Below, piece by piece: positions 1 through 64,000 of a DNA stretch of 64,000 nucleotides (positions are counted from its first letter, which is position 1; every line of letters starts with the position of its first letter). The translations under genes and the position numbers were made by a program. The notes below the pieces were generated by a model. It was not told the origin of the DNA, did not search any database, and was given only the letters and a program-made list of their open reading frames with translations. The stretch is from Patescibacteria group bacterium. GTDB lineage: Bacteria > Patescibacteriota > Microgenomatia > UBA12405. The stretch lies in the NCBI GenBank assembly GCA_013387215.1, contig WARW01000003.1, positions 10,227-74,226 on the forward strand, given 5' to 3'.

Positions 1-168
1 ATTTTTGTTGACAATCCTCATCCGTTTTCAGAAATCATAAATTATGAATTTATTGCCGAAGAAGTAATCAGGACTATGGTGGGAAGTATCGGATTGGTTT
101 TAGCAGTGCCAGTAACCACTTTTTTAGCTGCATTAATGTTTAGACAAATTAAAAATAAAAATAAGTGA
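1..168 (+). CDS. 3' end of an upstream gene (partial); hydrophobic C-terminus ...VGSIGLVLAVPVTTFLAALMFRQIKNKNK*
   Basis: Open frame from the window edge to TGA at 166-168; the TM-like tail suggests a membrane protein. Overlaps the GTG start of the next gene. Confidence 0.35.
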   Translation: MFVDNPHPFSEIINYEFIAEEVIRTMVGSIGLVLAVPVTTFLAALMFRQIKNKNK

Positions 169-1388
169 AACTAAAAATACTAATAATTGTTTTTTTCATA
201 GTTTCTTTTCTTTTTTTAAGACTTTATCAAATAGATAGGCGGGTAAACTTTTCAATGGATCAGGGTTTGTTTGCTTTAAGAAGCCTACAAATTTTTCAGA
301 ACAAAGAATTAACTTTAATTGGTCCTCCGGCTTCGCCAATAGTCCATACACATCAGTTTTTTCAGGGGCCATTAATTTATTATTCAATGATTTTTATTTT
401 AGGGATATCAAAGTGGAATCCTTTAATATCTTCCTATGTTTTAGTAGGATTAAACCTTATAAGCCTTTGGTTTTTATTCGCTGCTATTAAAACACTGTTT
501 GGAAAAAAGATTGCAGAACTGAGTTTAGTTGTTTATATATTTTTACCAGCATCAATAAATTTTTCTAATTTTTTATGGAACCCAAATTTTCTTTTGATTT
601 TGTTGCCCGTATTTTTATGGTTTTTGAGTAAGTCGATTAAATCTAATAAAATAAAATGGTTTTTAGGTGCAGGTGTAATGGCGGGCATTTGTTTACAATT
701 TCATTTTCAATTCACATTAATATTATTTTTAACTTTAATATTTTTTATTTATAAAAAAATAAAATGGCATGAAATTATTGTCTTTTTGATAGGGATTATT
801 GCTGGCTACTCACCTCTTTTGGTTTTTGATTTGAGAAACAATTTTTATAATATCAAAACAATTTTTGAATGGCTAAGGTTTGGTGGCGACGAAAAATTTA
901 ATTTTCATATTTACTATTTTCTGGCATTTATTCCGCTAATTAGTATAGTTGCAGGAATGATTCTGAATAAATTGAATAATAAATTTATTCAATATGGATT
1001 AATATTAATTCTTATAATCTATTCTTTTTTTACTAAATATACTGAAACTGAAGCCTTTGGAATGCCAAAAGATTGGAGTTATTCAGAATTAGAAAAAACA
1101 AGTAAAATCGTTGAACAAATGGGGACCAATTTTAATGTGGTCAATTTATTGTCAGGCGATACTAGATTTTATTCTTTAAGATATCTTTTAACTAAGGACC
1201 AAAAAAATCCCCGCAATGTGGACTCTTATCAATCGGCTGACGAATTATTTGTGGTTTCGTATGACATGGAAGAAAAGACTTTGAATAATCCAGTGTGGGA
1301 AATTAGCAGTTTTGGAAAAGCGGAAATAAAAAATAAGTGGGAATTAAACAAAAAAGTAAATTTATACGAATTAGTTAAGTCAAAATGA
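165..1388 (+). CDS. Polytopic membrane protein, GT-C / PMT_2 (ArnT-like) glycosyltransferase-like
   Basis: 407 aa with roughly 10 predicted TM helices. Overall resemblance to the ArnT/PMT_2-type proteins at 13000..14448 and 32839..34227. GTG start overlaps the upstream stop. Confidence 0.4.
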   Translation: MKLKILIIVFFIVSFLFLRLYQIDRRVNFSMDQGLFALRSLQIFQNKELTLIGPPASPIVHTHQFFQGPLIYYSMIFILGISKWNPLISSYVLVGLNLISLWFLFAAIKTLFGKKIAELSLVVYIFLPASINFSNFLWNPNFLLILLPVFLWFLSKSIKSNKIKWFLGAGVMAGICLQFHFQFTLILFLTLIFFIYKKIKWHEIIVFLIGIIAGYSPLLVFDLRNNFYNIKTIFEWLRFGGDEKFNFHIYYFLAFIPLISIVAGMILNKLNNKFIQYGLILILIIYSFFTKYTETEAFGMPKDWSYSELEKTSKIVEQMGTNFNVVNLLSGDTRFYSLRYLLTKDQKNPRNVDSYQSADELFVVSYDMEEKTLNNPVWEISSFGKAEIKNKWELNKKVNLYELVKSK

Positions 1389-1401
1389 AGTTTGATAAAA
1401 T

Positions 1402-1782
1402 ATGGGCATGAATAAAAATGATAAATATACATGTCCCTGCTGTGGTTATAAAGTATTTAACGAACAACCAGGATCATTTGAAATTTGTCCAATTTGTTAT
1501 TGGGAAGATGAAGCAAAACAACTAAGATATCCTAAGGAAACTGGAGCCAATAGAATCAGTTTGATTAAAGCGCAGGAAAATTACGAAAAACACGGCGTGA
1601 GCGATTTAAATTTAAAAATGCTGGTTCGTGAAGCAGATGAAAATGAGGAAAAAGATCCAAACTGGCGAAAGTTAGATTTAAAAAAAGATAAAATTGCTGA
1701 AAAAAGAGACAAGGTAAATATATATCCACACGATTTGACCAGGCTTTATTATTGGGAAGAAAATTATTTAGTTGAAGAATAA
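1402..1782 (+). CDS. CPCC-family cysteine-rich protein
   Basis: N-terminal CPCCGYKVF...FEICPICYWEDE matches the cysteine-rich CPCC domain signature. Acidic C-terminal half. Confidence 0.7.
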   Translation: MGMNKNDKYTCPCCGYKVFNEQPGSFEICPICYWEDEAKQLRYPKETGANRISLIKAQENYEKHGVSDLNLKMLVREADENEEKDPNWRKLDLKKDKIAEKRDKVNIYPHDLTRLYYWEENYLVEE

Positions 1783-2399
1783 TTTTTTACAGGTTTATAG
1801 GAAAAGCGATGAATCGGGCAAGGACCGAGTTTTTCTAGACCTTGCTGATGTGATTTGGTGCCATAACCCTTATTATTGACGAAATCATAACCAGGATAAA
1901 GCTTGTCGAATTCAGTCATTTCTTGATCTCTCATGACTTTGGCACAAATAGAAGCAGCGGCCACAGAAAAACAGTTTAAATCGGCTTTAATAACACTTTT
2001 GTAAGGACAATTTATGTCAAGTTTCATATTGCCGTCAATTAAAACAAAATCATAACGATTTTCAAAAAAAGTAATAGCCTTTTCAATTGAACTAATGATT
2101 GCTTGCTGAATACCCAGAGTGTCGATTTCTTTGGAACTGGAAGAAATTACTTTGAAAGGAAAATTACGCTTTTTGATTTCTTGAAAAGCAGACTCTCTTT
2201 TGGAAGGCAAAAGACATTTGGAGTCTTTAATATTTTTTTGAAAAAATTCCAAATCAAAATTATTAGTGTCCAACAGAAATGCACCAACAGCTACTGATCC
2301 AGCCCAAGGACCGCGACCAACTTCATCAATGCCTAGAATAAAGCGGCAATTTTGAGGGATTAAAGATTTTTCATAATTAAAGTCAGGAGTGTTTTTCAT
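1764..2399 (-). CDS. rnhB: Ribonuclease HII
   Basis: GIDEVGRGPWAGSVAVGA motif and overall RNase HII architecture. Start trimmed to the internal Met (MKNTPDF...) at 2399 because the track's N-terminal extension is hydrophobic junk. 3' end overlaps the convergent CPCC gene by 19 nt. Confidence 0.85.
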   Translation of the reverse strand: MKNTPDFNYEKSLIPQNCRFILGIDEVGRGPWAGSVAVGAFLLDTNNFDLEFFQKNIKDSKCLLPSKRESAFQEIKKRNFPFKVISSSSKEIDTLGIQQAIISSIEKAITFFENRYDFVLIDGNMKLDINCPYKSVIKADLNCFSVAAASICAKVMRDQEMTEFDKLYPGYDFVNNKGYGTKSHQQGLEKLGPCPIHRFSYKPVKNYSSTK

Positions 2400-2417
2400 G
2401 GGAAATATTAGGTAAAT

Positions 2418-2425
2418 TGTATAAT
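2418..2425 (+). promoter_or_regulatory. Extended -10 element TGTATAAT, 5 nt before the pepF ATG (candidate leaderless transcript)
   Basis: TGnTATAAT consensus at 2418-2425 and ATG at 2431. No room for an SD, so this would imply a leaderless mRNA. Confidence 0.35.
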
Positions 2426-2430
2426 AGAGT

Positions 2431-4206
2431 ATGAATATTTTAAAGTGGAACCTGGACGACATATTATCTGTTGAAAAATTTGATGAATTTTTTTGGGAAA
2501 TTCAAAATGATATTGGTTATTATCCACAACTAATTAAAAAACTAGACCCTCGAATGGAAGAGGAATTGTTTAAAGAGATAATAGATTTTGATGAAAATTT
2601 GAGCGAGAAAATTTCCAGATTGAGTTATCTGCCTCACTTAATGGAAACTACCAACCAAAAAGACCAGAAGGCTCAAATTTTAAAATCAAAAGCAGACCAA
2701 ATAATTGTTAGCTATGAGGAAGTTTCAAGAAAATTATTTCACTGGCTTAAGGGAAAAAAGGTTAACGAATTAGAGATTTTGGACAATAAAAATGCAGAAA
2801 GACTATTTGAATCGATTCCTGATTTGGAATTTCAACTTAAACATAATCGTGAAGCATCAAAATACGCTTTAAACGAATCTGAAGAAAACATAATTAGCAA
2901 TAAAAATATTAGCGGAATATTTGCAGTCAAAGATTTACGAAGACAAATATCAACTGGTTTTAGATATAAATTAAAGATTAAAAATCAAAAAACAAGAATA
3001 ATTAAAACACAAGCCGAATTAACAAATTTAGCGCACAGCTCTAAACCAGAAGAAAGAAAAGCGGCCTACTTAAGCTTGTTTAAAGAGTATGAAAAAAATT
3101 TAGATAAATTTTTTATAATTTATCAAGCAGTGGTTAAAGATTGGAATTATGAAGCAAAACTTAGAGGTTATGAAAGCGCCATCAGCATTAGAAATTTTAA
3201 TAATCATATTTCTAATGAAGTAATTGAGATGTTATTAAAAACCTGCAGTGAAAATAAATATGTTTTTCAAAAATATTTTAGATATAAAGCAAAAGAAATG
3301 GGGGTTGAGAAATTAAATCGTTTTGATATTTATGCTCCATTTAAGGCTAGGACTTATAAACACATAGAATTTAATAAAGCAAAAGAGTTGGTTTTAGAAA
3401 CATTTAAAGAATTTTCACCCAGTTTTTACAATCAGGCCAAAAAAATATTTGACGATAAACATATTGATTCCCACCCGAATCCAGAAAAAAGAAGCGGTGC
3501 ATTTTGTGCAACAATCAGTCCTAAAATAACTCCTTACATAATGATGAATTTTACAGGTGAAAAAAATGATTTATATACATTAGCTCATGAACTAGGACAC
3601 GGTATTCACAGTTTATTGGCAAATAATCATTATTATTCAAGTCAGCAGGCTACCCTACCTCTGGCTGAAACCGCTTCCACTTTATCGGAATTAATTTTGT
3701 TTGAAAAAACTTATAAAAATGAACACGATTCTAAAGTTAAAAAAACAATGCTGATTGACCAGATAGCAAGTTCTTATGCAAGCATATTGAGACAAAATTA
3801 TTTTGTGCTATTTGAAATTGAAGCCCATAAATTGATTAATTCAGGGTGCAATTCCAGCCAATTGTCGGAATTGTGGCTAAATACATTAAAGGAGCAGTTT
3901 GGGGATAGTGTAGAGGTGGATAGGGTTTTTAAAAATGAATGGGCTTATATCCCCCATATCTTTGATACACCATTTTATTGCTACAGCTATAATTTTGGAG
4001 AACTATTAAGTTATGCTTTGTATAGTAGATATAAAAAGGAAGGTTTAAGTTTTGTTTCTAAAATTGAAACGATATTGAAAAGCGGAGGTTCAGAGGATCC
4101 CGAAAAAATATTAATGAATGCTGGAATAAATATTAAGGATAAAAACTTTTGGCAGAGTAGTTTTGAGATAATAAATGAATGGCAATCTACATTAGAGAAA
4201 TTGTAA
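2431..4206 (+). CDS. pepF: Oligoendopeptidase F, M3B family
   Basis: 591 aa with HELGHGIHS (HEXXH) zinc motif and M3B-like length and organisation. Confidence 0.85.
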   Translation: MNILKWNLDDILSVEKFDEFFWEIQNDIGYYPQLIKKLDPRMEEELFKEIIDFDENLSEKISRLSYLPHLMETTNQKDQKAQILKSKADQIIVSYEEVSRKLFHWLKGKKVNELEILDNKNAERLFESIPDLEFQLKHNREASKYALNESEENIISNKNISGIFAVKDLRRQISTGFRYKLKIKNQKTRIIKTQAELTNLAHSSKPEERKAAYLSLFKEYEKNLDKFFIIYQAVVKDWNYEAKLRGYESAISIRNFNNHISNEVIEMLLKTCSENKYVFQKYFRYKAKEMGVEKLNRFDIYAPFKARTYKHIEFNKAKELVLETFKEFSPSFYNQAKKIFDDKHIDSHPNPEKRSGAFCATISPKITPYIMMNFTGEKNDLYTLAHELGHGIHSLLANNHYYSSQQATLPLAETASTLSELILFEKTYKNEHDSKVKKTMLIDQIASSYASILRQNYFVLFEIEAHKLINSGCNSSQLSELWLNTLKEQFGDSVEVDRVFKNEWAYIPHIFDTPFYCYSYNFGELLSYALYSRYKKEGLSFVSKIETILKSGGSEDPEKILMNAGINIKDKNFWQSSFEIINEWQSTLEKL

Positions 4207-4216
4207 TTAAGTGATA

Positions 4217-4234
4217 TAATTTACATGTAAATTA
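4217..4234. promoter_or_regulatory. 18-bp perfect palindrome TAATTTACATGTAAATTA immediately after a TGATATAAT -10-like box
   Basis: Seen directly. Perfect dyad symmetry. Lies upstream of the small peptide gene and the HK/RR operon; TGATATAAT sits at 4212-4220. Confidence 0.4.
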
Positions 4235-4240
4235 AGGGTA

Positions 4241-4275
4241 ATGTTTGTTTATTTCAAACATGAAGTTCATTTTTT
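4241..4275 (+). terminator. Weak hairpin (ATGTTTG-7nt-CAAACAT) followed by a T-run; possible pepF terminator
   Basis: 7-bp inverted repeat at 4241-4261, T5 at 4271-4275. The 8-nt gap between stem and T-run makes it a weak candidate. Confidence 0.25.
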
Positions 4276-4337
4276 ATTCATAATTATATTTTTTAATTAA
4301 TTGTTAATAATTAAAAAAATTAAGGTGGTGATAATAA

Positions 4338-4454
4338 ATGAAAAAATTAATGGAAGAAATATTAACAGATAAAAGTGCCCGAAACATGGCTCAAACAGAT
4401 GCTTTATCACTTGCTGTTGAAGAAGTTGGCGATCCATGGCAAAGTATTGCTTAA
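4338..4454 (+). CDS. 38-aa small peptide MKKLMEEILTDKSARNMAQTDALSLAVEEVGDPWQSIA; candidate signalling-peptide precursor (ComX-like)
   Basis: Not in the ORF track because it is under 60 aa. Strong SD AAGGTGGTGA at 4322-4331 with a 6-nt spacer to the ATG. A single Trp lies 5 residues from the C-terminus, and the gene sits directly upstream of the HK. Confidence 0.55.
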   Translation: MKKLMEEILTDKSARNMAQTDALSLAVEEVGDPWQSIA

Positions 4455-4485
4455 TAATTAAATTAAAACCTAGAAATTAAAACTA

Positions 4486-5961
4486 ATGCTAAAAACAATC
4501 ATAAACAAATTAATTTCTAGGTTTAATAATTACTTATTTAATTTTTCCCGGATAAGTGATGAAGATTTGAGGCGAAAGGCTAAGATTTTTAATATAATCA
4601 CTTTCTCTATTTTTTTATTGACTTTATATTCTCTTGCGACTTGGATATTTGGTTATTGTTTTATTGATAGATCTTCTGACAGAAATTTTAGCCACATAAT
4701 TCCAATTTTAGTACTTACACTATTGCCAATTATATTGTTAAAAGTTTCCTTATTAGGAAAACCAAGATTAGCAGCTTGGATATTAATATCATTACTATTA
4801 TTGGCTACATTAAGAACTTCTTTAATTTATGGTGTAAATGTACCAATGGCAACTGTAAGTTATGCGCTAATAATTTTTATGAGCGGAATCTTGGTTGGGC
4901 CATTAAGTGCTTTTTTATTAACAATAATAATTTTTGGTTGCTTGTTAAGCATTTTCTTTTCCCACACGTGGCATTTTATTGAGGTATATTCTGATTGGAA
5001 GAATAAATCTTCTGATATATCGGATATTCTGATATTGAATGTTATATATTTGGTCATTGCAATAGTGTCATGGTTATCGAGCCGAGAAGTTAACAAATCA
5101 CTTAAAAATGCTAATTTATCAGAACAGAAAGCTTTAATGTTGGCTGACAAATTACAAAAACAAAATGATGATCTGGAAAAAATAGTAGAAGAAAGAACAC
5201 AAGAACTTAGGGAACATCAATTAAAACAGCTGATGGAAATAAATACGTTGGCTGAATTTGGAAAAATATCAGCAGGATTATTACATGATTTGAAGAATCC
5301 ATTAACGGTAATTTCAATGAATTTAGACAGTATTAATGATTACGTTAAAGACAAAAATATTTTAAGTCAATCGGAATGGAAAAAATTAATCAACAATTCT
5401 TTATTAGCTTCCAGAACAGTGGAATCAATGGTCAGAACTTCGCAAAAGCAATTAATTAATGAAGATACTAAAGTATTATTTGATTTAAAAAAGGAAATTA
5501 AAAATACTTTAATACTTTTGAATACAAGAGCAAATAAGTTTGGGATAGAAATAAAATTTGTATGTAAAGAATCAATAAACATATTCGGTTGTCCAACAAA
5601 ACTGTCTAGAGTTTTAGCCAACCTAGTTGTAAATAGTATAGATGCTTTGAGGGATGCAAAAAGAGATTTTCCAAAAATAACTATTGAAGTTCAGAAAAAT
5701 AAAACTTCAATAGAAATTATGATTAAAGATAATGGCTGCGGTATTAAAGACGAAGACAAGAAAAATATTTTTCAAGCATTATTTAGTACAAAAAAAGAAA
5801 TGAATAATTCTGGTTTAGGCCTATTTATCAGTAAAACTATTTTGGATAGTTGTTTTAAAGGTACTATTAGTTTTAAAAGTACCTGGGGTGAAGGAAGTGA
5901 ATTTTTAATCGATATTCCGGTTTTAAAACAAAATGGAGCAAAAACTAAACAAAGTAATTGA
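4486..5961 (+). CDS. Sensor histidine kinase with an N-terminal 6-TM sensor domain lacking large extracellular loops
   Basis: About 6 TM helices in the first roughly 200 aa, coiled coil, H-box LLHDLKNPLTVI, then an HATPase_c domain with DNGCGI and GLGLFISK motifs. Confidence 0.85.
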   Translation: MLKTIINKLISRFNNYLFNFSRISDEDLRRKAKIFNIITFSIFLLTLYSLATWIFGYCFIDRSSDRNFSHIIPILVLTLLPIILLKVSLLGKPRLAAWILISLLLLATLRTSLIYGVNVPMATVSYALIIFMSGILVGPLSAFLLTIIIFGCLLSIFFSHTWHFIEVYSDWKNKSSDISDILILNVIYLVIAIVSWLSSREVNKSLKNANLSEQKALMLADKLQKQNDDLEKIVEERTQELREHQLKQLMEINTLAEFGKISAGLLHDLKNPLTVISMNLDSINDYVKDKNILSQSEWKKLINNSLLASRTVESMVRTSQKQLINEDTKVLFDLKKEIKNTLILLNTRANKFGIEIKFVCKESINIFGCPTKLSRVLANLVVNSIDALRDAKRDFPKITIEVQKNKTSIEIMIKDNGCGIKDEDKKNIFQALFSTKKEMNNSGLGLFISKTILDSCFKGTISFKSTWGEGSEFLIDIPVLKQNGAKTKQSN

Positions 5962-7807
5962 TAAAGGAATTGCCTTTTTAACTGATGAATTAGAAAAGAA
6001 TGTATATTTTGGATTTGAAAGCATATTTCCAATGATTTTGGTTTTTGATTGTCTTAATGAAATTGACAATAAAGGCAGCTACTTGATTAAAGCGAAAATT
6101 AAAAAAGTTTTATTGAAAGAGAAAAATGAATTATGGTCTTTTAATTATTGGAAAAGAAAATCGATAAAAAACAAAATAGAACCATATCCTGAGGATCTTG
6201 ATGATACATGTTTAGCACTTAGTGCTTTATATAGATTTGATAAAAAAGTTTTCAAGGGCAATGATCTTGCAAAAATAATTAATCTTTTAATATTGGCGGA
6301 AGAAAAGATAGGCGGCCCATATCGTACTTGGATATTGGCTAAAGAAAAGTCGGAAAAATGGAGTGATATCGATATTGCAGTTAATAGCAACATTGGATAT
6401 TTTTTAAAATTACAAAAAATTAAGTTAAAGAACTTAACTGAATTAATTGAAAATGGAATCATTAAAGACAAAATATATTCCCCTTTTTATAAAGGTGAGC
6501 TGCCCGTAATTTATTTTATTTCCCGTTTTTATAATGGGAAATTAAAAAATATTTTGAAAGAAAAACTTATCAATAAGGCAAATACTAGCGATTCGGCCTT
6601 AGATTTAGCTTTGATAATAAGCAGTTTAATCAGACTCGGTTATAAAAATATAAAAGAAGACTGGGTTAAGAAAATATGTACAAAACAATCCAAATCAGGA
6701 AATTGGATAGGTGAAGATTTTTATTTTTATGTAGACAAATTAAAACAAACTAATTTTATTGGTACTGAAAGCATTAGTACGGCTTTTATTTTGGAAGCTT
6801 TAACTTTATATATAAATCAAAAACTCAAATTTAAAGATCCATTGTTTTTAGAGATTAATGAGTTTAAAAAAGAAACAGTTTTCAGGCTAGAAAAAGTTTT
6901 TGAAAAGCATCCCGATAAATTAAAAAAGGAAATATTAACATTTATCAAAAACTTAGCTTCGAGCAGTGAATCAGAAATGATAATTGCGACGCCATTAATT
7001 GTTTTAAATTCTATCGATACGGAATTAAAGATCAAAATAACAAAAGATTTTATTGTCAAATTAGGACAAATTAATTTATTGGGATGGTGTGCATATACGA
7101 TTTACGACGATATTATGGACAGTGATTCTTCAGGAAAAATGATTCCAATGGCAAATATAATTTGCAGGGAGATGGAATCAATACTAGGCAGTCTTCCAAT
7201 AAACAAGGAAACAGGTTTTTTTAATTTTTCCAAATTTTTATTGCAAAAAATGGAAATAAGTAATTGGTTTGAACAGAATTATTTATGTCTTAACTCTAGC
7301 AATAATACAATCGATGAGTTTGATTATAAAAAGTTAGCCGATAAGTCTTTAGGACATGCATTGAGCTCAGTAGCAATTTTATGTTATTTGAAACAATCAG
7401 TAAGGTCTTTAGAGGTCCGTTATTTAATGAATTATTTTAGATATTTTATTGTTGCTAAACAGATGAATGATGACGTTCATGATTGGTTAGAAGATTTAGA
7501 AAAAGGCCAAATAAACAGTGCGAGTTATGGATTAATAAAATTTTTAGAAAAAAACAATAAAAGTATTTATAAAGAAATCATGAATAAAGAAAATTTAAAA
7601 TTAATTTTTTGGCAAAATATTGTTCCTGATTATTGTAATAAAATAATATATTTTTCAAATAAAGCGAAAAGAGCATTAAACCAATCCAGTTTAATTATCA
7701 ACAAACTATATTTATTGAATTTAAATAATAAGAATGTAGAATTATGTAGAATTGCATTAAAAGAAAGAAAAAATACATTAGACTTTATAAAAAATTACTA
7801 CAAATGA
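5933..7807 (+). CDS. Two-domain fusion: N-terminal alpha/alpha-toroid (terpene cyclase/prenyltransferase-like, PEDLDDTCLAL) plus a C-terminal isoprenyl-diphosphate-synthase/terpene-synthase-like domain (DDIMD and DDVHD); ComQ-like candidate
   Basis: 624 aa. DxDDT motif at about aa 87-92. The first DDxxD sits in YTIYDDIMDSD (aa 391-395, FARM-like), the second in QMNDDVHDWLED (aa 513-517, SARM-like), about 120 aa apart. Overlaps the HK by 29 nt and the RR by 4 nt, indicating translational coupling. Confidence 0.55.
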   Translation: MEQKLNKVIDKGIAFLTDELEKNVYFGFESIFPMILVFDCLNEIDNKGSYLIKAKIKKVLLKEKNELWSFNYWKRKSIKNKIEPYPEDLDDTCLALSALYRFDKKVFKGNDLAKIINLLILAEEKIGGPYRTWILAKEKSEKWSDIDIAVNSNIGYFLKLQKIKLKNLTELIENGIIKDKIYSPFYKGELPVIYFISRFYNGKLKNILKEKLINKANTSDSALDLALIISSLIRLGYKNIKEDWVKKICTKQSKSGNWIGEDFYFYVDKLKQTNFIGTESISTAFILEALTLYINQKLKFKDPLFLEINEFKKETVFRLEKVFEKHPDKLKKEILTFIKNLASSSESEMIIATPLIVLNSIDTELKIKITKDFIVKLGQINLLGWCAYTIYDDIMDSDSSGKMIPMANIICREMESILGSLPINKETGFFNFSKFLLQKMEISNWFEQNYLCLNSSNNTIDEFDYKKLADKSLGHALSSVAILCYLKQSVRSLEVRYLMNYFRYFIVAKQMNDDVHDWLEDLEKGQINSASYGLIKFLEKNNKSIYKEIMNKENLKLIFWQNIVPDYCNKIIYFSNKAKRALNQSSLIINKLYLLNLNNKNVELCRIALKERKNTLDFIKNYYK

Positions 7808-8484
7808 ATATACTATATATAGAAGACGATAAACAATTAGCCAAAACTATCCAACAAAAACTGATTTCTCATTACAATGTTGATATCTCTCCAACTGGTA
7901 AAAAAGGCATCATTTTAGCCGAGAATAAAGAATATGATCTTTTTATAATTGACTACTATCTGCCAGATCAAAACGGAATTCAAGTTTGTAAAAAAATTAG
8001 AGAGGTTGATACCAAAACACCAATTTTGGTTTTTACTACTAACGATACTAAAAAAGATGTGGTTGAAGCGCTTGATGCAGGAGCTGATGATTATTTGACA
8101 AAACCATTTTCTTATCAAGAGTTAGAAGCCAGAATCAGAGCACTTGTAAGAAGAAACAGTCGTAAGCAGCCAACCAAGCAGATAAATGTTGGCAAATTGA
8201 CTATTAAATTGGATGATCAATATATTGTTTTAAACAAACAATATATTAAATTGCCGAGGCAAGAATATATGCTTTTAAAATATTTGACCACAAATAAAGG
8301 AAAATTGGTTTCACGAGAGGAACTCTATGAACATGTATGGGGTAGAGATGATTACTATAATTCAAACACAATAGACGTCCACATAAGGCGTTTGAGAAAA
8401 AGATTAAAAGAACTTGTTGGAGAAAACTGCATTAAGTCGGTTTATGGAAGTGGATATAAAATATATAATTTTCAAGAAGAATAA
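7804..8484 (+). CDS. Response regulator, OmpR/PhoB family
   Basis: Receiver domain with D residues and LTKPF, plus a C-terminal winged-helix Trans_reg_C (LPRQEYMLLKYL...IDVHIRRLRKRL). Confidence 0.85.
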   Translation: MNILYIEDDKQLAKTIQQKLISHYNVDISPTGKKGIILAENKEYDLFIIDYYLPDQNGIQVCKKIREVDTKTPILVFTTNDTKKDVVEALDAGADDYLTKPFSYQELEARIRALVRRNSRKQPTKQINVGKLTIKLDDQYIVLNKQYIKLPRQEYMLLKYLTTNKGKLVSREELYEHVWGRDDYYNSNTIDVHIRRLRKRLKELVGENCIKSVYGSGYKIYNFQEE

Positions 8485-8614
8485 GTGGTTAAAAAAAATA
8501 TACTGACTTGAATTATGAACAAGTATCTTTTATGTTATTTTATACATGTTATGATGATATAATTGTTTATTCCAATACAAATAATATTTAATGTTTCTTT
8601 AAAAGAACAAAATA

Positions 8615-9262
8615 ATGAACGAAAAAATCAAAAAACAACTCACGGCATTTTTTAACAAATATAAACTTATAAAGTATAAAAAGGGTCAAATTCTTTTTAA
8701 ACCAGGTGAGAGAATTAATGGTATTTTATTTGATAAAAGTGGTTACGTAAGAGTCTACACTATCTCAAAAGAAGGAAAGGAAATTACACTACCAATGTTA
8801 AAACCTTTATTTTTCTGTTCTTTAGTCGATGCTTTATTGGGCAAAGAAAACAAATATTACATTGAAGCTATTAGCCCAGTGGAATTATGGCTGGCTCCAG
8901 AAAACGAATTTATGGATTTTATCAAACAAGATCCAGATCTTTACGATAAAATGACCAAATCTATGTTGAATGATTTTATGGATTTAACTAATAATGTTCA
9001 ACAGCTTATTTTTGGGGATGCATACACAAAGATTGCCAGTTTAATATATTCGATGTCAGAAAAATTTGGAGAAATGAAAGGCAAAGAAACCGTCATCGGA
9101 TTTAATACTCCCCACAGAATGTTGGCTAGCATGACTGGGTTAACCAGAGAAACAGTGACTCTACAAATCTTAAAATTACAAAAGGAAGGCTTTTTGTATA
9201 ATAAAGGCCGAAGAATTGTAATTAAAGATATGGAAAAACTCAAAGAAATTGCTCAGGTCTAA
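8615..9262 (+). CDS. Crp/Fnr-family transcriptional regulator
   Basis: cNMP-binding-like N-terminal domain and a C-terminal HTH (SMTGLTRETVTLQILKLQKEGFL). Confidence 0.75.
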   Translation: MNEKIKKQLTAFFNKYKLIKYKKGQILFKPGERINGILFDKSGYVRVYTISKEGKEITLPMLKPLFFCSLVDALLGKENKYYIEAISPVELWLAPENEFMDFIKQDPDLYDKMTKSMLNDFMDLTNNVQQLIFGDAYTKIASLIYSMSEKFGEMKGKETVIGFNTPHRMLASMTGLTRETVTLQILKLQKEGFLYNKGRRIVIKDMEKLKEIAQV

Positions 9263-9265
9263 TTT

Positions 9266-9700
9266 TTGGTCTATAATTTGTTTATGACTAGTTCAAGTAG
9301 GATTTACAGATCTAAAAATGAGTACATAATTGCCGGTGTTTGCGGAGGTTTGGCGGAACATTTTAATATTGATCCAACCATAGTTAGGATAATTTTTATC
9401 CTCTTAACTTTAGGTGGCGGGAGCGGAATATTAATATATATAATTCTGTGGTTGGTTTTACCTATGGAAGGAAAAAATGAGCCGGATGATTTGAAAGATA
9501 GAGTTAAAGAAATTTCAGAAGAGTTTAAGAATAATTATTCAAATAGAGAAAAGAGAGGTAACTTTTTGGGAATTATAATATTGTTGATTGGCGTAGTTGC
9601 TTTGTTGGACCAGATTCAACCAGCAATAATCAGATGGGATATTTTTTGGCCAGCCGTTTTGATTATGACAGGGTTGTTTTTGATATTTAGAAAAAGATAA
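9266..9700 (+). CDS. PspC-domain membrane protein
   Basis: YRSKNEYIIAGVCGGLAEHFNIDPTIVRIIF PspC signature followed by TM segments. Confidence 0.7.
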   Translation: MVYNLFMTSSSRIYRSKNEYIIAGVCGGLAEHFNIDPTIVRIIFILLTLGGGSGILIYIILWLVLPMEGKNEPDDLKDRVKEISEEFKNNYSNREKRGNFLGIIILLIGVVALLDQIQPAIIRWDIFWPAVLIMTGLFLIFRKR

Positions 9701-9892
9701 TAGCTAAAAGCAAGAGGTTTCTTCGTTGGTTTTTAAACACGGCTTGCTTGGTTCACATTTGTTATTTTTCCGAGATTAAAGGGATTATTTCCTTTTACTT
9801 CTTTCTTACATAATTCTAATTTGCTACTTAATTCTTATCAGTAACATTGGAAGTAGTTTTTGGTGGAGTTTAATTGTTTTTTGTTTTCTGAA

Positions 9893-10279
9893 ATGATTAA
9901 AAGGATCCTAATAATAATTTCAATAATTGTACTTTATCTAATTCCTAAAAACATTAAATATGATAAAAAAACAAACCCTTCATTGGTAAATAATTCGCAA
10001 GTGATTGTTAGCCAAACCCCCTTAATAAGCAGCAGAGGTATCAAAATAAAAAATATAAATGCCCCTGAGATAATTGGTGTTAACGGAAAAGAAAATTTCT
10101 ATCCAGACCACAGCCTACCTATTAATATAAACAATATCCTATTGATTGGCTCTGCCATATTTATTAGTTCAGGAATTGGTCTTTTAGAAATAGACAATAT
10201 GGTGGCGAGAGTGAGAAATCTTGTTAATAAAATTAACTTTAACGGCTCTTTAGTTAAATTCATTAATAGAATATTATGA
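9893..10279 (+). CDS. Small membrane-anchored protein, first gene of the glucan-synthase operon
   Basis: N-terminal TM segment. Start moved to the internal Met (MIKRIL). Stop overlaps the next gene's ATG (ATGA overlap). Confidence 0.35.
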   Translation: MIKRILIIISIIVLYLIPKNIKYDKKTNPSLVNNSQVIVSQTPLISSRGIKIKNINAPEIIGVNGKENFYPDHSLPININNILLIGSAIFISSGIGLLEIDNMVARVRNLVNKINFNGSLVKFINRIL

Positions 10280-11463
10280 ACAAAAGAATTTTGGGCTATT
10301 TATTTATAGTATTAGGGATTGCAGTTTTTGGATATGTTTTGTATGTTAATAGCCAATACATTGATTTAACTCGGCCGTTTTCGTCATATACTTTGTTGAT
10401 TTCTTCATGGGAAAAATATAAACAAGAATTTATAAATAAAGACGGCAGAGTAATTGATTATTCCCAAAGCGGAATTACAACATCTGAAGGCCAAAGTTAC
10501 GCCATGCTTAGATCAGTATATATTGATGACAAAGGCGCTTTTGACCAAGTTTGGAATTGGAGCAAAATAAATCTTAAAAGACCAACTGATAATCTTTTTG
10601 GGTGGAAATGGGGTTTAACCAGTGATAATAAATATGGGTTTTTAGAAAATGGAGGAAGTAATTCAGCTGCCGATGCAGATACCGATATCGCTTTGGCACT
10701 AATATTTGCGGGAAAGCGCTGGAAAAATGATGAATATATAAACCAATCAAAAACAATCTTAAAGGATATTTGGGATAAAGAAACTGGAGTGGCTGCTGGA
10801 AAAAGATATCTGATTGCCGGGAACTGGGCAACTGATGGAAATATGCTAATTATTAATCCTTCATATTTTGAGCCATACGCCTGGAGAATTTTTGCCACAG
10901 TCGACAAAGATCATGACTGGAATAGTTTAATCGGCCCGGCTTATGCTTTATTGACAGATTCAGGAAAAAGTAATCTGGATAAAAATTCATCGGTGGGACT
11001 GCCTCCAGATTGGGTAGAAATTGATAAAACAACAGGTGTTTTAAAGGCACCAAGTTTTGCCAATTTAACCACAAATTATAGTTTTGATGCTATGAGAATT
11101 CCCTGGAAAATTGGATTGGATTATCAATGGAACAAAAATCAGGAGGCTTACAATTACCTGGCTCAATCATTTAAAAAAATATCGGAAATATATGCGACTG
11201 ATGGTAAGCTGCCAACATCACTGTCTCACGATGGACAAATAGTTCAAGATCAAGAAAATCCAACCATGTACGCAACTGCAATTGGTTATTTTATGTTGGC
11301 TGACCCCATAGCAGCAAAAAAAATATATCAAGAGAAAATCCTCAACTTATATTCCAACGACCAAAACATGTTCAACAGCAATCTTCCCTACTATGAACAA
11401 AACTGGTTATGGTTTGGTTCGGCAATTTACAACCACGAAATAAATAGTTTAAGCAATCAATGA
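10276..11463 (+). CDS. bcsZ: Glycoside hydrolase family 8 endoglucanase (BcsZ-like), membrane-anchored
   Basis: SEGQSYAML and AADADTDIALALIFAGKRW match the GH8 signature A-[ST]-D-[AG]-D-x2-[IM]-A-x-[SA]-[LIVM]...W. N-terminal signal anchor. Confidence 0.7.
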   Translation: MNKRILGYLFIVLGIAVFGYVLYVNSQYIDLTRPFSSYTLLISSWEKYKQEFINKDGRVIDYSQSGITTSEGQSYAMLRSVYIDDKGAFDQVWNWSKINLKRPTDNLFGWKWGLTSDNKYGFLENGGSNSAADADTDIALALIFAGKRWKNDEYINQSKTILKDIWDKETGVAAGKRYLIAGNWATDGNMLIINPSYFEPYAWRIFATVDKDHDWNSLIGPAYALLTDSGKSNLDKNSSVGLPPDWVEIDKTTGVLKAPSFANLTTNYSFDAMRIPWKIGLDYQWNKNQEAYNYLAQSFKKISEIYATDGKLPTSLSHDGQIVQDQENPTMYATAIGYFMLADPIAAKKIYQEKILNLYSNDQNMFNSNLPYYEQNWLWFGSAIYNHEINSLSNQ

Positions 11464-13010
11464 AATTTAATATAAACAAAGGCCTCCTAGAAAGAGGAAA
11501 AATTGATAAGTCGTTAATAGGGCTTAATTTGGCCATGACTGCTTTTTATTTTTCTTGGTGGCTGACACCGTCGCATATAGATAATAAGTTTTTATATTTT
11601 CTATTGTTTATAGGGGAAATTTATCATATTTTTATGGCCTTAACTTTTTGGCACACAATTGCTCCGGGGCAATTAAAAATTAAAAAAGTGAATAGATCTA
11701 AAAAATTCTTGCCTACAGTAGACATATTTATAACAGTAGCAGGAGAACCAGTAGAAATAGTAAAACAGACAATAAACAAAGTTTTGAACATGAACTATCC
11801 AAAATCTTTTATATATATATTGAATGATAGTTTAGTGGCTAAAAAAGAAAATTGGAGAGAGTATGAATATTTAGCTGAAGAAATGGGGGTTTTTTGCATA
11901 ACCAGAACCGTGTCTGGAGGTGCAAAAGCCGGCAATATTAATCATGCCTTAAAAATAACCACAGGCAAATTAATTGCCATCTTTGATGCCGATATGCAAC
12001 CAAGACCGAATTTTTTATCCAGATTAATACCCTATTTTAGAAACAAAAAGGTTGGTTTTGTGCAAACTCCTCAATATTATAAAAACTGGCAAAATAATTT
12101 GGTTAGCAGCGGCGCATGGGCCCAACAAGAGTTTTTTTTCGGCCCAATAATGAAAGGGAAAGAAAAAAGTAATTCGGCTTTTATTTGCGGAACAAATTTT
12201 TTGATAAGACGAACTGCTTTATTGGAAGCTGGCGGAATGCAGGAGAATAATATTGCAGAGGATTTTTTAACATCACTGTTTGTTCATAATAATGGCTGGC
12301 TGTCTTATTATGTAAACGAAGTGTTGAGTGAGGGTCTGGCTCCAGAAGATATGTTGTCATACTTTAAACAACAACTAAGATGGGCCAGAGGGTCATTGGA
12401 AATCGTATTTACTAGAAATAATCCTCTTTTCAAAAAAAGATTGAGTTGGCACCAAAGGATTGAATATTTATCATCATCTTTGTATTACTTTAATGGAATT
12501 ATAGTTCTAATCGATATTGTAATGCCATTGTTGTTTTTATTTTTTGGAATACGACCAGTAGCAGCTAGCTCCACCTCGTTTGCACTTTTCTTTGTACCTT
12601 TTATATTTTTAAATTTATATTCACTAAGAATGGCTTCTGCCGACAGAATATCCTTTCAAGCATTATCATTCACTCAGTCGTCTTGGACACTCCAAATTTT
12701 GGCTCTAAAATCAATTCTTTTAAAACAAAAAATGAAGTTTGAAGTTACTTCAAAAAGGGCTCTGACTGGAAACTACATAAACTTAGCTTATCCTCATATT
12801 ACTTATATTGTTTTAGCATTTATGGGATCGATCACAGCTGTGCTTAGAGAAGGAATTAACCCATCAGTAATAACAAACATTGCCTGGGTATTAGTAAATA
12901 CAATATTATTTATTCCATTTATTATGGCAGCTTATAAGGCTGAAGGTGTTCCACGACCCAAACTGGAAATCGATCTGGCAACTGAAAATGAAAGAAAACA
13001 TGTCAAATAA
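11460..13010 (+). CDS. GT2 processive beta-glycosyltransferase, cellulose-synthase (BcsA)-like
   Basis: Motifs FDADMQP (DxD), QTPQYY and QQLRWARG (QxxRW) with flanking TM helices. ATGA overlap with the GH8 gene. Confidence 0.75.
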   Translation: MKFNINKGLLERGKIDKSLIGLNLAMTAFYFSWWLTPSHIDNKFLYFLLFIGEIYHIFMALTFWHTIAPGQLKIKKVNRSKKFLPTVDIFITVAGEPVEIVKQTINKVLNMNYPKSFIYILNDSLVAKKENWREYEYLAEEMGVFCITRTVSGGAKAGNINHALKITTGKLIAIFDADMQPRPNFLSRLIPYFRNKKVGFVQTPQYYKNWQNNLVSSGAWAQQEFFFGPIMKGKEKSNSAFICGTNFLIRRTALLEAGGMQENNIAEDFLTSLFVHNNGWLSYYVNEVLSEGLAPEDMLSYFKQQLRWARGSLEIVFTRNNPLFKKRLSWHQRIEYLSSSLYYFNGIIVLIDIVMPLLFLFFGIRPVAASSTSFALFFVPFIFLNLYSLRMASADRISFQALSFTQSSWTLQILALKSILLKQKMKFEVTSKRALTGNYINLAYPHITYIVLAFMGSITAVLREGINPSVITNIAWVLVNTILFIPFIMAAYKAEGVPRPKLEIDLATENERKHVK

Positions 13011-14448
13011 ATTACTAGTGCTGATAGTTCTGGTGACATCCCTAATCAGCATTTATTTTCTTTTTACACAATCGATTCGTTTAGATGAGGCTCAATCGAT
13101 ATGGATGTTTACTAAATCGATTCCCGGGATGCTCAAACTTACTTCTCAAGATGTAAATTTACCGCTTTACGGAATAATTATGCATTTCTGGCTGCAGATA
13201 TTAGGAATAAATATTGTTAGAGCCAGATTATTATCTTTGATATTCTTTTTAATAACATTACCAGTTCTGTACCAACTAATAAAAGAATCGAGCGATAGTG
13301 ATCATGCAATTTTAACAGTAGCATTTTTTGCTTTTTCTCCTTTTATTTTGTGGTACACCAGTGAAGCCCGAACTTATACGTTGTTTATATTAATTGCTTG
13401 TTTACAACAATTATATTTTTTACGATTAATCAGAAGTGGTGGAAATAACGGAAAATTTGGTTATTTTATTGGTACTGCACTTGGATTTTATACACATTAT
13501 TTTTTTATTTTCCTTTTAATTGCCCAAATAGTTTTTGTACTGAGTTTAAGAATAGTTAAAGGTAAAAATAAAAATAGGTTAATTAAACGTCACCTAATTT
13601 TAGATTTTGGAGGTTTATTGGTTTTTATTCCTTGGATTTATTATATTTTTAGGACCGGAGGAGCGGTTAACACACAGCCATTAATTCCTATTCCAAACAG
13701 CTATAGCGTGGTGCAGACTTTTGTTAATTTTGTGGTGGGATTTCAATCTCAATCAATTCAAGCAGTCTTAATTTCTCTTTGGCCACTTTCGACTGTAATT
13801 TTATTTTTAATGTTTACACATAGGAAACAAAAATTGGTTAAAAATGTCGAATACTTTTTTTTAGTCACTTTTTTACCGATTATTTTAGTGTTTTTAATAT
13901 CTTTTATAAAACCCATTTTTTTATCTAGATATTTAATTTTAGTGACACCAACATTATTTTTTATAATTGCATGGATAATTTTGAGTAATTCTAAAAAAAT
14001 ATCTTTTTATTTATCGGTATTAATTTTGCTTTTGATGTTTAGTTTTTTAATGTTTCAGAACATTTCGGCAGCAACTCCAAGTAAAGAAAACTATAGTGAA
14101 GTTAGCCAATATTTGAACCAATATACAACACCAGAAGATATTGTGGCAATTACTGCTCCATTTACTATTTATCCAATTGAATACCAATACCAAGGTGAAG
14201 CTAAATTAGTAACAATTCCTAATTGGGATAAATATGTTGAAGGACCAATCCCCCAATATAATTCTGATAATCTAGTTAAACAAATTAATGACTATAAAAC
14301 TCAATATAATCGTTTGTTTGTGGTTTTTTCGTATGATCAGGGATATGAAAATGATATAAAAAATTATCTGGACACACATTATGCCATCATGGGAATGGGA
14401 AAGTTTTCGGACAGTATTGAAATGAGAATCTACAAATTGAGATACTAG
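13000..14448 (+). CDS. GT-C (PMT_2 / ArnT-like) membrane glycosyltransferase-like protein
   Basis: Roughly 11 TM helices and a first periplasmic loop RLDEAQSIW..., typical of family 39/83 GT-C enzymes. Start chosen at the Met (MSNKLL) just inside the upstream stop. Confidence 0.5.
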   Translation: MSNKLLVLIVLVTSLISIYFLFTQSIRLDEAQSIWMFTKSIPGMLKLTSQDVNLPLYGIIMHFWLQILGINIVRARLLSLIFFLITLPVLYQLIKESSDSDHAILTVAFFAFSPFILWYTSEARTYTLFILIACLQQLYFLRLIRSGGNNGKFGYFIGTALGFYTHYFFIFLLIAQIVFVLSLRIVKGKNKNRLIKRHLILDFGGLLVFIPWIYYIFRTGGAVNTQPLIPIPNSYSVVQTFVNFVVGFQSQSIQAVLISLWPLSTVILFLMFTHRKQKLVKNVEYFFLVTFLPIILVFLISFIKPIFLSRYLILVTPTLFFIIAWIILSNSKKISFYLSVLILLLMFSFLMFQNISAATPSKENYSEVSQYLNQYTTPEDIVAITAPFTIYPIEYQYQGEAKLVTIPNWDKYVEGPIPQYNSDNLVKQINDYKTQYNRLFVVFSYDQGYENDIKNYLDTHYAIMGMGKFSDSIEMRIYKLRY

Positions 14449-14997
14449 CTATTCCCGACAACAATCAAGAATCTTACCAATAACACCACTAACCTTACCC
14501 ATAAAATCTGTTTTATCGGCTTTTAAAGGTTTGTCTGATTTTGATAAAACTGGAGTATCGTTTTTGGTTTCTGATTTAAAGTCGTCAGATTTAAGCATGC
14601 CAAGATTTAGGCCCCAAAAAAGATTGTAGAGGTTATATGATTTTTTGAAAAATTCTTCCGAAGCTTTAATATCGCCCTTGGTTTGAGCTTTGGTACCAAC
14701 CTCCATAAGTCTCATGGAAGCAGCTAAAAGATGTTTACTAATACACCAGACTTCACCCTCATAATCTTTAATAATCATTTTCAAAAGCCCTTTGCGCATA
14801 TCGCGAACTTCATTAAGAAGATCATAATATTTTGTTTTGCCTGTTTTTCCGCCAGAGAAGAAAAGATGTTCTTCAATGGAAATAAGGTTCATGATGGCAA
14901 TAGATAGGTCTTCATCGGAAGACAAATCCAAAGTTTCACCTTTTTCCATTTTTTTAACTTTGTTTAAAAATTGATTAATATCTTCATTATTGGTCAT
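14449..14997 (-). CDS. Hypothetical cytoplasmic protein
   Basis: 182-aa ORF with coding-like composition and no recognisable motif. Confidence 0.45.
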   Translation of the reverse strand: MTNNEDINQFLNKVKKMEKGETLDLSSDEDLSIAIMNLISIEEHLFFSGGKTGKTKYYDLLNEVRDMRKGLLKMIIKDYEGEVWCISKHLLAASMRLMEVGTKAQTKGDIKASEEFFKKSYNLYNLFWGLNLGMLKSDDFKSETKNDTPVLSKSDKPLKADKTDFMGKVSGVIGKILDCCRE

Positions 14998-15014
14998 AGT
15001 TGATTGTACCCTAT

Positions 15015-15470
15015 TTAAAGGTTAAAAATAAGTTTAAAAGCAAGAGTGCTTAGGATTAATAAACTTAGCGGAAAAACAACCCGCTGATAATAAAAAAGAA
15101 CCTTACCGTGGTTGCGTTTTTTGGTGTAAAGATTAATAAAGTTTCCTAAGATTACTGCCACAAGACCTAGAGTTTCACCAAGAACAATTTTATCGATTCC
15201 CAAAATCGAATCCTTTCCACTGATTTGATTAGTAAAACTAAAATAGAACAATGTTAGTCCATATAATATTAAAGATAAAATTATGGGATTTCTTAAAATT
15301 CTATTTTTAAATTTAGAGGCCAAATAGAAAGCGATAACAGTATTAAGACCGCCGATCCAGATATTAATTAAAAGCGAATCAATGCCTAATTTTTCAGCTA
15401 AAATCATACCACCACCAACTGTAACTATACAAACTGGACATTGAGCATAAACTTCTTTGACTAAGAACAT
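15015..15470 (-). CDS. Small membrane protein with a CPVC motif
   Basis: About 4 TM helices. Start trimmed to MFLVKEV so it does not overlap the copA C-terminus. Confidence 0.4.
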   Translation of the reverse strand: MFLVKEVYAQCPVCIVTVGGGMILAEKLGIDSLLINIWIGGLNTVIAFYLASKFKNRILRNPIILSLILYGLTLFYFSFTNQISGKDSILGIDKIVLGETLGLVAVILGNFINLYTKKRNHGKVLFYYQRVVFPLSLLILSTLAFKLIFNL

Positions 15471-15489
15471 AATAGTATATTTTAACTTA

Positions 15490-18400
15490 TTATTTTTGAT
15501 TGAACTTGTAATAATTGTCAGCAAACTGACGAGGCACAAAATGCATCATATCGAGGCTGGTTAAGTTCTTTTTGGGAAGTCCGGTAATAATAATATTACT
15601 GCCAAAAAAATTGTTTATAGTGTCAAACTTTTTTTGAAAAAGCTTTTCTTTTATCATCATTCGAGCCTCATCGTAGCCAACATAAGTGGATAAATATTTA
15701 GTGCCAGCTACTTCATAATTTGTTTTAAGCGGATCGATAATTGATAATAATTGCTGCGGAATATTGGTTTGGTCATACAAATATATTAGTTTCAAATCGC
15801 CAAGAGCAGTTTCGGTAACTAATATATCACTTTTAGCGGTTAGATTGGCAAAAGATTTTTGATTAAAGATGTGATATTCATCGATCAAAGTTCCAGTTGG
15901 GGCAAGAATACCAACAATTTTAATTTTTGGCAGTCCAAAAAAGTTGGGTATTTCAGAACCAACACCTTTAATTAGGCCTTCTTCAATCATCATACTGGCC
16001 TCTTTAGATCCTAAAATAACATTATTTTCTCCTGATAAATCAAAGTTGCCTGCAGATAATTTTAAAGAGGATGGCAGATTGTCGACTCCTAAAATTAATT
16101 TAGGATTATTTTTGACAAAACCAATTTTTGAAGGATTATTTTTTAAAAGCTCATTTATTTCGGTTTTTATGGATGGCCGAGATTGGATATAGGCAACTAG
16201 ACCAGAATTGGATTGGGCATCAGCTCCCATTTTTGAAGAAAAGCTGGCAAATTCAATAAAAATAAGTAAAAAGAATGAAATCATCACAAAAGGAGCCAAT
16301 TTTGATATCCAATTAAACTTCCCTGGTTTGAAAAATTTTAAGGTTAAAGAGTTAGCCACCACTGAAACCGAAGATAAAGCCATGGCCAGACCTGCAAGTT
16401 CAGGTTTAAGAATTAAACCAATCCCCATCAAAGCACGAGCAGCGATGGGAATTCCCAGAATATTATAAAAGAGAGCAAAGAACATATTTTGACGAATTTT
16501 ACCTACGGTTTGGCGAGAAAGATCTATGGCTGTCAGAACTCCATTTAAATCATTACTGATAATGACAATACTACCTGATTCCATGGCGATATCAGCACCA
16601 CTACCCATAGCAATACCAAGATCAGATTGAGTTAAAGCAGGGGCATCGTTGATACCATCGCCAACCATAGCCACTTTAAAACCAGAATCTTGAAGTTTTT
16701 TGACTTCCTCCGCTTTGTTTTGAGGTAAAACTTCAGCTAATACATTGGTAATACCAAGCTGTTTGGCAATTGCGTCAGCAGTACGGTGATTATCACCAGT
16801 GATCATATATACAGCAATGCCCATTTTTTTAAGTTTGGAAACAACAGCAACTGAAGTTTCTTTAAGTTGATCGGCTACAGCAATTAATCCTAAAACTTTT
16901 TCTTTATTGGCGATAAGCATGGCAGTTTTACCATCATTCTCAAGCCTCTCCATATCATAAGAAGAAGTTAAGGGAATTTGATTCGCTTCCAATAGTTTAC
17001 GATTACCAACATAATAGGTTTGACCATTGACTACTGCTTTAACACCAGACCCAGGGATGGCCTGAAAATCTTCAATCGCATAGTTGATTGCCCCACAAGA
17101 TTGGCTATAACGAACAATCGATTCAGCCAAAGGATGTTCAGATTTTTGTTCGATTGAGTATAGAATTGAAAGAATTGTCTGATCACCTGGAAGATAGTTA
17201 ATAAAATCAGTTACTTCAGGTTTACCTTTAGTGAGAGTGCCAGTTTTATCAAAGACAATAGCTTCCAAATTTTGGGCCATTTCCAGCGGTTCGCCACCTT
17301 TAATTAAAACTCCATATTCAGCACCTTTACCAGTTCCAACCATAATAGAGGTAGGAGTGGCCAAACCAAGAGCACAAGGACATGCAATAACGATAACTGC
17401 CACAAAAGCTAATAAGGCGAAAGTTAAAGAAGACCCAAGCAAAAAGTACCAAATTACAAAAGTAAGGACGGCGATACTAATTACAGCTGGTACAAAAATT
17501 GAGGAAATCTTATCGGCAAAACCTTGAATTGGAGCTTTTGAACCTTGAGCATCTTCAATTAATTTGACGATTTGAGACAAAGCAGTGTCGGCACCAATTT
17601 TAGTGGTTTTAAACTCAAAAGAACCAGTCTTATTGATTGAAGCGGTATAAACTTTTGATCCAATTTGTTTTTCAACTGGTAATGATTCGCCAGTTAGAAT
17701 AGATTCATCAACAGCCGAGTAACCAGAAACTACTTCCCCATCCACAGGAATTCTTTCGCCAGGGCGAACAACAACAGTGTCGCCTACCATTACCTGTTCA
17801 ACAGGAATATCCACTGGTTGGCCATTTTTTAGAATACGAGCAGTTTTTGGGGCCAACCCCATTAATTTTTCAATAGCCTCAGAGGTCTTTCCTTTAGCTT
17901 TAGCTTCGAGCCATTTACCTAATGATACAAAAGTGATTAAGAAGGCGGCGACCTCAAAATAAAGATTGGGGATTTTGGAACCATTTAAGCCAATAAATGA
18001 ACCAGTTTCACTAAAATAATTAAAAAATTCAAATATGCTGTAAAAATAGGCTGTACTTGTGCCTATAGCAACTAAAGAATCCATGGAAAAAGTACGCATT
18101 TTTAAGGCTGACCAAAACCCAGCAAAAAAATTAGAACCAACGTAAAAAAGAACCGGAGTGGCTAATAATAAAGAGATCAATCCGGCGTATGGCATGACGA
18201 TGCTTTTAAATGGAACAGTATTGGTAAAATCGTAGACCATGAATAGAATCATGGGGATGCTTAGGATTAAACCGGTGAAGAATTTTGAAAACCAATATTT
18301 TATTTCCTGTTTTCTTTTTTCGTGCTGATTTTCTGTTTTTTCGTTAGGAAGCGAGGCTTTATAACCAGCTGCTTCAATGCTTTTAATCAAATCATCGATT

Positions 18401-18582
18401 TTGGCTGAACTAGGACTGTATACAACTCTGGCTTTTTCAGTGGCAAAATTAACATTAACCTCATTAACACCATTAACTTTTTTTAAAGACCGCTCGATAA
18501 GACCAGCGCAGCTGCTACAATGCATGCCAGTAATATCCAAATTTACGGCAATATTTTTTGTAGATGGGTTTTGATTTTCCAT
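15490..18582 (-). CDS. copA: Copper-translocating P1B-type ATPase with an unusual roughly 270-aa C-terminal extension
   Basis: N-terminal HMA domain (GMHCSSCAG), CPC motif in a TM helix ([11 protein letters not shown]), DKTGTLT phosphorylation site and [10 protein letters not shown] hinge. About 270 extra residues follow the last TM helices. Confidence 0.85.
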
Positions 18583-18584
18583 AT

Positions 18585-18803
18585 TTATAGAAGCTGGGCT
18601 GTATAGCCAGAATTTTTTATAATTTTTATTAAATCTTCTGAATTAAGTTTGTCAGAATCAAATTCAACAGTAACTAGTTTTGTTTCTAAATTAGCATCAA
18701 CAGAAATAACACCATTAGTATCTTCTAAGTCCATTTGAATTAATTTTGGACAGGAAGGACAATGCATGTCGGAAACTTTAAATGTATTTTTTTGATTAGT
18801 CAT
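18585..18803 (-). CDS. copZ: Copper chaperone, HMA domain (CopZ-like)
   Basis: 72 aa with an [10 protein letters not shown] metal-binding motif. Confidence 0.75.
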
Positions 18804-18811
18804 GTTGGTTT

Positions 18812-19249
18812 TTAATTAATAACTTCAAAAGTACCCGTGTACATGCCCATGGTGCAACTGAAACGATAGGTTCCAGGTGCAACTGGAGTAAATTCTTTTG
18901 TAACTTGAGAGTTAGGGATAAGATCAATTCGGTCTGAGAAAAGCCCGTGAGAAACAATACTTCCAGCGCAGCCAGCATTGCCAGATGAAGTAATTTGCCA
19001 AACCACTGGTATGTTGGCTTTAATTTTAAAATTGTTTGGAGAATAACCAGCAGCCGAAGCAGTCATCTTAACAATTTGTTTACCATCTACAACTTGAACT
19101 AAGTCAGGGCCAGAAGCTGCATTGGAAACAGAGGGGTGTTTTTGGCTAAATATGAAAAAACCAAAAACAACGATTAAAACTATCGAACCTAAAACATAAA
19201 ATAGATTAGAAATATTTTTCATAGTTTTTATTAATGATGACAACCACAA
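18812..19249 (-). CDS. Secreted cupredoxin-like domain protein
   Basis: N-terminal TM/signal segment. Its C-terminal domain is paralogous to the C-terminal domain of the 19231..20694 protein (GTYRFSCTMGMYTGTFEV vs GIYRFSCWMGMVTGTFEV). Confidence 0.5.
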   Translation of the reverse strand: MWLSSLIKTMKNISNLFYVLGSIVLIVVFGFFIFSQKHPSVSNAASGPDLVQVVDGKQIVKMTASAAGYSPNNFKIKANIPVVWQITSSGNAGCAGSIVSHGLFSDRIDLIPNSQVTKEFTPVAPGTYRFSCTMGMYTGTFEVIN

Positions 19250-20694
19250 CCTTTTGCACCAGATTCAATAATAGTTGGGGCTGCTCCAACAGAGTTGATA
19301 TTGCCTGATTTATCAAGCACTTCAAAAGTGCCCGTAACCATGCCCATCCAACAACTAAACCGATAAATTCCAGGAGTGTTGACAGTAAATTCTTTAACAC
19401 TGGTGGTTCCTGGAACTAAATCAATTTGACCGGAAAATAGTTGGCGGGAGATGATGGCATTAGTGCAACCACTAGTGCCCGTATCCTCTATTTCCCATTT
19501 AACAGGTATTCCAGCGCGAACTTTAAGTTTATTTGGAGCATATCCAGCAGATGAAGCTTTAATATGGATGATTTGCTTACCATCAATAATTGGAGGTAAG
19601 TCAGTGGCAATATTTTGAGATATGGTTTTAGGGGAAGTTAGAGATTCCAGATTAGAAACGCCTAAAACTGCCAATTGGGCATTTATATTAAAAAAGGCGA
19701 AGAATAAAACCAGAATTCCGGCAATTATAGAAAACTGCTGAGAAAATTTTGGATTAGAAAAAAGTTTAATACTGGTTAAGCCAATTGTGAGCAGGCCTGG
19801 TAGGGTGCCAATAGCAAATAAGCCCATGATTAAGGCACCTTGTATTGGATTACCAGAAGCTAATGCCAGTGCTTGGACTGTAATAGTAAAACCGCAAGGC
19901 AAGAAAAAGGTTAAAGCTCCCATAATTACCGGAGCAAATTTGCCAGTAAAATTAGACTCGTCTGAAAATCGGCGGGTTAAAGATTTGGGTAATTGAAGAC
20001 GAAATTTTTGCAGAGCTTTTATGCCAAGCATTTGTAAACCCAGAAGAATCATTAAGACAGATACAGCGATCACTAGGCTGGCTGAAAAAAGCGGCGTCAA
20101 TCTGAAGAAATTACCAATTTGGCCCAGAATGGCGCCAAAAGCAAGATAAGATAAAACCCGACCAGTATTAAACAAAAAGTGCGGTTGTAGTTTTTTGACG
20201 GTGGAATCGGAATTTGAATAAAGATTGTTCCATTGTTGAGACAAAGATAAAATAATACCGCCAACAAGAGCCGCGCAACTGGAAAAACCAGCGAGCAGAC
20301 CGAAAAGGAAAAACACAGGTAGAGAACTTTGTGCATTAACTGATATTAAAGAGGAAAATCCAGATTTACCTAATAAAATAAAAACTAAAATAAATAAAAG
20401 GCTAAAAAATAATGAAGAAAAAACATTGAGACGTTTTTTTTCTATTGGGCAAGAAACAGCTTTGGTGTTTTGTTTAGAAAATGGCTTGAGTGAAAACCGA
20501 TAGTTATCTTTTAAAAAGATATCGTTTAAATCTTTTAAAGATATTTTTATATTTCTTTTTGTTTCAAGAGATAAAGTTGACTTAGCTAAGGAAACCTCGG
20601 CTTTAACAACTCCTTGCTGCTTTAAAAGTTTCTTTTCGATTAGAATTTCACAAGAAGGACAATGCAGGCCAGAAATATAAAATAATTGTTTCAT
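19231..20694 (-). CDS. Fusion protein: HMA domain + DsbD/CcdA/MerT-like transmembrane domain + C-terminal cupredoxin-like domain + GCGCHH tail
   Basis: GLHCPSCEIL HMA motif. Multi-TM core with Cys residues in TM helices (SSCAALVGG, FLPCGFTIT). Cupredoxin-like domain. C-terminal Cys/His cluster. Start set at Met35 of the track ORF (MKQLFYISGLHCPSC). Confidence 0.55.
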   Translation of the reverse strand: MKQLFYISGLHCPSCEILIEKKLLKQQGVVKAEVSLAKSTLSLETKRNIKISLKDLNDIFLKDNYRFSLKPFSKQNTKAVSCPIEKKRLNVFSSLFFSLLFILVFILLGKSGFSSLISVNAQSSLPVFFLFGLLAGFSSCAALVGGIILSLSQQWNNLYSNSDSTVKKLQPHFLFNTGRVLSYLAFGAILGQIGNFFRLTPLFSASLVIAVSVLMILLGLQMLGIKALQKFRLQLPKSLTRRFSDESNFTGKFAPVIMGALTFFLPCGFTITVQALALASGNPIQGALIMGLFAIGTLPGLLTIGLTSIKLFSNPKFSQQFSIIAGILVLFFAFFNINAQLAVLGVSNLESLTSPKTISQNIATDLPPIIDGKQIIHIKASSAGYAPNKLKVRAGIPVKWEIEDTGTSGCTNAIISRQLFSGQIDLVPGTTSVKEFTVNTPGIYRFSCWMGMVTGTFEVLDKSGNINSVGAAPTIIESGAKGCGCHH

Positions 20695-20708
20695 ACTACG
20701 TAGTGTAG
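20695..20708. promoter_or_regulatory. Candidate operator, core ACTACGTAGTGTAG, directly 5' of the start codon of the HMA/cupredoxin gene
   Basis: A near-identical 14-nt core recurs at 21987..22000. It lies in the 23-nt gap between the BlaR1-like stop and the next start. Confidence 0.4.
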
Positions 20709-20717
20709 TAGATGTTT

Positions 20718-21626
20718 TCATTCTTTGCAATGGTCTGATAAAGAGATGTTTTGGTGAGAGAATAAAACTTCGACACATTTGACCAAATGGTTGCATTGAT
20801 AGAAAATTGTAGATTTACCAATAAAGGTAGTAGTAAACAAAATGAGAACCAATAAAAATGAATTTAGGGTAAAGAAGTTTTTGAAATTAGGCTTCTTTTT
20901 ATCAACTAAAACCGAAACGCGTTCATGAAATTCAGAAAAATTATTGAGATAAAAATTATTTCTTGTGTCAGGTTCTTCTATTTTTAACAGAGCAGAAACC
21001 AATGGTGTTTTTGATTTCAATTGAGTTTGGGCATAATTATCACAATTTATTTCTACCAATGCAGAATAATTTTTGAATATCCAGACTTTCTTTGGGAAAG
21101 AAGGTAAAAAGTGGTTGATTAAATCAACAATAAAATCTTTTAAAGGGTCAAAATTAAATTGATGTTTTTGTTCATGAAAAATAATCGCTTCCAATTCTTT
21201 TGGATTAACGGTTTTAATTAATTTTTCCGATATATAGATTTGAGGATTTAAAAAACCTGAAGTAAAGGCAATGACTTCTTTAATTTTGATCAAGTTATAC
21301 TGATTTTGTCTTTTTGATTTAAGGTTGTTTAAAAATTTTTTAGTTAAAAATATTTTATTAAAAGAATAATCGAGAGATTTAAAGAAGCGAAGTAAAAGAA
21401 TAAATAATATTATTCCGGATAAAACATTTATATAAAATGTCGAAGAAATAATTAAGGGAATTAAATTTTGATGATTATTTTTTAGGGCATCTATTAAAAA
21501 TATCAACTGCATCGAAAATCCAGAGAATATCTTTAAAAAGGCGAGTGATAAAAAGGATATGTAAAGAATTCCTAAAGTTAGGATGAATAAAAAAGCTAGA
21601 TTTCTTTGAAAACTGATTTTAGTCAT
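20718..21626 (-). CDS. BlaR1/MecR1-like M56 peptidase-domain signal transducer (antirepressor)
   Basis: 4 TM helices and an HEQKH (HExxH) zinc motif. Overlaps the repressor gene by 8 nt. Confidence 0.65.
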   Translation of the reverse strand: MTKISFQRNLAFLFILTLGILYISFLSLAFLKIFSGFSMQLIFLIDALKNNHQNLIPLIISSTFYINVLSGIILFILLLRFFKSLDYSFNKIFLTKKFLNNLKSKRQNQYNLIKIKEVIAFTSGFLNPQIYISEKLIKTVNPKELEAIIFHEQKHQFNFDPLKDFIVDLINHFLPSFPKKVWIFKNYSALVEINCDNYAQTQLKSKTPLVSALLKIEEPDTRNNFYLNNFSEFHERVSVLVDKKKPNFKNFFTLNSFLLVLILFTTTFIGKSTIFYQCNHLVKCVEVLFSHQNISLSDHCKE

Positions 21627-21984
21627 TATTTTTCAAATATTCTTTTAATAACTCAATATCATTTTTATTGTTTTTAATAGTATCGACAAATTGGGAAATA
21701 GCCAACTTACCATATGAACCGACCAAATTGCCGTAAATTCCAGACAGATTAGATTCGATAAACTGATCTTTATTTAAAATGGGAGTATAAAAATAAACTT
21801 TACCTTCTAGTTTTCTTTTGACTATTTTTTTATCTGACATTCGCTTGAGAACAGTCATAATTGTGGTGTAGGCCTGATCCCCTTTTAGACTCACTAGAAC
21901 TTCGGCAGGTTTTAAAGGACGGTTGGACTGCCAAAGGATATCCATTATCTTCTGTTCTAATTCACCAAGCATTTGGGTTTTCAT
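21619..21984 (-). CDS. BlaI/MecI/CopY-family winged-helix transcriptional repressor
   Basis: 121 aa with a penicillinase-repressor-type N-terminal HTH (QKIMDILWQSNRPLKPAEVLVSL...TIMTVLKRM). Confidence 0.75.
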   Translation of the reverse strand: MKTQMLGELEQKIMDILWQSNRPLKPAEVLVSLKGDQAYTTIMTVLKRMSDKKIVKRKLEGKVYFYTPILNKDQFIESNLSGIYGNLVGSYGKLAISQFVDTIKNNKNDIELLKEYLKNND

Positions 21985-21986
21985 AT

Positions 21987-22000
21987 ACTACTTAGTGTAG
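21987..22000. promoter_or_regulatory. Candidate operator, core ACTACTTAGTGTAG (palindromic CTAC-N5-GTAG), directly 5' of the repressor start codon
   Basis: Embedded in the 19-nt imperfect palindrome ATACTACTTAGTGTAGCAT. Second copy of the same 14-nt core as at 20695..20708. Confidence 0.4.
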
Positions 22001-22031
22001 CATATTTTTAAAACTCCATGTTTATCAGTGA

Positions 22032-23420
22032 TTATTGCTTACATTGACCATTGTAGACTGGTGAACAACCAAGTTGGCTGTCGGTTCGCTGGCCAGAAGT
22101 GTCGTCAATATGTTTACGAAGCACTTGTTCTAGCTCATACCCTTTTTGAGGAATGGTGGAGATTAAATTGTTTTGCTCTTTAGGATCGTCATTTAGGTTA
22201 TAAAGCTCTTTGTTGCCGTTTTCTAAAGTTAAAATAAATTTCCAGCCATCTGGAGTCTGATAGGACCTTTTAAATGTATAAAGTCGATAATCAGTTTCAC
22301 TAAATACACTGTGGGCGACAGATTTACCATCAAAAACCGGAGTAAGATCAGCACCTTTTGTCTGTTCAGGAACAGGGTTTTTTATTCCCAATAAATCAAG
22401 CGCAGTTGGAACTATATCGAGAGTGCTTACTAGTTCATTAATTCTTTGGCCTTTGGTTTGGCCTGGTTTGTGAATAGCAAACAAAACATCAACTAGTTCA
22501 CCATAAAGAGTGTGGCCATGATCAAAACGATTATGTTCGTAGAATTCAGTGCCATGATCACTCATAACGATAATAATTGTATTATCCAAAAGTTTCATGT
22601 TGTTGATCTGATCCATAAAGTTTTTGAATTCAGCATCGGTACGATTAATCTTTTCATCATAAATAGCCCGCCAAAAAGCCACATCTTCGGGTGATAGATT
22701 TAAACTTTTACCAGCTAAACCGTCTTCACGAAGTTGACCTTGTTCGGTTGGACTGCCAGTATATTTGCCGTTATATGGCTTTGAAACATAGCGATAATCA
22801 AAACCACCGGCTGGTGCATGCTGCCCGTGAACATCATAGCCATGAAGGAAAAGGAAAAACTGCTTGTTTTTATTCTGCTTTAACCAGTCAACTGCTCTTG
22901 GTATGCTGCCATCGAAACCACCGAAGGTGCCAGTGGGTTCATAATAAGTATCAAAACCTTGACTAAAACCAAACTGCGGCCCAACTCCAGCATCGCCAGT
23001 AAAACCGCCAGTAACAAAACCTTGTTTTTTAAGAATTTCAGCAAGGGTCATGGCATTCGGAGAAAGTTTTTTTAAATTAGAAATAGTTCCCTTTTGGGCT
23101 TTCATATCGTAATCACTAAATTTGTTGACAACTTTATGTTCGGATGGATACATAGAAGTAAAGACAGACATGTGGGTTGGCACTGTCCAAGATGACGGAC
23201 TGACAGTATTGGTAAATAAAGTTGACTTATCAATAAAAGAATCTAAATTGGGAGTCGTGTTCAAAGAATAGCCATATTCATGCAAATGCTTGGCCTGCAA
23301 GCCATCGATCGAAACAAGAATAAGATTATATTTTTTATGAAATAGTTTTGGAGAAATCTTTATTGCAGCAACGGTTAGTAAGCTTAGAACAATGACACCA
23401 ATAAGAAATTTAATTTTCAT
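22032..23420 (-). CDS. Membrane-anchored sulfatase-fold (alkaline-phosphatase superfamily) enzyme, divergent paralog
   Basis: N-terminal signal anchor. Motifs DGLQAKHL..YGYSLNTTPNLDSF, WTVPTH (Thr where sulfatases carry fGly-Cys/Ser) and SDHGTEF...HG. Confidence 0.65.
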   Translation of the reverse strand: MKIKFLIGVIVLSLLTVAAIKISPKLFHKKYNLILVSIDGLQAKHLHEYGYSLNTTPNLDSFIDKSTLFTNTVSPSSWTVPTHMSVFTSMYPSEHKVVNKFSDYDMKAQKGTISNLKKLSPNAMTLAEILKKQGFVTGGFTGDAGVGPQFGFSQGFDTYYEPTGTFGGFDGSIPRAVDWLKQNKNKQFFLFLHGYDVHGQHAPAGGFDYRYVSKPYNGKYTGSPTEQGQLREDGLAGKSLNLSPEDVAFWRAIYDEKINRTDAEFKNFMDQINNMKLLDNTIIIVMSDHGTEFYEHNRFDHGHTLYGELVDVLFAIHKPGQTKGQRINELVSTLDIVPTALDLLGIKNPVPEQTKGADLTPVFDGKSVAHSVFSETDYRLYTFKRSYQTPDGWKFILTLENGNKELYNLNDDPKEQNNLISTIPQKGYELEQVLRKHIDDTSGQRTDSQLGCSPVYNGQCKQ

Positions 23421-23493
23421 ATCAAGTAAATCAAATTATATAAATGATATAAGTGTTATATTAAATTTATCTTTTAAAAGCAATAGACCGTAA

Positions 23494-25023
23494 ATGCGAT
23501 TGGGTAAAAAAATATTTATATTTGGTTTGCTGGGATTGATGATAATTGGGAGCGGTTTTTTGATTATTAAAAAAGTATCAAAAAAAACCTGCGATAAATG
23601 CAACATAATGCTTATCGATGTTGATATTTTGAGAGCAGATGAACTTCCCTGCTATGGATATCCCCGAAACACAATGCCAAACATTTGTGAATTTGCCAAA
23701 AAATCAGTAAGTTTTAAAGATAATTATTCGACTTCATATTGGACACTACCAAGTATTTTTTCAGTAATTACTTCACTATATCCAACTTTTCATCAAATGC
23801 AGGTTAATTATATGTTTGCACTGTCGTCTAGAATTCCGACTTTAGCAGAAACTTTACATAAGCAAGGATATAAGACTGTTTATGTGGGACAAAAAGACGA
23901 TTTAATGTCTAGTTATAATGGCGGTTTCCGCGGTTATGATTTAGTAACTCAAGAACCAATTGAAAAAGTAATTGATGAACTTTCAAAAAGTTCTCAACCA
24001 TGGTTTATACATAGGTATATCAGTGAATTGCATATGCCCTATTTATTGCCAGATAATTTAAAACCTGTGGAAGATTTGCCGGTTCCAAAAAATTTACCAA
24101 CTACTTATTACACTTTCGATTTATTTTTTAATAAATATTTAAAAGAACATTACAAAGAAATATTTAAACAGAAAGCAATCGATGAATATAGAGCAATTAT
24201 TTTAGGACCAGATAAGGCAGATGATATTAGTGTGACCAATCTTTTTGATAAATTGAGAGCTGACGATAAAACCATAAATGAATATTTATTAGATGCCTGG
24301 AGACCGAGATTAGATTTTTATTTAAAATCGTTTGACGGAAAAAATCCCCAAGATGTGGCTTATTTAAGAATGATGTATGACACTAAACTAAAATATCTTG
24401 ATGAAAAACTAAAACCTCTTTTACAAAGACTAGACTCGAGTTCATTGTCAAAAAACACTATTACAGTGATTATGTCGGATCATGGTGAAGCATTTGGCGA
24501 GCACGGAACGTTTTCACATGAGGATAATCATTTCACTGAACTATTTTACACTCCTTTAATAATCAGGGCTCCTCAATTTGAAGCAAAACAAGTTGAACAA
24601 ACCACAAATATAGTGGATATATTTCCGACTATTTTAGATTTAACAGGTGAGAAAAAAATTGATATGCATCAAGGGCAATCATTAGTACCTTATATGAATG
24701 GCCAAACTAAAAACGATACTACATTCAGCTTGAGCCAATCAATAGAAGGAACGCTTTTACAAAATAAGAATTGGCTGTACTTTTTACCAAACAGCGCTAA
24801 AGATATGAATGAATCAGAACTCTATAATAAAACCATCGACCCCCTGGAAAAAGTGAATGTGACTGGACAGAATCAAGATTTAGTTAAAACACTTTTTAAA
24901 AAAGCTGATTTATTCCGCTCATACGGAGGGATTGATTATGAAAAAGAAGAAATACCGTTGCCAAACCGGATGAAGTTGGACCCAGATAAAATAGAACGCC
25001 TTAAAAAAGAAGGATATTTTTAA
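23494..25023 (+). CDS. Membrane-anchored sulfatase-fold enzyme, tandem paralog 1
   Basis: TM anchor, CDKC, LIDVDILRADELPCYGY, TSYWTLPS in place of CxPxR, SDHGEAFGEHG, and a C-terminal ...KEGYF. Confidence 0.7.
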   Translation: MRLGKKIFIFGLLGLMIIGSGFLIIKKVSKKTCDKCNIMLIDVDILRADELPCYGYPRNTMPNICEFAKKSVSFKDNYSTSYWTLPSIFSVITSLYPTFHQMQVNYMFALSSRIPTLAETLHKQGYKTVYVGQKDDLMSSYNGGFRGYDLVTQEPIEKVIDELSKSSQPWFIHRYISELHMPYLLPDNLKPVEDLPVPKNLPTTYYTFDLFFNKYLKEHYKEIFKQKAIDEYRAIILGPDKADDISVTNLFDKLRADDKTINEYLLDAWRPRLDFYLKSFDGKNPQDVAYLRMMYDTKLKYLDEKLKPLLQRLDSSSLSKNTITVIMSDHGEAFGEHGTFSHEDNHFTELFYTPLIIRAPQFEAKQVEQTTNIVDIFPTILDLTGEKKIDMHQGQSLVPYMNGQTKNDTTFSLSQSIEGTLLQNKNWLYFLPNSAKDMNESELYNKTIDPLEKVNVTGQNQDLVKTLFKKADLFRSYGGIDYEKEEIPLPNRMKLDPDKIERLKKEGYF

Positions 25024-25068
25024 TAGGTGGTATATTAAACTGATAATTAAAAGTAATAGGCTGTTTTA

Positions 25069-26613
25069 ATGCTCAAAAGAAAATATCAAAAAATTATAAT
25101 CGGAGCGGGATTTATTTTGTTGATTATATTTGGGCTAATAGGACTTTTTAAACGAACAAACAAATTGCCATTTAAAGCCTGTACCAACTGCAACATTATA
25201 TTAATTGATATTGATATTTTAAGAGCTGATGAATTGCCTTGCTACGGATATTCCCGAAATACCACCCCAAACATTTGTAATTTTGCGAAAAAGGGTATGA
25301 TTTTTAATGACAACTATTCTCCATCCTATTGGACTATGCCTAGTATGTTTTCCACAATAACGTCTCTTTATCCAACTTTCCACCGAATCCAAATGAATTA
25401 CACTGAAGCTTTGTCGCCTAAAATTCCAACCCTTGCAGAAACTTTACACAAACAAGGCTACCGAACAATCTATATTGGCCCGGAAGACGACATGTTAAAA
25501 CACAATAATGGCGGCTTACGCGGTTATGATTTAGTGACTCAAGAACCGATTGAAAAAGTGGTAAGCGAATTGTCGAAAAGTTCTCAACCATGGTTTGTGC
25601 ATTACTATAATAGTGATTTGCATGCCCCATATTTATTTAATGAAAAACCTCAATTGATTGATAATCTTCCCGCCCCTAAAAATTTTCCAATTACTTATTT
25701 AGATTTCAGTATTCTTCTAAATAAATATTTAAAAGAACATTACAAAGAAATATTCAAACAGAAAGCTATCGATGAATATAGAGCAATTATTTTAGGACCA
25801 GATAAAGCAGATGATATTAGTGTAACTACTCTTTTTAACAATATTAGAGGCGATAAGAAAATAATGAATGATTATTTATTTGATGCCTGGGTGCCAATAT
25901 TAAACACTTATCTTGGTTCTTTTGATAAAAATAATGCCGATAATGTGGCATATTTACGCATGATATATGATACTAAACTTAAGATAATAGACGATAAGTT
26001 GGGAGCGCTTTTTCAAGAGTTGGATTCAGAAGCACTATCTAAAAACACCATAACAGCAATTTCGTCAGACCACGGAGAAGCGTTTGGAGAACATGGAACT
26101 TTTTCACATGAGGTTAACCATTTCACTGAACTATATTACACACCTTTAATAATCAAGGCTCCACAATTTTCAGGAAAAATAATTAATGAAACCAGCAGCA
26201 ACATTGATATTTTCCCGACTTTTTTAGACTTAACCGGCAGCGAAAAAATTAATAATCAGCAAGGCAAATCACTAGTTTCTTATATGAATAATGAAAATAA
26301 AAGTTTAGAGGGCTTTAGTGTCAGTGAATGTTCGGAAGGAATATTGCTGCAAAATAAAAAATGGTTGTATTTTTTATCAAATGAGGTTTCAGAATTTAAT
26401 AAATCGGAACTTTACGACAGGAAAAATGATCCATTAGAAAAAAATAATGTGGTTGGAAAGAATCCAGAATTAGCTAGATCACTTTACCGACAGGCTGATT
26501 TGTTCCGATCCTATGGCAAAATTGAATATAAAAAAGAAGAGATACCAATTAGTGAGCAAATTAAGTTGGATCCAGAAAAGATCGAACGTCTTAAAAAAGA
26601 AGGCTATTTTTAA
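25069..26613 (+). CDS. Membrane-anchored sulfatase-fold enzyme, tandem paralog 2
   Basis: Same architecture. Has CTNC and ends in KEGYF. Confidence 0.7.
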   Translation: MLKRKYQKIIIGAGFILLIIFGLIGLFKRTNKLPFKACTNCNIILIDIDILRADELPCYGYSRNTTPNICNFAKKGMIFNDNYSPSYWTMPSMFSTITSLYPTFHRIQMNYTEALSPKIPTLAETLHKQGYRTIYIGPEDDMLKHNNGGLRGYDLVTQEPIEKVVSELSKSSQPWFVHYYNSDLHAPYLFNEKPQLIDNLPAPKNFPITYLDFSILLNKYLKEHYKEIFKQKAIDEYRAIILGPDKADDISVTTLFNNIRGDKKIMNDYLFDAWVPILNTYLGSFDKNNADNVAYLRMIYDTKLKIIDDKLGALFQELDSEALSKNTITAISSDHGEAFGEHGTFSHEVNHFTELYYTPLIIKAPQFSGKIINETSSNIDIFPTFLDLTGSEKINNQQGKSLVSYMNNENKSLEGFSVSECSEGILLQNKKWLYFLSNEVSEFNKSELYDRKNDPLEKNNVVGKNPELARSLYRQADLFRSYGKIEYKKEEIPISEQIKLDPEKIERLKKEGYF

Positions 26614-26654
26614 TTAGGTTAATATATAAATAATATATTGAATAAATAAATTAC

Positions 26655-28196
26655 ATGAAGATTCTTTTTTTTAGAGAAAAAAAATACCGCAAGATTATTG
26701 TGTTAGTTGGTATAGCATTAATAATTGGGTTAGTACTTGCATGGAAAAGATTGCCTGAAAAAAAGTGTGAACACTGCAATATTGTAATGGTAGATATTGA
26801 TGTCTTAAGAGCTGATGAGTTGCCTTGTTATGGATATTCCCGAAACACCACTCCCAATATTTGCCAGTTTGCCAAAAAGGCGACTATTTTTAAAGATAAT
26901 TATTCGACTTCATATTGGACTTTACCTAGTATGTTTTCAACAATTACCTCTATGCTACCCACCTTTCATAAGGTGAGAACTGAATTTATCAACAAACTGT
27001 CCCCTGATACAAAAACACTAGCCGAAGTTTTACATAGCCAGGGATATCGAACAGTATATATTGGCGACGGCCAGAATCCTGCTTTATTAACCAAAGATAA
27101 CGGAGGCTTGAGAGGTTACGATATTGTGACAAAAGAACCGATCGAAAAAGTAATTGCAGATCTTTCAAAAAGCTCACAGCCATGGTTTATCCACTATTAT
27201 TTAGTTGATTTACATATGCCTTATTTATTACCAGAAAATGTGAAACCAATGGAAGATCTGCCAGCTCCAAAAAATTTGCCAATAAACCAAACCGATTTTG
27301 ACCGCATGTTAAATACCTATTTAAAAAAGCACTATAAACAAATATTTAATGAAAAAGCGATTGGAAAATACGGCTCGGTTATTTTAGCTCCAGATAAAGC
27401 AGATGATACCAGTGTGACTAAACTTTTCAACGATTTAAGATGGACTAGTAAAAGCATGACTGAATATTTTATTGACAGCTGGAAGCCTATTTTTAATTCA
27501 TATATGGATTCATTTGATAAGAATAATCCCAATGATGTGGCATATATTAGAATGATGTACGATACAAAATTAAAACTGGCTGACGAGCAACTACAATCTC
27601 TTTTTATAAAATTAGAGACAAAACCATTTTCTGAAAATACGATCTCGATAATTATGTCAGATCATGGAGAAGCGTTTGGAGAACATGGAACTTTTTCCCA
27701 TGACAATAATAGTTATACGGAACTTTATCACACGCCGTTAATAATTCGGGCACCTGGACTGCCTGCTAAAATTGTGGACCAAACTTCAAGCAACCTAGAT
27801 ATTTTTCCAACAGTTTTAGACTTAAATGAAATAAAAAAATTAGACAGTTTTCAGGGAAAATCATTAGTGGACAGTGTCAATAAAAAAACAGAAACTAAAT
27901 CATTTAGTCTAAGCGAATATTCTGATGGTGTAATTTTACAAAACCATGACTGGCTGTATTTCTTACCATTTTGGGTTGATAAGTTTGAAAACTCAATGTT
28001 GTTTGATAGAAATAAAGATCCTAAGGAAAAAAATAATGCAGCAAAACAGAATTTAGAGTTAACTCACTTTCTTTATAAACAAGCTGATTTATTGAGATCT
28101 TATAATGGAATTATTTATAAGCCAGAGGAAATTCCAAGCGATATTAAATTAAATCCTGAAAAAATAGAGCGTCTTAAAAAAGAAGGCTATTTTTAA
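26655..28196 (+). CDS. Membrane-anchored sulfatase-fold enzyme, tandem paralog 3
   Basis: Same architecture. Has CEHC and ends in KEGYF. Confidence 0.7.
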   Translation: MKILFFREKKYRKIIVLVGIALIIGLVLAWKRLPEKKCEHCNIVMVDIDVLRADELPCYGYSRNTTPNICQFAKKATIFKDNYSTSYWTLPSMFSTITSMLPTFHKVRTEFINKLSPDTKTLAEVLHSQGYRTVYIGDGQNPALLTKDNGGLRGYDIVTKEPIEKVIADLSKSSQPWFIHYYLVDLHMPYLLPENVKPMEDLPAPKNLPINQTDFDRMLNTYLKKHYKQIFNEKAIGKYGSVILAPDKADDTSVTKLFNDLRWTSKSMTEYFIDSWKPIFNSYMDSFDKNNPNDVAYIRMMYDTKLKLADEQLQSLFIKLETKPFSENTISIIMSDHGEAFGEHGTFSHDNNSYTELYHTPLIIRAPGLPAKIVDQTSSNLDIFPTVLDLNEIKKLDSFQGKSLVDSVNKKTETKSFSLSEYSDGVILQNHDWLYFLPFWVDKFENSMLFDRNKDPKEKNNAAKQNLELTHFLYKQADLLRSYNGIIYKPEEIPSDIKLNPEKIERLKKEGYF

Positions 28197-28209
28197 ATAA
28201 ATTTGAAAG

Positions 28210-29727
28210 ATGGATAAAAAAATAAGAAATGTTTTATTGGTTTTGTTAATTTTTGTCGTGGGAACGGCAGTATTTGCATTAATAAAGACTAGGACAAAGA
28301 AAACCTGTGATCATTGCAATATTGTGATAATGGATATTGATATTTTAAGAGCTGATGAATTGCCCTGTTACGGATATTCCAGAAATACGACCCCAAATAT
28401 TTGCCAGTTTGCCAAAAAGGCAACTGTTTTTAAGGATAATTATTCAACTTCTGTTTTAACACTACCAGATATGTTTTCGATAATTACATCTCTTTATCCA
28501 ACTTTTCACCATGTGAACACAGCAACAATCGATAAACTTTCAGCAAACATCCCTACTTTGACTGAGATATTGAAAAAAGAAGGCTACAGGACAGTTTTTA
28601 TTGGAGATAGTGAATATTCTGGAACAATAAATAATCAAAACAATGGGCTAAGAGGCTTTGATATGGTGACACAAGAACCGATTGAAAAGGTAATGGAAGA
28701 ATTATCAAAAAGTTCTCAACCATGGTTTATATATTATTACTCAGGCGACTTACATATGCCTTATTTACTGCCGAAAAACACAAAACCGATGGAAAATATG
28801 CCGGCTCCAAAAAACTTACCGATAAACCAAACTGATTTTGATAAACGGTTAAATATTTATTTAAAAAATCACTACAAAGAGGTTTTTAATAAAAAAGCCA
28901 TTAAAGAATATTCTTCAATAATATTATCGCCAGATAAACCAGCAACTGAACTGTTTTATTCCTTAAAAAGTGACAATGAAAAGATGAAAGAATACTTAAT
29001 CGATGTGTGGAAACCTGAGTTTAACGTGTATATGGAATCATTTGATCAAAATAATTCTTCAGAGGTAAGTTATGTCCGAATGATTTATGATACAAAGTTA
29101 AATTTAGTTGATAATAAACTTGAAAAGGTGCTTAAAAAACTGGACACAAAAGAATCAATAAAAAATACGATTACTTTAATTTCATCAAACCACGGAGAAA
29201 GCTTTGGAGAACATGGAAATTTTTCCCATAATTTTAGTCCTCACTCAGAACTTTATTACACTCCATTAATAATTAAAGCGCCACAACTTAAGGCAAAACA
29301 AATCCAAAATACTTCAAGTAATATGGATATCCTACCCACAATTTTGGATTTAACTGGAATAAAAAAGTTAGACAGTTTTCAAGGAAACTCATTGATCGCT
29401 AGTATTAATCAAAAAGAAAACTTAGAAAATTTTGCCATGAGTGAATATTGGGGAAATATAATTTTACAAAATAAAAAATGGCTATATTTTTTACCAGCAG
29501 AAGCTAAATACATTGAGCAATCAATGCTTTTTAATAAAGAGAATGATAAAGATGAAAATACCAATGTGTCGATGCAAAATACAGAACTAGTAAAGATGCT
29601 TTACAAAAGGGCGGATTTGCTACGTTCTTATAGTGGAATTAATTATAAAATAGAAACTATTCCTACTAATGAAATAAAAATAGATCCTGAAAAAATTAAG
29701 AGGATTCAAAAAGAAGGATATTTTTAA
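28210..29727 (+). CDS. Membrane-anchored sulfatase-fold enzyme, tandem paralog 4
   Basis: Same architecture, with SNHGESFGEHG. Has CDHC and ends in KEGYF. Confidence 0.7.
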   Translation: MDKKIRNVLLVLLIFVVGTAVFALIKTRTKKTCDHCNIVIMDIDILRADELPCYGYSRNTTPNICQFAKKATVFKDNYSTSVLTLPDMFSIITSLYPTFHHVNTATIDKLSANIPTLTEILKKEGYRTVFIGDSEYSGTINNQNNGLRGFDMVTQEPIEKVMEELSKSSQPWFIYYYSGDLHMPYLLPKNTKPMENMPAPKNLPINQTDFDKRLNIYLKNHYKEVFNKKAIKEYSSIILSPDKPATELFYSLKSDNEKMKEYLIDVWKPEFNVYMESFDQNNSSEVSYVRMIYDTKLNLVDNKLEKVLKKLDTKESIKNTITLISSNHGESFGEHGNFSHNFSPHSELYYTPLIIKAPQLKAKQIQNTSSNMDILPTILDLTGIKKLDSFQGNSLIASINQKENLENFAMSEYWGNIILQNKKWLYFLPAEAKYIEQSMLFNKENDKDENTNVSMQNTELVKMLYKRADLLRSYSGINYKIETIPTNEIKIDPEKIKRIQKEGYF

Positions 29728-31292
29728 TGAAAGGCTTTTTAAGTAGAAAAAAACTTTTGTTGCTAGCATTATTGATTTTATTGTCGATAGTAATTGGTTT
29801 TGGATCGTGGACTTTTTATAAAAAAACAGAAAATAAGTCCGAAAAAAAGTGCGAGAATTGCAACATAATGCTTATTGATATTGATATTTTAAGAGGTGAT
29901 GAATTATCCTGTTTGGGATATTCCCGAAATACCACCCCAAACATTTGTGAATTTGCCAAAAATGGAGCTGTTTTTAAGGATAATTATTCGACTTCATATT
30001 GGACTCTTCCAAGTATATTTTCAACCATGACTTCTTTGTATCCGACTTTTCATGGGATGCAAAATGCAGGCAAGGATATTCTCTCTCCAAACATTACAAC
30101 TTTGGCTGAGGTGTTACATAAAAAAGGATATATGACGGTTATGGTAAACGGAAATAAAGATACAATGCAAATGCTGTTTGGCGATAATGAGGGTTTGAGA
30201 GGCTTTGAAATGGTTACAGCTGATCCGGTTGAAAAAGTTATAGATGACTTATCAAAAGACAATAGACCTTGGTTTATTTATTACTATAACTCAGAGCTGC
30301 ACTTTCCATATTTATTGCCAGAAAACACAAAACCGATGGAAGATTTGCCAGCTCCAAAAAATTTACCAATAAACCAAACTGATTTTGATACTTTACTAAA
30401 TAAATATTTAAAGACTCATTATACAGAAATATTTAAGCCAAAGATAATTGATAAGTACGGTTCGATTATTTTAGGGTCAAATAAAGAAGATGATATGGGT
30501 ATGGTGAAAATGTTTAATACTTTAAAAGCGGATCCTTCAAAAGTAAGCGAATATTTTATTAATGACTGGAATGCAAATTACCAAACTTACATGGAGTCGT
30601 TTGATCAAAATAATCCATCTGACGTTAAATATGTGCGAATGCTTTACGATACAAAATTAAAATTACTTGATAATAAAATGGGAAGTGTTTTACAAAAATT
30701 AAATTCGAAACAGCTTTCAGAAAATACAATCACAGTTATTACTTCAGACCATGGAGAAAATTTTGGAGAACATGGTTTTTTTACCCATATTGCCGATTTT
30801 CATTCCGAAGTGTTTTATATTCCATTAATTATTAAATCACCCAACATTTTACCGACAACAATCGAGCAAACAACAAGTAATATTGACATATTCCCTACTC
30901 TTTTAGATTTAACTGGCATCAATAGCCCGGGCGGACTACAAGGGATTTCTTTAGTTCCGTATATTAATAATCAGCACACAGAAAAACAATCATTTGCTAT
31001 GAGTGAATATTGGGGAAATGTGATTTTAGAGAATCATGATTGGCTGTATTTTTTACCTAAAGATGAGCAAGGTGTAGTCAAACCCACGTTCTATGACAGA
31101 ATTAAAGATCCGGCAGAAAAAGAAAATGTCATAGATAAATATCCTGAGATGGTAAATTCCCTTTATAAACAAGCCAGCCTGCTTCGCTCTTATAATGTTT
31201 TCTATGAAAATAAACCAATAGTAAAACCTGATGTAATCAAAAACATTGATAAAGTAAAATTAGATCGATTAAGGAAAGAAGGTTATTTTTAA
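29727..31292 (+). CDS. Membrane-anchored sulfatase-fold enzyme, tandem paralog 5
   Basis: Same architecture. Has CENC and ends in KEGYF. Confidence 0.7.
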   Translation: MKGFLSRKKLLLLALLILLSIVIGFGSWTFYKKTENKSEKKCENCNIMLIDIDILRGDELSCLGYSRNTTPNICEFAKNGAVFKDNYSTSYWTLPSIFSTMTSLYPTFHGMQNAGKDILSPNITTLAEVLHKKGYMTVMVNGNKDTMQMLFGDNEGLRGFEMVTADPVEKVIDDLSKDNRPWFIYYYNSELHFPYLLPENTKPMEDLPAPKNLPINQTDFDTLLNKYLKTHYTEIFKPKIIDKYGSIILGSNKEDDMGMVKMFNTLKADPSKVSEYFINDWNANYQTYMESFDQNNPSDVKYVRMLYDTKLKLLDNKMGSVLQKLNSKQLSENTITVITSDHGENFGEHGFFTHIADFHSEVFYIPLIIKSPNILPTTIEQTTSNIDIFPTLLDLTGINSPGGLQGISLVPYINNQHTEKQSFAMSEYWGNVILENHDWLYFLPKDEQGVVKPTFYDRIKDPAEKENVIDKYPEMVNSLYKQASLLRSYNVFYENKPIVKPDVIKNIDKVKLDRLRKEGYF

Positions 31293-31298
31293 AAACAG

Positions 31299-32831
31299 AT
31301 GAAAAAAAAGATAAGTTTATTATTAATTGGATTAATGGTTTTTTTTACAATCGCTGCTTTTTTAATAAAAAAAGAAGTTATTAATAAACCTAAAATCTGC
31401 AAGCATTGCAATATCATGCTTATTGATGTGGATGTATTGAGAGGAGATGAATTGCCCTGCTATGGATATTCCCGAAACACCACCCCAAACATTTGTGAAT
31501 TTGCCAAAAATGGAGCTGTTTTTAAGGATAATTATTCGAACTCAATAATGACGCTGCCAAGTATGTTTTCCACTATCACTTCGCTTTATTTAACTTTTCA
31601 TAAAGTAGAAGTAAGTTTTGCTGATAGACTTTCGATAAAAATACCAACTTTAGCAGAGACATTACAAAAAGAAGGATATAGAACTGTATTTATAGGCAAA
31701 AGCGATGACCCTTCCACACTAAACCAAGAAAATGGAGGTTTACGAGGTTATGATTTAGTGACTCAAGATTCAATCGATAAGGTTGTGGACGATTTATCAA
31801 AAAGTTCTCAACCTTGGTTTGTGCACTACTATAATTCAGATTTACATATGCCCTATTTATTGTATGATGGCATGAAACCAATGGAAAATTTGCCAGCTCC
31901 GAAAAATATGCCAATCAGTTATTCGGATTTCGATAAACTGTTAAATACTTATTTAAAAAAACATTCAACTGAAATATTTAATAAAAAAGCAATTGAGGAA
32001 TATTCATCAACAATATTGGCACCAGATAAAGAAAACGATGTGAGCGTGACCCAGCTTTTTTATACCCTTCGCAATGATCCTAATAAAATGAAAAAATATT
32101 TAATTGATGGCTGGAAACCGATTTTTGATTCTTATATGGGATCGTTTGATAAAAATAATGAAAAAGATTTGGCTTATTTAAGGATGATGTATGATTCTAA
32201 TCTTAATTTGGTGGACAAAAAGTTGGAGCCAGTTTTGAATAAATTAAAATCAAAATTATTAGCAAAAAACACTATAAGTATATTTATGTCAGACCATGGC
32301 GAAGCTTTTGGTGAACACGGAACTTTTACTCACGACTACAACCATCACACAGAGCTATTTTATACACCATTAATAATTAAAAGTCCTAGTTTTTCAGGAA
32401 AAGTGATTGACCAAACTACAAGTAATATCGATATTTTTCCAACTATTCTCGAACTTGCAGGAATTAGAGACCCAGGTGTTTTACAAGGACAATCGTTGGT
32501 TCCGCATATGAAGGGAGTGGCCGAAAATTCAAGACCATTTGCCATAAGTGAATATTACAATGGCACGGTTTTACAAAACCATAACTGGTTTTATTATTTA
32601 CTGAACAGTGAAAATATTGAAAATTCGATACTTTATGACAAAATAAATGATCCTTTGGAAAAGGATAATGTATCTTTAAAACATCCAGACTTAACAATGA
32701 ATCTTTTCAAACAAGCAGATATTTTGCGTGTATATAATAGAAATTATAATAAGGAAGAGATTCTAAGATCCGAAAAGACTGGATTAGATCAGACAAAAAT
32801 AAAAAGGATTCAAAAAGAAGGATATTTTTAA
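31299..32831 (+). CDS. Membrane-anchored sulfatase-fold enzyme, tandem paralog 6
   Basis: Same architecture. Has CKHC and ends in KEGYF. Confidence 0.7.
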   Translation: MKKKISLLLIGLMVFFTIAAFLIKKEVINKPKICKHCNIMLIDVDVLRGDELPCYGYSRNTTPNICEFAKNGAVFKDNYSNSIMTLPSMFSTITSLYLTFHKVEVSFADRLSIKIPTLAETLQKEGYRTVFIGKSDDPSTLNQENGGLRGYDLVTQDSIDKVVDDLSKSSQPWFVHYYNSDLHMPYLLYDGMKPMENLPAPKNMPISYSDFDKLLNTYLKKHSTEIFNKKAIEEYSSTILAPDKENDVSVTQLFYTLRNDPNKMKKYLIDGWKPIFDSYMGSFDKNNEKDLAYLRMMYDSNLNLVDKKLEPVLNKLKSKLLAKNTISIFMSDHGEAFGEHGTFTHDYNHHTELFYTPLIIKSPSFSGKVIDQTTSNIDIFPTILELAGIRDPGVLQGQSLVPHMKGVAENSRPFAISEYYNGTVLQNHNWFYYLLNSENIENSILYDKINDPLEKDNVSLKHPDLTMNLFKQADILRVYNRNYNKEEILRSEKTGLDQTKIKRIQKEGYF

Positions 32832-32838
32832 AAAATAA

Positions 32839-34227
32839 ATGAAAAAAAATTATTTTTATATAGTTTTGGCAATTTTTAGCGGATTAATGATGTTCCCCCA
32901 ATTGATGATTAAGTACCCTTCTTTAATTGATGATGGAGTTAATTTTTTAACAGTAAAAAACAATAATTTTTTTCAAATATTTTGGCACCAACTATTTATT
33001 GATGAAAGAACAAGACCATTACAACTGATTTTTAGAAAAATACTTTTTGAAATTTGGGGATTTAATATATCGGGGAATTTTTTGGCTTACACCTTATTAC
33101 TTTTTGGAGTTGGGGTTATGGTTTGGAAAATTTTGGAAGGCATATTTAATGACAATAAAATAAAATGGTTAAGCCTTTTACTGTTTACTTTACCAGGAGT
33201 TTATGCGAATTTTTATCGTTTAGGCACAGATGAAACTATACAATTATTTTCAATTTTGGTAGTTATTGCCTTAGTAATCAGAAAGAAGTGGAAATGGGGC
33301 ATGATTGTGATGTTAATAAGTTTATTAACGAAGGAAACTTCTATTTTATTTTTGATGGCTCTTTTAGTGTTTTATTTGGTAAACAAACGAAAAAAAGAAG
33401 CGGTTTGGGGTGTGATTGGAGCTGGATTATTTATTTTTTTAGTCTGTTTTAAATATCAGTTTTATGAATCGGCAACATATATCCGAACTGGAGAATTATC
33501 TTGGAAACATATAATGTATAGTTTTACCTCTCACCCAGTCTTGGCAATACTGGTGATTGTTTTGCCAATTTTACTTTGGATAAAAAGAAAGGCTTTGGGA
33601 GAAAGAAATGCCTTATTAATGGCCTTATTAATTAGCAGTTGTATTGGAGAAATTGTAATTTGGGATGTAAGACAGGAATACTACTGGTTAATAATAGAAG
33701 TATTAATCTCGATTGGAATTGCGATGGCTCTTAGTCAAATAAAATATTGGCCGTTAATGCTGGTAATGTTGGCGTACTTAAATTTTAATAACACCATGTA
33801 TGAGATTAAGTATTGGCACGGAAAATATCTGAAAGACGAAGTCTTGGTTGAATATTTACTCAACAAAAATTGGAAAAATACAAATGTTTATATAGACGAT
33901 AATGATTTTGAAGAAAACGATAAGATACGCTATTATATTAGTTCCTGGAACACTGGGGCAAAAAGTATTTATCCAGATACTGATATTTGGCTAGTAAATC
34001 AAACTAAAAAAGATAGAAATTATTTTATCGAAACAGCCAAAAATTCAATTAAGCTATTTAACGAAAATAAAACCAATAGCGTTTTGATTTCAAATAATGA
34101 AGAAGATTTATATAAAATGGGAAAAGAACTTTCAGTTGATTTTCAGCAAGCAGCTAGAAAAATATGCGGAAAGTCATGGTTGCTTTCTAATCCCGATTGT
34201 TTTTTGATTATTGAAAAGAATCAATAA
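32839..34227 (+). CDS. GT-C-like polytopic membrane protein (PMT_2/ArnT-like)
   Basis: 462 aa with roughly 10 TM helices. Composition is similar to the other GT-C-like proteins in the window. Lies immediately downstream of the paralog array. Confidence 0.4.
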   Translation: MKKNYFYIVLAIFSGLMMFPQLMIKYPSLIDDGVNFLTVKNNNFFQIFWHQLFIDERTRPLQLIFRKILFEIWGFNISGNFLAYTLLLFGVGVMVWKILEGIFNDNKIKWLSLLLFTLPGVYANFYRLGTDETIQLFSILVVIALVIRKKWKWGMIVMLISLLTKETSILFLMALLVFYLVNKRKKEAVWGVIGAGLFIFLVCFKYQFYESATYIRTGELSWKHIMYSFTSHPVLAILVIVLPILLWIKRKALGERNALLMALLISSCIGEIVIWDVRQEYYWLIIEVLISIGIAMALSQIKYWPLMLVMLAYLNFNNTMYEIKYWHGKYLKDEVLVEYLLNKNWKNTNVYIDDNDFEENDKIRYYISSWNTGAKSIYPDTDIWLVNQTKKDRNYFIETAKNSIKLFNENKTNSVLISNNEEDLYKMGKELSVDFQQAARKICGKSWLLSNPDCFLIIEKNQ

Positions 34228-34236
34228 TAATTCGAT

Positions 34237-34704
34237 TTACTTGATTGCTTTTTCGCGATGACAGACCAAATTCTGTTGGTGCTTCTTTTCTAAATAATCA
34301 GGAATAGATTGGGCAGTTTTTTGATAATAGCTATAGATGGCTTCAGTGAGAGCGTCAGCGGCTAAAAGGGAACAATGAATTTTGACAACCGGAAGATTGT
34401 CGAGAGCTTTGATAACATCTTGATTACCAATTTTTAGAGCATCTTCAAGAGTCTTGTTTTTAGCCAAATCAGTGACCACACTACTGGTAGCAATAGCAGC
34501 AGCGCAACCAAGGGTCTCGAATTTAACATCTTCAATAAATTCTTTGCCTTCCGAATTTTTAGAAATTTTTAAATATAGTTTCATAACATCACCGCAAGTC
34601 AGATTGCCAACCTCGCCAACTGCGTCCGCATTGCTAATAGAGCCAAAATTATGGGGATTTCGAAAATGTTCTAAAACTTTTGGAGAGTAAGATAAATTGG
34701 TCAT
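34237..34704 (-). CDS. iscU: Fe-S cluster scaffold protein, NifU/IscU family
   Basis: GNLTCGDVM, TLGCAAAIA and KIHCSLLA give the three conserved Cys of U-type scaffolds. Confidence 0.8.
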   Translation of the reverse strand: MTNLSYSPKVLEHFRNPHNFGSISNADAVGEVGNLTCGDVMKLYLKISKNSEGKEFIEDVKFETLGCAAAIATSSVVTDLAKNKTLEDALKIGNQDVIKALDNLPVVKIHCSLLAADALTEAIYSYYQKTAQSIPDYLEKKHQQNLVCHREKAIK

Positions 34705-35864
34705 AGTTTAAATGGAGATAAAATTCTAAATTTATTAATAACTTGAGGAATGACTTCTAGAAGATAATCGATCTCTTCTTCCGTAGTCCAGCGACCAATA
34801 CTAAAACGAAGTGAACCGTGAGCCTGGTGGGCTTTTAAACCGGTAGCTAATAGAACATGGCTTGGCTCCAAAGAGTTAGAGGAACAAGCAGAACCAGTTG
34901 AGCAAGCAATACCGGCAAAATCGAGCTGAAGCATCAAGGACTCCCCTTCAACTTTTGAGAATGAAATATTAATATTATTTGAAAGCCTTTGAGTTGGATG
35001 GCCGTTTAGATAGCTGCCTTCAATAGAAGTTAAAATACTATTAATTAATTTATCGCGAAGTTTAGTCAATCTTTCTGTTTCTTGGGGCATTTCTTCAATA
35101 CAAAGTTCAGCTGCCTTGGCAAAGCCAGCAATTAAGGGCACGTTTACAGTGGAGGAACGAAGGCCATATTCGTGACCACCACCATGTAGAAGCGGTTCAA
35201 TTTTAGTGCCTGATTTTATATAAAGAAGAGCTACTCCTTTGGGACCATAAATTTTGTGTGAAGAAGCGGTTAATAAATCTAAATTCATTTTTTGAACATC
35301 AATTGGGGTTTTTCCAAAACTCTGGGAAGCGTCAGTGTGAAAATAGACTTTATTTTCTTTACAAATTTTACCGATGGCTTCCAAGTCCTGAATAGTACCA
35401 ATTTCATTGTTGCCATGAATTATGGAAACTAAAATTGTATCGGGGCGAATAGATAATTTTAGAGCTTCAAGATCGATCAAACCAAATTTATCGACTGGCA
35501 CTTTAGTAATTTCAAAACCCATTTTTTTAAGCCAATTAGAGCTTTCAACAATACAATCGTGTTCAATTGAAGAAATAATAATATGCTTGCCTTTTTTTTG
35601 ATTGGCAAAAGCAATACCCTTTAAAACAGTGTTGTTAGATTCGGTTGCAGAACCAGTAAAAATTATTTCTTGAGGCTTAGAATTAAGAATTTTAGCAAAA
35701 GTATTTCGACTTTCTTCCACAATTTCTGAAGCTTTCTGGCCAAAGGAATGAAGCGACATGGTGTTGCCACAAAAATCGAATTCAAATAATGGCAACATGG
35801 TCTTTAACACCCGAGGGTCTAAAGGAGTTGAAGCAGCATAGTCGAAATAGATTTGTTTATTCAT
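34701..35864 (-). CDS. Cysteine desulfurase (NifS/IscS class)
   Basis: Aminotransferase class V with the PLP-lysine motif SSHKIYGPKG and active-site Cys near SACSS. Confidence 0.85.
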   Translation of the reverse strand: MNKQIYFDYAASTPLDPRVLKTMLPLFEFDFCGNTMSLHSFGQKASEIVEESRNTFAKILNSKPQEIIFTGSATESNNTVLKGIAFANQKKGKHIIISSIEHDCIVESSNWLKKMGFEITKVPVDKFGLIDLEALKLSIRPDTILVSIIHGNNEIGTIQDLEAIGKICKENKVYFHTDASQSFGKTPIDVQKMNLDLLTASSHKIYGPKGVALLYIKSGTKIEPLLHGGGHEYGLRSSTVNVPLIAGFAKAAELCIEEMPQETERLTKLRDKLINSILTSIEGSYLNGHPTQRLSNNINISFSKVEGESLMLQLDFAGIACSTGSACSSNSLEPSHVLLATGLKAHQAHGSLRFSIGRWTTEEEIDYLLEVIPQVINKFRILSPFKL

Positions 35865-36258
35865 TTTCAGAAACTAAACTTAATAACGAAATAGAATTTA
35901 AAGTGGCAATAAAACCGTCTTGAATTTTCTTCCACATTCTTTGGGTTAAACATTTTTGACTGTCGGGACAATTAAAATGACCATCAACACATTTAACAGG
36001 GGTAAATTTGCCTTCTAACGATTGCATGATTTCGCCAACGGTAATATTTTTTGGTTCACGGCTTAAAGTGTAGCCACCAAGTACTCCCCTTTTAACAGTG
36101 AGTAAGCCGTCTTTTTTAAGTTTAGAAAATATTTTTTCTAGGTATTCAAAAGGAATTTTTTCCACATCAGATATTTCTTTGGTTGAGCAACATTTGTTGT
36201 GCAAAGCTAAATAAGCCATTGCTTTGAGCCCATAACGGGAACGGGTTGATATTTTCAT
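35857..36258 (-). CDS. Rrf2-family transcriptional regulator (IscR-like)
   Basis: MKISTRSRYGLKAMAYLA Rrf2 N-terminus with Cys residues later in the sequence. Heads the Fe-S operon. Confidence 0.75.
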   Translation of the reverse strand: MKISTRSRYGLKAMAYLALHNKCCSTKEISDVEKIPFEYLEKIFSKLKKDGLLTVKRGVLGGYTLSREPKNITVGEIMQSLEGKFTPVKCVDGHFNCPDSQKCLTQRMWKKIQDGFIATLNSISLLSLVSENE

Positions 36259-36283
36259 AAAACTGGACTAATTTAGTCCGATT

Positions 36284-36910
36284 TTATATAGAAACGGAAA
36301 GCTTGTCAACAAGATAGTTGTCGATGATTGGTTTAAATTCGAGATAGTTTTTAAAAATTATTCCATTAATTCCCAGTTTTTGAGCAGCCTCAACATTTTC
36401 AGGCTTGTCATCAATAAATATAATTTCCTCTGGTTTATAATCTCCGTACTGAAAAATATTTTGATAAATTTCTGGATTTGGTTTTCGTTGATGAACAGCC
36501 CAAGATAAGATAGAGTAATCAAAATAGGGTTCGATATATTTTTTAAAATAATTGCCAATAAAGTTTTCGGTGTTAGAAAGGCAAGCAACTTTAAGACCTG
36601 ATTCTTGGATGGTTTTGATTAAATCAAGCATGTTTTTATCAAGGTATGAATTGAAAAGGTCGGCGTTACCAAAAATGTCGTCTATTTTTTTCATGAAATC
36701 TTTGGGGTCAACACTGGGGGCCAAAACCTTAAACCAATCTTCGATCTGGGTTTGTCCAGTTTCAAAACCAAGATAGACTTTTTCGTATTCATTTCGAAAA
36801 TCATTAAAAGAAATGTCAGCTAAAATCGACCAAGATAAAAATAATTGATCGAATAAAGGGCGAAATTCCCAAATAACATTACCAATATCAAAAACATAAA
36901 ATTTGATCAT
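36284..36910 (-). CDS. HAD-superfamily hydrolase-like protein
   Basis: Motif II CLSNT, motif IV IFIDDKPENVEAA, and an atypical motif I FDIGNV. Confidence 0.5.
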   Translation of the reverse strand: MIKFYVFDIGNVIWEFRPLFDQLFLSWSILADISFNDFRNEYEKVYLGFETGQTQIEDWFKVLAPSVDPKDFMKKIDDIFGNADLFNSYLDKNMLDLIKTIQESGLKVACLSNTENFIGNYFKKYIEPYFDYSILSWAVHQRKPNPEIYQNIFQYGDYKPEEIIFIDDKPENVEAAQKLGINGIIFKNYLEFKPIIDNYLVDKLSVSI

Positions 36911-36953
36911 GGGAAAATTTTAAACTAGAGCCAGGAAAAAGTATAATACTTGT

Positions 36954-37496
36954 ATGACAGATGAAGAGATTGTTAAGTCGATTCAAGACGGAAATAAAGA
37001 AAACTACGAACTAATTGTTGAGAGATATGAAAAGAAATTGTTTTTTTATATCAAAAAAATGATCAATCAGCCGGCGGAAGAAGTTGAGGATGTGCTACAA
37101 GAGGTGTTTATTAATTCATATATAAATATTCAAAGCTTCGACACTAAAAAAAAGTTTTCGAGCTGGATTTATAGAATTGCCCATAATAAAAGTGTTGATT
37201 ATATTAAAAAGGTTAAATTGAAAATCAAAATATGTGAAGATGACGATTTGTTTGAAGAAAACAATAAATTAATTGAAGACGTTTTGGTTGAAGAAGAAAA
37301 TAAAACTCAAGTGTTTAGATCAATTAATCTTTTGGAAGAAAAATACAAAGAAGTAGTTCTTTTGTATTATTATGAAAATAAAAGTTATGAAGAAATTTCG
37401 GAAATATTAAGAATACCAACAAATAATGTTGGGGTAATGCTTTTTAGAGCCAAAGAAAAATTAAAAGTTTTTTTAAAAAATTATGAAAAAAACTAA
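36954..37496 (+). CDS. RNA polymerase sigma factor, sigma-70 ECF-like
   Basis: Region-2-like segment (VLQEVFINSY...WIYRIAHNKSVDY) and region-4 HTH (SYEEISEILRIPTNNV). Confidence 0.65.
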   Translation: MTDEEIVKSIQDGNKENYELIVERYEKKLFFYIKKMINQPAEEVEDVLQEVFINSYINIQSFDTKKKFSSWIYRIAHNKSVDYIKKVKLKIKICEDDDLFEENNKLIEDVLVEEENKTQVFRSINLLEEKYKEVVLLYYYENKSYEEISEILRIPTNNVGVMLFRAKEKLKVFLKNYEKN

Positions 37497-37914
37497 ATTA
37501 GAAAAACAAATAATGGAAAAAATTGAAAACAAAGAAATAAAAATGAAATCAAAATGGTGGTTTTTTGCTAAAACCACAAGTTTAAGAGGAATAATTTTGC
37601 TCAATATATTACTCTGTTCAATAATATTGTCAGCTACTGTTTATCTAGTAAGTTTAAAAACTCCACTGGAACTCTTTTCATACGGAAATATTGGCATGGA
37701 AATATTTTTTAATGATTTCCCATATATTTGGCTTATTAGTGCTGTTGTATTAATAATAAGCGGAACAATCTTACTATCGAAAGTGGGAGATAACTATCGA
37801 AAAACAACAAAAACAGTATTGGCTATAAATATTGTTTTTATAATTATCGCAACTTTGATTTTTGGATTACTAAAAAACTCTTTTAACTTAGAAAGTTGGC
37901 TCGGTAGATTTTAA
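37483..37914 (+). CDS. Membrane protein co-transcribed with the ECF sigma factor (putative anti-sigma)
   Basis: Overlaps the sigma-factor gene by 14 nt and has 3-4 TM helices. The role is inferred from context only. Confidence 0.35.
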   Translation: MKKTKLEKQIMEKIENKEIKMKSKWWFFAKTTSLRGIILLNILLCSIILSATVYLVSLKTPLELFSYGNIGMEIFFNDFPYIWLISAVVLIISGTILLSKVGDNYRKTTKTVLAINIVFIIIATLIFGLLKNSFNLESWLGRF

Positions 37915-38178
37915 TTCTTTATCCAATTGATCAAATTGAAAATTTAAGATAGTTTCATTTGTGCCATCAAGATCTTTCATTAGCTGTTCATCAGTTTCTT
38001 TTATAGTTTGAATGTTGTTTTCTTGATTAATTTTTTCGAGTTTAGTGTCTATTTTATTATCGATTTTGTTTAATATTTTTAATTCTGTTTTATCTTTAAA
38101 GGAACAAGCAGAAAGAAAAATTGTAGAAAAAGCCAAAACCGGAATAATAATTTTGTATTTCATTAAATATGATAACAA
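37888..38178 (-). CDS. Small lipoprotein
   Basis: Signal peptide with a lipobox (FLSAC). Confidence 0.45.
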   Translation of the reverse strand: MLSYLMKYKIIIPVLAFSTIFLSACSFKDKTELKILNKIDNKIDTKLEKINQENNIQTIKETDEQLMKDLDGTNETILNFQFDQLDKELKSTEPTF

Positions 38179-38226
38179 AAAACTGCCACTAGTTTAAACT
38201 AGCGGCAGTTAACTATTGACTAATAA

Positions 38227-38835
38227 TTAAGCTTTTACAATAAGTCTTAATGAATCAGTTAAAATCTTTCGAAGAGAATTAAGATCGGTTCTGACTAAAG
38301 TAGCAGGGGCCTTTAATTCAGCAGCCAATGTTTTTGGAGTGGCTGTGGTAGATAATTCATTGAATTTTGCTGTAAAAGCAGCTAAATCTTTTTGATAAGT
38401 TGCTTCGGCGGCGGTAAATTCTGCTAATTTTGCAGTAGCAGCTGTAACATTTTTACCTTGAGATTGTTTTTCGTTTAGTCTGGCGGTTATTTTAGCTTGG
38501 GTTTGAACCAAAACATTATGCCTATTATTAAATTCCTTTAACATAGCAGAATAAATTGCATCAATTCTTTTTTTCTGCATGGCTAATACTTGTTCTTTTC
38601 TAGCTGCTTTTTCGGCATTGGCCTGAACTTTTAAAGCTTGTCTGTCTTGGACAGCAGTGGTTTTTATTTCCTTTATTTCGGCTTGACCAGTTTTTCTAAC
38701 ATCTTTAAGTTCCTGTCTCATTTCTTTTCTAATTCCAGTTGGGGTGGCACTAACAGTGTCAGCAGCAAAAGATGGAGTGGCTAAAACTAAAAACATTAAA
38801 CTAGTAAGCGAAAAAATGATTTTTTTATTGCACAT
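38227..38835 (-). CDS. Secreted Ala/Lys-rich coiled-coil protein
   Basis: Signal peptide (SFAADT cleavage-like) followed by low-complexity A/K/E/Q-rich sequence. Confidence 0.5.
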   Translation of the reverse strand: MCNKKIIFSLTSLMFLVLATPSFAADTVSATPTGIRKEMRQELKDVRKTGQAEIKEIKTTAVQDRQALKVQANAEKAARKEQVLAMQKKRIDAIYSAMLKEFNNRHNVLVQTQAKITARLNEKQSQGKNVTAATAKLAEFTAAEATYQKDLAAFTAKFNELSTTATPKTLAAELKAPATLVRTDLNSLRKILTDSLRLIVKA

Positions 38836-38906
38836 ATTTTGAATTTAATAATTTATAACTTCAATAATTGATACGACAAGCTAATTAAAATATTACAAGC
38901 AATTTT

Positions 38907-39749
38907 TTATTTCTGACAATGCGGACAGTAAAAGGTGCCACGTCCACCAAGCTTAATTCTTTTAATAGGAGTTTTACAAATCAAACAAGGCTCTCCGTCA
39001 CGCTGATAAACCCGAAAATTAAATTGGTTTTGACCACTAGAACCATCAGGCCGAATATATTTATTATCTTTAGCTGTGGAACCTCCTGCTAAAATCGATT
39101 CTTTCATTATTTGGATTAAAAATTTACGAAGCTTGGTGGCTTTTTCTGAACTTATTTGATTGGATGGAGTCTGGGGATTAATTTTAGCTAAAAATAAGGC
39201 ATCGTTAGCATAAATATTACCAATACCGGCAAATTTAGATTGATCAAGCAAGACTGATTTAACTGGTCTTTTAGAGGTTTGGAGTTGTTGAAAAAAATAT
39301 TTGAGAGTAAAGTTTGAATCCAAAATATCACGCCCCAGGTTTTTTTGAGATTTTTCAAGATTCTCCGGGGTAAAAATTTTGACCCAGCCAAACTTGCGCT
39401 GATCATTAAAAAATAATTTGGACCCATTAGAAAAAGTGAAAACGAGTCTGGTTGATTTATTAGGTAAAATTGATTTGTCTTCTTTTGGGGTCGGGTGTCC
39501 AAAAATAAATTCTCCTAAAATAATTTGACCGGTCATTTTTAAATGAAATAGAAGGACTAAATTATTTTCCAAATGAATCGAAAGTTGTTTGCCAATGCGA
39601 GAGGTTTTAATGATTTTCTGGTTTTGGGCTAATTTAGGATCCCCAATAAAAGATTTGGGAGTGAGAATTTCAATATTGGAAATAGTTTTACCAAGAAGAT
39701 GACCGTCTAAAAACTGACGAACAACTTCAACTTCGGGAAGTTCTGGCAT
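38907..39749 (-). CDS. mutM: Formamidopyrimidine-DNA glycosylase (Fpg/Nei family)
   Basis: N-terminal MPELPEVE, H2TH region, and a C-terminal zinc finger CLIC...CPHC. Confidence 0.85.
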   Translation of the reverse strand: MPELPEVEVVRQFLDGHLLGKTISNIEILTPKSFIGDPKLAQNQKIIKTSRIGKQLSIHLENNLVLLFHLKMTGQIILGEFIFGHPTPKEDKSILPNKSTRLVFTFSNGSKLFFNDQRKFGWVKIFTPENLEKSQKNLGRDILDSNFTLKYFFQQLQTSKRPVKSVLLDQSKFAGIGNIYANDALFLAKINPQTPSNQISSEKATKLRKFLIQIMKESILAGGSTAKDNKYIRPDGSSGQNQFNFRVYQRDGEPCLICKTPIKRIKLGGRGTFYCPHCQK

Positions 39750-39753
39750 ATCC

Positions 39754-40677
39754 CTATCTTATCAGATCATCCAGGTCAATATTGGTGACCGTTTCGCTTT
39801 TTCCAAGACGATAAAGAGCAACTCGAGTATCAGCTAATTTGTCTTTTAAAAGGCTTAAAGAATTTAAAAATATCTGAGTGGAACCTAGATAGCCAATGAT
39901 AAGGATTAATCCAGAAATATTTTTAGTCCCCTGATTGACTTCAAAAATCAAATAAAGCAGAGCGGCAGAATAAAAACAAATAGAAATATTTTGAAGTGTG
40001 AACCATTCAATAAAATTCCAACTACAAATTTTTTGATGAACCCGGTTATATTGTTTTTCTTCAAGATCGATGTCGTTAGTGCCTTGAAGCCGAGCATAAT
40101 AAGCTTCGACTTTGGCATTTTGAAGATTTTTTAAGTAAATATAGCGCTGGGTGGTGTAGACATCGACGAAAAAGTACACAACAATATAGACTATTTCAAA
40201 AATAAAGATTTTAAAATCTAAGAAAAATAAAATTAAAGGTGTAGCGATTAAAGAGACCACACTGTCGACTCCAGGCTGACGAATTAGTTCAAGCGTCAAA
40301 CGAACAGCTTCAGAAAAGTTTCTGATAGCCTGGATGGCTTCAAAACGAGCTGATTTGTTTTTTAATTCAAGATCGGGAATTAAAAAATTATGAACTTCAA
40401 ATTGAATGCCACTAATAAGATATTCCAGTTTATTAATAGACAGAAGACGGGTGAAATTTTCCAAAAGATAAATAATAAAAATTAGGGCAACTAGATATAA
40501 AACCGTAGAAAAATTAGATTTATTCTCGACAAGAGCGATGATCTGTGAAAATAAATAGATGGAAAAAATGGGAAAAAGAGCTGAGATAAAGCGAATAAAA
40601 AACCAAAAGAAAAAAGAACCTTTATGACTGATGAATTTTAAAATAAATTTTATTATATTTCGAGTTTCCGGAGTCAT
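39754..40677 (-). CDS. ABC-exporter-type transmembrane-domain protein without an NBD
   Basis: About 6 TM helices with spacing typical of a type I exporter TMD. No Walker motifs, and no adjacent ATPase gene. Confidence 0.35.
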   Translation of the reverse strand: MTPETRNIIKFILKFISHKGSFFFWFFIRFISALFPIFSIYLFSQIIALVENKSNFSTVLYLVALIFIIYLLENFTRLLSINKLEYLISGIQFEVHNFLIPDLELKNKSARFEAIQAIRNFSEAVRLTLELIRQPGVDSVVSLIATPLILFFLDFKIFIFEIVYIVVYFFVDVYTTQRYIYLKNLQNAKVEAYYARLQGTNDIDLEEKQYNRVHQKICSWNFIEWFTLQNISICFYSAALLYLIFEVNQGTKNISGLILIIGYLGSTQIFLNSLSLLKDKLADTRVALYRLGKSETVTNIDLDDLIR

Positions 40678-40728
40678 TATTTAAATGATACTAAAAAACA
40701 GGTGTAGAAGTAAAAACTAGATGATAAA

Positions 40729-41688
40729 ATGGGAAATATGCCAGAGACAAAAGAAATTTTTGACACAATTATTGTGGGATCAGGTCCAGCCGGATTAACA
40801 GCTGCAATTTACAATATTAGAGCAGCTTTAAAAACCGTGGTAATTGCGGGAAATCAGCCAGGCGGACAATTAACCATTACCACTTATGTTGATAATTATC
40901 CTGGTTTTCCAACCGGAATCGGCGGAGTTAAATTGATGATGGATATGCAGGCTCAGGTGAAAAATTTAGGCGGTGAAATTCGCCAAGGATTAGTAAAAGA
41001 AATTCAAAAGAAAGACGGTGTGTTTGAAGTATGTTTTAATGATGAGTCAATTCTTAAAGCCAAATCGGTGATTGTGACAACCGGCGCCAGCGCTAAATGG
41101 TTGGGACTTCCAAACGAAAAAGAATTAGTAGGTAGAGGTGTCAGCGGATGTGCAACTTGTGATGGAATGTTTTTTAAAGATAAAATTGTGGCGGTGGTTG
41201 GCGGTGGAGACACGGCTTGCGAAGATGCAGTGTTTTTAACAAGATTTGCCAATAAAGTTATTTTGATTCATCGACGAGACAAATTCCGAGCTGCACCAAT
41301 GGAGCAAAGCAAAGTGTTTGAAAATAATAAAATTGAAACTTTATGGAATACTGAAGTTGAAGAGATTATAGGAAAAGATAAACTAGAAGCCATTAAAATA
41401 ATTAATAATCAAACCAAAGAAGAAAAAGAAATTCAAATTAATGGACTATTTATGGCTATAGGCCATGATCCGGCTACTCAATTTATTAAAGATTTGGTTG
41501 AATTAAAAGAAACTGGGCAAGTTGTTGTGGGTAAAAATCAAAACTATCCAACCATGACTAACGTTGAAGGTTTATTTGCAGCTGGTGATTGTGCTGATGA
41601 TGTTTACAGACAAGCAATAGTGGCAGCGGGAAATGGCTGCAAAGCAGCCATTGATGCTCAACATTGGCTGGAAAATCAAGAAGCTTAA
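40729..41688 (+). CDS. trxB: Thioredoxin reductase
   Basis: FAD-binding GSGPAGLTAA, redox-active CATCDG, and an NADPH-binding GGGDTA motif. Confidence 0.85.
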   Translation: MGNMPETKEIFDTIIVGSGPAGLTAAIYNIRAALKTVVIAGNQPGGQLTITTYVDNYPGFPTGIGGVKLMMDMQAQVKNLGGEIRQGLVKEIQKKDGVFEVCFNDESILKAKSVIVTTGASAKWLGLPNEKELVGRGVSGCATCDGMFFKDKIVAVVGGGDTACEDAVFLTRFANKVILIHRRDKFRAAPMEQSKVFENNKIETLWNTEVEEIIGKDKLEAIKIINNQTKEEKEIQINGLFMAIGHDPATQFIKDLVELKETGQVVVGKNQNYPTMTNVEGLFAAGDCADDVYRQAIVAAGNGCKAAIDAQHWLENQEA

Positions 41689-42893
41689 ATCAATTTTTTG
41701 ATTGATTTAATAAAGTTGTCTTTAGAAAAACAATCGGCTCGATTAATACAATTTTGAGATATTTTTTGAGAATCTTTTGGAGTTTTAGTAAGTTTTTCCA
41801 ATTCTTGGATTGCCCTAGCACAAGATTCCGGAGTTAATTTATCAAATAAAACTCCGGTTTTACCATCAATAACAGTTTCAGCAGTTCCACCACTTTTAAA
41901 ACCAACAACAGGACAACCAAAAGACATGGCCTCTACCGGAACCATGCCAAAATCTTCATTGTCGGAACAAAACAGAAAAGCTTTGGCTTGGAAATATAGT
42001 TTTTCTTTTTGTTCTTGATTTACTTCACCTAAAAATTCAATGGTGGGGCCAGAGATATTTTTGAGTTCATCCATAAACCCAGCAAAATCACGGCCAAATA
42101 TTTTTAATTTAAGATTCAATTGGTTGCAGGCTTTAATGGCAACATCATAACGCTTAGCTCTAGCTAGTCTGCCGCCTGCTAAAAAGTATGACTCAGATAA
42201 AATTTGGCGGTGCTCGCTACCTTCGGGCTCGACTTCGTTTCGCGTTCGCTGTGCTCCTGAAATTTTATTCTTCGTATTAACGAGCTTCGCCATTTTTGGA
42301 ATTTCTATAGGAGGATTTATAACTATACTGTTTTTACGGTAAAATTTTTCAATGCGGGCGGCAGTGGTTTGAGAATTGGCAATAAATTGATCGACGTTTT
42401 GGGCAAATCTAAAATCTAAAAATCTTAAAAAGTGATTTAAGAATTGAACTATAAAATAAATAAATTTGTTTTTGGTTAAAACTCTGGCAGTGGGCAGACC
42501 ATATAAATAACGAGGCGGAGTGTGGCAATAACAAATTAATTTAGCTTGTTTTTTGTTTAAAGCATTTGGAAAATAGGCACCAGTGGCGGAACTGATAATC
42601 AAGTCGTAATCAGAAAAATCAAAAGAATAAAAAGCTAGCGGCGAAAATAAACGAAGCGGACTGATTATTTTTCTGGCAAAAGGTATAAATTTAAAAAAGC
42701 TTTGATGAATACGACCCGCCCATTTTTTTTGAAGACGATTTTGATGAGGACCTAGAAATTTTGGGCAATAAAGTGAAGTGTAAATCGGAGCATCGGGAAA
42801 AATATCGGAAAAAGTTTCTAGAACTGACTCGGCTCCCCCAAATTCTTTTATATAATCATGAACTAGGGCTATTTTGAGTTTAGTTTGGGTCAT
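41685..42893 (-). CDS. GT4-family glycosyltransferase
   Basis: C-terminal EDFGMVPVEAMSFGCPVV (E-x7-E-like GT4 motif). Confidence 0.75.
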   Translation of the reverse strand: MTQTKLKIALVHDYIKEFGGAESVLETFSDIFPDAPIYTSLYCPKFLGPHQNRLQKKWAGRIHQSFFKFIPFARKIISPLRLFSPLAFYSFDFSDYDLIISSATGAYFPNALNKKQAKLICYCHTPPRYLYGLPTARVLTKNKFIYFIVQFLNHFLRFLDFRFAQNVDQFIANSQTTAARIEKFYRKNSIVINPPIEIPKMAKLVNTKNKISGAQRTRNEVEPEGSEHRQILSESYFLAGGRLARAKRYDVAIKACNQLNLKLKIFGRDFAGFMDELKNISGPTIEFLGEVNQEQKEKLYFQAKAFLFCSDNEDFGMVPVEAMSFGCPVVGFKSGGTAETVIDGKTGVLFDKLTPESCARAIQELEKLTKTPKDSQKISQNCINRADCFSKDNFIKSIKKLI

Positions 42894-42896
42894 AAA

Positions 42897-43847
42897 TTAA
42901 AATAAACTGGTTTGGTTGGGGTCTTCATTTTTTTTGCTTGGTTTGACAATATTATTGTTTTTTTCAAGACGTGCAATTAATGATTTAAAATTATAAGACT
43001 TAAAAACAGCAATTAAGTTTTGCACACAAGTATCACACCATTTAGCATCTGATAATTTAAACTTAAGTGGAATATTATAAACCAAAGTAGCTAGTTTTTG
43101 CGAAAGGTAGGCGTTTTCTTTACCAGAAATTAATTTTTCTTTAAGGCTTGGCTTAATGTTGTCTATATTTTTATAAATATTATCGAGATTTTGATATTCG
43201 GTCAGAAGATCAATAGCAGCTTTAGGGCCGATTCCAGCAACACCTGGATAATTATCCGACATATCACCCATTAAGGCTTTAAGATCAACAACTTGAGTCG
43301 GAAGCACTCCAAGTTTTTCTTTGACTCCTTCGGAATTGATGGTTTTTGTTTCCGAAAGACCACGAATAGGCATAAACAATTCAACTTTTGGCCCAACTAA
43401 CTGCATAATATCTTTATCGCCAGTAATAATGGTGACATTGTCAATAATTCTTTTTTTAGCACCAGTTTGGCTGACTTTTATTTTATTTAAGGCTTTTTTA
43501 GTAATGGTGGCAATTAAATCATCGGCTTCAAAACCACCAATGGCAAAATTAGGGATTTTGGCCTCCTCAAGACTTGATTGAAGCTTCGGAAATTGGCTGA
43601 TCAAATCCATGTCGGCAGGTTTACGTTTCGCACGATAACCAATAAATTCCTCATTGCGAAAATTAGGACCAGGCGAATCGAGACAAACAATTAAATAGTC
43701 CGGTTTTAAGGTGTTAACTGCTGTTAAGATCATGGAATAAAATCCATATAAAGCATTAACCGGCTCGCCGTTTACAGTTAAGGGCGGAATAGAATGATAG
43801 GCACGATGGATGATTGCATGACCATCAACAATGATAAGTTTGGACAT
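42897..43847 (-). CDS. Standalone 5'-3' exonuclease (Pol I N-terminal domain / FEN-like)
   Basis: MSKLIIVDGHAIIHRAYHS N-terminus, acidic metal-binding residues, and an H3TH region (GIGPKAAIDLL). Confidence 0.8.
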   Translation of the reverse strand: MSKLIIVDGHAIIHRAYHSIPPLTVNGEPVNALYGFYSMILTAVNTLKPDYLIVCLDSPGPNFRNEEFIGYRAKRKPADMDLISQFPKLQSSLEEAKIPNFAIGGFEADDLIATITKKALNKIKVSQTGAKKRIIDNVTIITGDKDIMQLVGPKVELFMPIRGLSETKTINSEGVKEKLGVLPTQVVDLKALMGDMSDNYPGVAGIGPKAAIDLLTEYQNLDNIYKNIDNIKPSLKEKLISGKENAYLSQKLATLVYNIPLKFKLSDAKWCDTCVQNLIAVFKSYNFKSLIARLEKNNNIVKPSKKNEDPNQTSLF

Positions 43848-43876
43848 AAGTTAGTTTAGCAGGTAAAATTTAGGTA

Positions 43877-44782
43877 ATGGAACAACACGCGATTCCACAG
43901 CAGATTTCGTCCTACGAATTTAAATTAGTGGGAGAAATGACGCTAAAACAGTTTATTAAGGCAGCGGCGGGAATTATCCTGGCACTATTAATTAACGCAA
44001 CCAAATTAATTATTATTGTTAAGTGGCCTTTAATGGCAGTTTGCGCTGGAGGCGGATTACTTTTAGCTTTTGTTCCTTTTGAAGACAGACCGCTGGAAAC
44101 CTGGGCAGTAGCTTTTATTAAATCGATTTATTCCCCGACTGTTTATATTTATAAAAAAAGAGCAAGTAAAAATTGGCTAGAAATTGATTTGAATAATATT
44201 ACAGATACAGATGGTGCTGAAACAAACGATGACGAAGAAGTACTAGTGGTTAAAGATAAAACTAAAGTAAGAGAATTTATTCAATCACTGCCTTCAGTTA
44301 AAAGAGAAGTAAAAGAAGAAGTTGAAGAAGTAAAAGAAGTGAAAAAAGTACAAGTACCAGTGAGCAATCCTCAAGTGCAAACCCAAACAGAGGTGGTTAA
44401 AAATATACAAAAGACTGAGGATTGGCATGATCAAAAAACTAATTTGAATTTAAAAACCGAAAAACTCGAAGCGACAGGAAAGGCAAATTTTGGAGCAATA
44501 CCAATGCCTGATATTCCAGAAGTTCCAAATATAGTGGTAGGAATGGCGATGGATAGCAATGGTAAAATTGTGGACGGAGTGATTATTGAAATCCAAGATG
44601 AACATGGTAATCCTTCAAGAGTATTAAAAACCAATTCTTTAGGACAATTTAAAACTTCAACTCCATTAGCTAATGGAAGATATTTATTAGTTTGTGAAAA
44701 AGAAAATTTCAGTTTTGATAGGGTCAATATTGATGTTAAGGGTGAGATTATTAAACCGATAAGGATTATTGCCAATAATTAA
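43877..44782 (+). CDS. T4SS/conjugation-associated membrane protein with a C-terminal beta-sandwich (CarboxypepD_reg-like) domain
   Basis: 2-3 TM helices near the N-terminus, a KE-rich linker, and a C-terminal GKIVDGVIIEIQDEHGNPSRVLKTNSLGQFK fold-like segment. Lies directly upstream of the VirB4 gene. Confidence 0.35.
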   Translation: MEQHAIPQQISSYEFKLVGEMTLKQFIKAAAGIILALLINATKLIIIVKWPLMAVCAGGGLLLAFVPFEDRPLETWAVAFIKSIYSPTVYIYKKRASKNWLEIDLNNITDTDGAETNDDEEVLVVKDKTKVREFIQSLPSVKREVKEEVEEVKEVKKVQVPVSNPQVQTQTEVVKNIQKTEDWHDQKTNLNLKTEKLEATGKANFGAIPMPDIPEVPNIVVGMAMDSNGKIVDGVIIEIQDEHGNPSRVLKTNSLGQFKTSTPLANGRYLLVCEKENFSFDRVNIDVKGEIIKPIRIIANN

Positions 44783-44816
44783 TATATGATTAAAATATTA
44801 GTTATAAAAAAATAGT

Positions 44817-45524
44817 ATGGCTACCGATCCACTTAAAATTGCCATTAAAGGTACAACTCAAGACCATTTGCCCATCGAAGATGTGGTTGATGGAGTGGTG
44901 ATTTTGAAAGACGGATCATGTGCGATGGTAATGCAGATATCTTCCGTCAATTTTGATTTGTTATCAGAAAAGGAACAATCGGCTTTGGTTTTTGCTTATG
45001 GCGGAATTTTAAATTCTTTGAACTTTCCAATTCAAATAATTATCAGATCAAACGCTAAAGATGTGTCGGTTTATCTTAATAATTTGAAAGACGCCGAAGA
45101 AAAACAAAGCAATTCTCTTTTGAAACAAAGAATTCAACTATACCGAAAGTTTGTTGAAGAAACGGTTAAAAAAAATGATGTGTTATCAAAATCTTTTTAT
45201 GTGGTGGCTCATTTTTCTGCGTTGGAACTGGGAATAAAAAATGCCGGCAAGCAAACATTGAGCACTATTCTGCCTCCTTTAGGAAAATCGCGTTCAACAG
45301 AATTACCATTTTCCAAAGATTATATTCTAGATAAAGCAAAAGCTAGTTTGGAACCGAAAAGAGATCATTTAATGAGATTGTTTTCCCGATTAGGATTGGA
45401 AATTAAACAATTAAACACCAAAGAATTAATCGAACTGTATTATAAAATTTATAATGAAGAAACGGCTGTAAATCAGAAACTGCAAACACTGAATTACAAT
45501 GCACCAATTGTTACCACTAAATAA
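44817..45524 (+). CDS. Hypothetical protein in the T4SS cluster
   Basis: 235-aa ORF immediately upstream of the VirB4-like ATPase. No clear motif. Confidence 0.4.
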   Translation: MATDPLKIAIKGTTQDHLPIEDVVDGVVILKDGSCAMVMQISSVNFDLLSEKEQSALVFAYGGILNSLNFPIQIIIRSNAKDVSVYLNNLKDAEEKQSNSLLKQRIQLYRKFVEETVKKNDVLSKSFYVVAHFSALELGIKNAGKQTLSTILPPLGKSRSTELPFSKDYILDKAKASLEPKRDHLMRLFSRLGLEIKQLNTKELIELYYKIYNEETAVNQKLQTLNYNAPIVTTK

Positions 45525-45525
45525 A

Positions 45526-48213
45526 ATGAGTATTTTAGATAAATTAATTAAAAAACCGGCAGCTGCACCAAGTACTACTCCAAGTACAACCCAAACTGAT
45601 CCCGTTGAAGAGACCAAACCTTTTACTGAAGGATTAGTGTCGACAAAAGATATTATTGCCCCATCTGCCTTAGAAGTTGATTTTAATCATTTAAGAATTG
45701 ATAATAAATATTACCGAACTTTGTTTGTGGCTGGATATCCAAGATTTGTGGGTATTAATTGGTTGTCGTCTTTGATTAACTTTGATGCTTCTTTGAATAT
45801 TGCTATGTATGTTTATCCAACAGACGGCAAGGCAATTTTGGATGATTTGAGGCGAAAAGTAACGGAAATGGAGGCAGAAATCAGCACTGACATTCAAAGA
45901 GGTAGAGTGGTTAATCCAGCAACACAGGCTAAACTTGAAGATGCATTAAATTTGCAAGCAGATTTAGTAAAAGGTGAAGAAAGATTTTTTCAATTTGGAC
46001 TTTATATTACGATTACTTCAGATTCAAAAGAAGAATTAAACAGAATCAATAAAAATTTGGAAGCAGCTTTGGGATCACTTTTAATTGTGAGCAAAAAAGC
46101 TACTTTGCAAATGGAAGAAGGATTTGTGACCACTCTCCCCGCTTGCGACGATAAACTGCAAATTACCCGAAACATGGATACGACTTCACTAGCCACTACT
46201 TTTCCATTTGTGTCTTCTGATTTATCAGATGATAAAGGAATAATGTATGGAATTAATGCCCACAACGGGTCTTTAGTTATCTTCGACCGATTCTCGATGC
46301 AAAACTACAATTCAGTAGTATTTGCAACTGCCGGTGCCGGAAAGTCTTACATGATAAAACTTGAGGCATTAAGATCTTTAATGCTTGGTTCAGAAATAAT
46401 TGTAATTGATCCAGAAAACGAATATAGAGATTTGTGTGAAGCAGTTGGCGGACAATATATTGCCTTTGGATATGGTGAAGTTTCAAAAATTAATCCTTTT
46501 GATTTATCTTTGGTAGAAGAAGATGGTGAAAATGCTTTAAACAGCAAAGTTTTAAGTCTTCATAAACTTTTCAAAGTGATGATTGGAGCTATGGATCCAA
46601 TTGAAGAATCTATCCTAGATAAGGCAATTATGGAAGCTTATAAAGCTAAGGGAGTGACACCAGATCCAGAAACACAAAAGAGAGAACCCCCGTTGATTGA
46701 AGATTTATATAAAGCATTAATCGGGATGGAAGAACAAAAAGCCCAAAGTTTGGCTGCCCGATTTGAAAAATTTATTAAAGGTTCGTTTGCTGGAATATTT
46801 AATCAAAAGACAACAGTTAATTTGACTAATCCGTTTGTGGTTTTTGGAATTAAAAATCTTGAAGATGCTTTAAGACCAGTAGCTATGCAAATTATTTTGG
46901 ATTACATTTGGACAGTAGTTAAAGCAACTTTAAAAAGAAGAATCTTAGTGGTCGATGAAGCTTGGTATTTGATGCAATATGATGATTCAGCAGAGTTTTT
47001 AAGAGGAATAGTAAAAAGAGGCCGAAAATATTATTTAGGAGTAACAACAATTACCCAAGATGTGGATGATTTTTTGAAAACTAGTTATGGAAAGGAAATT
47101 GTGACTAACAGTGCTATCCAAATTCTTTTAAAACAACATAGTGCGGCAATTGATCAAATCGGTGAAGTTTTTTATTTATCGGAAGGAGAAAAACAATTAT
47201 TATTAAGCGCAGATAAAGGTGAAGGAATATTTTTTGCCGGTCAAAATCATGTGGCTATTCGAGTTATCTCTTCCGATGACGAACATCAATTAATTACTTC
47301 CAACCCAGAAGAGGTTTTAAAAATTAAAAAAACCCAAGCACAAGCTCAAGATTTACCCAAGCCTCCAGTGTTTCCTCCAATAAAAGAAAGTCCTGTGGTT
47401 AATGCTCAGCCAATCAATAATCCAACTCCGATAAATAAACCAATAATTGAAACTAAACCGGAAATTCCTATGACTCCTCCAACATTAGTTGTTGAAAAGG
47501 TAGTGGAAATTAAAATGCCAGAAATTAAGACTCAAGAGACAAATAATGTCAATCCAAGCCCGGTAATAAATAATCCGACACCAGTAAGTCCAACTGTTTT
47601 ACAAACTCCAGCAAGCAATTCTGGGAATCGACCAGAAGTGGTAGTTTTAGATTTACAACAAAGAATTAATGAACTTGAGGAAAAAGAAAAAATAGAATTA
47701 AAAGAACATCAAGAAAAAGAAGAACAAATTAAGCAGGCAAACCAAACACCGGTGTTTACAAAAGAAGGTGAATTGCCAAAGTATCAAGATATATTTAAAA
47801 CACCAAATCCAGTTCAAACAAACCAACTTCCTCCTCTGCCAAAATTAGACCAACCAGTAAATAATAATGTGATTTTAAAAACGGAAACAATTGGAAACTC
47901 AACAAATAATTCTCAATCAAATAATTTGGAAAACAAAAAACCAATCTTTTTGAATCAAGTTGAACAAAAAATTCCGCAGCCACCACAACTGGCCAAAAAA
48001 ATTGTGCCAGAATTTGTGGCGCCAACTCAAAAAACTCCAAGCCAATCTCCTACTCCGACAAGTGAAATAAAACTGCCACCAGTAAAAGCAGCTTCGATTA
48101 ATCCAATACAAACTCCGATTGCAAAAGTAGAAACTCCTAGCACTAATACAGACAAACCTAAAGAAGAGAAAAAACTGAATTATGATGATATTTTTGGTGA
48201 CGGGATTGTGTAA
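45526..48213 (+). CDS. VirB4/TrbE/ConE-family conjugation ATPase with a roughly 300-aa Pro/Thr/Gln/Asn-rich disordered C-terminal tail
   Basis: Walker A FATAGAGKSY, Walker B ILVVDEAWYL, VirB4-like N-terminal domain (YRTLFVAGYPRFVGINWLSSL). Low-complexity tail from about aa 610. Start chosen at the Met just after the upstream stop. Confidence 0.8.
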   Translation: MSILDKLIKKPAAAPSTTPSTTQTDPVEETKPFTEGLVSTKDIIAPSALEVDFNHLRIDNKYYRTLFVAGYPRFVGINWLSSLINFDASLNIAMYVYPTDGKAILDDLRRKVTEMEAEISTDIQRGRVVNPATQAKLEDALNLQADLVKGEERFFQFGLYITITSDSKEELNRINKNLEAALGSLLIVSKKATLQMEEGFVTTLPACDDKLQITRNMDTTSLATTFPFVSSDLSDDKGIMYGINAHNGSLVIFDRFSMQNYNSVVFATAGAGKSYMIKLEALRSLMLGSEIIVIDPENEYRDLCEAVGGQYIAFGYGEVSKINPFDLSLVEEDGENALNSKVLSLHKLFKVMIGAMDPIEESILDKAIMEAYKAKGVTPDPETQKREPPLIEDLYKALIGMEEQKAQSLAARFEKFIKGSFAGIFNQKTTVNLTNPFVVFGIKNLEDALRPVAMQIILDYIWTVVKATLKRRILVVDEAWYLMQYDDSAEFLRGIVKRGRKYYLGVTTITQDVDDFLKTSYGKEIVTNSAIQILLKQHSAAIDQIGEVFYLSEGEKQLLLSADKGEGIFFAGQNHVAIRVISSDDEHQLITSNPEEVLKIKKTQAQAQDLPKPPVFPPIKESPVVNAQPINNPTPINKPIIETKPEIPMTPPTLVVEKVVEIKMPEIKTQETNNVNPSPVINNPTPVSPTVLQTPASNSGNRPEVVVLDLQQRINELEEKEKIELKEHQEKEEQIKQANQTPVFTKEGELPKYQDIFKTPNPVQTNQLPPLPKLDQPVNNNVILKTETIGNSTNNSQSNNLENKKPIFLNQVEQKIPQPPQLAKKIVPEFVAPTQKTPSQSPTPTSEIKLPPVKAASINPIQTPIAKVETPSTNTDKPKEEKKLNYDDIFGDGIV

Positions 48214-48316
48214 GTTTTAGGTCTGAATGATTGATATAATTTGTATAAACAGTGCCTTGTTAATATCTAACACTGTTTTTTACGCTTTTGTAAATTTTAT
48301 TTATATCTTGTAATAA

Positions 48317-51300
48317 ATGCCAGATCTAGCGACTGCTCAGAAAAATCCGATTGAGAAAAAAATAGACTACTTAAATGCGAGTGAAATTTCGACTCCTGAA
48401 GAAGCTATTGAGGTATTAAGAGAACTAAGAAATATTGGTGGAAAATTAATTAAAGGAAGTGTTCTTGAAAAAAGTATTGAGAATTATTTAGGCGAACTTG
48501 AGGTTTATGATGTGCCAAGCGTTATTGAAGCATTGAAAGACTTTGAGACAAAGACGGATGATAATTTTGATAAAGCGGCAGTTCCAGTCGCAAAAATTGA
48601 TGAATTAGTAGACGAATATGAAGAATATCTAGAAAAAGGATTTGACAGTGAAGAGGCTGCAGATAAAATTTATAAAGAAAATAAGGGATTAATTTCAAGA
48701 AAAACTATTGATAGTTTTGTTCAAAGACAACGAGAAATTTTTGAAAACAATTTAAAGAAAGTAAATGAAACTAAAAAACCTTTAACTCAGGAAAAATTAA
48801 TCGATTTAAATAAATACCGACAAGAAAGTGAAGCGACAACTCAAAACATAAAGACAGGTTTTAATGAAAAAGATAATAATTCCGAAAATAATGTAATTGA
48901 TTTAGGGAAATATAAGCAAAATACGATTGATGATTTTTATGATTTAAAACCAGACGTAAAAGAAAATAAAAAATATGATTTAAAACCAGAAAATAAAGCG
49001 AAAAAAGTTATTGATTTGGACTCATATATTCAAGGAAAAGAAGAGGTTGAAGATATAACTACTAATACTGATGCAGGAAAATATGAATCAAATAAAAATA
49101 AAGTAGAAGAACAAGTTGAAATAATCAGTAAAGAACAATTTAAATTTGAGAATAAAGTTGAAGAAGAATTATTAAAGTATCAAAAACAAGACATAAAATC
49201 AGACAGCAGTGTTGATGAAAAAGTAAAAGAAGAATTAAAAAAAGTATCAAGAGATATTTCAAAACAAACATTCGAATCTGTAGTTTTAAACGAAAAAGAT
49301 GTGGATATAGAAACAGTTGATAGAGTTGTAGAAAAGATAAGCGATGAATTGCCTTACTCCATAATTAAACCAGAAGAAAAAGAAACATTTAAAGCTAATT
49401 TAAAAGAAGAAATTGAAGTCGTTACCGCTAATATTGCCGTTGAAGCAAAAACTGAGGAAATTAGCCAGAAAATAATTTTAGAATTAAAGAAAGACGAAAG
49501 AACCGAGGAATTAATTAAGAGAAACAGCGACGTTGTTGAAAATAAAATCGAGACAGCAGTTAAGAATGTAATTTTAGGCGAAGAGGTTGTTACTAAAACA
49601 GAGCAAATAAATGACTTAAATTCCGAAATTATTAGGATTCTAAAAGAAGAAGATGTGAGCGACTTTAAACACGAAGCTCCAGTAAATAAAACCGCCATAA
49701 AAACAATCGATTTAGAATTAAATAAATGGGTAGAAACAAATAGAGAAACGGTTCAAGATTTTAGAGGCGATCATCTTGAAAAAATAATTGATCTTCAAAT
49801 CCAAAAAGAAAATCCATATTTAAGCGAAGAACAAAAAGTCCAAGTCCAAAAATATAAACAATTAATCAGAGAAATATATTATTCCGACAGCACACTTGAA
49901 AAATATAAAAATGATGCCGTAAATAATGCCTCTAAAACTAATAGTCCAGGACAAATAAATCAAGCTTGGACCGATTTAAAAGGAATAACAAATTTACTTA
50001 AAAAAAAGCCTGGGGATGTTAAAGATATTTTTAAAAGATATGATGACATTAAAAAGGGACTTGGCAATATTAATTTACCTTTTGATATTAAAGAATGCCG
50101 ATCTTTTGAGAATATTGCAAATGTTTTAACTAATCCCCAAATTAACGTTTTATTTGGAAAAGCGCAAAAATACATTACTTATCTAGAAAAATTAGATAGC
50201 TTTTCAGGAGGACTTTTGGGAAAAGCCGGAATGAAGGGGGCTAATTATATTATAGAGAGAATTGGCAACCAGGCAGTAAAGGCTTTTGCAGAAAATTCAT
50301 TAAAAATAATTGCAGAAAAAGGTTTACAGGAAGGTTTTGGAATTGTATTGAGAGGAATTTTAAGTGGTGGTGTGCAAGCTGGTGCTAGCGCAGCCGCCAG
50401 CGGAGCTGCAGTAGCAGGTGGAGCAGCGGCAACAGGAGTAGCAGTAGTCGGAGGGGCGGCTTTATCAGCAACAGGAGTTGGAGCAATTGTAGTAGCGGCA
50501 GCGACAGTTTTAGGAGTAGTAAAAAAAGTTGTTAATAAAATAAAAGATGGGATTTTAAAATCTTTAGGGATTGAGTCTGGTTTATTTGGAGCTAAACAGT
50601 TTTTTCAGGATAATTTTGGTAAAGGTTTAGGTGGAATATTAGGTAAAGGAGTAGAGTTAGTAGAATTATTAGTAGTAGGAACCATTGCTTTGGTTGCAGC
50701 TGTTTCAGCAGCAGCAGTCGGCCCAATAATAATTGCCTTTTTTGTGGGATTATTTGGATATCAAATGCTTCAAGGACACACTGTTTCCAGTTTAGTTCCA
50801 CCAACCACACTCCAAGACAGCACAGATATAAATGAGGAAGGCGGACAAGTTTTTGATCCAGGCAGTGTTCATAGTTTAAATTTAAGTTTTAATGTGCCAG
50901 TGGTAGGCGCTGAGTTTACTCGAGCGGATTTAGTGAATGTGGCCCAATCATTATTGGGATTACCTTATTTTTGGGGCGGAAAATATCCTCATAAAGGAGC
51001 AAACCCTAGCTGGGGGCAATTAAAAACAGTAACTGCTGATAAGAGTTGGTCAACCGGACTCCAAATTCCATCAGGATTAGATTGTTCTGGATTCGTTGAT
51101 TGGGCTTATTTTCAATTAACAGGCAGACAAATTTCAAACGGCGGCGGATCGGCAGATATCTGCAATTTAGCGGCACCAGTGGCTAGAGCAAGCTTAAAAG
51201 CTGGAGATGTGGGTTGTATGGATGGCCATGTAGCATTGTGTATTGGAACTGATCCGACAGATGGAGAGCCATTATTTATCCAAGCTGTTGGTCAAAGATA

Positions 51301-51430
51301 TAGAGATAATTCAAAAGGGTTGGTGGCTGGTCAAGTTTTGATATTAAAAGAAGGGATAGAATATAATGGTTATGTAGGACCTACTTTTACTAGTTACGGA
51401 CGACCAAATGTTACTTTTAAGGATAATTGA
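48317..51430 (+). CDS. Giant T4SS-associated cell-wall hydrolase (CwlT/PrgK-like): charged repetitive N-terminal region, Gly/Ala-rich TM segments, C-terminal NlpC/P60 peptidase domain
   Basis: C-terminal GLDCSGFVDWAYFQ...GDVGCMDGHVALCIG gives the NlpC/P60 Cys...His arrangement. Gly/Ala-rich hydrophobic block at about aa 620-790. Internal repeats (VIDLGKYKQ / VIDLDSYIQ; YDLKPD / YDLKPE). Confidence 0.7.
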   Translation: MPDLATAQKNPIEKKIDYLNASEISTPEEAIEVLRELRNIGGKLIKGSVLEKSIENYLGELEVYDVPSVIEALKDFETKTDDNFDKAAVPVAKIDELVDEYEEYLEKGFDSEEAADKIYKENKGLISRKTIDSFVQRQREIFENNLKKVNETKKPLTQEKLIDLNKYRQESEATTQNIKTGFNEKDNNSENNVIDLGKYKQNTIDDFYDLKPDVKENKKYDLKPENKAKKVIDLDSYIQGKEEVEDITTNTDAGKYESNKNKVEEQVEIISKEQFKFENKVEEELLKYQKQDIKSDSSVDEKVKEELKKVSRDISKQTFESVVLNEKDVDIETVDRVVEKISDELPYSIIKPEEKETFKANLKEEIEVVTANIAVEAKTEEISQKIILELKKDERTEELIKRNSDVVENKIETAVKNVILGEEVVTKTEQINDLNSEIIRILKEEDVSDFKHEAPVNKTAIKTIDLELNKWVETNRETVQDFRGDHLEKIIDLQIQKENPYLSEEQKVQVQKYKQLIREIYYSDSTLEKYKNDAVNNASKTNSPGQINQAWTDLKGITNLLKKKPGDVKDIFKRYDDIKKGLGNINLPFDIKECRSFENIANVLTNPQINVLFGKAQKYITYLEKLDSFSGGLLGKAGMKGANYIIERIGNQAVKAFAENSLKIIAEKGLQEGFGIVLRGILSGGVQAGASAAASGAAVAGGAAATGVAVVGGAALSATGVGAIVVAAATVLGVVKKVVNKIKDGILKSLGIESGLFGAKQFFQDNFGKGLGGILGKGVELVELLVVGTIALVAAVSAAAVGPIIIAFFVGLFGYQMLQGHTVSSLVPPTTLQDSTDINEEGGQVFDPGSVHSLNLSFNVPVVGAEFTRADLVNVAQSLLGLPYFWGGKYPHKGANPSWGQLKTVTADKSWSTGLQIPSGLDCSGFVDWAYFQLTGRQISNGGGSADICNLAAPVARASLKAGDVGCMDGHVALCIGTDPTDGEPLFIQAVGQRYRDNSKGLVAGQVLILKEGIEYNGYVGPTFTSYGRPNVTFKDN

Positions 51431-51869
51431 TCAAATAATTGAATTTGTTAAAAAGCATAAAATAATTTCTGGAATTTTGGGAGTTTTACTATTTTTTTTA
51501 TTACTCCAATTAAACAACCCTAAAACCCAAACAAAAACCAAAACTGAAAATCAAAATAAAATTGATCAAAATAATAGTTCAGAAACAGTTAATTTAAAAG
51601 ACCACCTTCTCCCCACTTTATCAACTGCAAAAACAACCCCTGAGCCATTTGATATTACCAACAGTGATCCCCAATATCCTTTAGAACAATTTTTGCCATA
51701 TGAAGGTAAAGGATTTACGGTGGAAAAATATTTAGCGCCATTAGTATTGGAAGTGAAGGTAAAAAATAAAGCTGATATTTCAAATATTGAACCGTTATTA
51801 AAAGCATGGTTAAAAGATAAAGAGCTAATTAAGGGCGAAAATAAAATCACTTGGAAATACGGTGAATAG
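51408..51869 (+). CDS. Small secreted/membrane-anchored protein
   Basis: N-terminal TM/signal segment. Overlaps the preceding gene by 23 nt. Confidence 0.45.
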   Translation: MLLLRIIDQIIEFVKKHKIISGILGVLLFFLLLQLNNPKTQTKTKTENQNKIDQNNSSETVNLKDHLLPTLSTAKTTPEPFDITNSDPQYPLEQFLPYEGKGFTVEKYLAPLVLEVKVKNKADISNIEPLLKAWLKDKELIKGENKITWKYGE

Positions 51870-51897
51870 TTTTTGGGAAATATAATATAATTTTAAT

Positions 51898-52326
51898 ATG
51901 AATCTTTTTCAGTTCGTAAAGAAATATCAATTGATTTTAATTTTAAGTTTTATAGCAATAAGTTTGTTTATAATTAAATCGGTTTACGGATATAAAGATT
52001 CTGGAGTGAAACCAGAAATTTCTATCTCGCCTACTCCATCGGCTTCAGCTGAAATTTCACCAACAAATATCCCAACAATTCCTGTTTCCAGCTCAAGTTC
52101 TAAATTAAAAACTTCTATTATTAAAGAAGTATCAAAAAGTGCAACAAATAAGTTAAAATTACCCTACTCTTCAAAAAATTTTATTGTTCAAGAATTTGAT
52201 TCGGTTAATACTTTTAAAGTAAAACTATTGAATCCTGATAAGGCAGTTGTTATACAGGAAATAATAAAATGGCTGGAGAAGAATGGATTAAATCCAGTAG
52301 ATTACCAAGTAGTTTTTGTTAATTAA
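51898..52326 (+). CDS. Small secreted/membrane-anchored protein
   Basis: N-terminal TM/signal segment followed by a Ser/Pro/Thr-rich linker. Confidence 0.45.
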   Translation: MNLFQFVKKYQLILILSFIAISLFIIKSVYGYKDSGVKPEISISPTPSASAEISPTNIPTIPVSSSSSKLKTSIIKEVSKSATNKLKLPYSSKNFIVQEFDSVNTFKVKLLNPDKAVVIQEIIKWLEKNGLNPVDYQVVFVN

Positions 52327-53441
52327 TCTTGCAAACGGACAGGCATGATGATGTGGGTGAATTGAGGATCAGATTGGTCATGAAAACAGCCAGGAGTTAA
52401 TGGTTCATTTAATTCAATTAAAATTTCTTGGCTTTTACAAACATTTAGGAAATCAGATAAGAATTTATAATTAAAAGCAATTTCTAAAGTTTCCCCTTCT
52501 ATCTTAGATTCAATTGAAGCTTTGTTTTGACCAACTTGAGGAGCATTGGCGGTAATATCGATGGAATTAGTTTTAATATTTAATTTAATAACATTAGCTG
52601 ATTCTTTAGCAAAAACTGAAGCAATTTTGACTGCTTGAGTAAATTCATCTTTATTTAAAAATAATTTAGTAGTGAAAGATTCAGGAATAATTCTTTTATA
52701 TTCCGGATAATCCCCTTCAATAAGACGGGAAACCAACTCTACGTCGTCTAGAACGAATACAACTTGGTGACCATCAGGTGTTAGCCCTATTTTTATTTTC
52801 TTGGCGTTTTTAGCAAGTTTAGTGACTTCGATTAAACTTTTTGCCGGAATTAAGAAAGTAATTTGGTCAGAATTTAAATTTATTGGATTGACGAGTTTAA
52901 TACTTTTAAAAGAAAGTCTAAAACCATCGGTGGCAGCTAAGGTTAAATTATCTTCAGAAAATTGACAAAGAATAGCAGTTAAAGCTGGTCGAGTGTCATC
53001 GGTGGCAGCGGCAAAGGCTAGTTGGGTAATAGCTTGATTTAAAATAGACAAATCGATTTCAAAGGAAGTGTTTGGATCGATACTTGGAAATTCAGGAAAA
53101 TCAGCAGCACTAACAGTGGTAAAACTTGATTCAGATTTAGCAGAAGAAAGAGTAAGTAAATTATTCTCATTTAAAGTGAGGTCGACTTTACCTGAGGAGA
53201 GATAAGAAACAAATTCTGTAATCTCTTTGGCTGGGATAGTTATACTTCCCTCTTCTTCAATTTTGGCACCAATCCAATAATTAATACTCAACTCTAAATT
53301 AGTAGCTGAGAGTTTAAGACGACCATTATCAGTAGATAAGAGAATGTTATTAAGAATAGGTAGTTGTGACTTAGAAGAAACGAACCGAGACACATTACTT
53401 AGGGCAGTTGTAAGATTCTCTTGTAGAAGGGAAAGCTTCAT
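52323..53441 (-). CDS. dnaN: DNA polymerase III beta sliding clamp
   Basis: 372 aa with a three-domain clamp pattern, positioned next to dnaA. Confidence 0.85.
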   Translation of the reverse strand: MKLSLLQENLTTALSNVSRFVSSKSQLPILNNILLSTDNGRLKLSATNLELSINYWIGAKIEEEGSITIPAKEITEFVSYLSSGKVDLTLNENNLLTLSSAKSESSFTTVSAADFPEFPSIDPNTSFEIDLSILNQAITQLAFAAATDDTRPALTAILCQFSEDNLTLAATDGFRLSFKSIKLVNPINLNSDQITFLIPAKSLIEVTKLAKNAKKIKIGLTPDGHQVVFVLDDVELVSRLIEGDYPEYKRIIPESFTTKLFLNKDEFTQAVKIASVFAKESANVIKLNIKTNSIDITANAPQVGQNKASIESKIEGETLEIAFNYKFLSDFLNVCKSQEILIELNEPLTPGCFHDQSDPQFTHIIMPVRLQD

Positions 53442-53701
53442 TGGCTTTATGTTATCAACAAATTAACAAAGTTTAAAGCTCTTAATAAAATTAAATATTT
53501 ATATCAAGAATAGTAGTAGGTATTAGTAGGGAGAGTGAATAAGTGGAGTATTTTTTAATTTGACCGAAAATTTGGCAATTTTTAAATAAAATAGTGGTGG
53601 AAAGTATTAAAATGGTTGTAGTAGTGGTGAAAAAAGATGTTTTTATCTTATAAGGTAAACTTGAGTTTGGGTAAGTTTCGGGGGAAAAGACAAAATTAAA
53701 A

Positions 53702-53743
53702 TGTGGATAAGTTTGTGGATAAGTGGAATCCAAGTGTGGAAAA
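53702..53743. promoter_or_regulatory. Cluster of three DnaA boxes (TGTGGATAA x2, TGTGGAAAA) in the dnaA-dnaN intergenic region; oriC part II / dnaN regulatory region
   Basis: Seen directly. Two perfect reverse-complement TTATCCACA boxes at 53702-53710 and 53714-53722, and one 8/9 box at 53735-53743. Flanked by AT-rich sequence (53442-53700). Confidence 0.6.
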
Positions 53744-53755
53744 CTTCAGACAGGG

Positions 53756-55117
53756 TTAGAAAGCACTTTTAATTTGGTTGATAAGTTGTCTGAGTTGTGG
53801 ATTAGTGGAAAAATCAGTGCTGACTTTGTCACGGGCGTGCATAATACTGGTATGGTCGCGGCCACCAAGCAAATGCCCTACTTCTTCAAGGGGTAAATTT
53901 ATTTCTGTTAATAAAAGATAAGCAGTGATATGGCGGGCGGAAACTAATTCTTTTTTACGGCTTTTTCCGCAAAGATCACTAGTTTTTATATTAAAATGTT
54001 TAGCACAGATAGAAATTATATGGCGAGGAGAAACCTTTTCAGAGCTGACAGAAAAAATCGAACTAGAATTAGGATTAGTTTGAGGGTGTAAATAATTTTC
54101 AATAAAATCCACATCAATCATACTGACTCGTTGGGCCATGGATTGAACAACAACCTCTTGGAGTTTACCTTCAATTTCACGAATATTTGCAGGGATATTA
54201 TTAGCAAGAACTTGAACGGCTTCAGGAGTTATTTGAACGCCTTTTTCTTCGACTTTTTGATTAATAATAGCGACCCGCATTTCATAGTCAGGAAGCTGAA
54301 TATCGACGGTTAATCCCCCCATAAACCGGGAAACTAAACGATCTTCAAGGCGATCGATTTCACTAGGCTTGCGGTCGGAAGTTAAAATTACCTGTTTTCC
54401 GGCCATATGAAGAGCATTGAAAGTGTGGAAAAATTCTTCTTGAATATATTCTTTGCCAGCAATAAATTGAATATCATCAACTAAAATACAATCAAGTTTT
54501 CGATATTTATCTTTAAACTGATTCATGTTTTTAGATTTGAGAGCGCTTATCAGTTCATTACTAAAGGTTTCGGCGGGAAAATACTTAATTTTCATGTCAG
54601 GAGAATGCTTTAGAAGTTCATGGCCAATAGCCTGCATTAAATGGGTTTTACCAACACCGACTCCACCCCAAATAAAGAATGGGTTGTAAGAAAGACCAGG
54701 ATTTTTAACAATACCTTGAGCGGCAGCATAGGCAAAATTATTACTATTGCCGACAATTAAGGTTTCAAAAGTATATTTAGGATGAAGACAAGAGAAATCG
54801 ATAGTGTTTTTTTGAGGAGAAAAGGAGAAAAGCGGGGCGGAAGTGCTGTCTACTATAGAATCCCCTTTTGGGGCTTCCTGGATAATAAAATTTAAAACAT
54901 TACTGGATTTAGTTTGGTTATCAAGGGCACTTTTAAAAAGATCGTAATAGCGTTTATGATTAATATCAACTAAATAAGAATTAGGACAAGCAATAATAGC
55001 AATATTATTTTCAATACTGATTAATTGAGTTTTGGCAACAAAAGTTTGGAAGACAGCGGGAGCTAGAACTATTTTAAGTTCCTCTTGTGTGTTTTTCCAA
55101 ATTCTTATCAAATCCAT
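53756..55117 (-). CDS. dnaA: Chromosomal replication initiator DnaA
   Basis: AAA+ Walker A GGVGVGKTHL, Walker B ILVDDIQF, and a C-terminal DNA-binding domain (HTSIMHARDKV). Confidence 0.9.
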   Translation of the reverse strand: MDLIRIWKNTQEELKIVLAPAVFQTFVAKTQLISIENNIAIIACPNSYLVDINHKRYYDLFKSALDNQTKSSNVLNFIIQEAPKGDSIVDSTSAPLFSFSPQKNTIDFSCLHPKYTFETLIVGNSNNFAYAAAQGIVKNPGLSYNPFFIWGGVGVGKTHLMQAIGHELLKHSPDMKIKYFPAETFSNELISALKSKNMNQFKDKYRKLDCILVDDIQFIAGKEYIQEEFFHTFNALHMAGKQVILTSDRKPSEIDRLEDRLVSRFMGGLTVDIQLPDYEMRVAIINQKVEEKGVQITPEAVQVLANNIPANIREIEGKLQEVVVQSMAQRVSMIDVDFIENYLHPQTNPNSSSIFSVSSEKVSPRHIISICAKHFNIKTSDLCGKSRKKELVSARHITAYLLLTEINLPLEEVGHLLGGRDHTSIMHARDKVSTDFSTNPQLRQLINQIKSAF

Positions 55118-55323
55118 AATTATTTTTGTTTTATAAAGGCATTAATATGCCTATTTTTAGGCAGGAAATAAATTAACTTCGGGGCAGAGATTTAAGTTAT
55201 CCACATTATAATAAAGTAGTTTTCCACAAAAGAAAAGATGTCAGTTTAGGGATATTAAAGTCATTTTAATACAAATTCAGATTAATTACAAAAGTGGCGG
55301 TTGTTTATGATAAAATACTTTCT
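55118..55323. promoter_or_regulatory. oriC-like AT-rich region with DnaA boxes between dnaA and rpmH
   Basis: TTATCCACA at 55197-55205 and TTTTCCACA at 55220-55228, in an AT-rich context. Classic divergent rpmH | dnaA arrangement. Confidence 0.55.
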
Positions 55324-55461
55324 ATGTCTAAGCAAACTTTTCAACCAAAAACTAAAAAAAGAACCAGAGTTCACGGATTTTTAAAAAGAATGATGTCTCA
55401 TGACGGCCGAAACGTTTTAAAAAGAAGAAGAGCTAAAGGTAGAGCAAAACTAACGGTATAA
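55324..55461 (+). CDS. rpmH: 50S ribosomal protein L34
   Basis: Own translation: [45 protein letters not shown]. Under 60 aa, so absent from the ORF track. Confidence 0.9.
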
Positions 55462-55468
55462 TTAGTGA

Positions 55469-55810
55469 ATGCTAAAGAAAATTAACCGGATTAAAAGCAA
55501 AAAAGATTTCGGGGAGATTAAAAATCGAGGGGTAATGTATCATTCCCCTCTTTTTAGTTTTGTATATATAAAATCAGAATTAAACGATCTAACTCATACT
55601 CAATTCGGTTTTATAATTTCTAAAAAGATTTCCAAAAAAGCTGTAGATAGAAATAGAATTAAAAGATTATTATCCTCCAGCCTGCAAGATAACTTAGAAA
55701 AATTTAAAAATAATTTAAAGGGAGTATTTTTAGTAAAGAGAGTGATTTTAGAAAAAGACCAAACGGAAATTAATCAGGAAATTGAAAAACTAGCAGATAG
55801 AATACAATGA
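55469..55810 (+). CDS. rnpA: RNase P protein component
   Basis: 113-aa basic protein directly downstream of rpmH, with conserved ...KKAVDRNRIKRLL... Confidence 0.8.
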   Translation: MLKKINRIKSKKDFGEIKNRGVMYHSPLFSFVYIKSELNDLTHTQFGFIISKKISKKAVDRNRIKRLLSSSLQDNLEKFKNNLKGVFLVKRVILEKDQTEINQEIEKLADRIQ

Positions 55811-56010
55811 AAAAAATAGTTTTAAAAATACTTGTCTTTTATAAAAAATACCTGTCTTACGGGTATAATTGTAGATTTATCCCAACATGTTCGGAATATA
55901 CATATGAAGCCGTGGAAAAATATGGTGTAATTAAAGGAATGGGTTTAGGAATAAGAAGAATATTAAAATGTCACCCATGGGGTAAAAAAGGAATAGATTT
56001 GTTAAAATAG
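55807..56010 (+). CDS. yidD: Membrane protein insertion efficiency factor YidD
   Basis: YKKYLSYGYNCRFIPTCSEYTYEAVEKYG signature. ATGA overlap with rnpA. Confidence 0.85.
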   Translation: MKKIVLKILVFYKKYLSYGYNCRFIPTCSEYTYEAVEKYGVIKGMGLGIRRILKCHPWGKKGIDLLK

Positions 56011-56016
56011 TAACTT

Positions 56017-56796
56017 ATGAATATTTTTATTGCACCGTTTGTGAACGCCCTATTTGGAGCCTACTATTTAGTAGGAAACTTAGGTTGGGCAATTATTTTG
56101 GTAACCATTTTAATTAAATTAATTTTGATTCCATTGGTTATTCCCAGTTTAAAAACCGCTCAAAAACAACGATTATTACAGCCAAAATTAAGTAAATTAA
56201 AAGAAAAATACGGCAATGATAAACAAGCTATGGCTAAGGCGCAAATGGATTTGTATAAGCAGGAAGGAATCAATCCAATGGCCGGATGTTTGCCCCAAAT
56301 ACTTCAAATCGCCGTATTACTTTTATTCTTCTCTGCTTTCAATATGGTGACTCAATATTCTGAGGGTAAAGGCAGTATGGATAATATTAATAATAATTTA
56401 ATTCAGAATTTTAAGATCAATCATGATTTTAAATTTGATGTGAACTTTTTTGGTTCGAATTTAACTCAAGTGCCTTCAAAGATTTTTTCACAAGGAATTA
56501 GTTTGAGTTTAGTTTTACCTTTAATCCTTTTATTGGGATCAGGTTTATTGCAATTTTGGAGTGCTAAATTAATGATGCCAGCTCCAAAAGCTGATGAAAA
56601 AATTGCTAAAGCAACTGCTGATAAAGAGGATGATATGATGGCGGCAATGAGAACCCAATCAACCTATCTTATGCCTTTAATGACAATTATTATTGGCTGG
56701 AATTTTTCATTAGGTTTATTGCTGTATTGGTTTGTTAATTCAGCGGCAATGATCGGTCAACAATTAATCTTTAATAAATTTTCAAAAAATAAATAG
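56017..56796 (+). CDS. yidC: Membrane protein insertase YidC (short, monoderm-type)
   Basis: 259 aa, 5 TM helices, Oxa1/YidC core, no large periplasmic domain. Confidence 0.8.
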   Translation: MNIFIAPFVNALFGAYYLVGNLGWAIILVTILIKLILIPLVIPSLKTAQKQRLLQPKLSKLKEKYGNDKQAMAKAQMDLYKQEGINPMAGCLPQILQIAVLLLFFSAFNMVTQYSEGKGSMDNINNNLIQNFKINHDFKFDVNFFGSNLTQVPSKIFSQGISLSLVLPLILLLGSGLLQFWSAKLMMPAPKADEKIAKATADKEDDMMAAMRTQSTYLMPLMTIIIGWNFSLGLLLYWFVNSAAMIGQQLIFNKFSKNK

Positions 56797-56841
56797 TAAT
56801 ATTGGGGATTAAAACTCAATAATGCATGGTAAAATAGCCCT

Positions 56842-57312
56842 ATGGATAACAAAGAAAGAAATGAAAAAATCTTAAAGATCGCTTGTGATCTTTTGGAAAA
56901 AATGAATTTTGAAGTAGAAAAAGCCTTCGTTGAGGATGTGGAAGGAGAGGAAGATCAAGTTTGGGTGGGAGTAACTGTGAAAAATCCAGGCGGTTTGATT
57001 GGATTTAGAGGCCGAAATTTAGCATCAATTCAAATTTTAATGTCGATGATTGTTAAGACTCAAGTCGATGAAAAGATCAGAGTGCTTTTGGATGTAAATA
57101 ATTATCGCGGTGAACAAAAAGTCAGATTAGAAAATATGGTAAAAAGTTTAGCTGAAAAAGTAATCCAAACCGGAATACCTGTCAGTTTAACTAATATGAG
57201 TTCGTATGAAAGAAGAATTTGCCATATGGCAGCTTCAAATATTGAAGAAATAGTGTCGGAGTCTGAGGGTGAAGGTGAAGAAAGACACGTAGTAATAAAA
57301 CTAAAGGCATAA
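56842..57312 (+). CDS. jag: Jag/KhpB RNA-binding protein (KH + R3H)
   Basis: KH-like GGLIGFRGRNLASIQ and R3H YERRICHMAAS. Conserved position after yidC. Confidence 0.8.
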   Translation: MDNKERNEKILKIACDLLEKMNFEVEKAFVEDVEGEEDQVWVGVTVKNPGGLIGFRGRNLASIQILMSMIVKTQVDEKIRVLLDVNNYRGEQKVRLENMVKSLAEKVIQTGIPVSLTNMSSYERRICHMAASNIEEIVSESEGEGEERHVVIKLKA

Positions 57313-57334
57313 AATATTTATGCTAAGATAGGGC

Positions 57335-58552
57335 GTGGTTGAAATTCGGCAAAAAATAAGCAGTTGGCTGCTTTTCATATTTTTATTTTTAATTCCAACT
57401 CAATTAGGAAAACATTTTTGGCCGGATTGGAGTTATATTTTGGGAATCAGAATCGATTTTTTATCCCCTACTTTGTATTTTTTAGATTTAATTTGGATTG
57501 GATTATTTTTAATTAATTTCAGTTTTGAAAAAATTAAAAGAATTTTAAAATGGGAATATTTTTTATTGACCCTATTTGTGGGAATTAATCTATTAGTAGC
57601 GGAAAATAAGGGCGTGGCTGTTTACCGGTGGCTTATTATTTTACAAATTATTTGGACTATAAATTTTTTAAAAAGCCAAAAAAATGAAGTTAAAAAATAT
57701 CTTTTTAAAATTATTCCAGTTTGGATTATCGGTGAAAGTATTTTAGGTTTGAGCCAGATGGTTTCTGGTGGAAGTTTAGATGGTATTTGGTATTTTTTAG
57801 GAGAAAGAAATTTTAATATTAATACAGTTGGGATTGCCCAAATGTCAATATTTGGGAAAGGAATTTTGAGAGCTTATGGAACTTTTTCCCACCCAAATAG
57901 TCTAGCGGGATTTGTTTTGTTAAGTTTGGTTTTATGGATTAGATTTAAAAGCAAAATAAAAAATAAGGTGTGGTGGTGGACAGTTTGTTGGTTTGGAATT
58001 TTAGGAATTATTATTAGCGGCAGCCGATTAATATGGTTTTTAGCTTTGATTTTGGGATATTATTTTTGCTGGCAAAAGATAAAAAATAAAAAGAAAGCCG
58101 TTGGTATAACTTTAATAAGTTTAGGGGTTTTAATGATGCTAAGCGCTGTAATTATTAATAAATATCCTTTAAATAATTTGATTGGAGGCTGGGATAAAGA
58201 AAGTTTTAGTAAAAGATGGGATTTGAATGTGGCGGCTTTTAAAATGATTCGTGGTTCGTTGTGGACTGGAGAAGGATTAGGAAACTTTATTGTTGAATTA
58301 CCTAGGTACGAAAAGAACAATTCTTTGTTGCAGCCGGTTCATAATATTTTATTGTTGATAGTTAGTGAAACTGGACTCTTAGGTTTAGGACTTTTAGGAT
58401 TAAGCTTAATTAATTTTTATAAAAATAAAGTTGGGAAAATTTCCGATAAATTGATTTTAATTTTGATTTTAATAAGTGGAATGTGGGACCATTATTGGAT
58501 TACCCTGCCCCAAAATTGGTGGCTTTTAACCGTGGTGTTGGGAATAATATAA
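57335..58552 (+). CDS. O-antigen ligase/polymerase-like (Wzy_C) polytopic membrane protein
   Basis: About 10-12 TM helices with a larger extracytoplasmic loop containing a conserved-like GSRL...W segment. Adjacent to the flippase. Confidence 0.45.
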   Translation: MVEIRQKISSWLLFIFLFLIPTQLGKHFWPDWSYILGIRIDFLSPTLYFLDLIWIGLFLINFSFEKIKRILKWEYFLLTLFVGINLLVAENKGVAVYRWLIILQIIWTINFLKSQKNEVKKYLFKIIPVWIIGESILGLSQMVSGGSLDGIWYFLGERNFNINTVGIAQMSIFGKGILRAYGTFSHPNSLAGFVLLSLVLWIRFKSKIKNKVWWWTVCWFGILGIIISGSRLIWFLALILGYYFCWQKIKNKKKAVGITLISLGVLMMLSAVIINKYPLNNLIGGWDKESFSKRWDLNVAAFKMIRGSLWTGEGLGNFIVELPRYEKNNSLLQPVHNILLLIVSETGLLGLGLLGLSLINFYKNKVGKISDKLILILILISGMWDHYWITLPQNWWLLTVVLGII

Positions 58553-58587
58553 ATAAAAAGTCAGGATAGGAATGGTAAAATTGATGG

Positions 58588-59805
58588 ATGTTAAAGAAAC
58601 CGATTATTAATACGGCAGTACAAGTGTTTGGTAAAGGAATTACTGTTTTAATTAGCTTGGTAACAACCGGTATTTTGACCAGAAAATTAGGACCGGATGT
58701 TTACGGCAGTTATACATTAGTAACTTCGGTGTTTATTATTCTTGATTCTTTGGCGGATTTCGGCACAAAAATTATTGGTGTCAGAGAAGCATCTTTGAAA
58801 ACTGGCAAAGAAAGAGAAAATATTTTTATTCAAGCAACCTGGCTGAGATTAATGACTTCAACAATTGCCTTTTTAGTTGGACTTTTGGTGATATTTTTAT
58901 GGAATGGATTTGCGGAAATTAGAATTGAATCGTTAGTTTCTTTATCGATGATTTGGTTCACTTCAATTGCGGGGAGCTTAGAAATCGTGTTTCAAACGAA
59001 ATTGAGAATGGATTTGAAAGTATTAATTGATATCGTATTCCCCTCTTTATTTTTGATTGCCCTTTTAAGTTGGAATAAACCAATTACTTTATTGTGGGTG
59101 TTTGGAGTTTATTTGCTAGCCAGAATCATTAGTTTAGTGTTTGGAATCGGATTGGTACGAGAAGTGTTTAATTTGGAAGCAATTAGATCAATAAACTGGG
59201 TATTTTTGAAAAAATTTTTGAAAGAATCTTGGCCAATGGGAATGTATTTAATCGTATTTGCCGGTTATGACCGGGCTATCGATTCCCTATTGATTCAAAA
59301 ATATATCGGCATTAAAGAAGTCGCTTTTTACGGTTTGGCTTATAAAATCTATTCTAATTTAATCCAACCGGCTTATTTTTTTGTGAATAGTATTTTTCCT
59401 TTGATGTCTTCTGAAACCACAGAAAGAAGAAAATTGTTTAAATCTTCAACTTTACTAATCGTTTTAGGTTTGATTTTACTCATTCCAACAGTTTATTTAC
59501 TCTCCCCTTTTATTATTAACGTGCTTGGAGGCGCTAGTTTTGCACCATCTATTCCGGTTTTAAGGGTGCTTTTAATTGCTTTGGCTTTCTCATATATCGG
59601 CCACTTGGTTGGATTTACTTTGATTGCTAAAGGCGGGCAAAAAGATATTTTGATTTTTAGCTTAATTTCGTTAACAGTGAATATTGCTGCAAACCTATGG
59701 GCGGTTCCCCGCTATGGAATGATGGGTGCAGCGGTGGTGACAGGCATAACTGAAGCTACTAATTGTATTTTGATGAGTTGGAGACTTTGGAAAAAGGCTA
59801 GGTAG
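58588..59805 (+). CDS. Oligosaccharide flippase, MOP/Wzx family
   Basis: 12-TM profile and the N-terminal VQVFGKGITVLISLVTTGILTRKLGPDVYGSYTL motif typical of the polysaccharide biosynthesis protein family. Confidence 0.7.
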   Translation: MLKKPIINTAVQVFGKGITVLISLVTTGILTRKLGPDVYGSYTLVTSVFIILDSLADFGTKIIGVREASLKTGKERENIFIQATWLRLMTSTIAFLVGLLVIFLWNGFAEIRIESLVSLSMIWFTSIAGSLEIVFQTKLRMDLKVLIDIVFPSLFLIALLSWNKPITLLWVFGVYLLARIISLVFGIGLVREVFNLEAIRSINWVFLKKFLKESWPMGMYLIVFAGYDRAIDSLLIQKYIGIKEVAFYGLAYKIYSNLIQPAYFFVNSIFPLMSSETTERRKLFKSSTLLIVLGLILLIPTVYLLSPFIINVLGGASFAPSIPVLRVLLIALAFSYIGHLVGFTLIAKGGQKDILIFSLISLTVNIAANLWAVPRYGMMGAAVVTGITEATNCILMSWRLWKKAR

Positions 59806-59813
59806 TGTTTTAT

Positions 59814-59905
59814 ATTTAGCTTTGTAATTTGCAGTGCTCGAGCCTTCGTAATATCCACTCAGATACTGCGCGCTTAAATAACAAAGCTAAATTTATTCCA
59901 TTTTT
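59814..59905 (+). terminator. Long nested hairpin (17-bp outer stem with 1 mismatch, GCAGT/ACTGC inner stem) followed by a T8 run; probable operon terminator
   Basis: Left arm ATTTAGCTTTGTAATTT 59814-59830, right arm AAATAACAAAGCTAAAT 59876-59892, T-run at 59902-59909. Confidence 0.4.
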
Positions 59906-59911
59906 TTTAGA

Positions 59912-59971
59912 TCGTGATTTGCGGTACTCACGCGTTCACTTTGTTCACATGATTCCGTTCCTAAATCACGA
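59912..59971. ncRNA. Structured intergenic element, copy A: 9-bp stem enclosing the conserved core CTCACGCGTT-N9-TCACATGATT
   Basis: Stem TCGTGATTT 59912-59920 pairs with AAATCACGA 59963-59971. The core is shared with copy B at 63383..63478. Confidence 0.35.
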
Positions 59972-60318
59972 CCTAAAATAATATACATTTGATATATTCC
60001 CCTAGCTAAAATAATGACGTTTTTACAACGTGAAAACCCCTAAAATCAGTACTGTGCTGACATTTTTTTGATAGAAAATTTTTTCTTTTCAAGATTCCCC
60101 TCTCGGAACCAGGTTCGATTTTGAAAAATACCATCTGAACTCGTTTGTATTTACATTAAAAATACTTACATATATCTATAATCACGTCATTACATTTTTT
60201 CACGTTACTCCTTATAATTAATTAGCTTGGTTATGACTATTTTTGGCAAGTAATAACCGCATAATAACCGATTTATTACCGTAAGAAAATAGTAAACATT
60301 TAAACTAAAATAAGTAGT

Positions 60319-63300
60319 ATGAACTCCGATTTACCAAACGCTTTAATTATTGGAATCGGACATTTTGCTGCTAAAAAACTAGCCGAAGAAATTGTAAGTA
60401 AAGACATTAACGTGGTAGGAGTGGGGGAATATGTGGATGGGTTGAATGAGATTAAGAATTTCAATTATTTTGCTAATTTAGAGGAAGTAGAGGGTAATTT
60501 TAATTATGTTTTTGATTTTAACGGGGATCTTGGAGCTTGGAATAATTTAGTGGAAGAAAGTGAAAAAATAACCATAATTTGCATTAATAACCAGTTGAAG
60601 TCAGAGCAATTGCAAGGCCAGTTGAAAAACAATAAGTTGAATTGGCGATTGGTGGAAGCTAATGGAGTATATGGGCCGGGGATGGATGATAATGAAGAAA
60701 GCAAAGATACTGGATTTTTAGTGGCGGCTTTTAAACAAGCAGTACTTAATAAAAATTTATTGCTGCCACCAGTAGAGGATAGATTTAGGTTGTTGTGTGT
60801 GGAAGATTTGGTAGATGCAGTTTTAAGAGCAAGTTTTTTGTCCGGAACTGAAGAAGAAATTTATACGTTAGCGGGAAGTGAAATTAATTCAGAAATATTA
60901 GCCGGCGTTTTGATAAACGAGGCTAAGATGACAAGGTATAAGGTGATGCAAAAAAAGATGGAACTTTTGGAATGGGATGAAAAGAAAATTTTGGAAACTC
61001 AAAAGAAACTGAGATGGCAGGCAAGGATTGATTTTAATGATGGAGTTAAAGAAACGTTGCAATATTTTTTTGTAAAAATAGATGAAGAAAGTAGAAGAAA
61101 ACCTGAGAAAAAAGAAGTGAAGAAAACAGTAATTTTGCCGGAAGTTGAAGAAAAAAGAGAAAGCCCTAAAAAATCATTTGAAGTAATTGTGGAAGAAAAA
61201 ATTGAAGAAGAACCGGTAAAAATAATTGAAGAGGAAGAAGTAAAAGAGGTGGAAAAGCCAATAGAAAAGGAAATAATTAAGAAAGAAGAAAAAAAAGAGG
61301 AACACCCAACTCATATTTTTAAACCATTGTCGTTTGAAGAAAAAAAAGAAGAAGAAGCAGTTTTGGTTGAAGAAATGGACGATTTTAGTCAATTTGTGGT
61401 AAAGAATTCAAACATGAGACAGGCAAGAAGCGAGCCGGTTGAGGAAAGTAAACCAGAAGAGAAAAAACCAGAAATAATAGAAGAAAAAAGAACGGAAAAG
61501 AAGAATAGAAGACCAAGCTTAAAAATAAAAATAAATAAGAAAGCCTTAATTTTTGCGATTGTTTCAGTATTAATTGTGGTTTTAGCCGTGCCAGTCGGTT
61601 GGGGAATCTCGACTTATAAGGCTTGGAAAAGCATAAATGAAATATCAGTTTTGACTAAAAATAAAAAGTATACTGAAGCTGAAAATTTGGGAAATAAGCA
61701 TTTGATTAAACTGAGAACGATTGATGGAAAAATTGACGATTGGGGATTAAATCAATTTGCGGGAATGCGGCATTATCAAACTGTTATTAAAGCGGAAGAA
61801 GAAGCATTGGGACTAGAAAGCAAATTGGTTGAATTGGCCCAATCGGGAGATGAAATAAATGATGCGATTTTTAAAAACAAAGCCATAGATTGGGATAAGG
61901 AATTAAATTCAGTTTCGGGAAATTTAGATGATGTTTCAAGCAAAATCGGAGTGCTTCAAGCCAGACTGAGTGGAGATTGGGAGTGGCTGCCAATGAGATG
62001 GAGAAGCGGACTGCAGAAGAAAATTGCTGACCTGAATCAAGGCAAAAAATATATTGAGTTATCTTCAAAAGCAATAAAAATTGCTCCGGACTTTTTGGGT
62101 TTAGATGGAAAGAAACGAGAATATTTAGTTTTGCTTCAAAATGAAACAGAAATAAGACCTGGCGGCGGATTTATTGGCTCATATGGGCTTTTGAGTTTCG
62201 AGAAGGGAAAGCTTTTAAATTTTGAAATCAAAGATGTTTATGAGGCTGACGGCCAGCTGAATGGACATGTGGAACCACCAGAAGAAATCAAAAATTATTT
62301 GGGAGAAGCCAACTATTATATGAGAGATGCAAATTGGAATGCTAATTTTCCAGATGCAGCAGTTGATTTACAATGGTTTTTAGACAAGGAAACTGGCAAA
62401 AAAGTAGATGGGGTGATTGGAATTAACTTGGGAGTGGCAAGAGCAGTTCTTGGGGCTGTTGGAGAGGTATTTGTCCCTGATTTTAAAGAAAGGATTAATA
62501 AAGATAATTTGTATGAACAAGCAGAATTTTATGCCGAAACAAAATTTTTCCCAGGATCAACTCAAAAGGCAAGCTTTTTGGGAGGTTTAGGAAAACAATT
62601 ATTTGATAATATTCAAAACCTAAAAGCTGATCAGAAATTAAGTTTAGTGGAAGCCTTAATCGACTCTTTGCAAAAAAATAATATGCAGATTGCACTTAAT
62701 AATAAAAATTCTGCCAATGTTTTGGCGGATTTGAATTGGAATGGAGCCATATATCAGGGAAAATGCGGAGTGGAGGGTTGCATTAGTGATTATCTGTATG
62801 TGGTTGAAGCTAATTTGGGAGTAAATAAAGCCAACTACTTTTTGTATCGAACCATGGAAGAAACAGTTGATTTTTCCAACCAATCTTTAAGCCGAGTATT
62901 AAAAATCAATTATGAAAATACGGCTAAAAATGCTAATTGGCCAGGCGGTGACTATAAAAACTATATGAGAATTTATTTGCCAAGCAATGTCAATTTGTCA
63001 CAAGTAAGTTTGATTGATACCAATAATCCAACATCTAAAAAAACATATTCTGATGGGGAGTTGAAAATAAGAGAAATTAATGGAAAAAAAGAAATTGGTT
63101 TTCTGATGACAGTGCCAGTTTCGACCAAAAGAACTGTGGAAGTCAGATATTCAACCGGAATTGATTTGAGTAAAATGAATAAAATTTCTTATGTTAATTA
63201 TTTTCAAAAACAATCAGGTTTTGGAGATACAGGTTTGGTTACTTTAATTTCATATCCACCAGAATGGCAGGCAGTTCAAGTGCAACCTACTGCTAGTTTA

Positions 63301-63372
63301 GTGGGAGGAAAACTATTGTTTAATTCTAAATTGGATCAGGATATTAAGATGGGGATTGAGTTGGACAAATAA
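60319..63372 (+). CDS. Large membrane-anchored protein: N-terminal Rossmann-like domain, K/E-rich linker, single TM helix, large extracytoplasmic C-terminal domain (DUF4012-like)
   Basis: 1017 aa. LIIGIGHFAAKKLAEEI N-terminus, EEK/KEE low-complexity block (aa 250-400), TM helix at about aa 405-430, and a C-terminal domain with the RPGGGFIGSYGLLSF motif. Confidence 0.55.
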   Translation: MNSDLPNALIIGIGHFAAKKLAEEIVSKDINVVGVGEYVDGLNEIKNFNYFANLEEVEGNFNYVFDFNGDLGAWNNLVEESEKITIICINNQLKSEQLQGQLKNNKLNWRLVEANGVYGPGMDDNEESKDTGFLVAAFKQAVLNKNLLLPPVEDRFRLLCVEDLVDAVLRASFLSGTEEEIYTLAGSEINSEILAGVLINEAKMTRYKVMQKKMELLEWDEKKILETQKKLRWQARIDFNDGVKETLQYFFVKIDEESRRKPEKKEVKKTVILPEVEEKRESPKKSFEVIVEEKIEEEPVKIIEEEEVKEVEKPIEKEIIKKEEKKEEHPTHIFKPLSFEEKKEEEAVLVEEMDDFSQFVVKNSNMRQARSEPVEESKPEEKKPEIIEEKRTEKKNRRPSLKIKINKKALIFAIVSVLIVVLAVPVGWGISTYKAWKSINEISVLTKNKKYTEAENLGNKHLIKLRTIDGKIDDWGLNQFAGMRHYQTVIKAEEEALGLESKLVELAQSGDEINDAIFKNKAIDWDKELNSVSGNLDDVSSKIGVLQARLSGDWEWLPMRWRSGLQKKIADLNQGKKYIELSSKAIKIAPDFLGLDGKKREYLVLLQNETEIRPGGGFIGSYGLLSFEKGKLLNFEIKDVYEADGQLNGHVEPPEEIKNYLGEANYYMRDANWNANFPDAAVDLQWFLDKETGKKVDGVIGINLGVARAVLGAVGEVFVPDFKERINKDNLYEQAEFYAETKFFPGSTQKASFLGGLGKQLFDNIQNLKADQKLSLVEALIDSLQKNNMQIALNNKNSANVLADLNWNGAIYQGKCGVEGCISDYLYVVEANLGVNKANYFLYRTMEETVDFSNQSLSRVLKINYENTAKNANWPGGDYKNYMRIYLPSNVNLSQVSLIDTNNPTSKKTYSDGELKIREINGKKEIGFLMTVPVSTKRTVEVRYSTGIDLSKMNKISYVNYFQKQSGFGDTGLVTLISYPPEWQAVQVQPTASLVGGKLLFNSKLDQDIKMGIELDK

Positions 63373-63382
63373 ATTTTGTTTC

Positions 63383-63478
63383 GTTTTGAGATTTCCGGTG
63401 TCCTCTAAAAGGACTCGCTTCGCAGCGCTCACGCGTTTCGCTTCGCTCACATGATTGTGCTCCGTAGAATCTCAAAAC
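63383..63478. ncRNA. Structured intergenic element, copy B: 11-bp stem enclosing the conserved core CTCACGCGTT-N10-TCACATGATT
   Basis: Stem GTTTTGAGATT 63383-63393 pairs with AATCTCAAAAC 63468-63478. The outer-stem sequence differs from copy A while the core is conserved. Inner small hairpin GTCCTCTAAAAGGAC. Confidence 0.35.
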
Positions 63479-63545
63479 TTCACTTTATATCGTGCTAAAA
63501 ATTTCTTTTGCTTCGCCAGCATTATTTGATTGATAAAATAGGGAT

Positions 63546-63839
63546 ATGAAAATGAAAAAAGTGGTGGAGAATTTTAGATGTGAAAATTGCGGTTTTGAAA
63601 TGAAAGGCGATGGCTGTACTGATCATTGCTCACAGTGTTTATGGGGAAAACATGTGGATGAAGCAGTGCCTGGCGATAGGTTAAGCGGTTGCAAAGGTTT
63701 GATGGAGCCGATTAGAACCAGCTATCAAAATGATAATTTTAGAATTTATTACAAGTGCACTAAGTGTAATCATGATTTTTGGGTTAGGGAAGGCAAGGAT
63801 GATAATAGAGATAAATTAATTGAATTGAGTGGTAATTAA
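63546..63839 (+). CDS. RNHCP-domain cysteine-rich protein
   Basis: FRCENCGFEM, GCTDHCSQCLWGKHVDEAVPGDRLSGCKGLMEP and CTKCNHDFW match the RNHCP zinc-ribbon-like domain layout. Confidence 0.65.
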   Translation: MKMKKVVENFRCENCGFEMKGDGCTDHCSQCLWGKHVDEAVPGDRLSGCKGLMEPIRTSYQNDNFRIYYKCTKCNHDFWVREGKDDNRDKLIELSGN

Positions 63840-63860
63840 TTAACAAGTAAATAAATTTTT

Positions 63861-63920
63861 GCTACGAATTTTTTTCTCCCTCAATGCGTTACCGCGTTGA
63901 AACTCGTAAAAAATTGTAGC
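63861..63920. ncRNA. Third hairpin element (GCTACGAATTTTTT / AAAAAATTGTAGC stem) enclosing GCGTT/CCGCGTT motifs
   Basis: Same architecture as copies A and B, and shares the CGCGTT core fragment. Lies at the window edge. Confidence 0.25.
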
Positions 63921-64000
63921 CTTAAATTTACTTCGAGAATAGAATTAATTGCGGAATAAAATCGGTTAATATACGGTAATATTTTTATCAGTTAGCTATA

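Follow-up and report, generated by a model that had tools for sequence, protein, structure and literature searches.

A probable chromosomally fixed T4SS core beside dnaN in a Shapirobacteria-like lineage of the Patescibacteria

The gene cluster adjoining dnaN

The six genes that end at dnaN in this genome very probably represent the Patescibacteria-clade T4SS core, which derives from the monoderm (MPF_FATA) conjugation machinery and is chromosomally fixed, not mobile, in a Shapirobacteria-like (Microgenomatia) lineage. In the window, the whole stretch of 64,000 nucleotides analyzed here, the cluster consists of six co-oriented plus-strand ORFs that exactly fill positions 43877-52326, in the order PrgI/VirB3-like protein, TrsD-like protein, VirB4 ATPase, 1037-aa NlpC/P60 protein and two small bitopic proteins (Table 1). 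All six ORFs are intact, and their catalytic motifs are preserved. The 3′ end of the cluster meets dnaN tail to tail, with a 4-nt overlap between the ends of ORF6 and dnaN, and dnaA and the DnaA-box clusters lie just past dnaN. These domain calls and the gene order confirm the original prediction of a Gram-positive-type conjugation/T4SS-like module beside dnaN.

The system itself has already been published (Wang et al. 2023, Cell; Quinonero-Coronel et al. 2025, Microb Genom), and the window contributes no new kind of system. Since the proximity to dnaA/dnaN and the lack of a relaxase were both published in 2025 (PMC12102498), this finding is not new. The picture of the Microgenomatia is nonetheless sharpened, with a motor module that is fixed beside dnaN and an envelope-facing hydrolase that is a hotspot of domain exchange. 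Few machines have been shown to be essential for epibiotic life in the Patescibacteria, which are abundant and mostly uncultured, and the T4SS is one of them.

Table 1. Coordinates of the cluster genes and of the adjoining dnaN-dnaA region in the window
Feature	Position	Strand	Basis or remark
VirB3/PrgI-like membrane protein, 301 aa (ORF1)	43877..44782	+	PF12666, PF13620, AF2, Foldseek
TrsD-like protein, 235 aa (ORF2)	44817..45524	+	NF041427, NF045975, NF045971
VirB4 ATPase, 895 aa (ORF3)	45526..48213 (ORF opens 45499)	+	NF045971, PF19044, 4AG5
Membrane-anchored peptidoglycan hydrolase, 1037 aa (ORF4)	48317..51430	+	PF00877, 6b8c, TM windows
Small bitopic protein, 153 aa (ORF5)	51408..51869	+	TM segment 17-38
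Small bitopic protein, 142 aa (ORF6)	51898..52326	+	ORF5 paralogue
dnaN	52323..53441	-	PF00712, PF02767, PF02768; convergent with T4SS operon
dnaA-dnaN intergenic, AT-rich, candidate oriC half	53442..53755		DnaA boxes 53702, 53714, 53735
dnaA	53756..55117	-	PF00308 at E 1e-66, PF08299
Region 5′ of dnaA, candidate second oriC half	55118..55324		DnaA boxes 55197, 55220

The motor module

ORF1 begins with a helical hairpin, continues through a disordered linker (~120 aa) and ends in a beta-sandwich of the transthyretin/CnaB type. In the Pfam search it matched PrgI (PF12666) with E 1.1e-5; its 26.3 bits fall slightly short of the gathering score (27), and the same family is precomputed for many of its orthologues; the C-terminus is CarboxypepD_reg-like (PF13620, E 4e-4). 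In the AF2 model, calculated with 48 sequences, helices span residues 12-41, 46-65 and 73-85, and the beta-sandwich spans residues 210-300 with pLDDT above 90. The Foldseek search against the PDB matched transthyretin-like and CnaB domains (E about 1e-4). The modeled hairpin is consistent with a VirB3/PrgI identity, and the predicted transthyretin-like beta-sandwich on a VirB3-like protein goes beyond the 2023 and 2025 papers. The PrgI-like gene lies directly 5′ of TrsD-VirB4 in 69/69 related loci (species representatives).

ORF2 matched the TrsD/TraD family NF041427 with E 3e-8, which is below that model's curated cutoff, as well as the VirB4 model NF045975 over positions 103-232 (E 1.9e-9) and NF045971 over positions 2-120 (E 2.8e-5), while its orthologues carry the TraC-like family PF26593. 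ORF2 appears to be a split-off, stand-alone equivalent of the VirB4 N-terminal domain, and the TrsD-like gene adjoins virB4 in all 69 of the 69 loci.

ORF3 probably starts at 45526, which matches the database protein P0001 (895 aa). The best NCBIfam model for the VirB4 of this cluster is the CD1110-type NF045971, which ORF3 matched with 386.7 bits (cutoff 325) over profile positions 185-733. It also matched P-loop_TraG (PF19044, E 1e-30), and its best solved relative is the VirB4 C-terminal domain 4AG5 (E 3e-49). The core (~residues 1-611) is followed by a 284-aa P/K/N/E-rich low-complexity tail. Both the Walker A (ATAGAGKS) and Walker B (ILVVDE) motifs are present, as had been predicted, and they are not degenerate. 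VirB4 has more than 8000 homologues, the best 120 of which share 78-100% identity; all of the source-named sequences among these 120 come from Shapirobacteria, Woesebacteria or Patescibacteria, which serves as a proxy for a possible place in the monophyletic Patescibacteria clade, as does the identity of only 37% to the best plasmid-borne homologue.

The identities of the VirB4 core to its orthologues are 88% and 83%, as compared to 83% and 78% for DnaA and 80% and 76% for DnaN; the TrsD-like protein is 88% and 71% identical to the orthologues in loci L001 and L003. VirB4 is thus conserved at least as strongly as DnaA and DnaN. Between loci L050 and L051, VirB4 retains 98.6% amino-acid identity at ~83% nucleotide identity. 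The motor module (VirB3-like, TrsD and VirB4) is fixed beside dnaN and under very strong purifying selection.

The hydrolase and the small bitopic proteins

ORF4 is a composite protein. A low-complexity stretch rich in E and K makes up the N-terminal 560 aa and is followed by a conserved trunk (~residues 560-845) with Ala/Gly-rich TM segments and the terminal motif SSLVPP, and by the NlpC/P60 domain region (about residues 860-1037). Residues ~698-742 and ~774-819 resemble TM segments. Residues 882-978 matched NlpC/P60 (PF00877) with 24.7 bits (gathering score 23), and ORF4 also matched PDB 6b8c (E 2e-5). Across 15 orthologues, Cys923 and His971 do not vary, while the third residue may be Q, H or E. 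The protein had been predicted to be CwlT-like. The NlpC/P60 part of this description holds, with its Cys and His, whereas the bifunctional CwlT type does not: no glycosidase family (muramidase or lytic transglycosylase) matched ORF4 in Pfam at E <= 0.01, and the trunk is polytopic and lineage-specific. The trunk matched no Pfam family, VirB6/TrbL/PrgH included, and a trunk profile matched no PDB sequence; its hydrophobic segments number about 3-5, as compared to the at least five TM helices expected of VirB6. The domain found makes ORF4 a putative functional analogue of VirB1.

Of 50 positional orthologues, 40 share a homologous trunk, whereas the hydrolase class differs among the 50: by Pfam, 14 of the 50 carry M23, 10 NlpC/P60, six C39_2, four VanY and two CHAP. 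Among 105 representatives at 50% identity, the counts are 32 for P60, 32 for M23, 20 for C39_2, nine for VanY and eight for CHAP, and the VirB4 tree requires at least 13 changes of class. Such hydrolase diversity may also stem from differences among the walls of the organisms themselves. A conserved trunk on which the C-terminal hydrolase (NlpC/P60, M23, CHAP, C39-like or VanY) appears to have been repeatedly swapped goes beyond the 2023 and 2025 papers. A hydrolase on the trunk lies 3′ of virB4 in 49/53 loci in which both virB4 and dnaN were located. In two related species (L012 and L014) the hydrolase and the small genes are absent from this position, so that these proteins are not an absolute requirement in cis.

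The several small membrane proteins of the original prediction correspond to ORF5 and ORF6, with one N-terminal TM segment each. In ORF5, a linker of low complexity joins the TM segment to a C-terminal domain of ~60 aa. The two proteins are weak paralogues (E 0.002) and matched no family in Pfam or NCBIfam, and the single-sequence AF2 model of ORF5 is of low confidence (pLDDT 55). At this position the relatives carry between one and four small ORFs of at least 60 aa, mostly with one N-terminal TM segment. No window ORF matched a pilin family in the Pfam search, and the single TM segment of ORF5 and of ORF6 differs from the two-helix pattern of pilins.

The dnaA-dnaN region

Is the cluster located at the replication origin? 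In the related loci, dnaN is found 3′ of virB4 in 46/47 cases and is convergent with it in 45 of those 46. Four perfect DnaA boxes occur in the window, three of which flank dnaA, and rpmH, rnpA, yidD, yidC and jag follow beyond the second candidate oriC half. The predicted position flush against oriC rests on the gene order and the DnaA boxes, but the GC skew gives no corroboration: a sign change at dnaA was looked for and none was found. Because the skew does not invert there, a location "at the origin" is not fully secured. In terms of replication, the locus may not be close to the origin, or the replication of this lineage may be strongly asymmetric, with a strand bias that does not flip at dnaA. 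This skew observation goes beyond the 2023 and 2025 papers and places a flag on the published argument that the locus is near the origin and hence profits from gene dosage.

A probably fixed locus rather than a mobile element

Could the cluster be an integrated conjugative element beside dnaN, or its decayed remnant, that has lost its relaxase, coupling protein and integrase or carries them beyond the window? The cluster genes are homologous to MPF_FATA conjugation genes, and the closest non-CPR VirB4 came from a plasmid collection, the sole non-CPR collection searched. Among the ORFs of the 64-kb window, however, Pfam detected no relaxase and no T4CP (VirD4/TcpA-type) domain, and no integrase domain was found, in agreement with the original prediction; the window also contains no tRNA and no att-like flanking repeats, only repeats at chance level. 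These negatives cover the 64-kb window, so that a distant relaxase or T4CP would be compatible with them. No compositional shift is seen either: the GC content of the cluster (0.28-0.35) is like that of the adjacent genes, and its GC and GC3 are within the range of the window. Neither the hallmarks of an ICE or conjugative plasmid module (relaxase, T4CP, integrase, att/tRNA) nor variable presence nor atypical composition was observed.

The comparison with relatives further argues against a mobile element or a remnant. The gene order is identical in L001-L004, and the same position with the same flanks, including the downstream dnaN, is found in 46/47 species representatives. VirB4 and TrsD are as conserved as DnaA and DnaN, and the six ORFs are intact with their catalytic motifs kept. 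Moreover, a relaxase is present in only 103/3035 Patescibacteria genomes, and close to virB4 in only 15 (PMC12102498). We consider a mobile or decayed element highly improbable and already largely refuted. The near-universal synteny, the housekeeping-level conservation of VirB4 and TrsD and the lack of mobility genes in 64 kb uphold the predicted chromosomally fixed, monoderm-type T4SS, a reading that agrees with the published view of the Patescibacteria T4SS (PMC12102498; PMC10633639).

Proposed mechanism and function

How could these proteins work together? First, the PrgI (VirB3-like) protein, with its predicted membrane location, would anchor the VirB4 motor, by analogy with VirB3-VirB4 biology. 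Second, the motor would be split into the TrsD-like N-domain protein and the ATPase core with intact Walker motifs. Third, ORF4 would act as a membrane-anchored cell-wall endopeptidase that opens the peptidoglycan at the machine assembly site, and ORF5 and ORF6 may serve as an envelope scaffold or accessory parts. Finally, the machine would most likely operate where symbiont and host meet, as a conduit that needs no T4CP or as a pilus-assembly motor, and would move macromolecules. This contact-site role is proposed because the locus is without a relaxase and a coupling ATPase, and because the Southlakia orthologue is essential for epibiotic growth. As no VirB6, VirB8, VirB2 or T4CP homologue was recognized in the window, the channel is unaccounted for.

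The function and the direction of transport are approached here by analogy with a different class, the Saccharimonadia. In S. epibionticum, the T4SS is essential for epibiotic growth while comEC is dispensable (PMC10633639; PMC12857230); the need for the T4SS in host-dependent growth comes from Tn-seq in S. epibionticum only (PMC10633639). On this analogy, the uptake of host material or the assembly of a contact structure is slightly favored over the export of effectors, although either is less likely than not.

A dedicated DNA (or RNA) import machine, like Helicobacter ComB or archaeal Ced, that feeds a nucleotide-auxotrophic cell seems unlikely. In its favor, a coupling protein and a relaxase were not found at the locus, and other T4CP-independent T4SSs, the Ptl and Brucella VirB systems, are listed in PMC12857230. 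Nucleotide acquisition via the T4SS was proposed in PMC11665869 because comEC is dispensable, and a 2026 preprint describes a cultivated member of the lineage that feeds on RNA of its host and shows tubular structures, possibly T4SS pili, at the interface. VirB4 weakly matches the DNA-import ATPase CedB (E 2e-15), but this match, with 56.5 bits against a cutoff of 700, reflects generic VirB4 similarity; CedD likewise gave 22 bits against 600, and membership in the CedB/ComB family was rejected. The search of the cluster also revealed no component with a DNA-binding or nuclease function.

A role in effector export, with proteins that perhaps include the hydrolase being injected into the host cell or placed on it, is somewhat unlikely. 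Wang et al. 2023 (PMC10633639) took the absence of a relaxase and a coupling protein to suggest protein export, and the hypervariable, domain-swapped C-terminus of ORF4 resembles the architecture of polymorphic effectors. However, the majority of T4SSs that translocate effectors depend on a T4CP, which was not found here; the internal TM segments of ORF4 are typical of an anchored machine part and not of a released effector, and no candidate effector/immunity gene pair was seen.

For an anchored hydrolase at the contact site, the hypervariable, domain-swapped end suggests that it may act on, or adapt to, different host walls. In closely related species, the predicted extracellular hydrolase domain has been exchanged among five enzyme families while VirB4 hardly varies. 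The further idea that ORF4 is a host-directed "drill" whose specificity tracks the host peptidoglycan, with the relaxase-less, T4CP-less T4SS being a feeding or contact conduit and not serving the usual secretion, is rather doubtful. The relation of hydrolase class to host wall type provides a testable handle on host specificity.

Comparison with known systems

The closest non-CPR VirB4 found in the plasmid collection (37% identity) is encoded in a T4SS-like cluster on the 898-kb replicon NZ_CP062975.1 of Pontibacillus sp. ALD_SL1. The order there, with proteins of 116 aa and 274 aa, a 621-aa VirB4 and a 1050-aa peptidoglycan metalloendopeptidase, is the same as here, whereas a Mbov_0395 pilin-like gene and a gene for a 779-aa protein lie upstream and dnaN is not adjacent. 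No homology between this hydrolase and the Shapirobacteria trunk was detectable; the trunk was detectably similar neither to solved proteins nor to this Firmicute neighbor.

Orf14 and CwlT are NlpC/P60 hydrolases encoded 3′ of VirB4 in the Tn916-type and ICEBs1 modules. The CD1110/CTn2- and Tn916-type ICEs and ICEBs1 (ConD, ConE, ConG, CwlT) share this arrangement with the present cluster, but they carry an integrase, a relaxase, a T4CP and recognizable VirB6- and VirB8-like proteins; CwlT of ICEBs1 also has a muramidase domain, while none was found in ORF4.

The staphylococcal pGO1/pSK41-type module (TrsC-TrsD-TrsE-TrsG), compared here in part after PMC12102498, is an MPF_FATA subclass in which VirB4 is likewise split into a TrsD-like protein and the ATPase, with the same order of VirB3-like, TrsD and VirB4 and a cell-wall hydrolase in the operon. 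Unlike the present cluster, it is plasmid-borne with a relaxase, an oriT and a T4CP, and its hydrolase is not an NlpC/P60-only enzyme on a polytopic trunk.

In the Southlakia epibionticum locus SEML1_0006-0019 (Wang et al. 2023, Cell, PMC10633639), peptidase genes lie directly 3′ of virB4, as here; that locus also has a VirB2-like pilin array and a VirB6 homologue, neither of which is visible in this window.

The closest counterpart is the Patescibacteria-clade T4SS (Quinonero-Coronel et al. 2025, Microb Genom 11:001409, PMC12102498). Its VirB4 forms a monophyletic clade nested in MPF_FATA with TrsD as the commonest partner, the relaxase is absent, the T4CP is distant, and in the Microgenomatia dnaA and dnaN are nearby (PMC12102498). 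Some details differ from that survey: only 22.6% of the Microgenomatia VirB3 homologues were near virB4, as compared to a PrgI-like gene in all of the related loci here, and VirB6 was scarce and VirB1 rarely adjacent, as compared to the hydrolase that usually follows virB4 here. Shared with the present cluster are an MPF_FATA VirB4 encoded together with a neighboring TrsD-like and a PrgI/VirB3-like protein, the lack of a relaxase and of a nearby T4CP, a chromosomal and vertically inherited locus, and, for the Microgenomatia, a position close to dnaA, dnaN, rnpA and rpmH.

Gene content of the cluster and the window

The original prediction of a T4SS-like module was confirmed: the cluster consists of six co-oriented ORFs, which include a VirB4 ATPase, an NlpC/P60 hydrolase and small membrane proteins. 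The window has a GC content of about 32%. The Rfam and tRNA scans of the 64 kb gave no match, and the promoter and terminator scans gave hits at chance level only.

In addition to the PrgI/VirB3 match, the C-terminus of ORF1 contains a CarboxypepD_reg-like stretch. In the AF2 model built with 48 homologues, the N-terminus of ORF1 forms a helical hairpin (residues 12-41, 46-65 and 73-85) followed by a disordered linker, while residues 210-300 form a beta-sandwich (pLDDT above 90) with a likeness to transthyretin-like and CnaB domains. ORF3 aligns only with positions 185-733 of the VirB4 profile, and therefore lacks the N-domain, which ORF2 supplies. ORF3 matches the solved VirB4 C-terminal domain (4AG5) with an E-value of 3e-49 and, as predicted, retains both the Walker A (ATAGAGKS) and Walker B (ILVVDE) motifs. 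Among homologues with more than 78% identity in the ATPase core, VirB4 ranges from 743 to 982 aa in total length.

The hydrolase domain of ORF4 scores above the gathering score of PF00877 and matches PDB 6b8c (E 2e-5), and its Cys923 and His971 are invariant among 15 orthologues. ORF5 and ORF6 have no family match and carry no lipobox; the homologue search with ORF5 returned ORF5 itself as the sole match, and its single-sequence AF2 model is of low confidence (pLDDT 55). Judged from the sequence, the domain identities, the intact catalytic motifs of VirB4 and the hydrolase, and the predicted membrane segments are established.

Homologues of VirB6, VirB8 and VirB2 were not recognisable in the window. 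The C-terminal domain of ORF5/ORF6, with about 60 aa, is shorter than expected for the NTF2-like fold of VirB8. The membrane part of ORF4 (about residues 560-845), hereafter called the trunk, may stand in for VirB6; it gave no Pfam match and, with a 20-sequence profile, no PDB sequence match.

Elsewhere in the window lie a metal-handling island and a tandem array of sulfatase paralogues, which is followed by a PMT_2 glycosyltransferase gene. The first two sulfatases were assigned by the domain scan, and the other six from their size and position.

Coordinates and assignments of features in the window and in related loci
Feature	Position	Length	Description
Cluster	43877-52326		six ORFs, all + strand, filling the interval exactly
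ORF1		301 aa	PrgI/VirB3 (PF12666, E 1.1e-5, 26.3 bits vs gathering score 27)
ORF2		235 aa	TrsD/TraD-like; also hits VirB4 models in their N-terminal part
ORF3	45526 (start of P0001, database copy)	895 aa (P0001)	VirB4, CD1110 family (386.7 bits vs cutoff 325); start one base past ORF2 stop
VirB4 C-terminal tail	47359-48213	284 aa	residues 612-895, low complexity, rich in P/K/N/E
ORF4		1037 aa	E/K-rich N-terminal half, Ala/Gly-rich TM segments, C-terminal NlpC/P60
ORF5, ORF6			bitopic, weak paralogues of each other
dnaN			tail-to-tail overlap with ORF6 end; then dnaA, rpmH, rnpA, yidD, yidC, jag
Perfect TTATCCACA boxes at dnaA	53702, 53714, 55197		
One-mismatch DnaA boxes	53735, 55220		
Metal-handling island	14449-21984		CopA-like P-type ATPase with HMA domain, cupredoxin proteins, DsbD_2-HMA-cupredoxin fusion, BlaI/BlaR1-like repressor and sensor-protease pair
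Sulfatase array	22032-32831	~460-520 aa each	eight PF00884 paralogues; first - strand, seven + strand
Lipoprotein genes of relatives	L006:16323-16607, L016:15997-16272, L031:15980-16243, L071:15185-15454	~90 aa	
virB4 in related loci L012 and L014	9001-~11400		abuts dnaN (ending ~11425)
Large protein of related locus L050	11533-15003		C39-like
Large protein of related locus L051	11769-15200		M23
Pontibacillus cluster (L084)	NZ_CP062975.1 344328-370103		on 898-kb replicon

Exchange of hydrolases on a shared trunk

Between virB4 and dnaN lies a hypervariable segment, 0.7 to 6.8 kb long among the relatives. With few exceptions, it contains one gene for a large multi-TM protein (490-1230 aa) together with small ORFs, mostly bitopic. 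In some relatives, the small ORF nearest to dnaN codes for a lipoprotein with the lipobox L-x-G-C. The mid-size and small accessory proteins of the relatives gave no Pfam match. L012 and L014 have neither hydrolase nor small membrane-protein genes between virB4 and dnaN; in these two species the parts are either encoded elsewhere or dispensable.

With residues 560-845 of the window protein as the phmmer query, trunk homology was detected in 40 of the 50 large proteins, and the SSLVPP motif comes after the last TM segment of the trunk. Among 50 species, Pfam identified the C-terminal domain as Peptidase_M23 in 14, NlpC/P60 in 10, Peptidase_C39_2 in 6, VanY in 4, CHAP in 2 and Exo_endo_phos in 1; this single positional orthologue was assigned to the endonuclease/exonuclease/phosphatase family by PF03372 with an E-value of 1e-6. 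The C-terminus of the orthologue in L076, another related locus, had no PDB match. A jackhmmer classification seeded with Pfam-verified exemplars was applied to the orthologues and to 105 trunk representatives. The orthologues (49 of the 50 from the GTDB loci, plus the window protein) were assigned to P60 (17), M23 (14), CHAP (7), C39-like (7) and VanY (4), with one unassigned, and the wider trunk set gave the same mix (P60 32, M23 32, C39-like 20, VanY 9, CHAP 8). When 1.84 billion representatives were searched in full with HMMER, only 117 clusters carried the trunk.

On the VirB4 neighbour-joining tree, the hydrolase class changes at least 13 times. L050 and L051 have near-identical VirB4 proteins, whereas their hydrolases belong to different classes and their trunks are only 35% identical. 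Since the same hydrolase classes occur in the VirB1-like enzymes of the Gram-positive conjugation systems (PrgK, TraG, CwlT and Orf14), the analogy by which the ORF4-type protein would fill the role of VirB1 is well founded. That the class switches so often between close relatives points to adaptation to some factor differing from species to species, for which we infer the host wall as the obvious candidate.

Fixation beside dnaN

Is the cluster fixed in the chromosome, or does it belong to an integrative and conjugative element (ICE)? The Pfam scan of all ORFs in the 64-kb window found no relaxase, coupling-protein or integrase domain, in agreement with the original prediction, and the only repeats flanking the cluster are low-complexity direct repeats at chance level. 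The six genes have GC contents of 0.28-0.35, and both their GC and GC3 values fall inside the range of their neighbours.

An exact-sequence look-up of the window's VirB4, with either start, matched no contig, and the genomic context was taken from the homologues P0003 and P0119. The gene order is identical in the four contigs examined: 5'-3' exonuclease, PrgI-like, TrsD-like, VirB4, hydrolase and small TM protein(s), then dnaN, dnaA, (rpmH), rnpA, (yidD), yidC and jag, where brackets mark genes called in only some of the contigs. In the species-representative genomes (79 loci), PrgI-TrsD lies directly upstream of virB4 in all 69 with enough sequence, dnaN lies downstream in 46 of 47, and dnaN is convergent with the operon in 45 of 46. 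VirB4 homologues are very numerous overall; the best 120 are 78-100% identical, and the taxon-named ones among these bear the name Candidatus Shapirobacteria, Woesebacteria or Patescibacteria. The conservation of VirB4 is at the housekeeping level: its core is 88%/83% identical to the orthologues in the related loci L001/L003, as compared to 83%/78% for DnaA and 80%/76% for DnaN. Between L050 and L051, the VirB4 core has diverged to about 83% identity in nucleotides but keeps 98.6% in amino acids.

Such a pattern is characteristic of core genes that are passed on vertically and kept under strong purifying selection. We reject the ICE reading because of the synteny, conservation and composition of the cluster, and because neither mobility genes nor att repeats turned up in the 64 kb; the proposal of a chromosomally fixed system is supported. 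The operon-like packing and the fixation beside dnaN are direct observations, as is the absence of mobility genes from the window.

The related locus L018 (DATMWB010000023.1) and many CAZ*/CAY* records carry a Shapirobacteria-type locus under the name 'Candidatus Methanoperedens sp.' or 'uncultured Gammaproteobacteria'. Placeholder names or mis-binning probably account for these titles, though the contig of an episymbiont may also have been placed in the bin of its archaeal host.

Position relative to the replication origin

The cluster had also been placed flush against oriC. Of the four perfect TTATCCACA boxes that the window contains, three flank dnaA, and the dnaN-dnaA / rpmH-rnpA-yidC order is a classical origin neighbourhood. 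However, the GC skew does not flip: it is positive on either side of dnaA, over the whole 64 kb and for genes of both orientations, with third-codon-position values (in + strand terms) of +0.17 for the + strand genes and +0.274 for the - strand genes. Of 24 related loci, 21 have a positive skew left of the T4SS, and the skew right of dnaA rises without a sign change; the textbook flip at dnaA appears only in the three most distant loci (L058, L060 and L077). The observation concerns the window, above all 43000-58000, and the related loci L001, L003 and L007-L077. The origin assignment is therefore drawn from the DnaA boxes and the gene order only, and the adjacency to oriC is plausible rather than secured. 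The skew pattern could reflect asymmetric or unidirectional replication, or an origin located elsewhere. If the + strand is leading on both sides, then the T4SS operon runs in the direction of fork movement, and not head-on.

Proposed mechanism

We propose that the TrsD and VirB4 motor would be anchored at the membrane by PrgI, and that the anchored endopeptidase would open the peptidoglycan, either where the machine is assembled or where it meets the host. Bitopic proteins and lipoproteins would serve as envelope accessories. Operating without a locally encoded coupling protein (T4CP), the whole machine may mediate contact or transfer between the cell and its host. The nucleotide dependence of Patescibacteria is documented, and comEC is dispensable in Southlakia (PMC10633639, PMC12857230). 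Considering these two points and the absence of a T4CP at the locus, we lean slightly toward uptake or contact-structure assembly over effector export.

Comparison with known systems

The closest non-CPR VirB4 in the plasmid collection, 37% identical, is encoded on a Pontibacillus replicon. The local order is the same, with a small protein, a TrsD-sized protein, a split VirB4 and a 1050-aa metalloendopeptidase. In contrast, the Pontibacillus hydrolase has no detectable relation to the Shapirobacteria trunk; hhalign found no similarity of the ORF4 trunk to this hydrolase or to its 779-aa membrane-protein neighbour. The Pontibacillus cluster also contains an Mbov_0395 pilin-like gene and adjoins flagellar genes, and PLSDB types the replicon as non-mobilizable.

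The literature supports the original interpretation of the cluster as correct, and the system as already known. Wang et al. (2023; PMC10633639) described an unusual T4SS in Southlakia epibionticum (SEML1_0006-0019) that is essential to its epibiotic growth. It resembles the Gram-positive conjugative systems and has no recognisable relaxase or coupling protein. A 2025 FEMS review (PMC12857230) and a 2024 PNAS perspective (PMC11665869) present a new, essential and possibly pilus-forming T4SS, with its substrate unknown. A survey of 3035 Patescibacteria genomes (Quinonero-Coronel et al. 2025; PMC12102498) placed 2425 VirB4 proteins in one monophyletic clade inside MPF_FATA, with TrsD as the commonest partner and frequent PrgI/VirB3 homologues. 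Relaxases hardly occur in these genomes, and T4CP genes lie at a distance. The same survey found dnaN, dnaA, rnpA and rpmH to be abundant near virB4 in Paceibacteria and Microgenomatia, and read the proximity to dnaA/dnaN as a possible gene-dosage effect, an argument that makes no use of GC skew.

Our results add to the survey in two respects. Only 22.6% of its Microgenomatia VirB3 homologues lie near virB4, whereas the VirB3-like gene of the Shapirobacteria-like group carries a fused beta-sandwich domain and always adjoins TrsD-VirB4; the low figure probably arises because the PrgI match sits at the detection threshold. Furthermore, the survey leaves NlpC/P60 and CHAP unmentioned, names Peptidase_M23 solely as an extra domain of some VirB1 homologues, and contains no description of swapped hydrolases on a trunk. 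This architecture, together with the unexplained GC-skew pattern, is what the present analysis adds to the known system.

Follow-up and report, generated by a model that had tools for sequence, protein, structure and literature searches.

Palindromic elements around a replication origin

The window, by which we mean the whole stretch of 64,000 nucleotides that was analysed, has a GC content of 32% and tightly packed genes, and it spans the surroundings of the replication origin in a CPR bacterium. In this region dnaN and dnaA lie on the minus strand and are followed on the plus strand by rnpA, yidD, yidC, jag/khpB, a Wzy-like gene, and the genes for a flippase, a DUF4012 protein of 1017 aa and RNHCP. 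The nearest named relatives of the DUF4012 protein, and of a GT4 glycosyltransferase that is also encoded in the window, belong to Candidatus Shapirobacteria, and both proteins have NCBI matches of 100% identity. Strand compositional skew in the window is strong. A scan of the window for tRNA and tmRNA found none, and neither transposase, integrase, RAYT nor Nop domain was seen among its proteins or in the gene tables of the neighbourhoods around the related loci described below. Two other gene arrangements are recorded here in their own right. At 22032-23420 (minus strand) and 23494-32831 (plus strand) there are six head-to-tail paralogous genes of the sulfatase family, each encoding about 510 aa and sharing 64–79% DNA identity, with a seventh adjoining on the opposite strand. 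A cluster at 43877-51430 (PrgI-like, TraC-like, TraG/VirB4-like ATPase and NlpC/P60 genes) adjoins dnaN, is also kept beside dnaN in the relatives L015, L017, L019 and L021, and is partly present on the shorter contig of L023 (the ATPase, the TraC-like gene and a gene in the PrgI position); it has the appearance of a chromosomal apparatus near the origin, either type IV secretion-like or for competence.

The original prediction held that two intergenic elements, here called E1 and E2, share a conserved core enclosed by inverted repeats, and this was confirmed. The pattern CTCACGCGTT-N8/9-TCACATGATT has two exact matches in the window, both on the plus strand, against 0.00 expected from 100 shuffles, and each match lies within a real inverted repeat, of 19 nt with 89% identity in E1 and of 11 nt with 100% identity in E2 (Table 1); each core 10-mer taken singly is not over-represented in the window. 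Several details had to be corrected. The spacer within the core, given before as N9-10, is N8 in E1 and N9 in E2. The enclosing stems TCGTGATTT and TTGAGATTT, previously described as completely different, are identical at seven of nine positions and differ by two compensatory pairs (C-G to T-A and T-A to A-T), and the likeness extends leftward through ATTTsCGGT and rightward through CCGT..AAT, so that the whole units are homologous. E2 is a long variant with one more hairpin inside it, GTCCTCTAAAAGGAC (63400-63414), and with TCGCTTCGC partly duplicated. Three phased TCAC words, which had been proposed as a protein-recognition feature of the core, occur in E1 only, the other copies carrying CGCTTCGC or other linkers, and the protein-site idea rests on one copy.

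Two covariance models were built, R1 from eight copies and R2 from 13 copies, and together they find exactly four copies in the window, namely H0, E1, E2 and a fourth copy that lies away from the regions singled out in the original prediction. H0 had been described as a terminator-like hairpin at 59814-59892 and is instead a diverged member of the family; it stands in tandem with E1 at a distance of 6 nt, and its interior TTCGTAATATCCACTCAGATACTGCGCGC matches the TTCGTAAAATCCACTCACATGATTGCGCGC of a Woesebacteria copy. H0 and E1 appear to have arisen by tandem duplication on the spot and to have diverged later with compensation. The four window copies are diverged and come from different subfamilies that are common to several genomes. 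All the hairpins that lie between genes, H3 included, come after stop codons of plus strand genes and fold with z-scores of -2.8 to -7.7 relative to shuffles.

Table 1. Hairpins of the window and the gene that hosts one of them. For copies of the family the strand is that of the covariance model, which is also the better-folding strand; the genes flanking E1 are on the plus strand.
Feature	Position	Strand	Description
GT4 glycosyltransferase gene	41685-42893	-	Pfam Glyco_transf_4 and Glycos_transf_1; hosts copy 4
Copy 4	42185-42280	-	in frame within the GT4 gene; R2 42.2 bits
H0	59811-59895	-	diverged member; R1 60.1 bits
E1	59902-59981	-	arms 59902-59920/59963-59981, core 59927-59954; R1 85 bits, R2 80.6 bits
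E2	63383-63478	-	arms 63383-63393/63468-63478, core 63428-63456; R2 62.1 bits
H3	63861-63920		AT-rich stem, T-run/A-run, GC-richer interior; same general build, other family

H3 had been grouped with these elements for its long-stem architecture, and neither R1 nor R2 detects it. Two sets of relatives with the same gene order, L012 (DUF4012 identity 70%) and L013/L014 (62%), allow its own distribution to be followed: a homologue with two compensatory stem changes is found in L012 (14925-14990) and is absent from L013, and the interior of this second family reads CTCCCTCAATGCGTyACCGCGTTGAAACTC. This suggests that the genome carries several families of such hairpins. The spacer between the flippase and DUF4012 genes also holds blocks that are kept in the relatives, namely TTGATATATTCCCCTAGCTAAAATAA, a promoter-like block and phased CGGTWA boxes. 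The block GTTATTACATTTTTCACGTTAC at 60182-60218 is kept in L012 and L013, contains a sigma-70-like match (ATTACA-18-TATAAT) and is likely the promoter of the DUF4012 gene. Three CGG(T/A)(T/A)A half-sites spaced by about 11 nt, for example TTGCGGAATAAAATCGGTTAATATACGGTAAT, occur upstream of the DUF4012 gene and upstream of the gene after RNHCP, which is FtsH in the relatives (window 63950-63980 on the plus strand and 60250-60285 in reverse; L012 9937-9965 and 15001-15030; L013 9935-9962 and 14958-14988). They are kept in both relatives, the surrounding spacer not being conserved, and their arrangement is probably that of an operator for some regulator.

Distribution, fold and covariation of the family

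Exact-core scans of species-representative genomes and of JGI metagenomes, one scan each, returned 11 loci, among which L002 to L007 and L009 to L011 show the build of the family. Once duplicates are merged these represent six distinct places (L002 and L007 belong to one Woesebacteria MAG, L004, L005 and L011 are grouped, and L003, L006, L009 and L010 are separate), and they share the order of variable AT-rich stem, TTTT, sCGGTG, core, GCGCKCSG, AAAA and matching stem. The remaining two loci, L001 and L008, contain both core 10-mers and no hairpin and were treated as possible chance matches, about eight of which are estimated for 20 fixed bases, seven allowed spacings and two strands over 596 Gb. 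In L001 (Omnitrophota MAG JBLMYT010000004.1, contig end, 4048-4338) a 43-nt tandem repeat contains CTCACGCGTT-N12-TCACATGATT with no enclosing hairpin, and may be due to chance or to distant relation. The core scan of a viral contig collection gave 0 matches.

The same architecture is thus present in at least six other Microgenomates genomes, including Woesebacteria, Shapirobacteria and metagenome contigs, and the covariance models recognised further copies in the Shapirobacteria loci L017, L019, L021 and L023, which were reached through protein homologues. With seven further public loci and strong covariation, the core is far from being confined to two occurrences in one genome, and the expectation of a family that has a conserved core and covarying enclosing stems and extends beyond this genome was borne out. 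Copy number looks low: the 64-kb window has four copies, and a Woesebacteria contig of 315 kb has a single exact core. Shared ends occur only within subfamilies, such as TTACTCGTAAC...GTTACTTCGTAA in L002, L003, L006 and copy 4, and the apical 10-mers remain identical between genomes that have diverged too far for their neutral intergenic DNA to be aligned. A search of the whole window against Rfam at gathering thresholds gave no match, and a permissive search at the elements returned nothing relevant, only eukaryotic miRNA hairpin models (at best mir-737 on both strands of E1, with 32.5 and 22.9 bits against a gathering threshold of 60, and mir-19 at H0, with 18.8 bits against 50). In our literature searches no account of such elements turned up for CPR or Microgenomates. 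The structured repeat is real and apparently undescribed, a palindromic family of about 90 bases in Microgenomates/CPR.

The full unit measures about 85–100 nt. In model orientation and going inward from the feet, a short outer helix comes first; it is followed by a 3x2 internal loop, asymmetric and reading GAA/GA in some copies and GCA/AA in others, an AT-rich helix of 11–13 bp that ends in a U-run paired with an A-run, a GC-rich helix of 5–6 bp with a fixed C.A or A.A mismatch, and an apex in which the conserved AAUCAUGUGAG ... ACGCGUGAGCAC surround a variable linker of 8–12 nt; the outer helix and the 3x2 loop are described from full-length copies. It is the apex that is conserved, and the arms vary with compensation. 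The asymmetries of loop and mismatch matter only in a folded single strand.

Covariation among the 13 copies is strong: eight pairs are changed on both sides (six of eight modelled pairs in the AT-rich helix and two of four in the GC-rich helix), paired cells make up 93.8%, compared with 77.8% in shuffles, and the observed level is reached by none of 500 shuffles. When the partners are slid along the alignment, pairing falls to 35–58%. In every copy the strand opposite to the one in which the elements were originally described folds better, by 2–10 kcal/mol, and this advantage stems from a 7-bp helix P3, UCAUGUG/CGCGUGA, with two G.U pairs. P3 could not be retained as an established part of the structure, since its pairs do not covary and variant copies have it broken. 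In P1/P2, G.U exceeds A.C by 6:1 on the model strand, an asymmetry by which selection and strand mutational skew are not separable. The original prediction had placed a functional RNA or protein site in opposition to a simple repeat; in that form the opposition is not supported, and the elements behave as a dispersed palindromic repeat.

Genomic contexts and a copy inside a glycosyltransferase gene

Copies border unrelated housekeeping genes, namely those for two NTP transferases, FtsH/DUF6909, an amine oxidase (oxidoreductase), SpoU and MurB/RuvC, and also the flippase and DUF4012 genes. Their intergenic contexts are tandem, convergent (L003) or divergent (L010, L017b), and both orientations occur. 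The model strand is the sense strand in the tandem contexts of L002, L004 and L009 and in GT4, and it is antisense to both flanking genes at the three intergenic window copies; no consistent rule of orientation relative to genes or replication was found. A consensus terminator scan detected none at any copy, and on both strands a T-run comes before the stem and an A-run after it, so that no U-tract trails the hairpin.

Copies are gained and lost between close relatives. H0, E1 and E2 are missing in the syntenic L012 to L014, whose flippase–DUF4012 spacers score at most 13 bits with filters off. E2 sits at the junction where L012 (13082-14605) and L013 (13103-14650) carry a gene of 507–515 aa between DUF4012 and RNHCP, which is missing in the window (63373-63545). 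The spacer between FtsH and DUF6909 contains a copy in L003 and is only 20 nt long in L013, and the L017 copy at 12205-12298, beside a thioredoxin reductase gene, is absent at that site in the window, L015, L021 and L023. No direct repeat is visible at the feet of the 13 copies, where the palindrome often runs into the flanks and the ends are not sharp.

The fourth window copy is found within the GT4 glycosyltransferase gene, where its 96 nt (32 codons) are stop-free and in frame and encode about residues 205–237, the linker between two Rossmann-like domains. As in all intragenic copies the two conserved 10-mer boxes are missing from it, and by itself it folds into a weak hairpin. In an alignment of 17 GT4 homologues, related inserts occupy the exact site in six and are lacking in five, the homologue of the L013 genome being one of the latter. 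Those of L017, L019, L021 and L023 form long hairpins with differing arms that are recognised by the models, and those of the window and L015 are eroding. Across the six orthologous copies a helix of 16 pairs is maintained: seven of the pairs have changed on both sides, and pairing holds in 91.7% of cells, a level reached by none of 500 shuffles. An AlphaFold model of the protein has a mean pLDDT of 82 and drops below 50 exactly at residues 202–232, so that the insert is predicted to be a tolerated, probably disordered linker.

In the roughly 330 kb to which the models were applied, GT4 was the one coding site that came up. Comparison of the three open-frame translations of the canonical core with proteins gave no candidates, and the only sequence returned by the insert-peptide search, P0219, was rejected as an unrelated, low-complexity, GC-rich tandem-repeat ORF of 99 nt (L020); such searches are insensitive at so short a peptide length. 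Another short GC-rich hairpin repeat is present in L019 at 10040-10085 (CTCCCTTGTCAAGGGGAG and GCCCGAAGGGC), translated as SPLSRG..ARRAEGF. It recurs in the GT4 homologues P0102, P0106, P0113, P0126, P0129, P0192 and P0195, where it forms apparent N-terminal extensions of GT4 and, in some lineages, an insert at the same linker site. The GT4 linker seems to be a repeated landing place, or else the one place where inserts are tolerated.

Possible nature of the hairpins and known palindromic repeats

The explanation we favor, with about an even chance of being correct, is that the copies are a small non-autonomous palindromic repeat of Microgenomates, similar to REP, RPE or MITE elements and recognised as a folded single strand. 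We call their behavior repeat-like because there are several diverged copies including a tandem pair, in both orientations and mixed contexts, beside unrelated neighbors and absent in syntenic relatives. A trans-acting enzyme that reads the folded single strand would copy or move the unit, and it would recognise it by the asymmetric loop, the fixed mismatch and the conserved apex. If it is the fold that is recognised, pairing and apex would be conserved for that reason while the sequence of the stem drifts. Inserts would be tolerated where they are harmless, as in short intergenic spaces or in a flexible protein linker, and once inserted they might secondarily act as RNA-stabilising hairpins. 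Local tandem duplication, as in H0 and E1, would be a second route of multiplication. Against the mobile repeat it has to be said that no mobilising gene was seen in the window or in the neighbourhoods read, that no target-site duplication or conserved termini were seen, that copy number looks low with one coding site, and that no clean empty site can be aligned in the relatives because their intergenic DNA is too diverged. A conserved apex with covarying stems could reflect either a requirement of mobilisation or a function for the host. Since the hairpin is kept inside a gene, the option of a host function stays alive, and compensatory retention in the gene across six lineages fits it at least as well as selfish persistence.

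One form of that option is a host cis-acting structured RNA, a hairpin of the transcript that would be bound or processed by a host factor in 3'-end protection, processing or translation pausing, with the apical core as the protein site. The strong covariation of the stems, coding copies included, speaks for it, as do the apical 10-mers that stay identical where neutral intergenic DNA cannot be aligned, the better folding of the model strand in every copy, the excess of G.U over A.C on that strand, and its agreement with the sense strand in three tandem contexts and in GT4. Each of the strand arguments meets a difficulty: the three intergenic window copies are antisense to both neighbors, the helix P3 that favors the strand has no covariation and is broken in variants, and the G.U excess could derive from the strong compositional skew of the strands. 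Copies also lie between divergent gene starts, close relatives have the same sites without a copy, the neighboring genes are unrelated, and the intragenic copies entirely lack the two conserved boxes, and on this balance we consider the host RNA doubtful. On a further, tentative reading, which we hold to be improbable, the hairpin would be more than a tolerated passenger, namely a Microgenomates-specific single-strand (RNA or ssDNA) recognition module whose pairing is kept by selection even in coding arms; its apex, asymmetric loop and fixed mismatch would be read by some machine, either a hairpin-specific recombinase of a new mobilisation system or an RNA-binding factor for which the hairpin is a portable regulatory or processing signal.

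The remaining alternatives, like the attC reading discussed below, each failed on the defining features of the system concerned. Transcription terminators, possibly bidirectional and similar by common descent or chance, would account for long stable hairpins that follow the stop codons of plus strand genes in H0, E1, E2 and H3, and they are nevertheless a very unlikely explanation, given that no U-tract trails the stem on either strand, that the consensus scan finds none, that copies lie between divergent genes and inside an intact gene, and that an identical core in seven genomes is not chance. The earlier idea of a double-stranded DNA site, where a regulator or nucleoid protein would read the repeated CTCAC/TCAC words, finds some encouragement in two (G)CTCAC words about 17–21 nt apart in most copies; we consider it very improbable indeed, for the third TCAC word is specific to E1, the intragenic members do not have the words, there is no fixed distance to promoters, and stem covariation means that intrastrand pairing matters, which a duplex site would not need. 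The last candidate is a stand-alone unit of a TIGR-Tas-like or snoRNA-like guide RNA system. TIGR stem-loop arrays have been reported in CPR bacteria and consist of variable spacers flanked by box C (CCA) and box D (UG), in tandem arrays beside a Nop-domain Tas gene (PMC12045711). The build is superficially the same, with variable palindromic stems that enclose two segments of about 10 nt and a variable linker in a CPR host. The enclosed segments, however, are variable in TIGR and invariant across genomes in the Microgenomates family, which has neither a conserved CCA...UG frame nor an array, its units being dispersed with at most two in tandem, and a Nop-domain protein is lacking both from the window and from the gene tables of related loci, so that this candidate can be given hardly any credence.

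The family bears on several questions. CPR genomes are tiny and tightly packed, and the general view is that they contain little repetitive DNA. A repeat family found across Shapirobacteria and Woesebacteria would be a new marker of CPR genome dynamics, since close relatives differ by its gain and loss and it was once built into a protein. Selection on nucleic-acid structure can also be weighed here against coding constraint in a clean natural test, since the six orthologous copies keep the 16-bp helix inside the gene by means of compensatory substitutions. If a dedicated enzyme reads the apex, a new hairpin-directed system of mobilisation or regulation would be at hand. Annotators should be aware that such hairpins make predicted open reading frames too long and give CPR proteins inserts and N-terminal extensions that are apparent ones.

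The family was compared with known systems. The attC sites of integrons have conserved structure and variable sequence, forming imperfect hairpins 3' of genes in which unpaired bases matter for the choice of strand; R''/R' boxes (RYYYAAC ... GTTRRRY) mark the foot of the hairpin, and an intI gene with a cassette array goes with them. The Microgenomates family is alike in its conserved structure, variable sequence and imperfect hairpins downstream of genes. We rejected the attC reading: the stem feet do not fit these boxes (E2 starts with GTTTTGA and ends with TCAAAAC, the reverse arrangement), no integrase domain is found in the window, the apex is conserved and not variable, and some copies lie within a gene or separate divergent genes. 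REP and REPIN elements, which are mobilised by RAYT (Y1 HUH) transposases, are imperfect palindromes outside genes; they fold into hairpins, frequently lie directly behind a gene, point either way and may be clustered, and asymmetries in their hairpins are expected to matter for single-strand recognition. The likeness lies in extragenic hairpin palindromes that occur in either orientation, sometimes clustered and often just 3' of genes. REPINs, in contrast, conserve the stem and vary the loop, where the Microgenomates family does the reverse, and there is no RAYT gene in the window or the fetched neighbourhoods and copy number appears low.

MITEs such as Correia, ERIC and BOX/RUP/SPRITE are small, non-coding, dispersed hairpins that are sometimes nested or in tandem and occasionally intragenic in frame (PMC10969869). 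Small dispersed hairpins, a tandem pair and one intragenic in-frame copy are likewise seen here. The outer arms are inverted repeats as well, but their sequence varies by copy, no related autonomous insertion sequence was seen, and the conserved part is the apex and not the ends, which sets the family apart from MITEs and REPINs alike. The RPEs (Rickettsia palindromic elements) are short palindromic repeats of a reduced-genome bacterium, found in intergenic spaces and in frame within genes, where a peptide is added and the protein is kept; no transposase is known for them (PMC10969869). The Microgenomates family is likewise palindromic, lies between genes and in frame within a gene (at the GT4 linker) and is not known to have an associated transposase, and an in-frame, stop-free insert that is absent from some orthologues, as expected of an RPE, is what GT4 presents, with six homologues carrying it and five without. 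The two differ in that they have no sequence relation and belong to different phyla, in that RPEs enter many unrelated genes whereas one coding site is found here, and in that in the Microgenomates family the apex is conserved while the stems drift with compensation.
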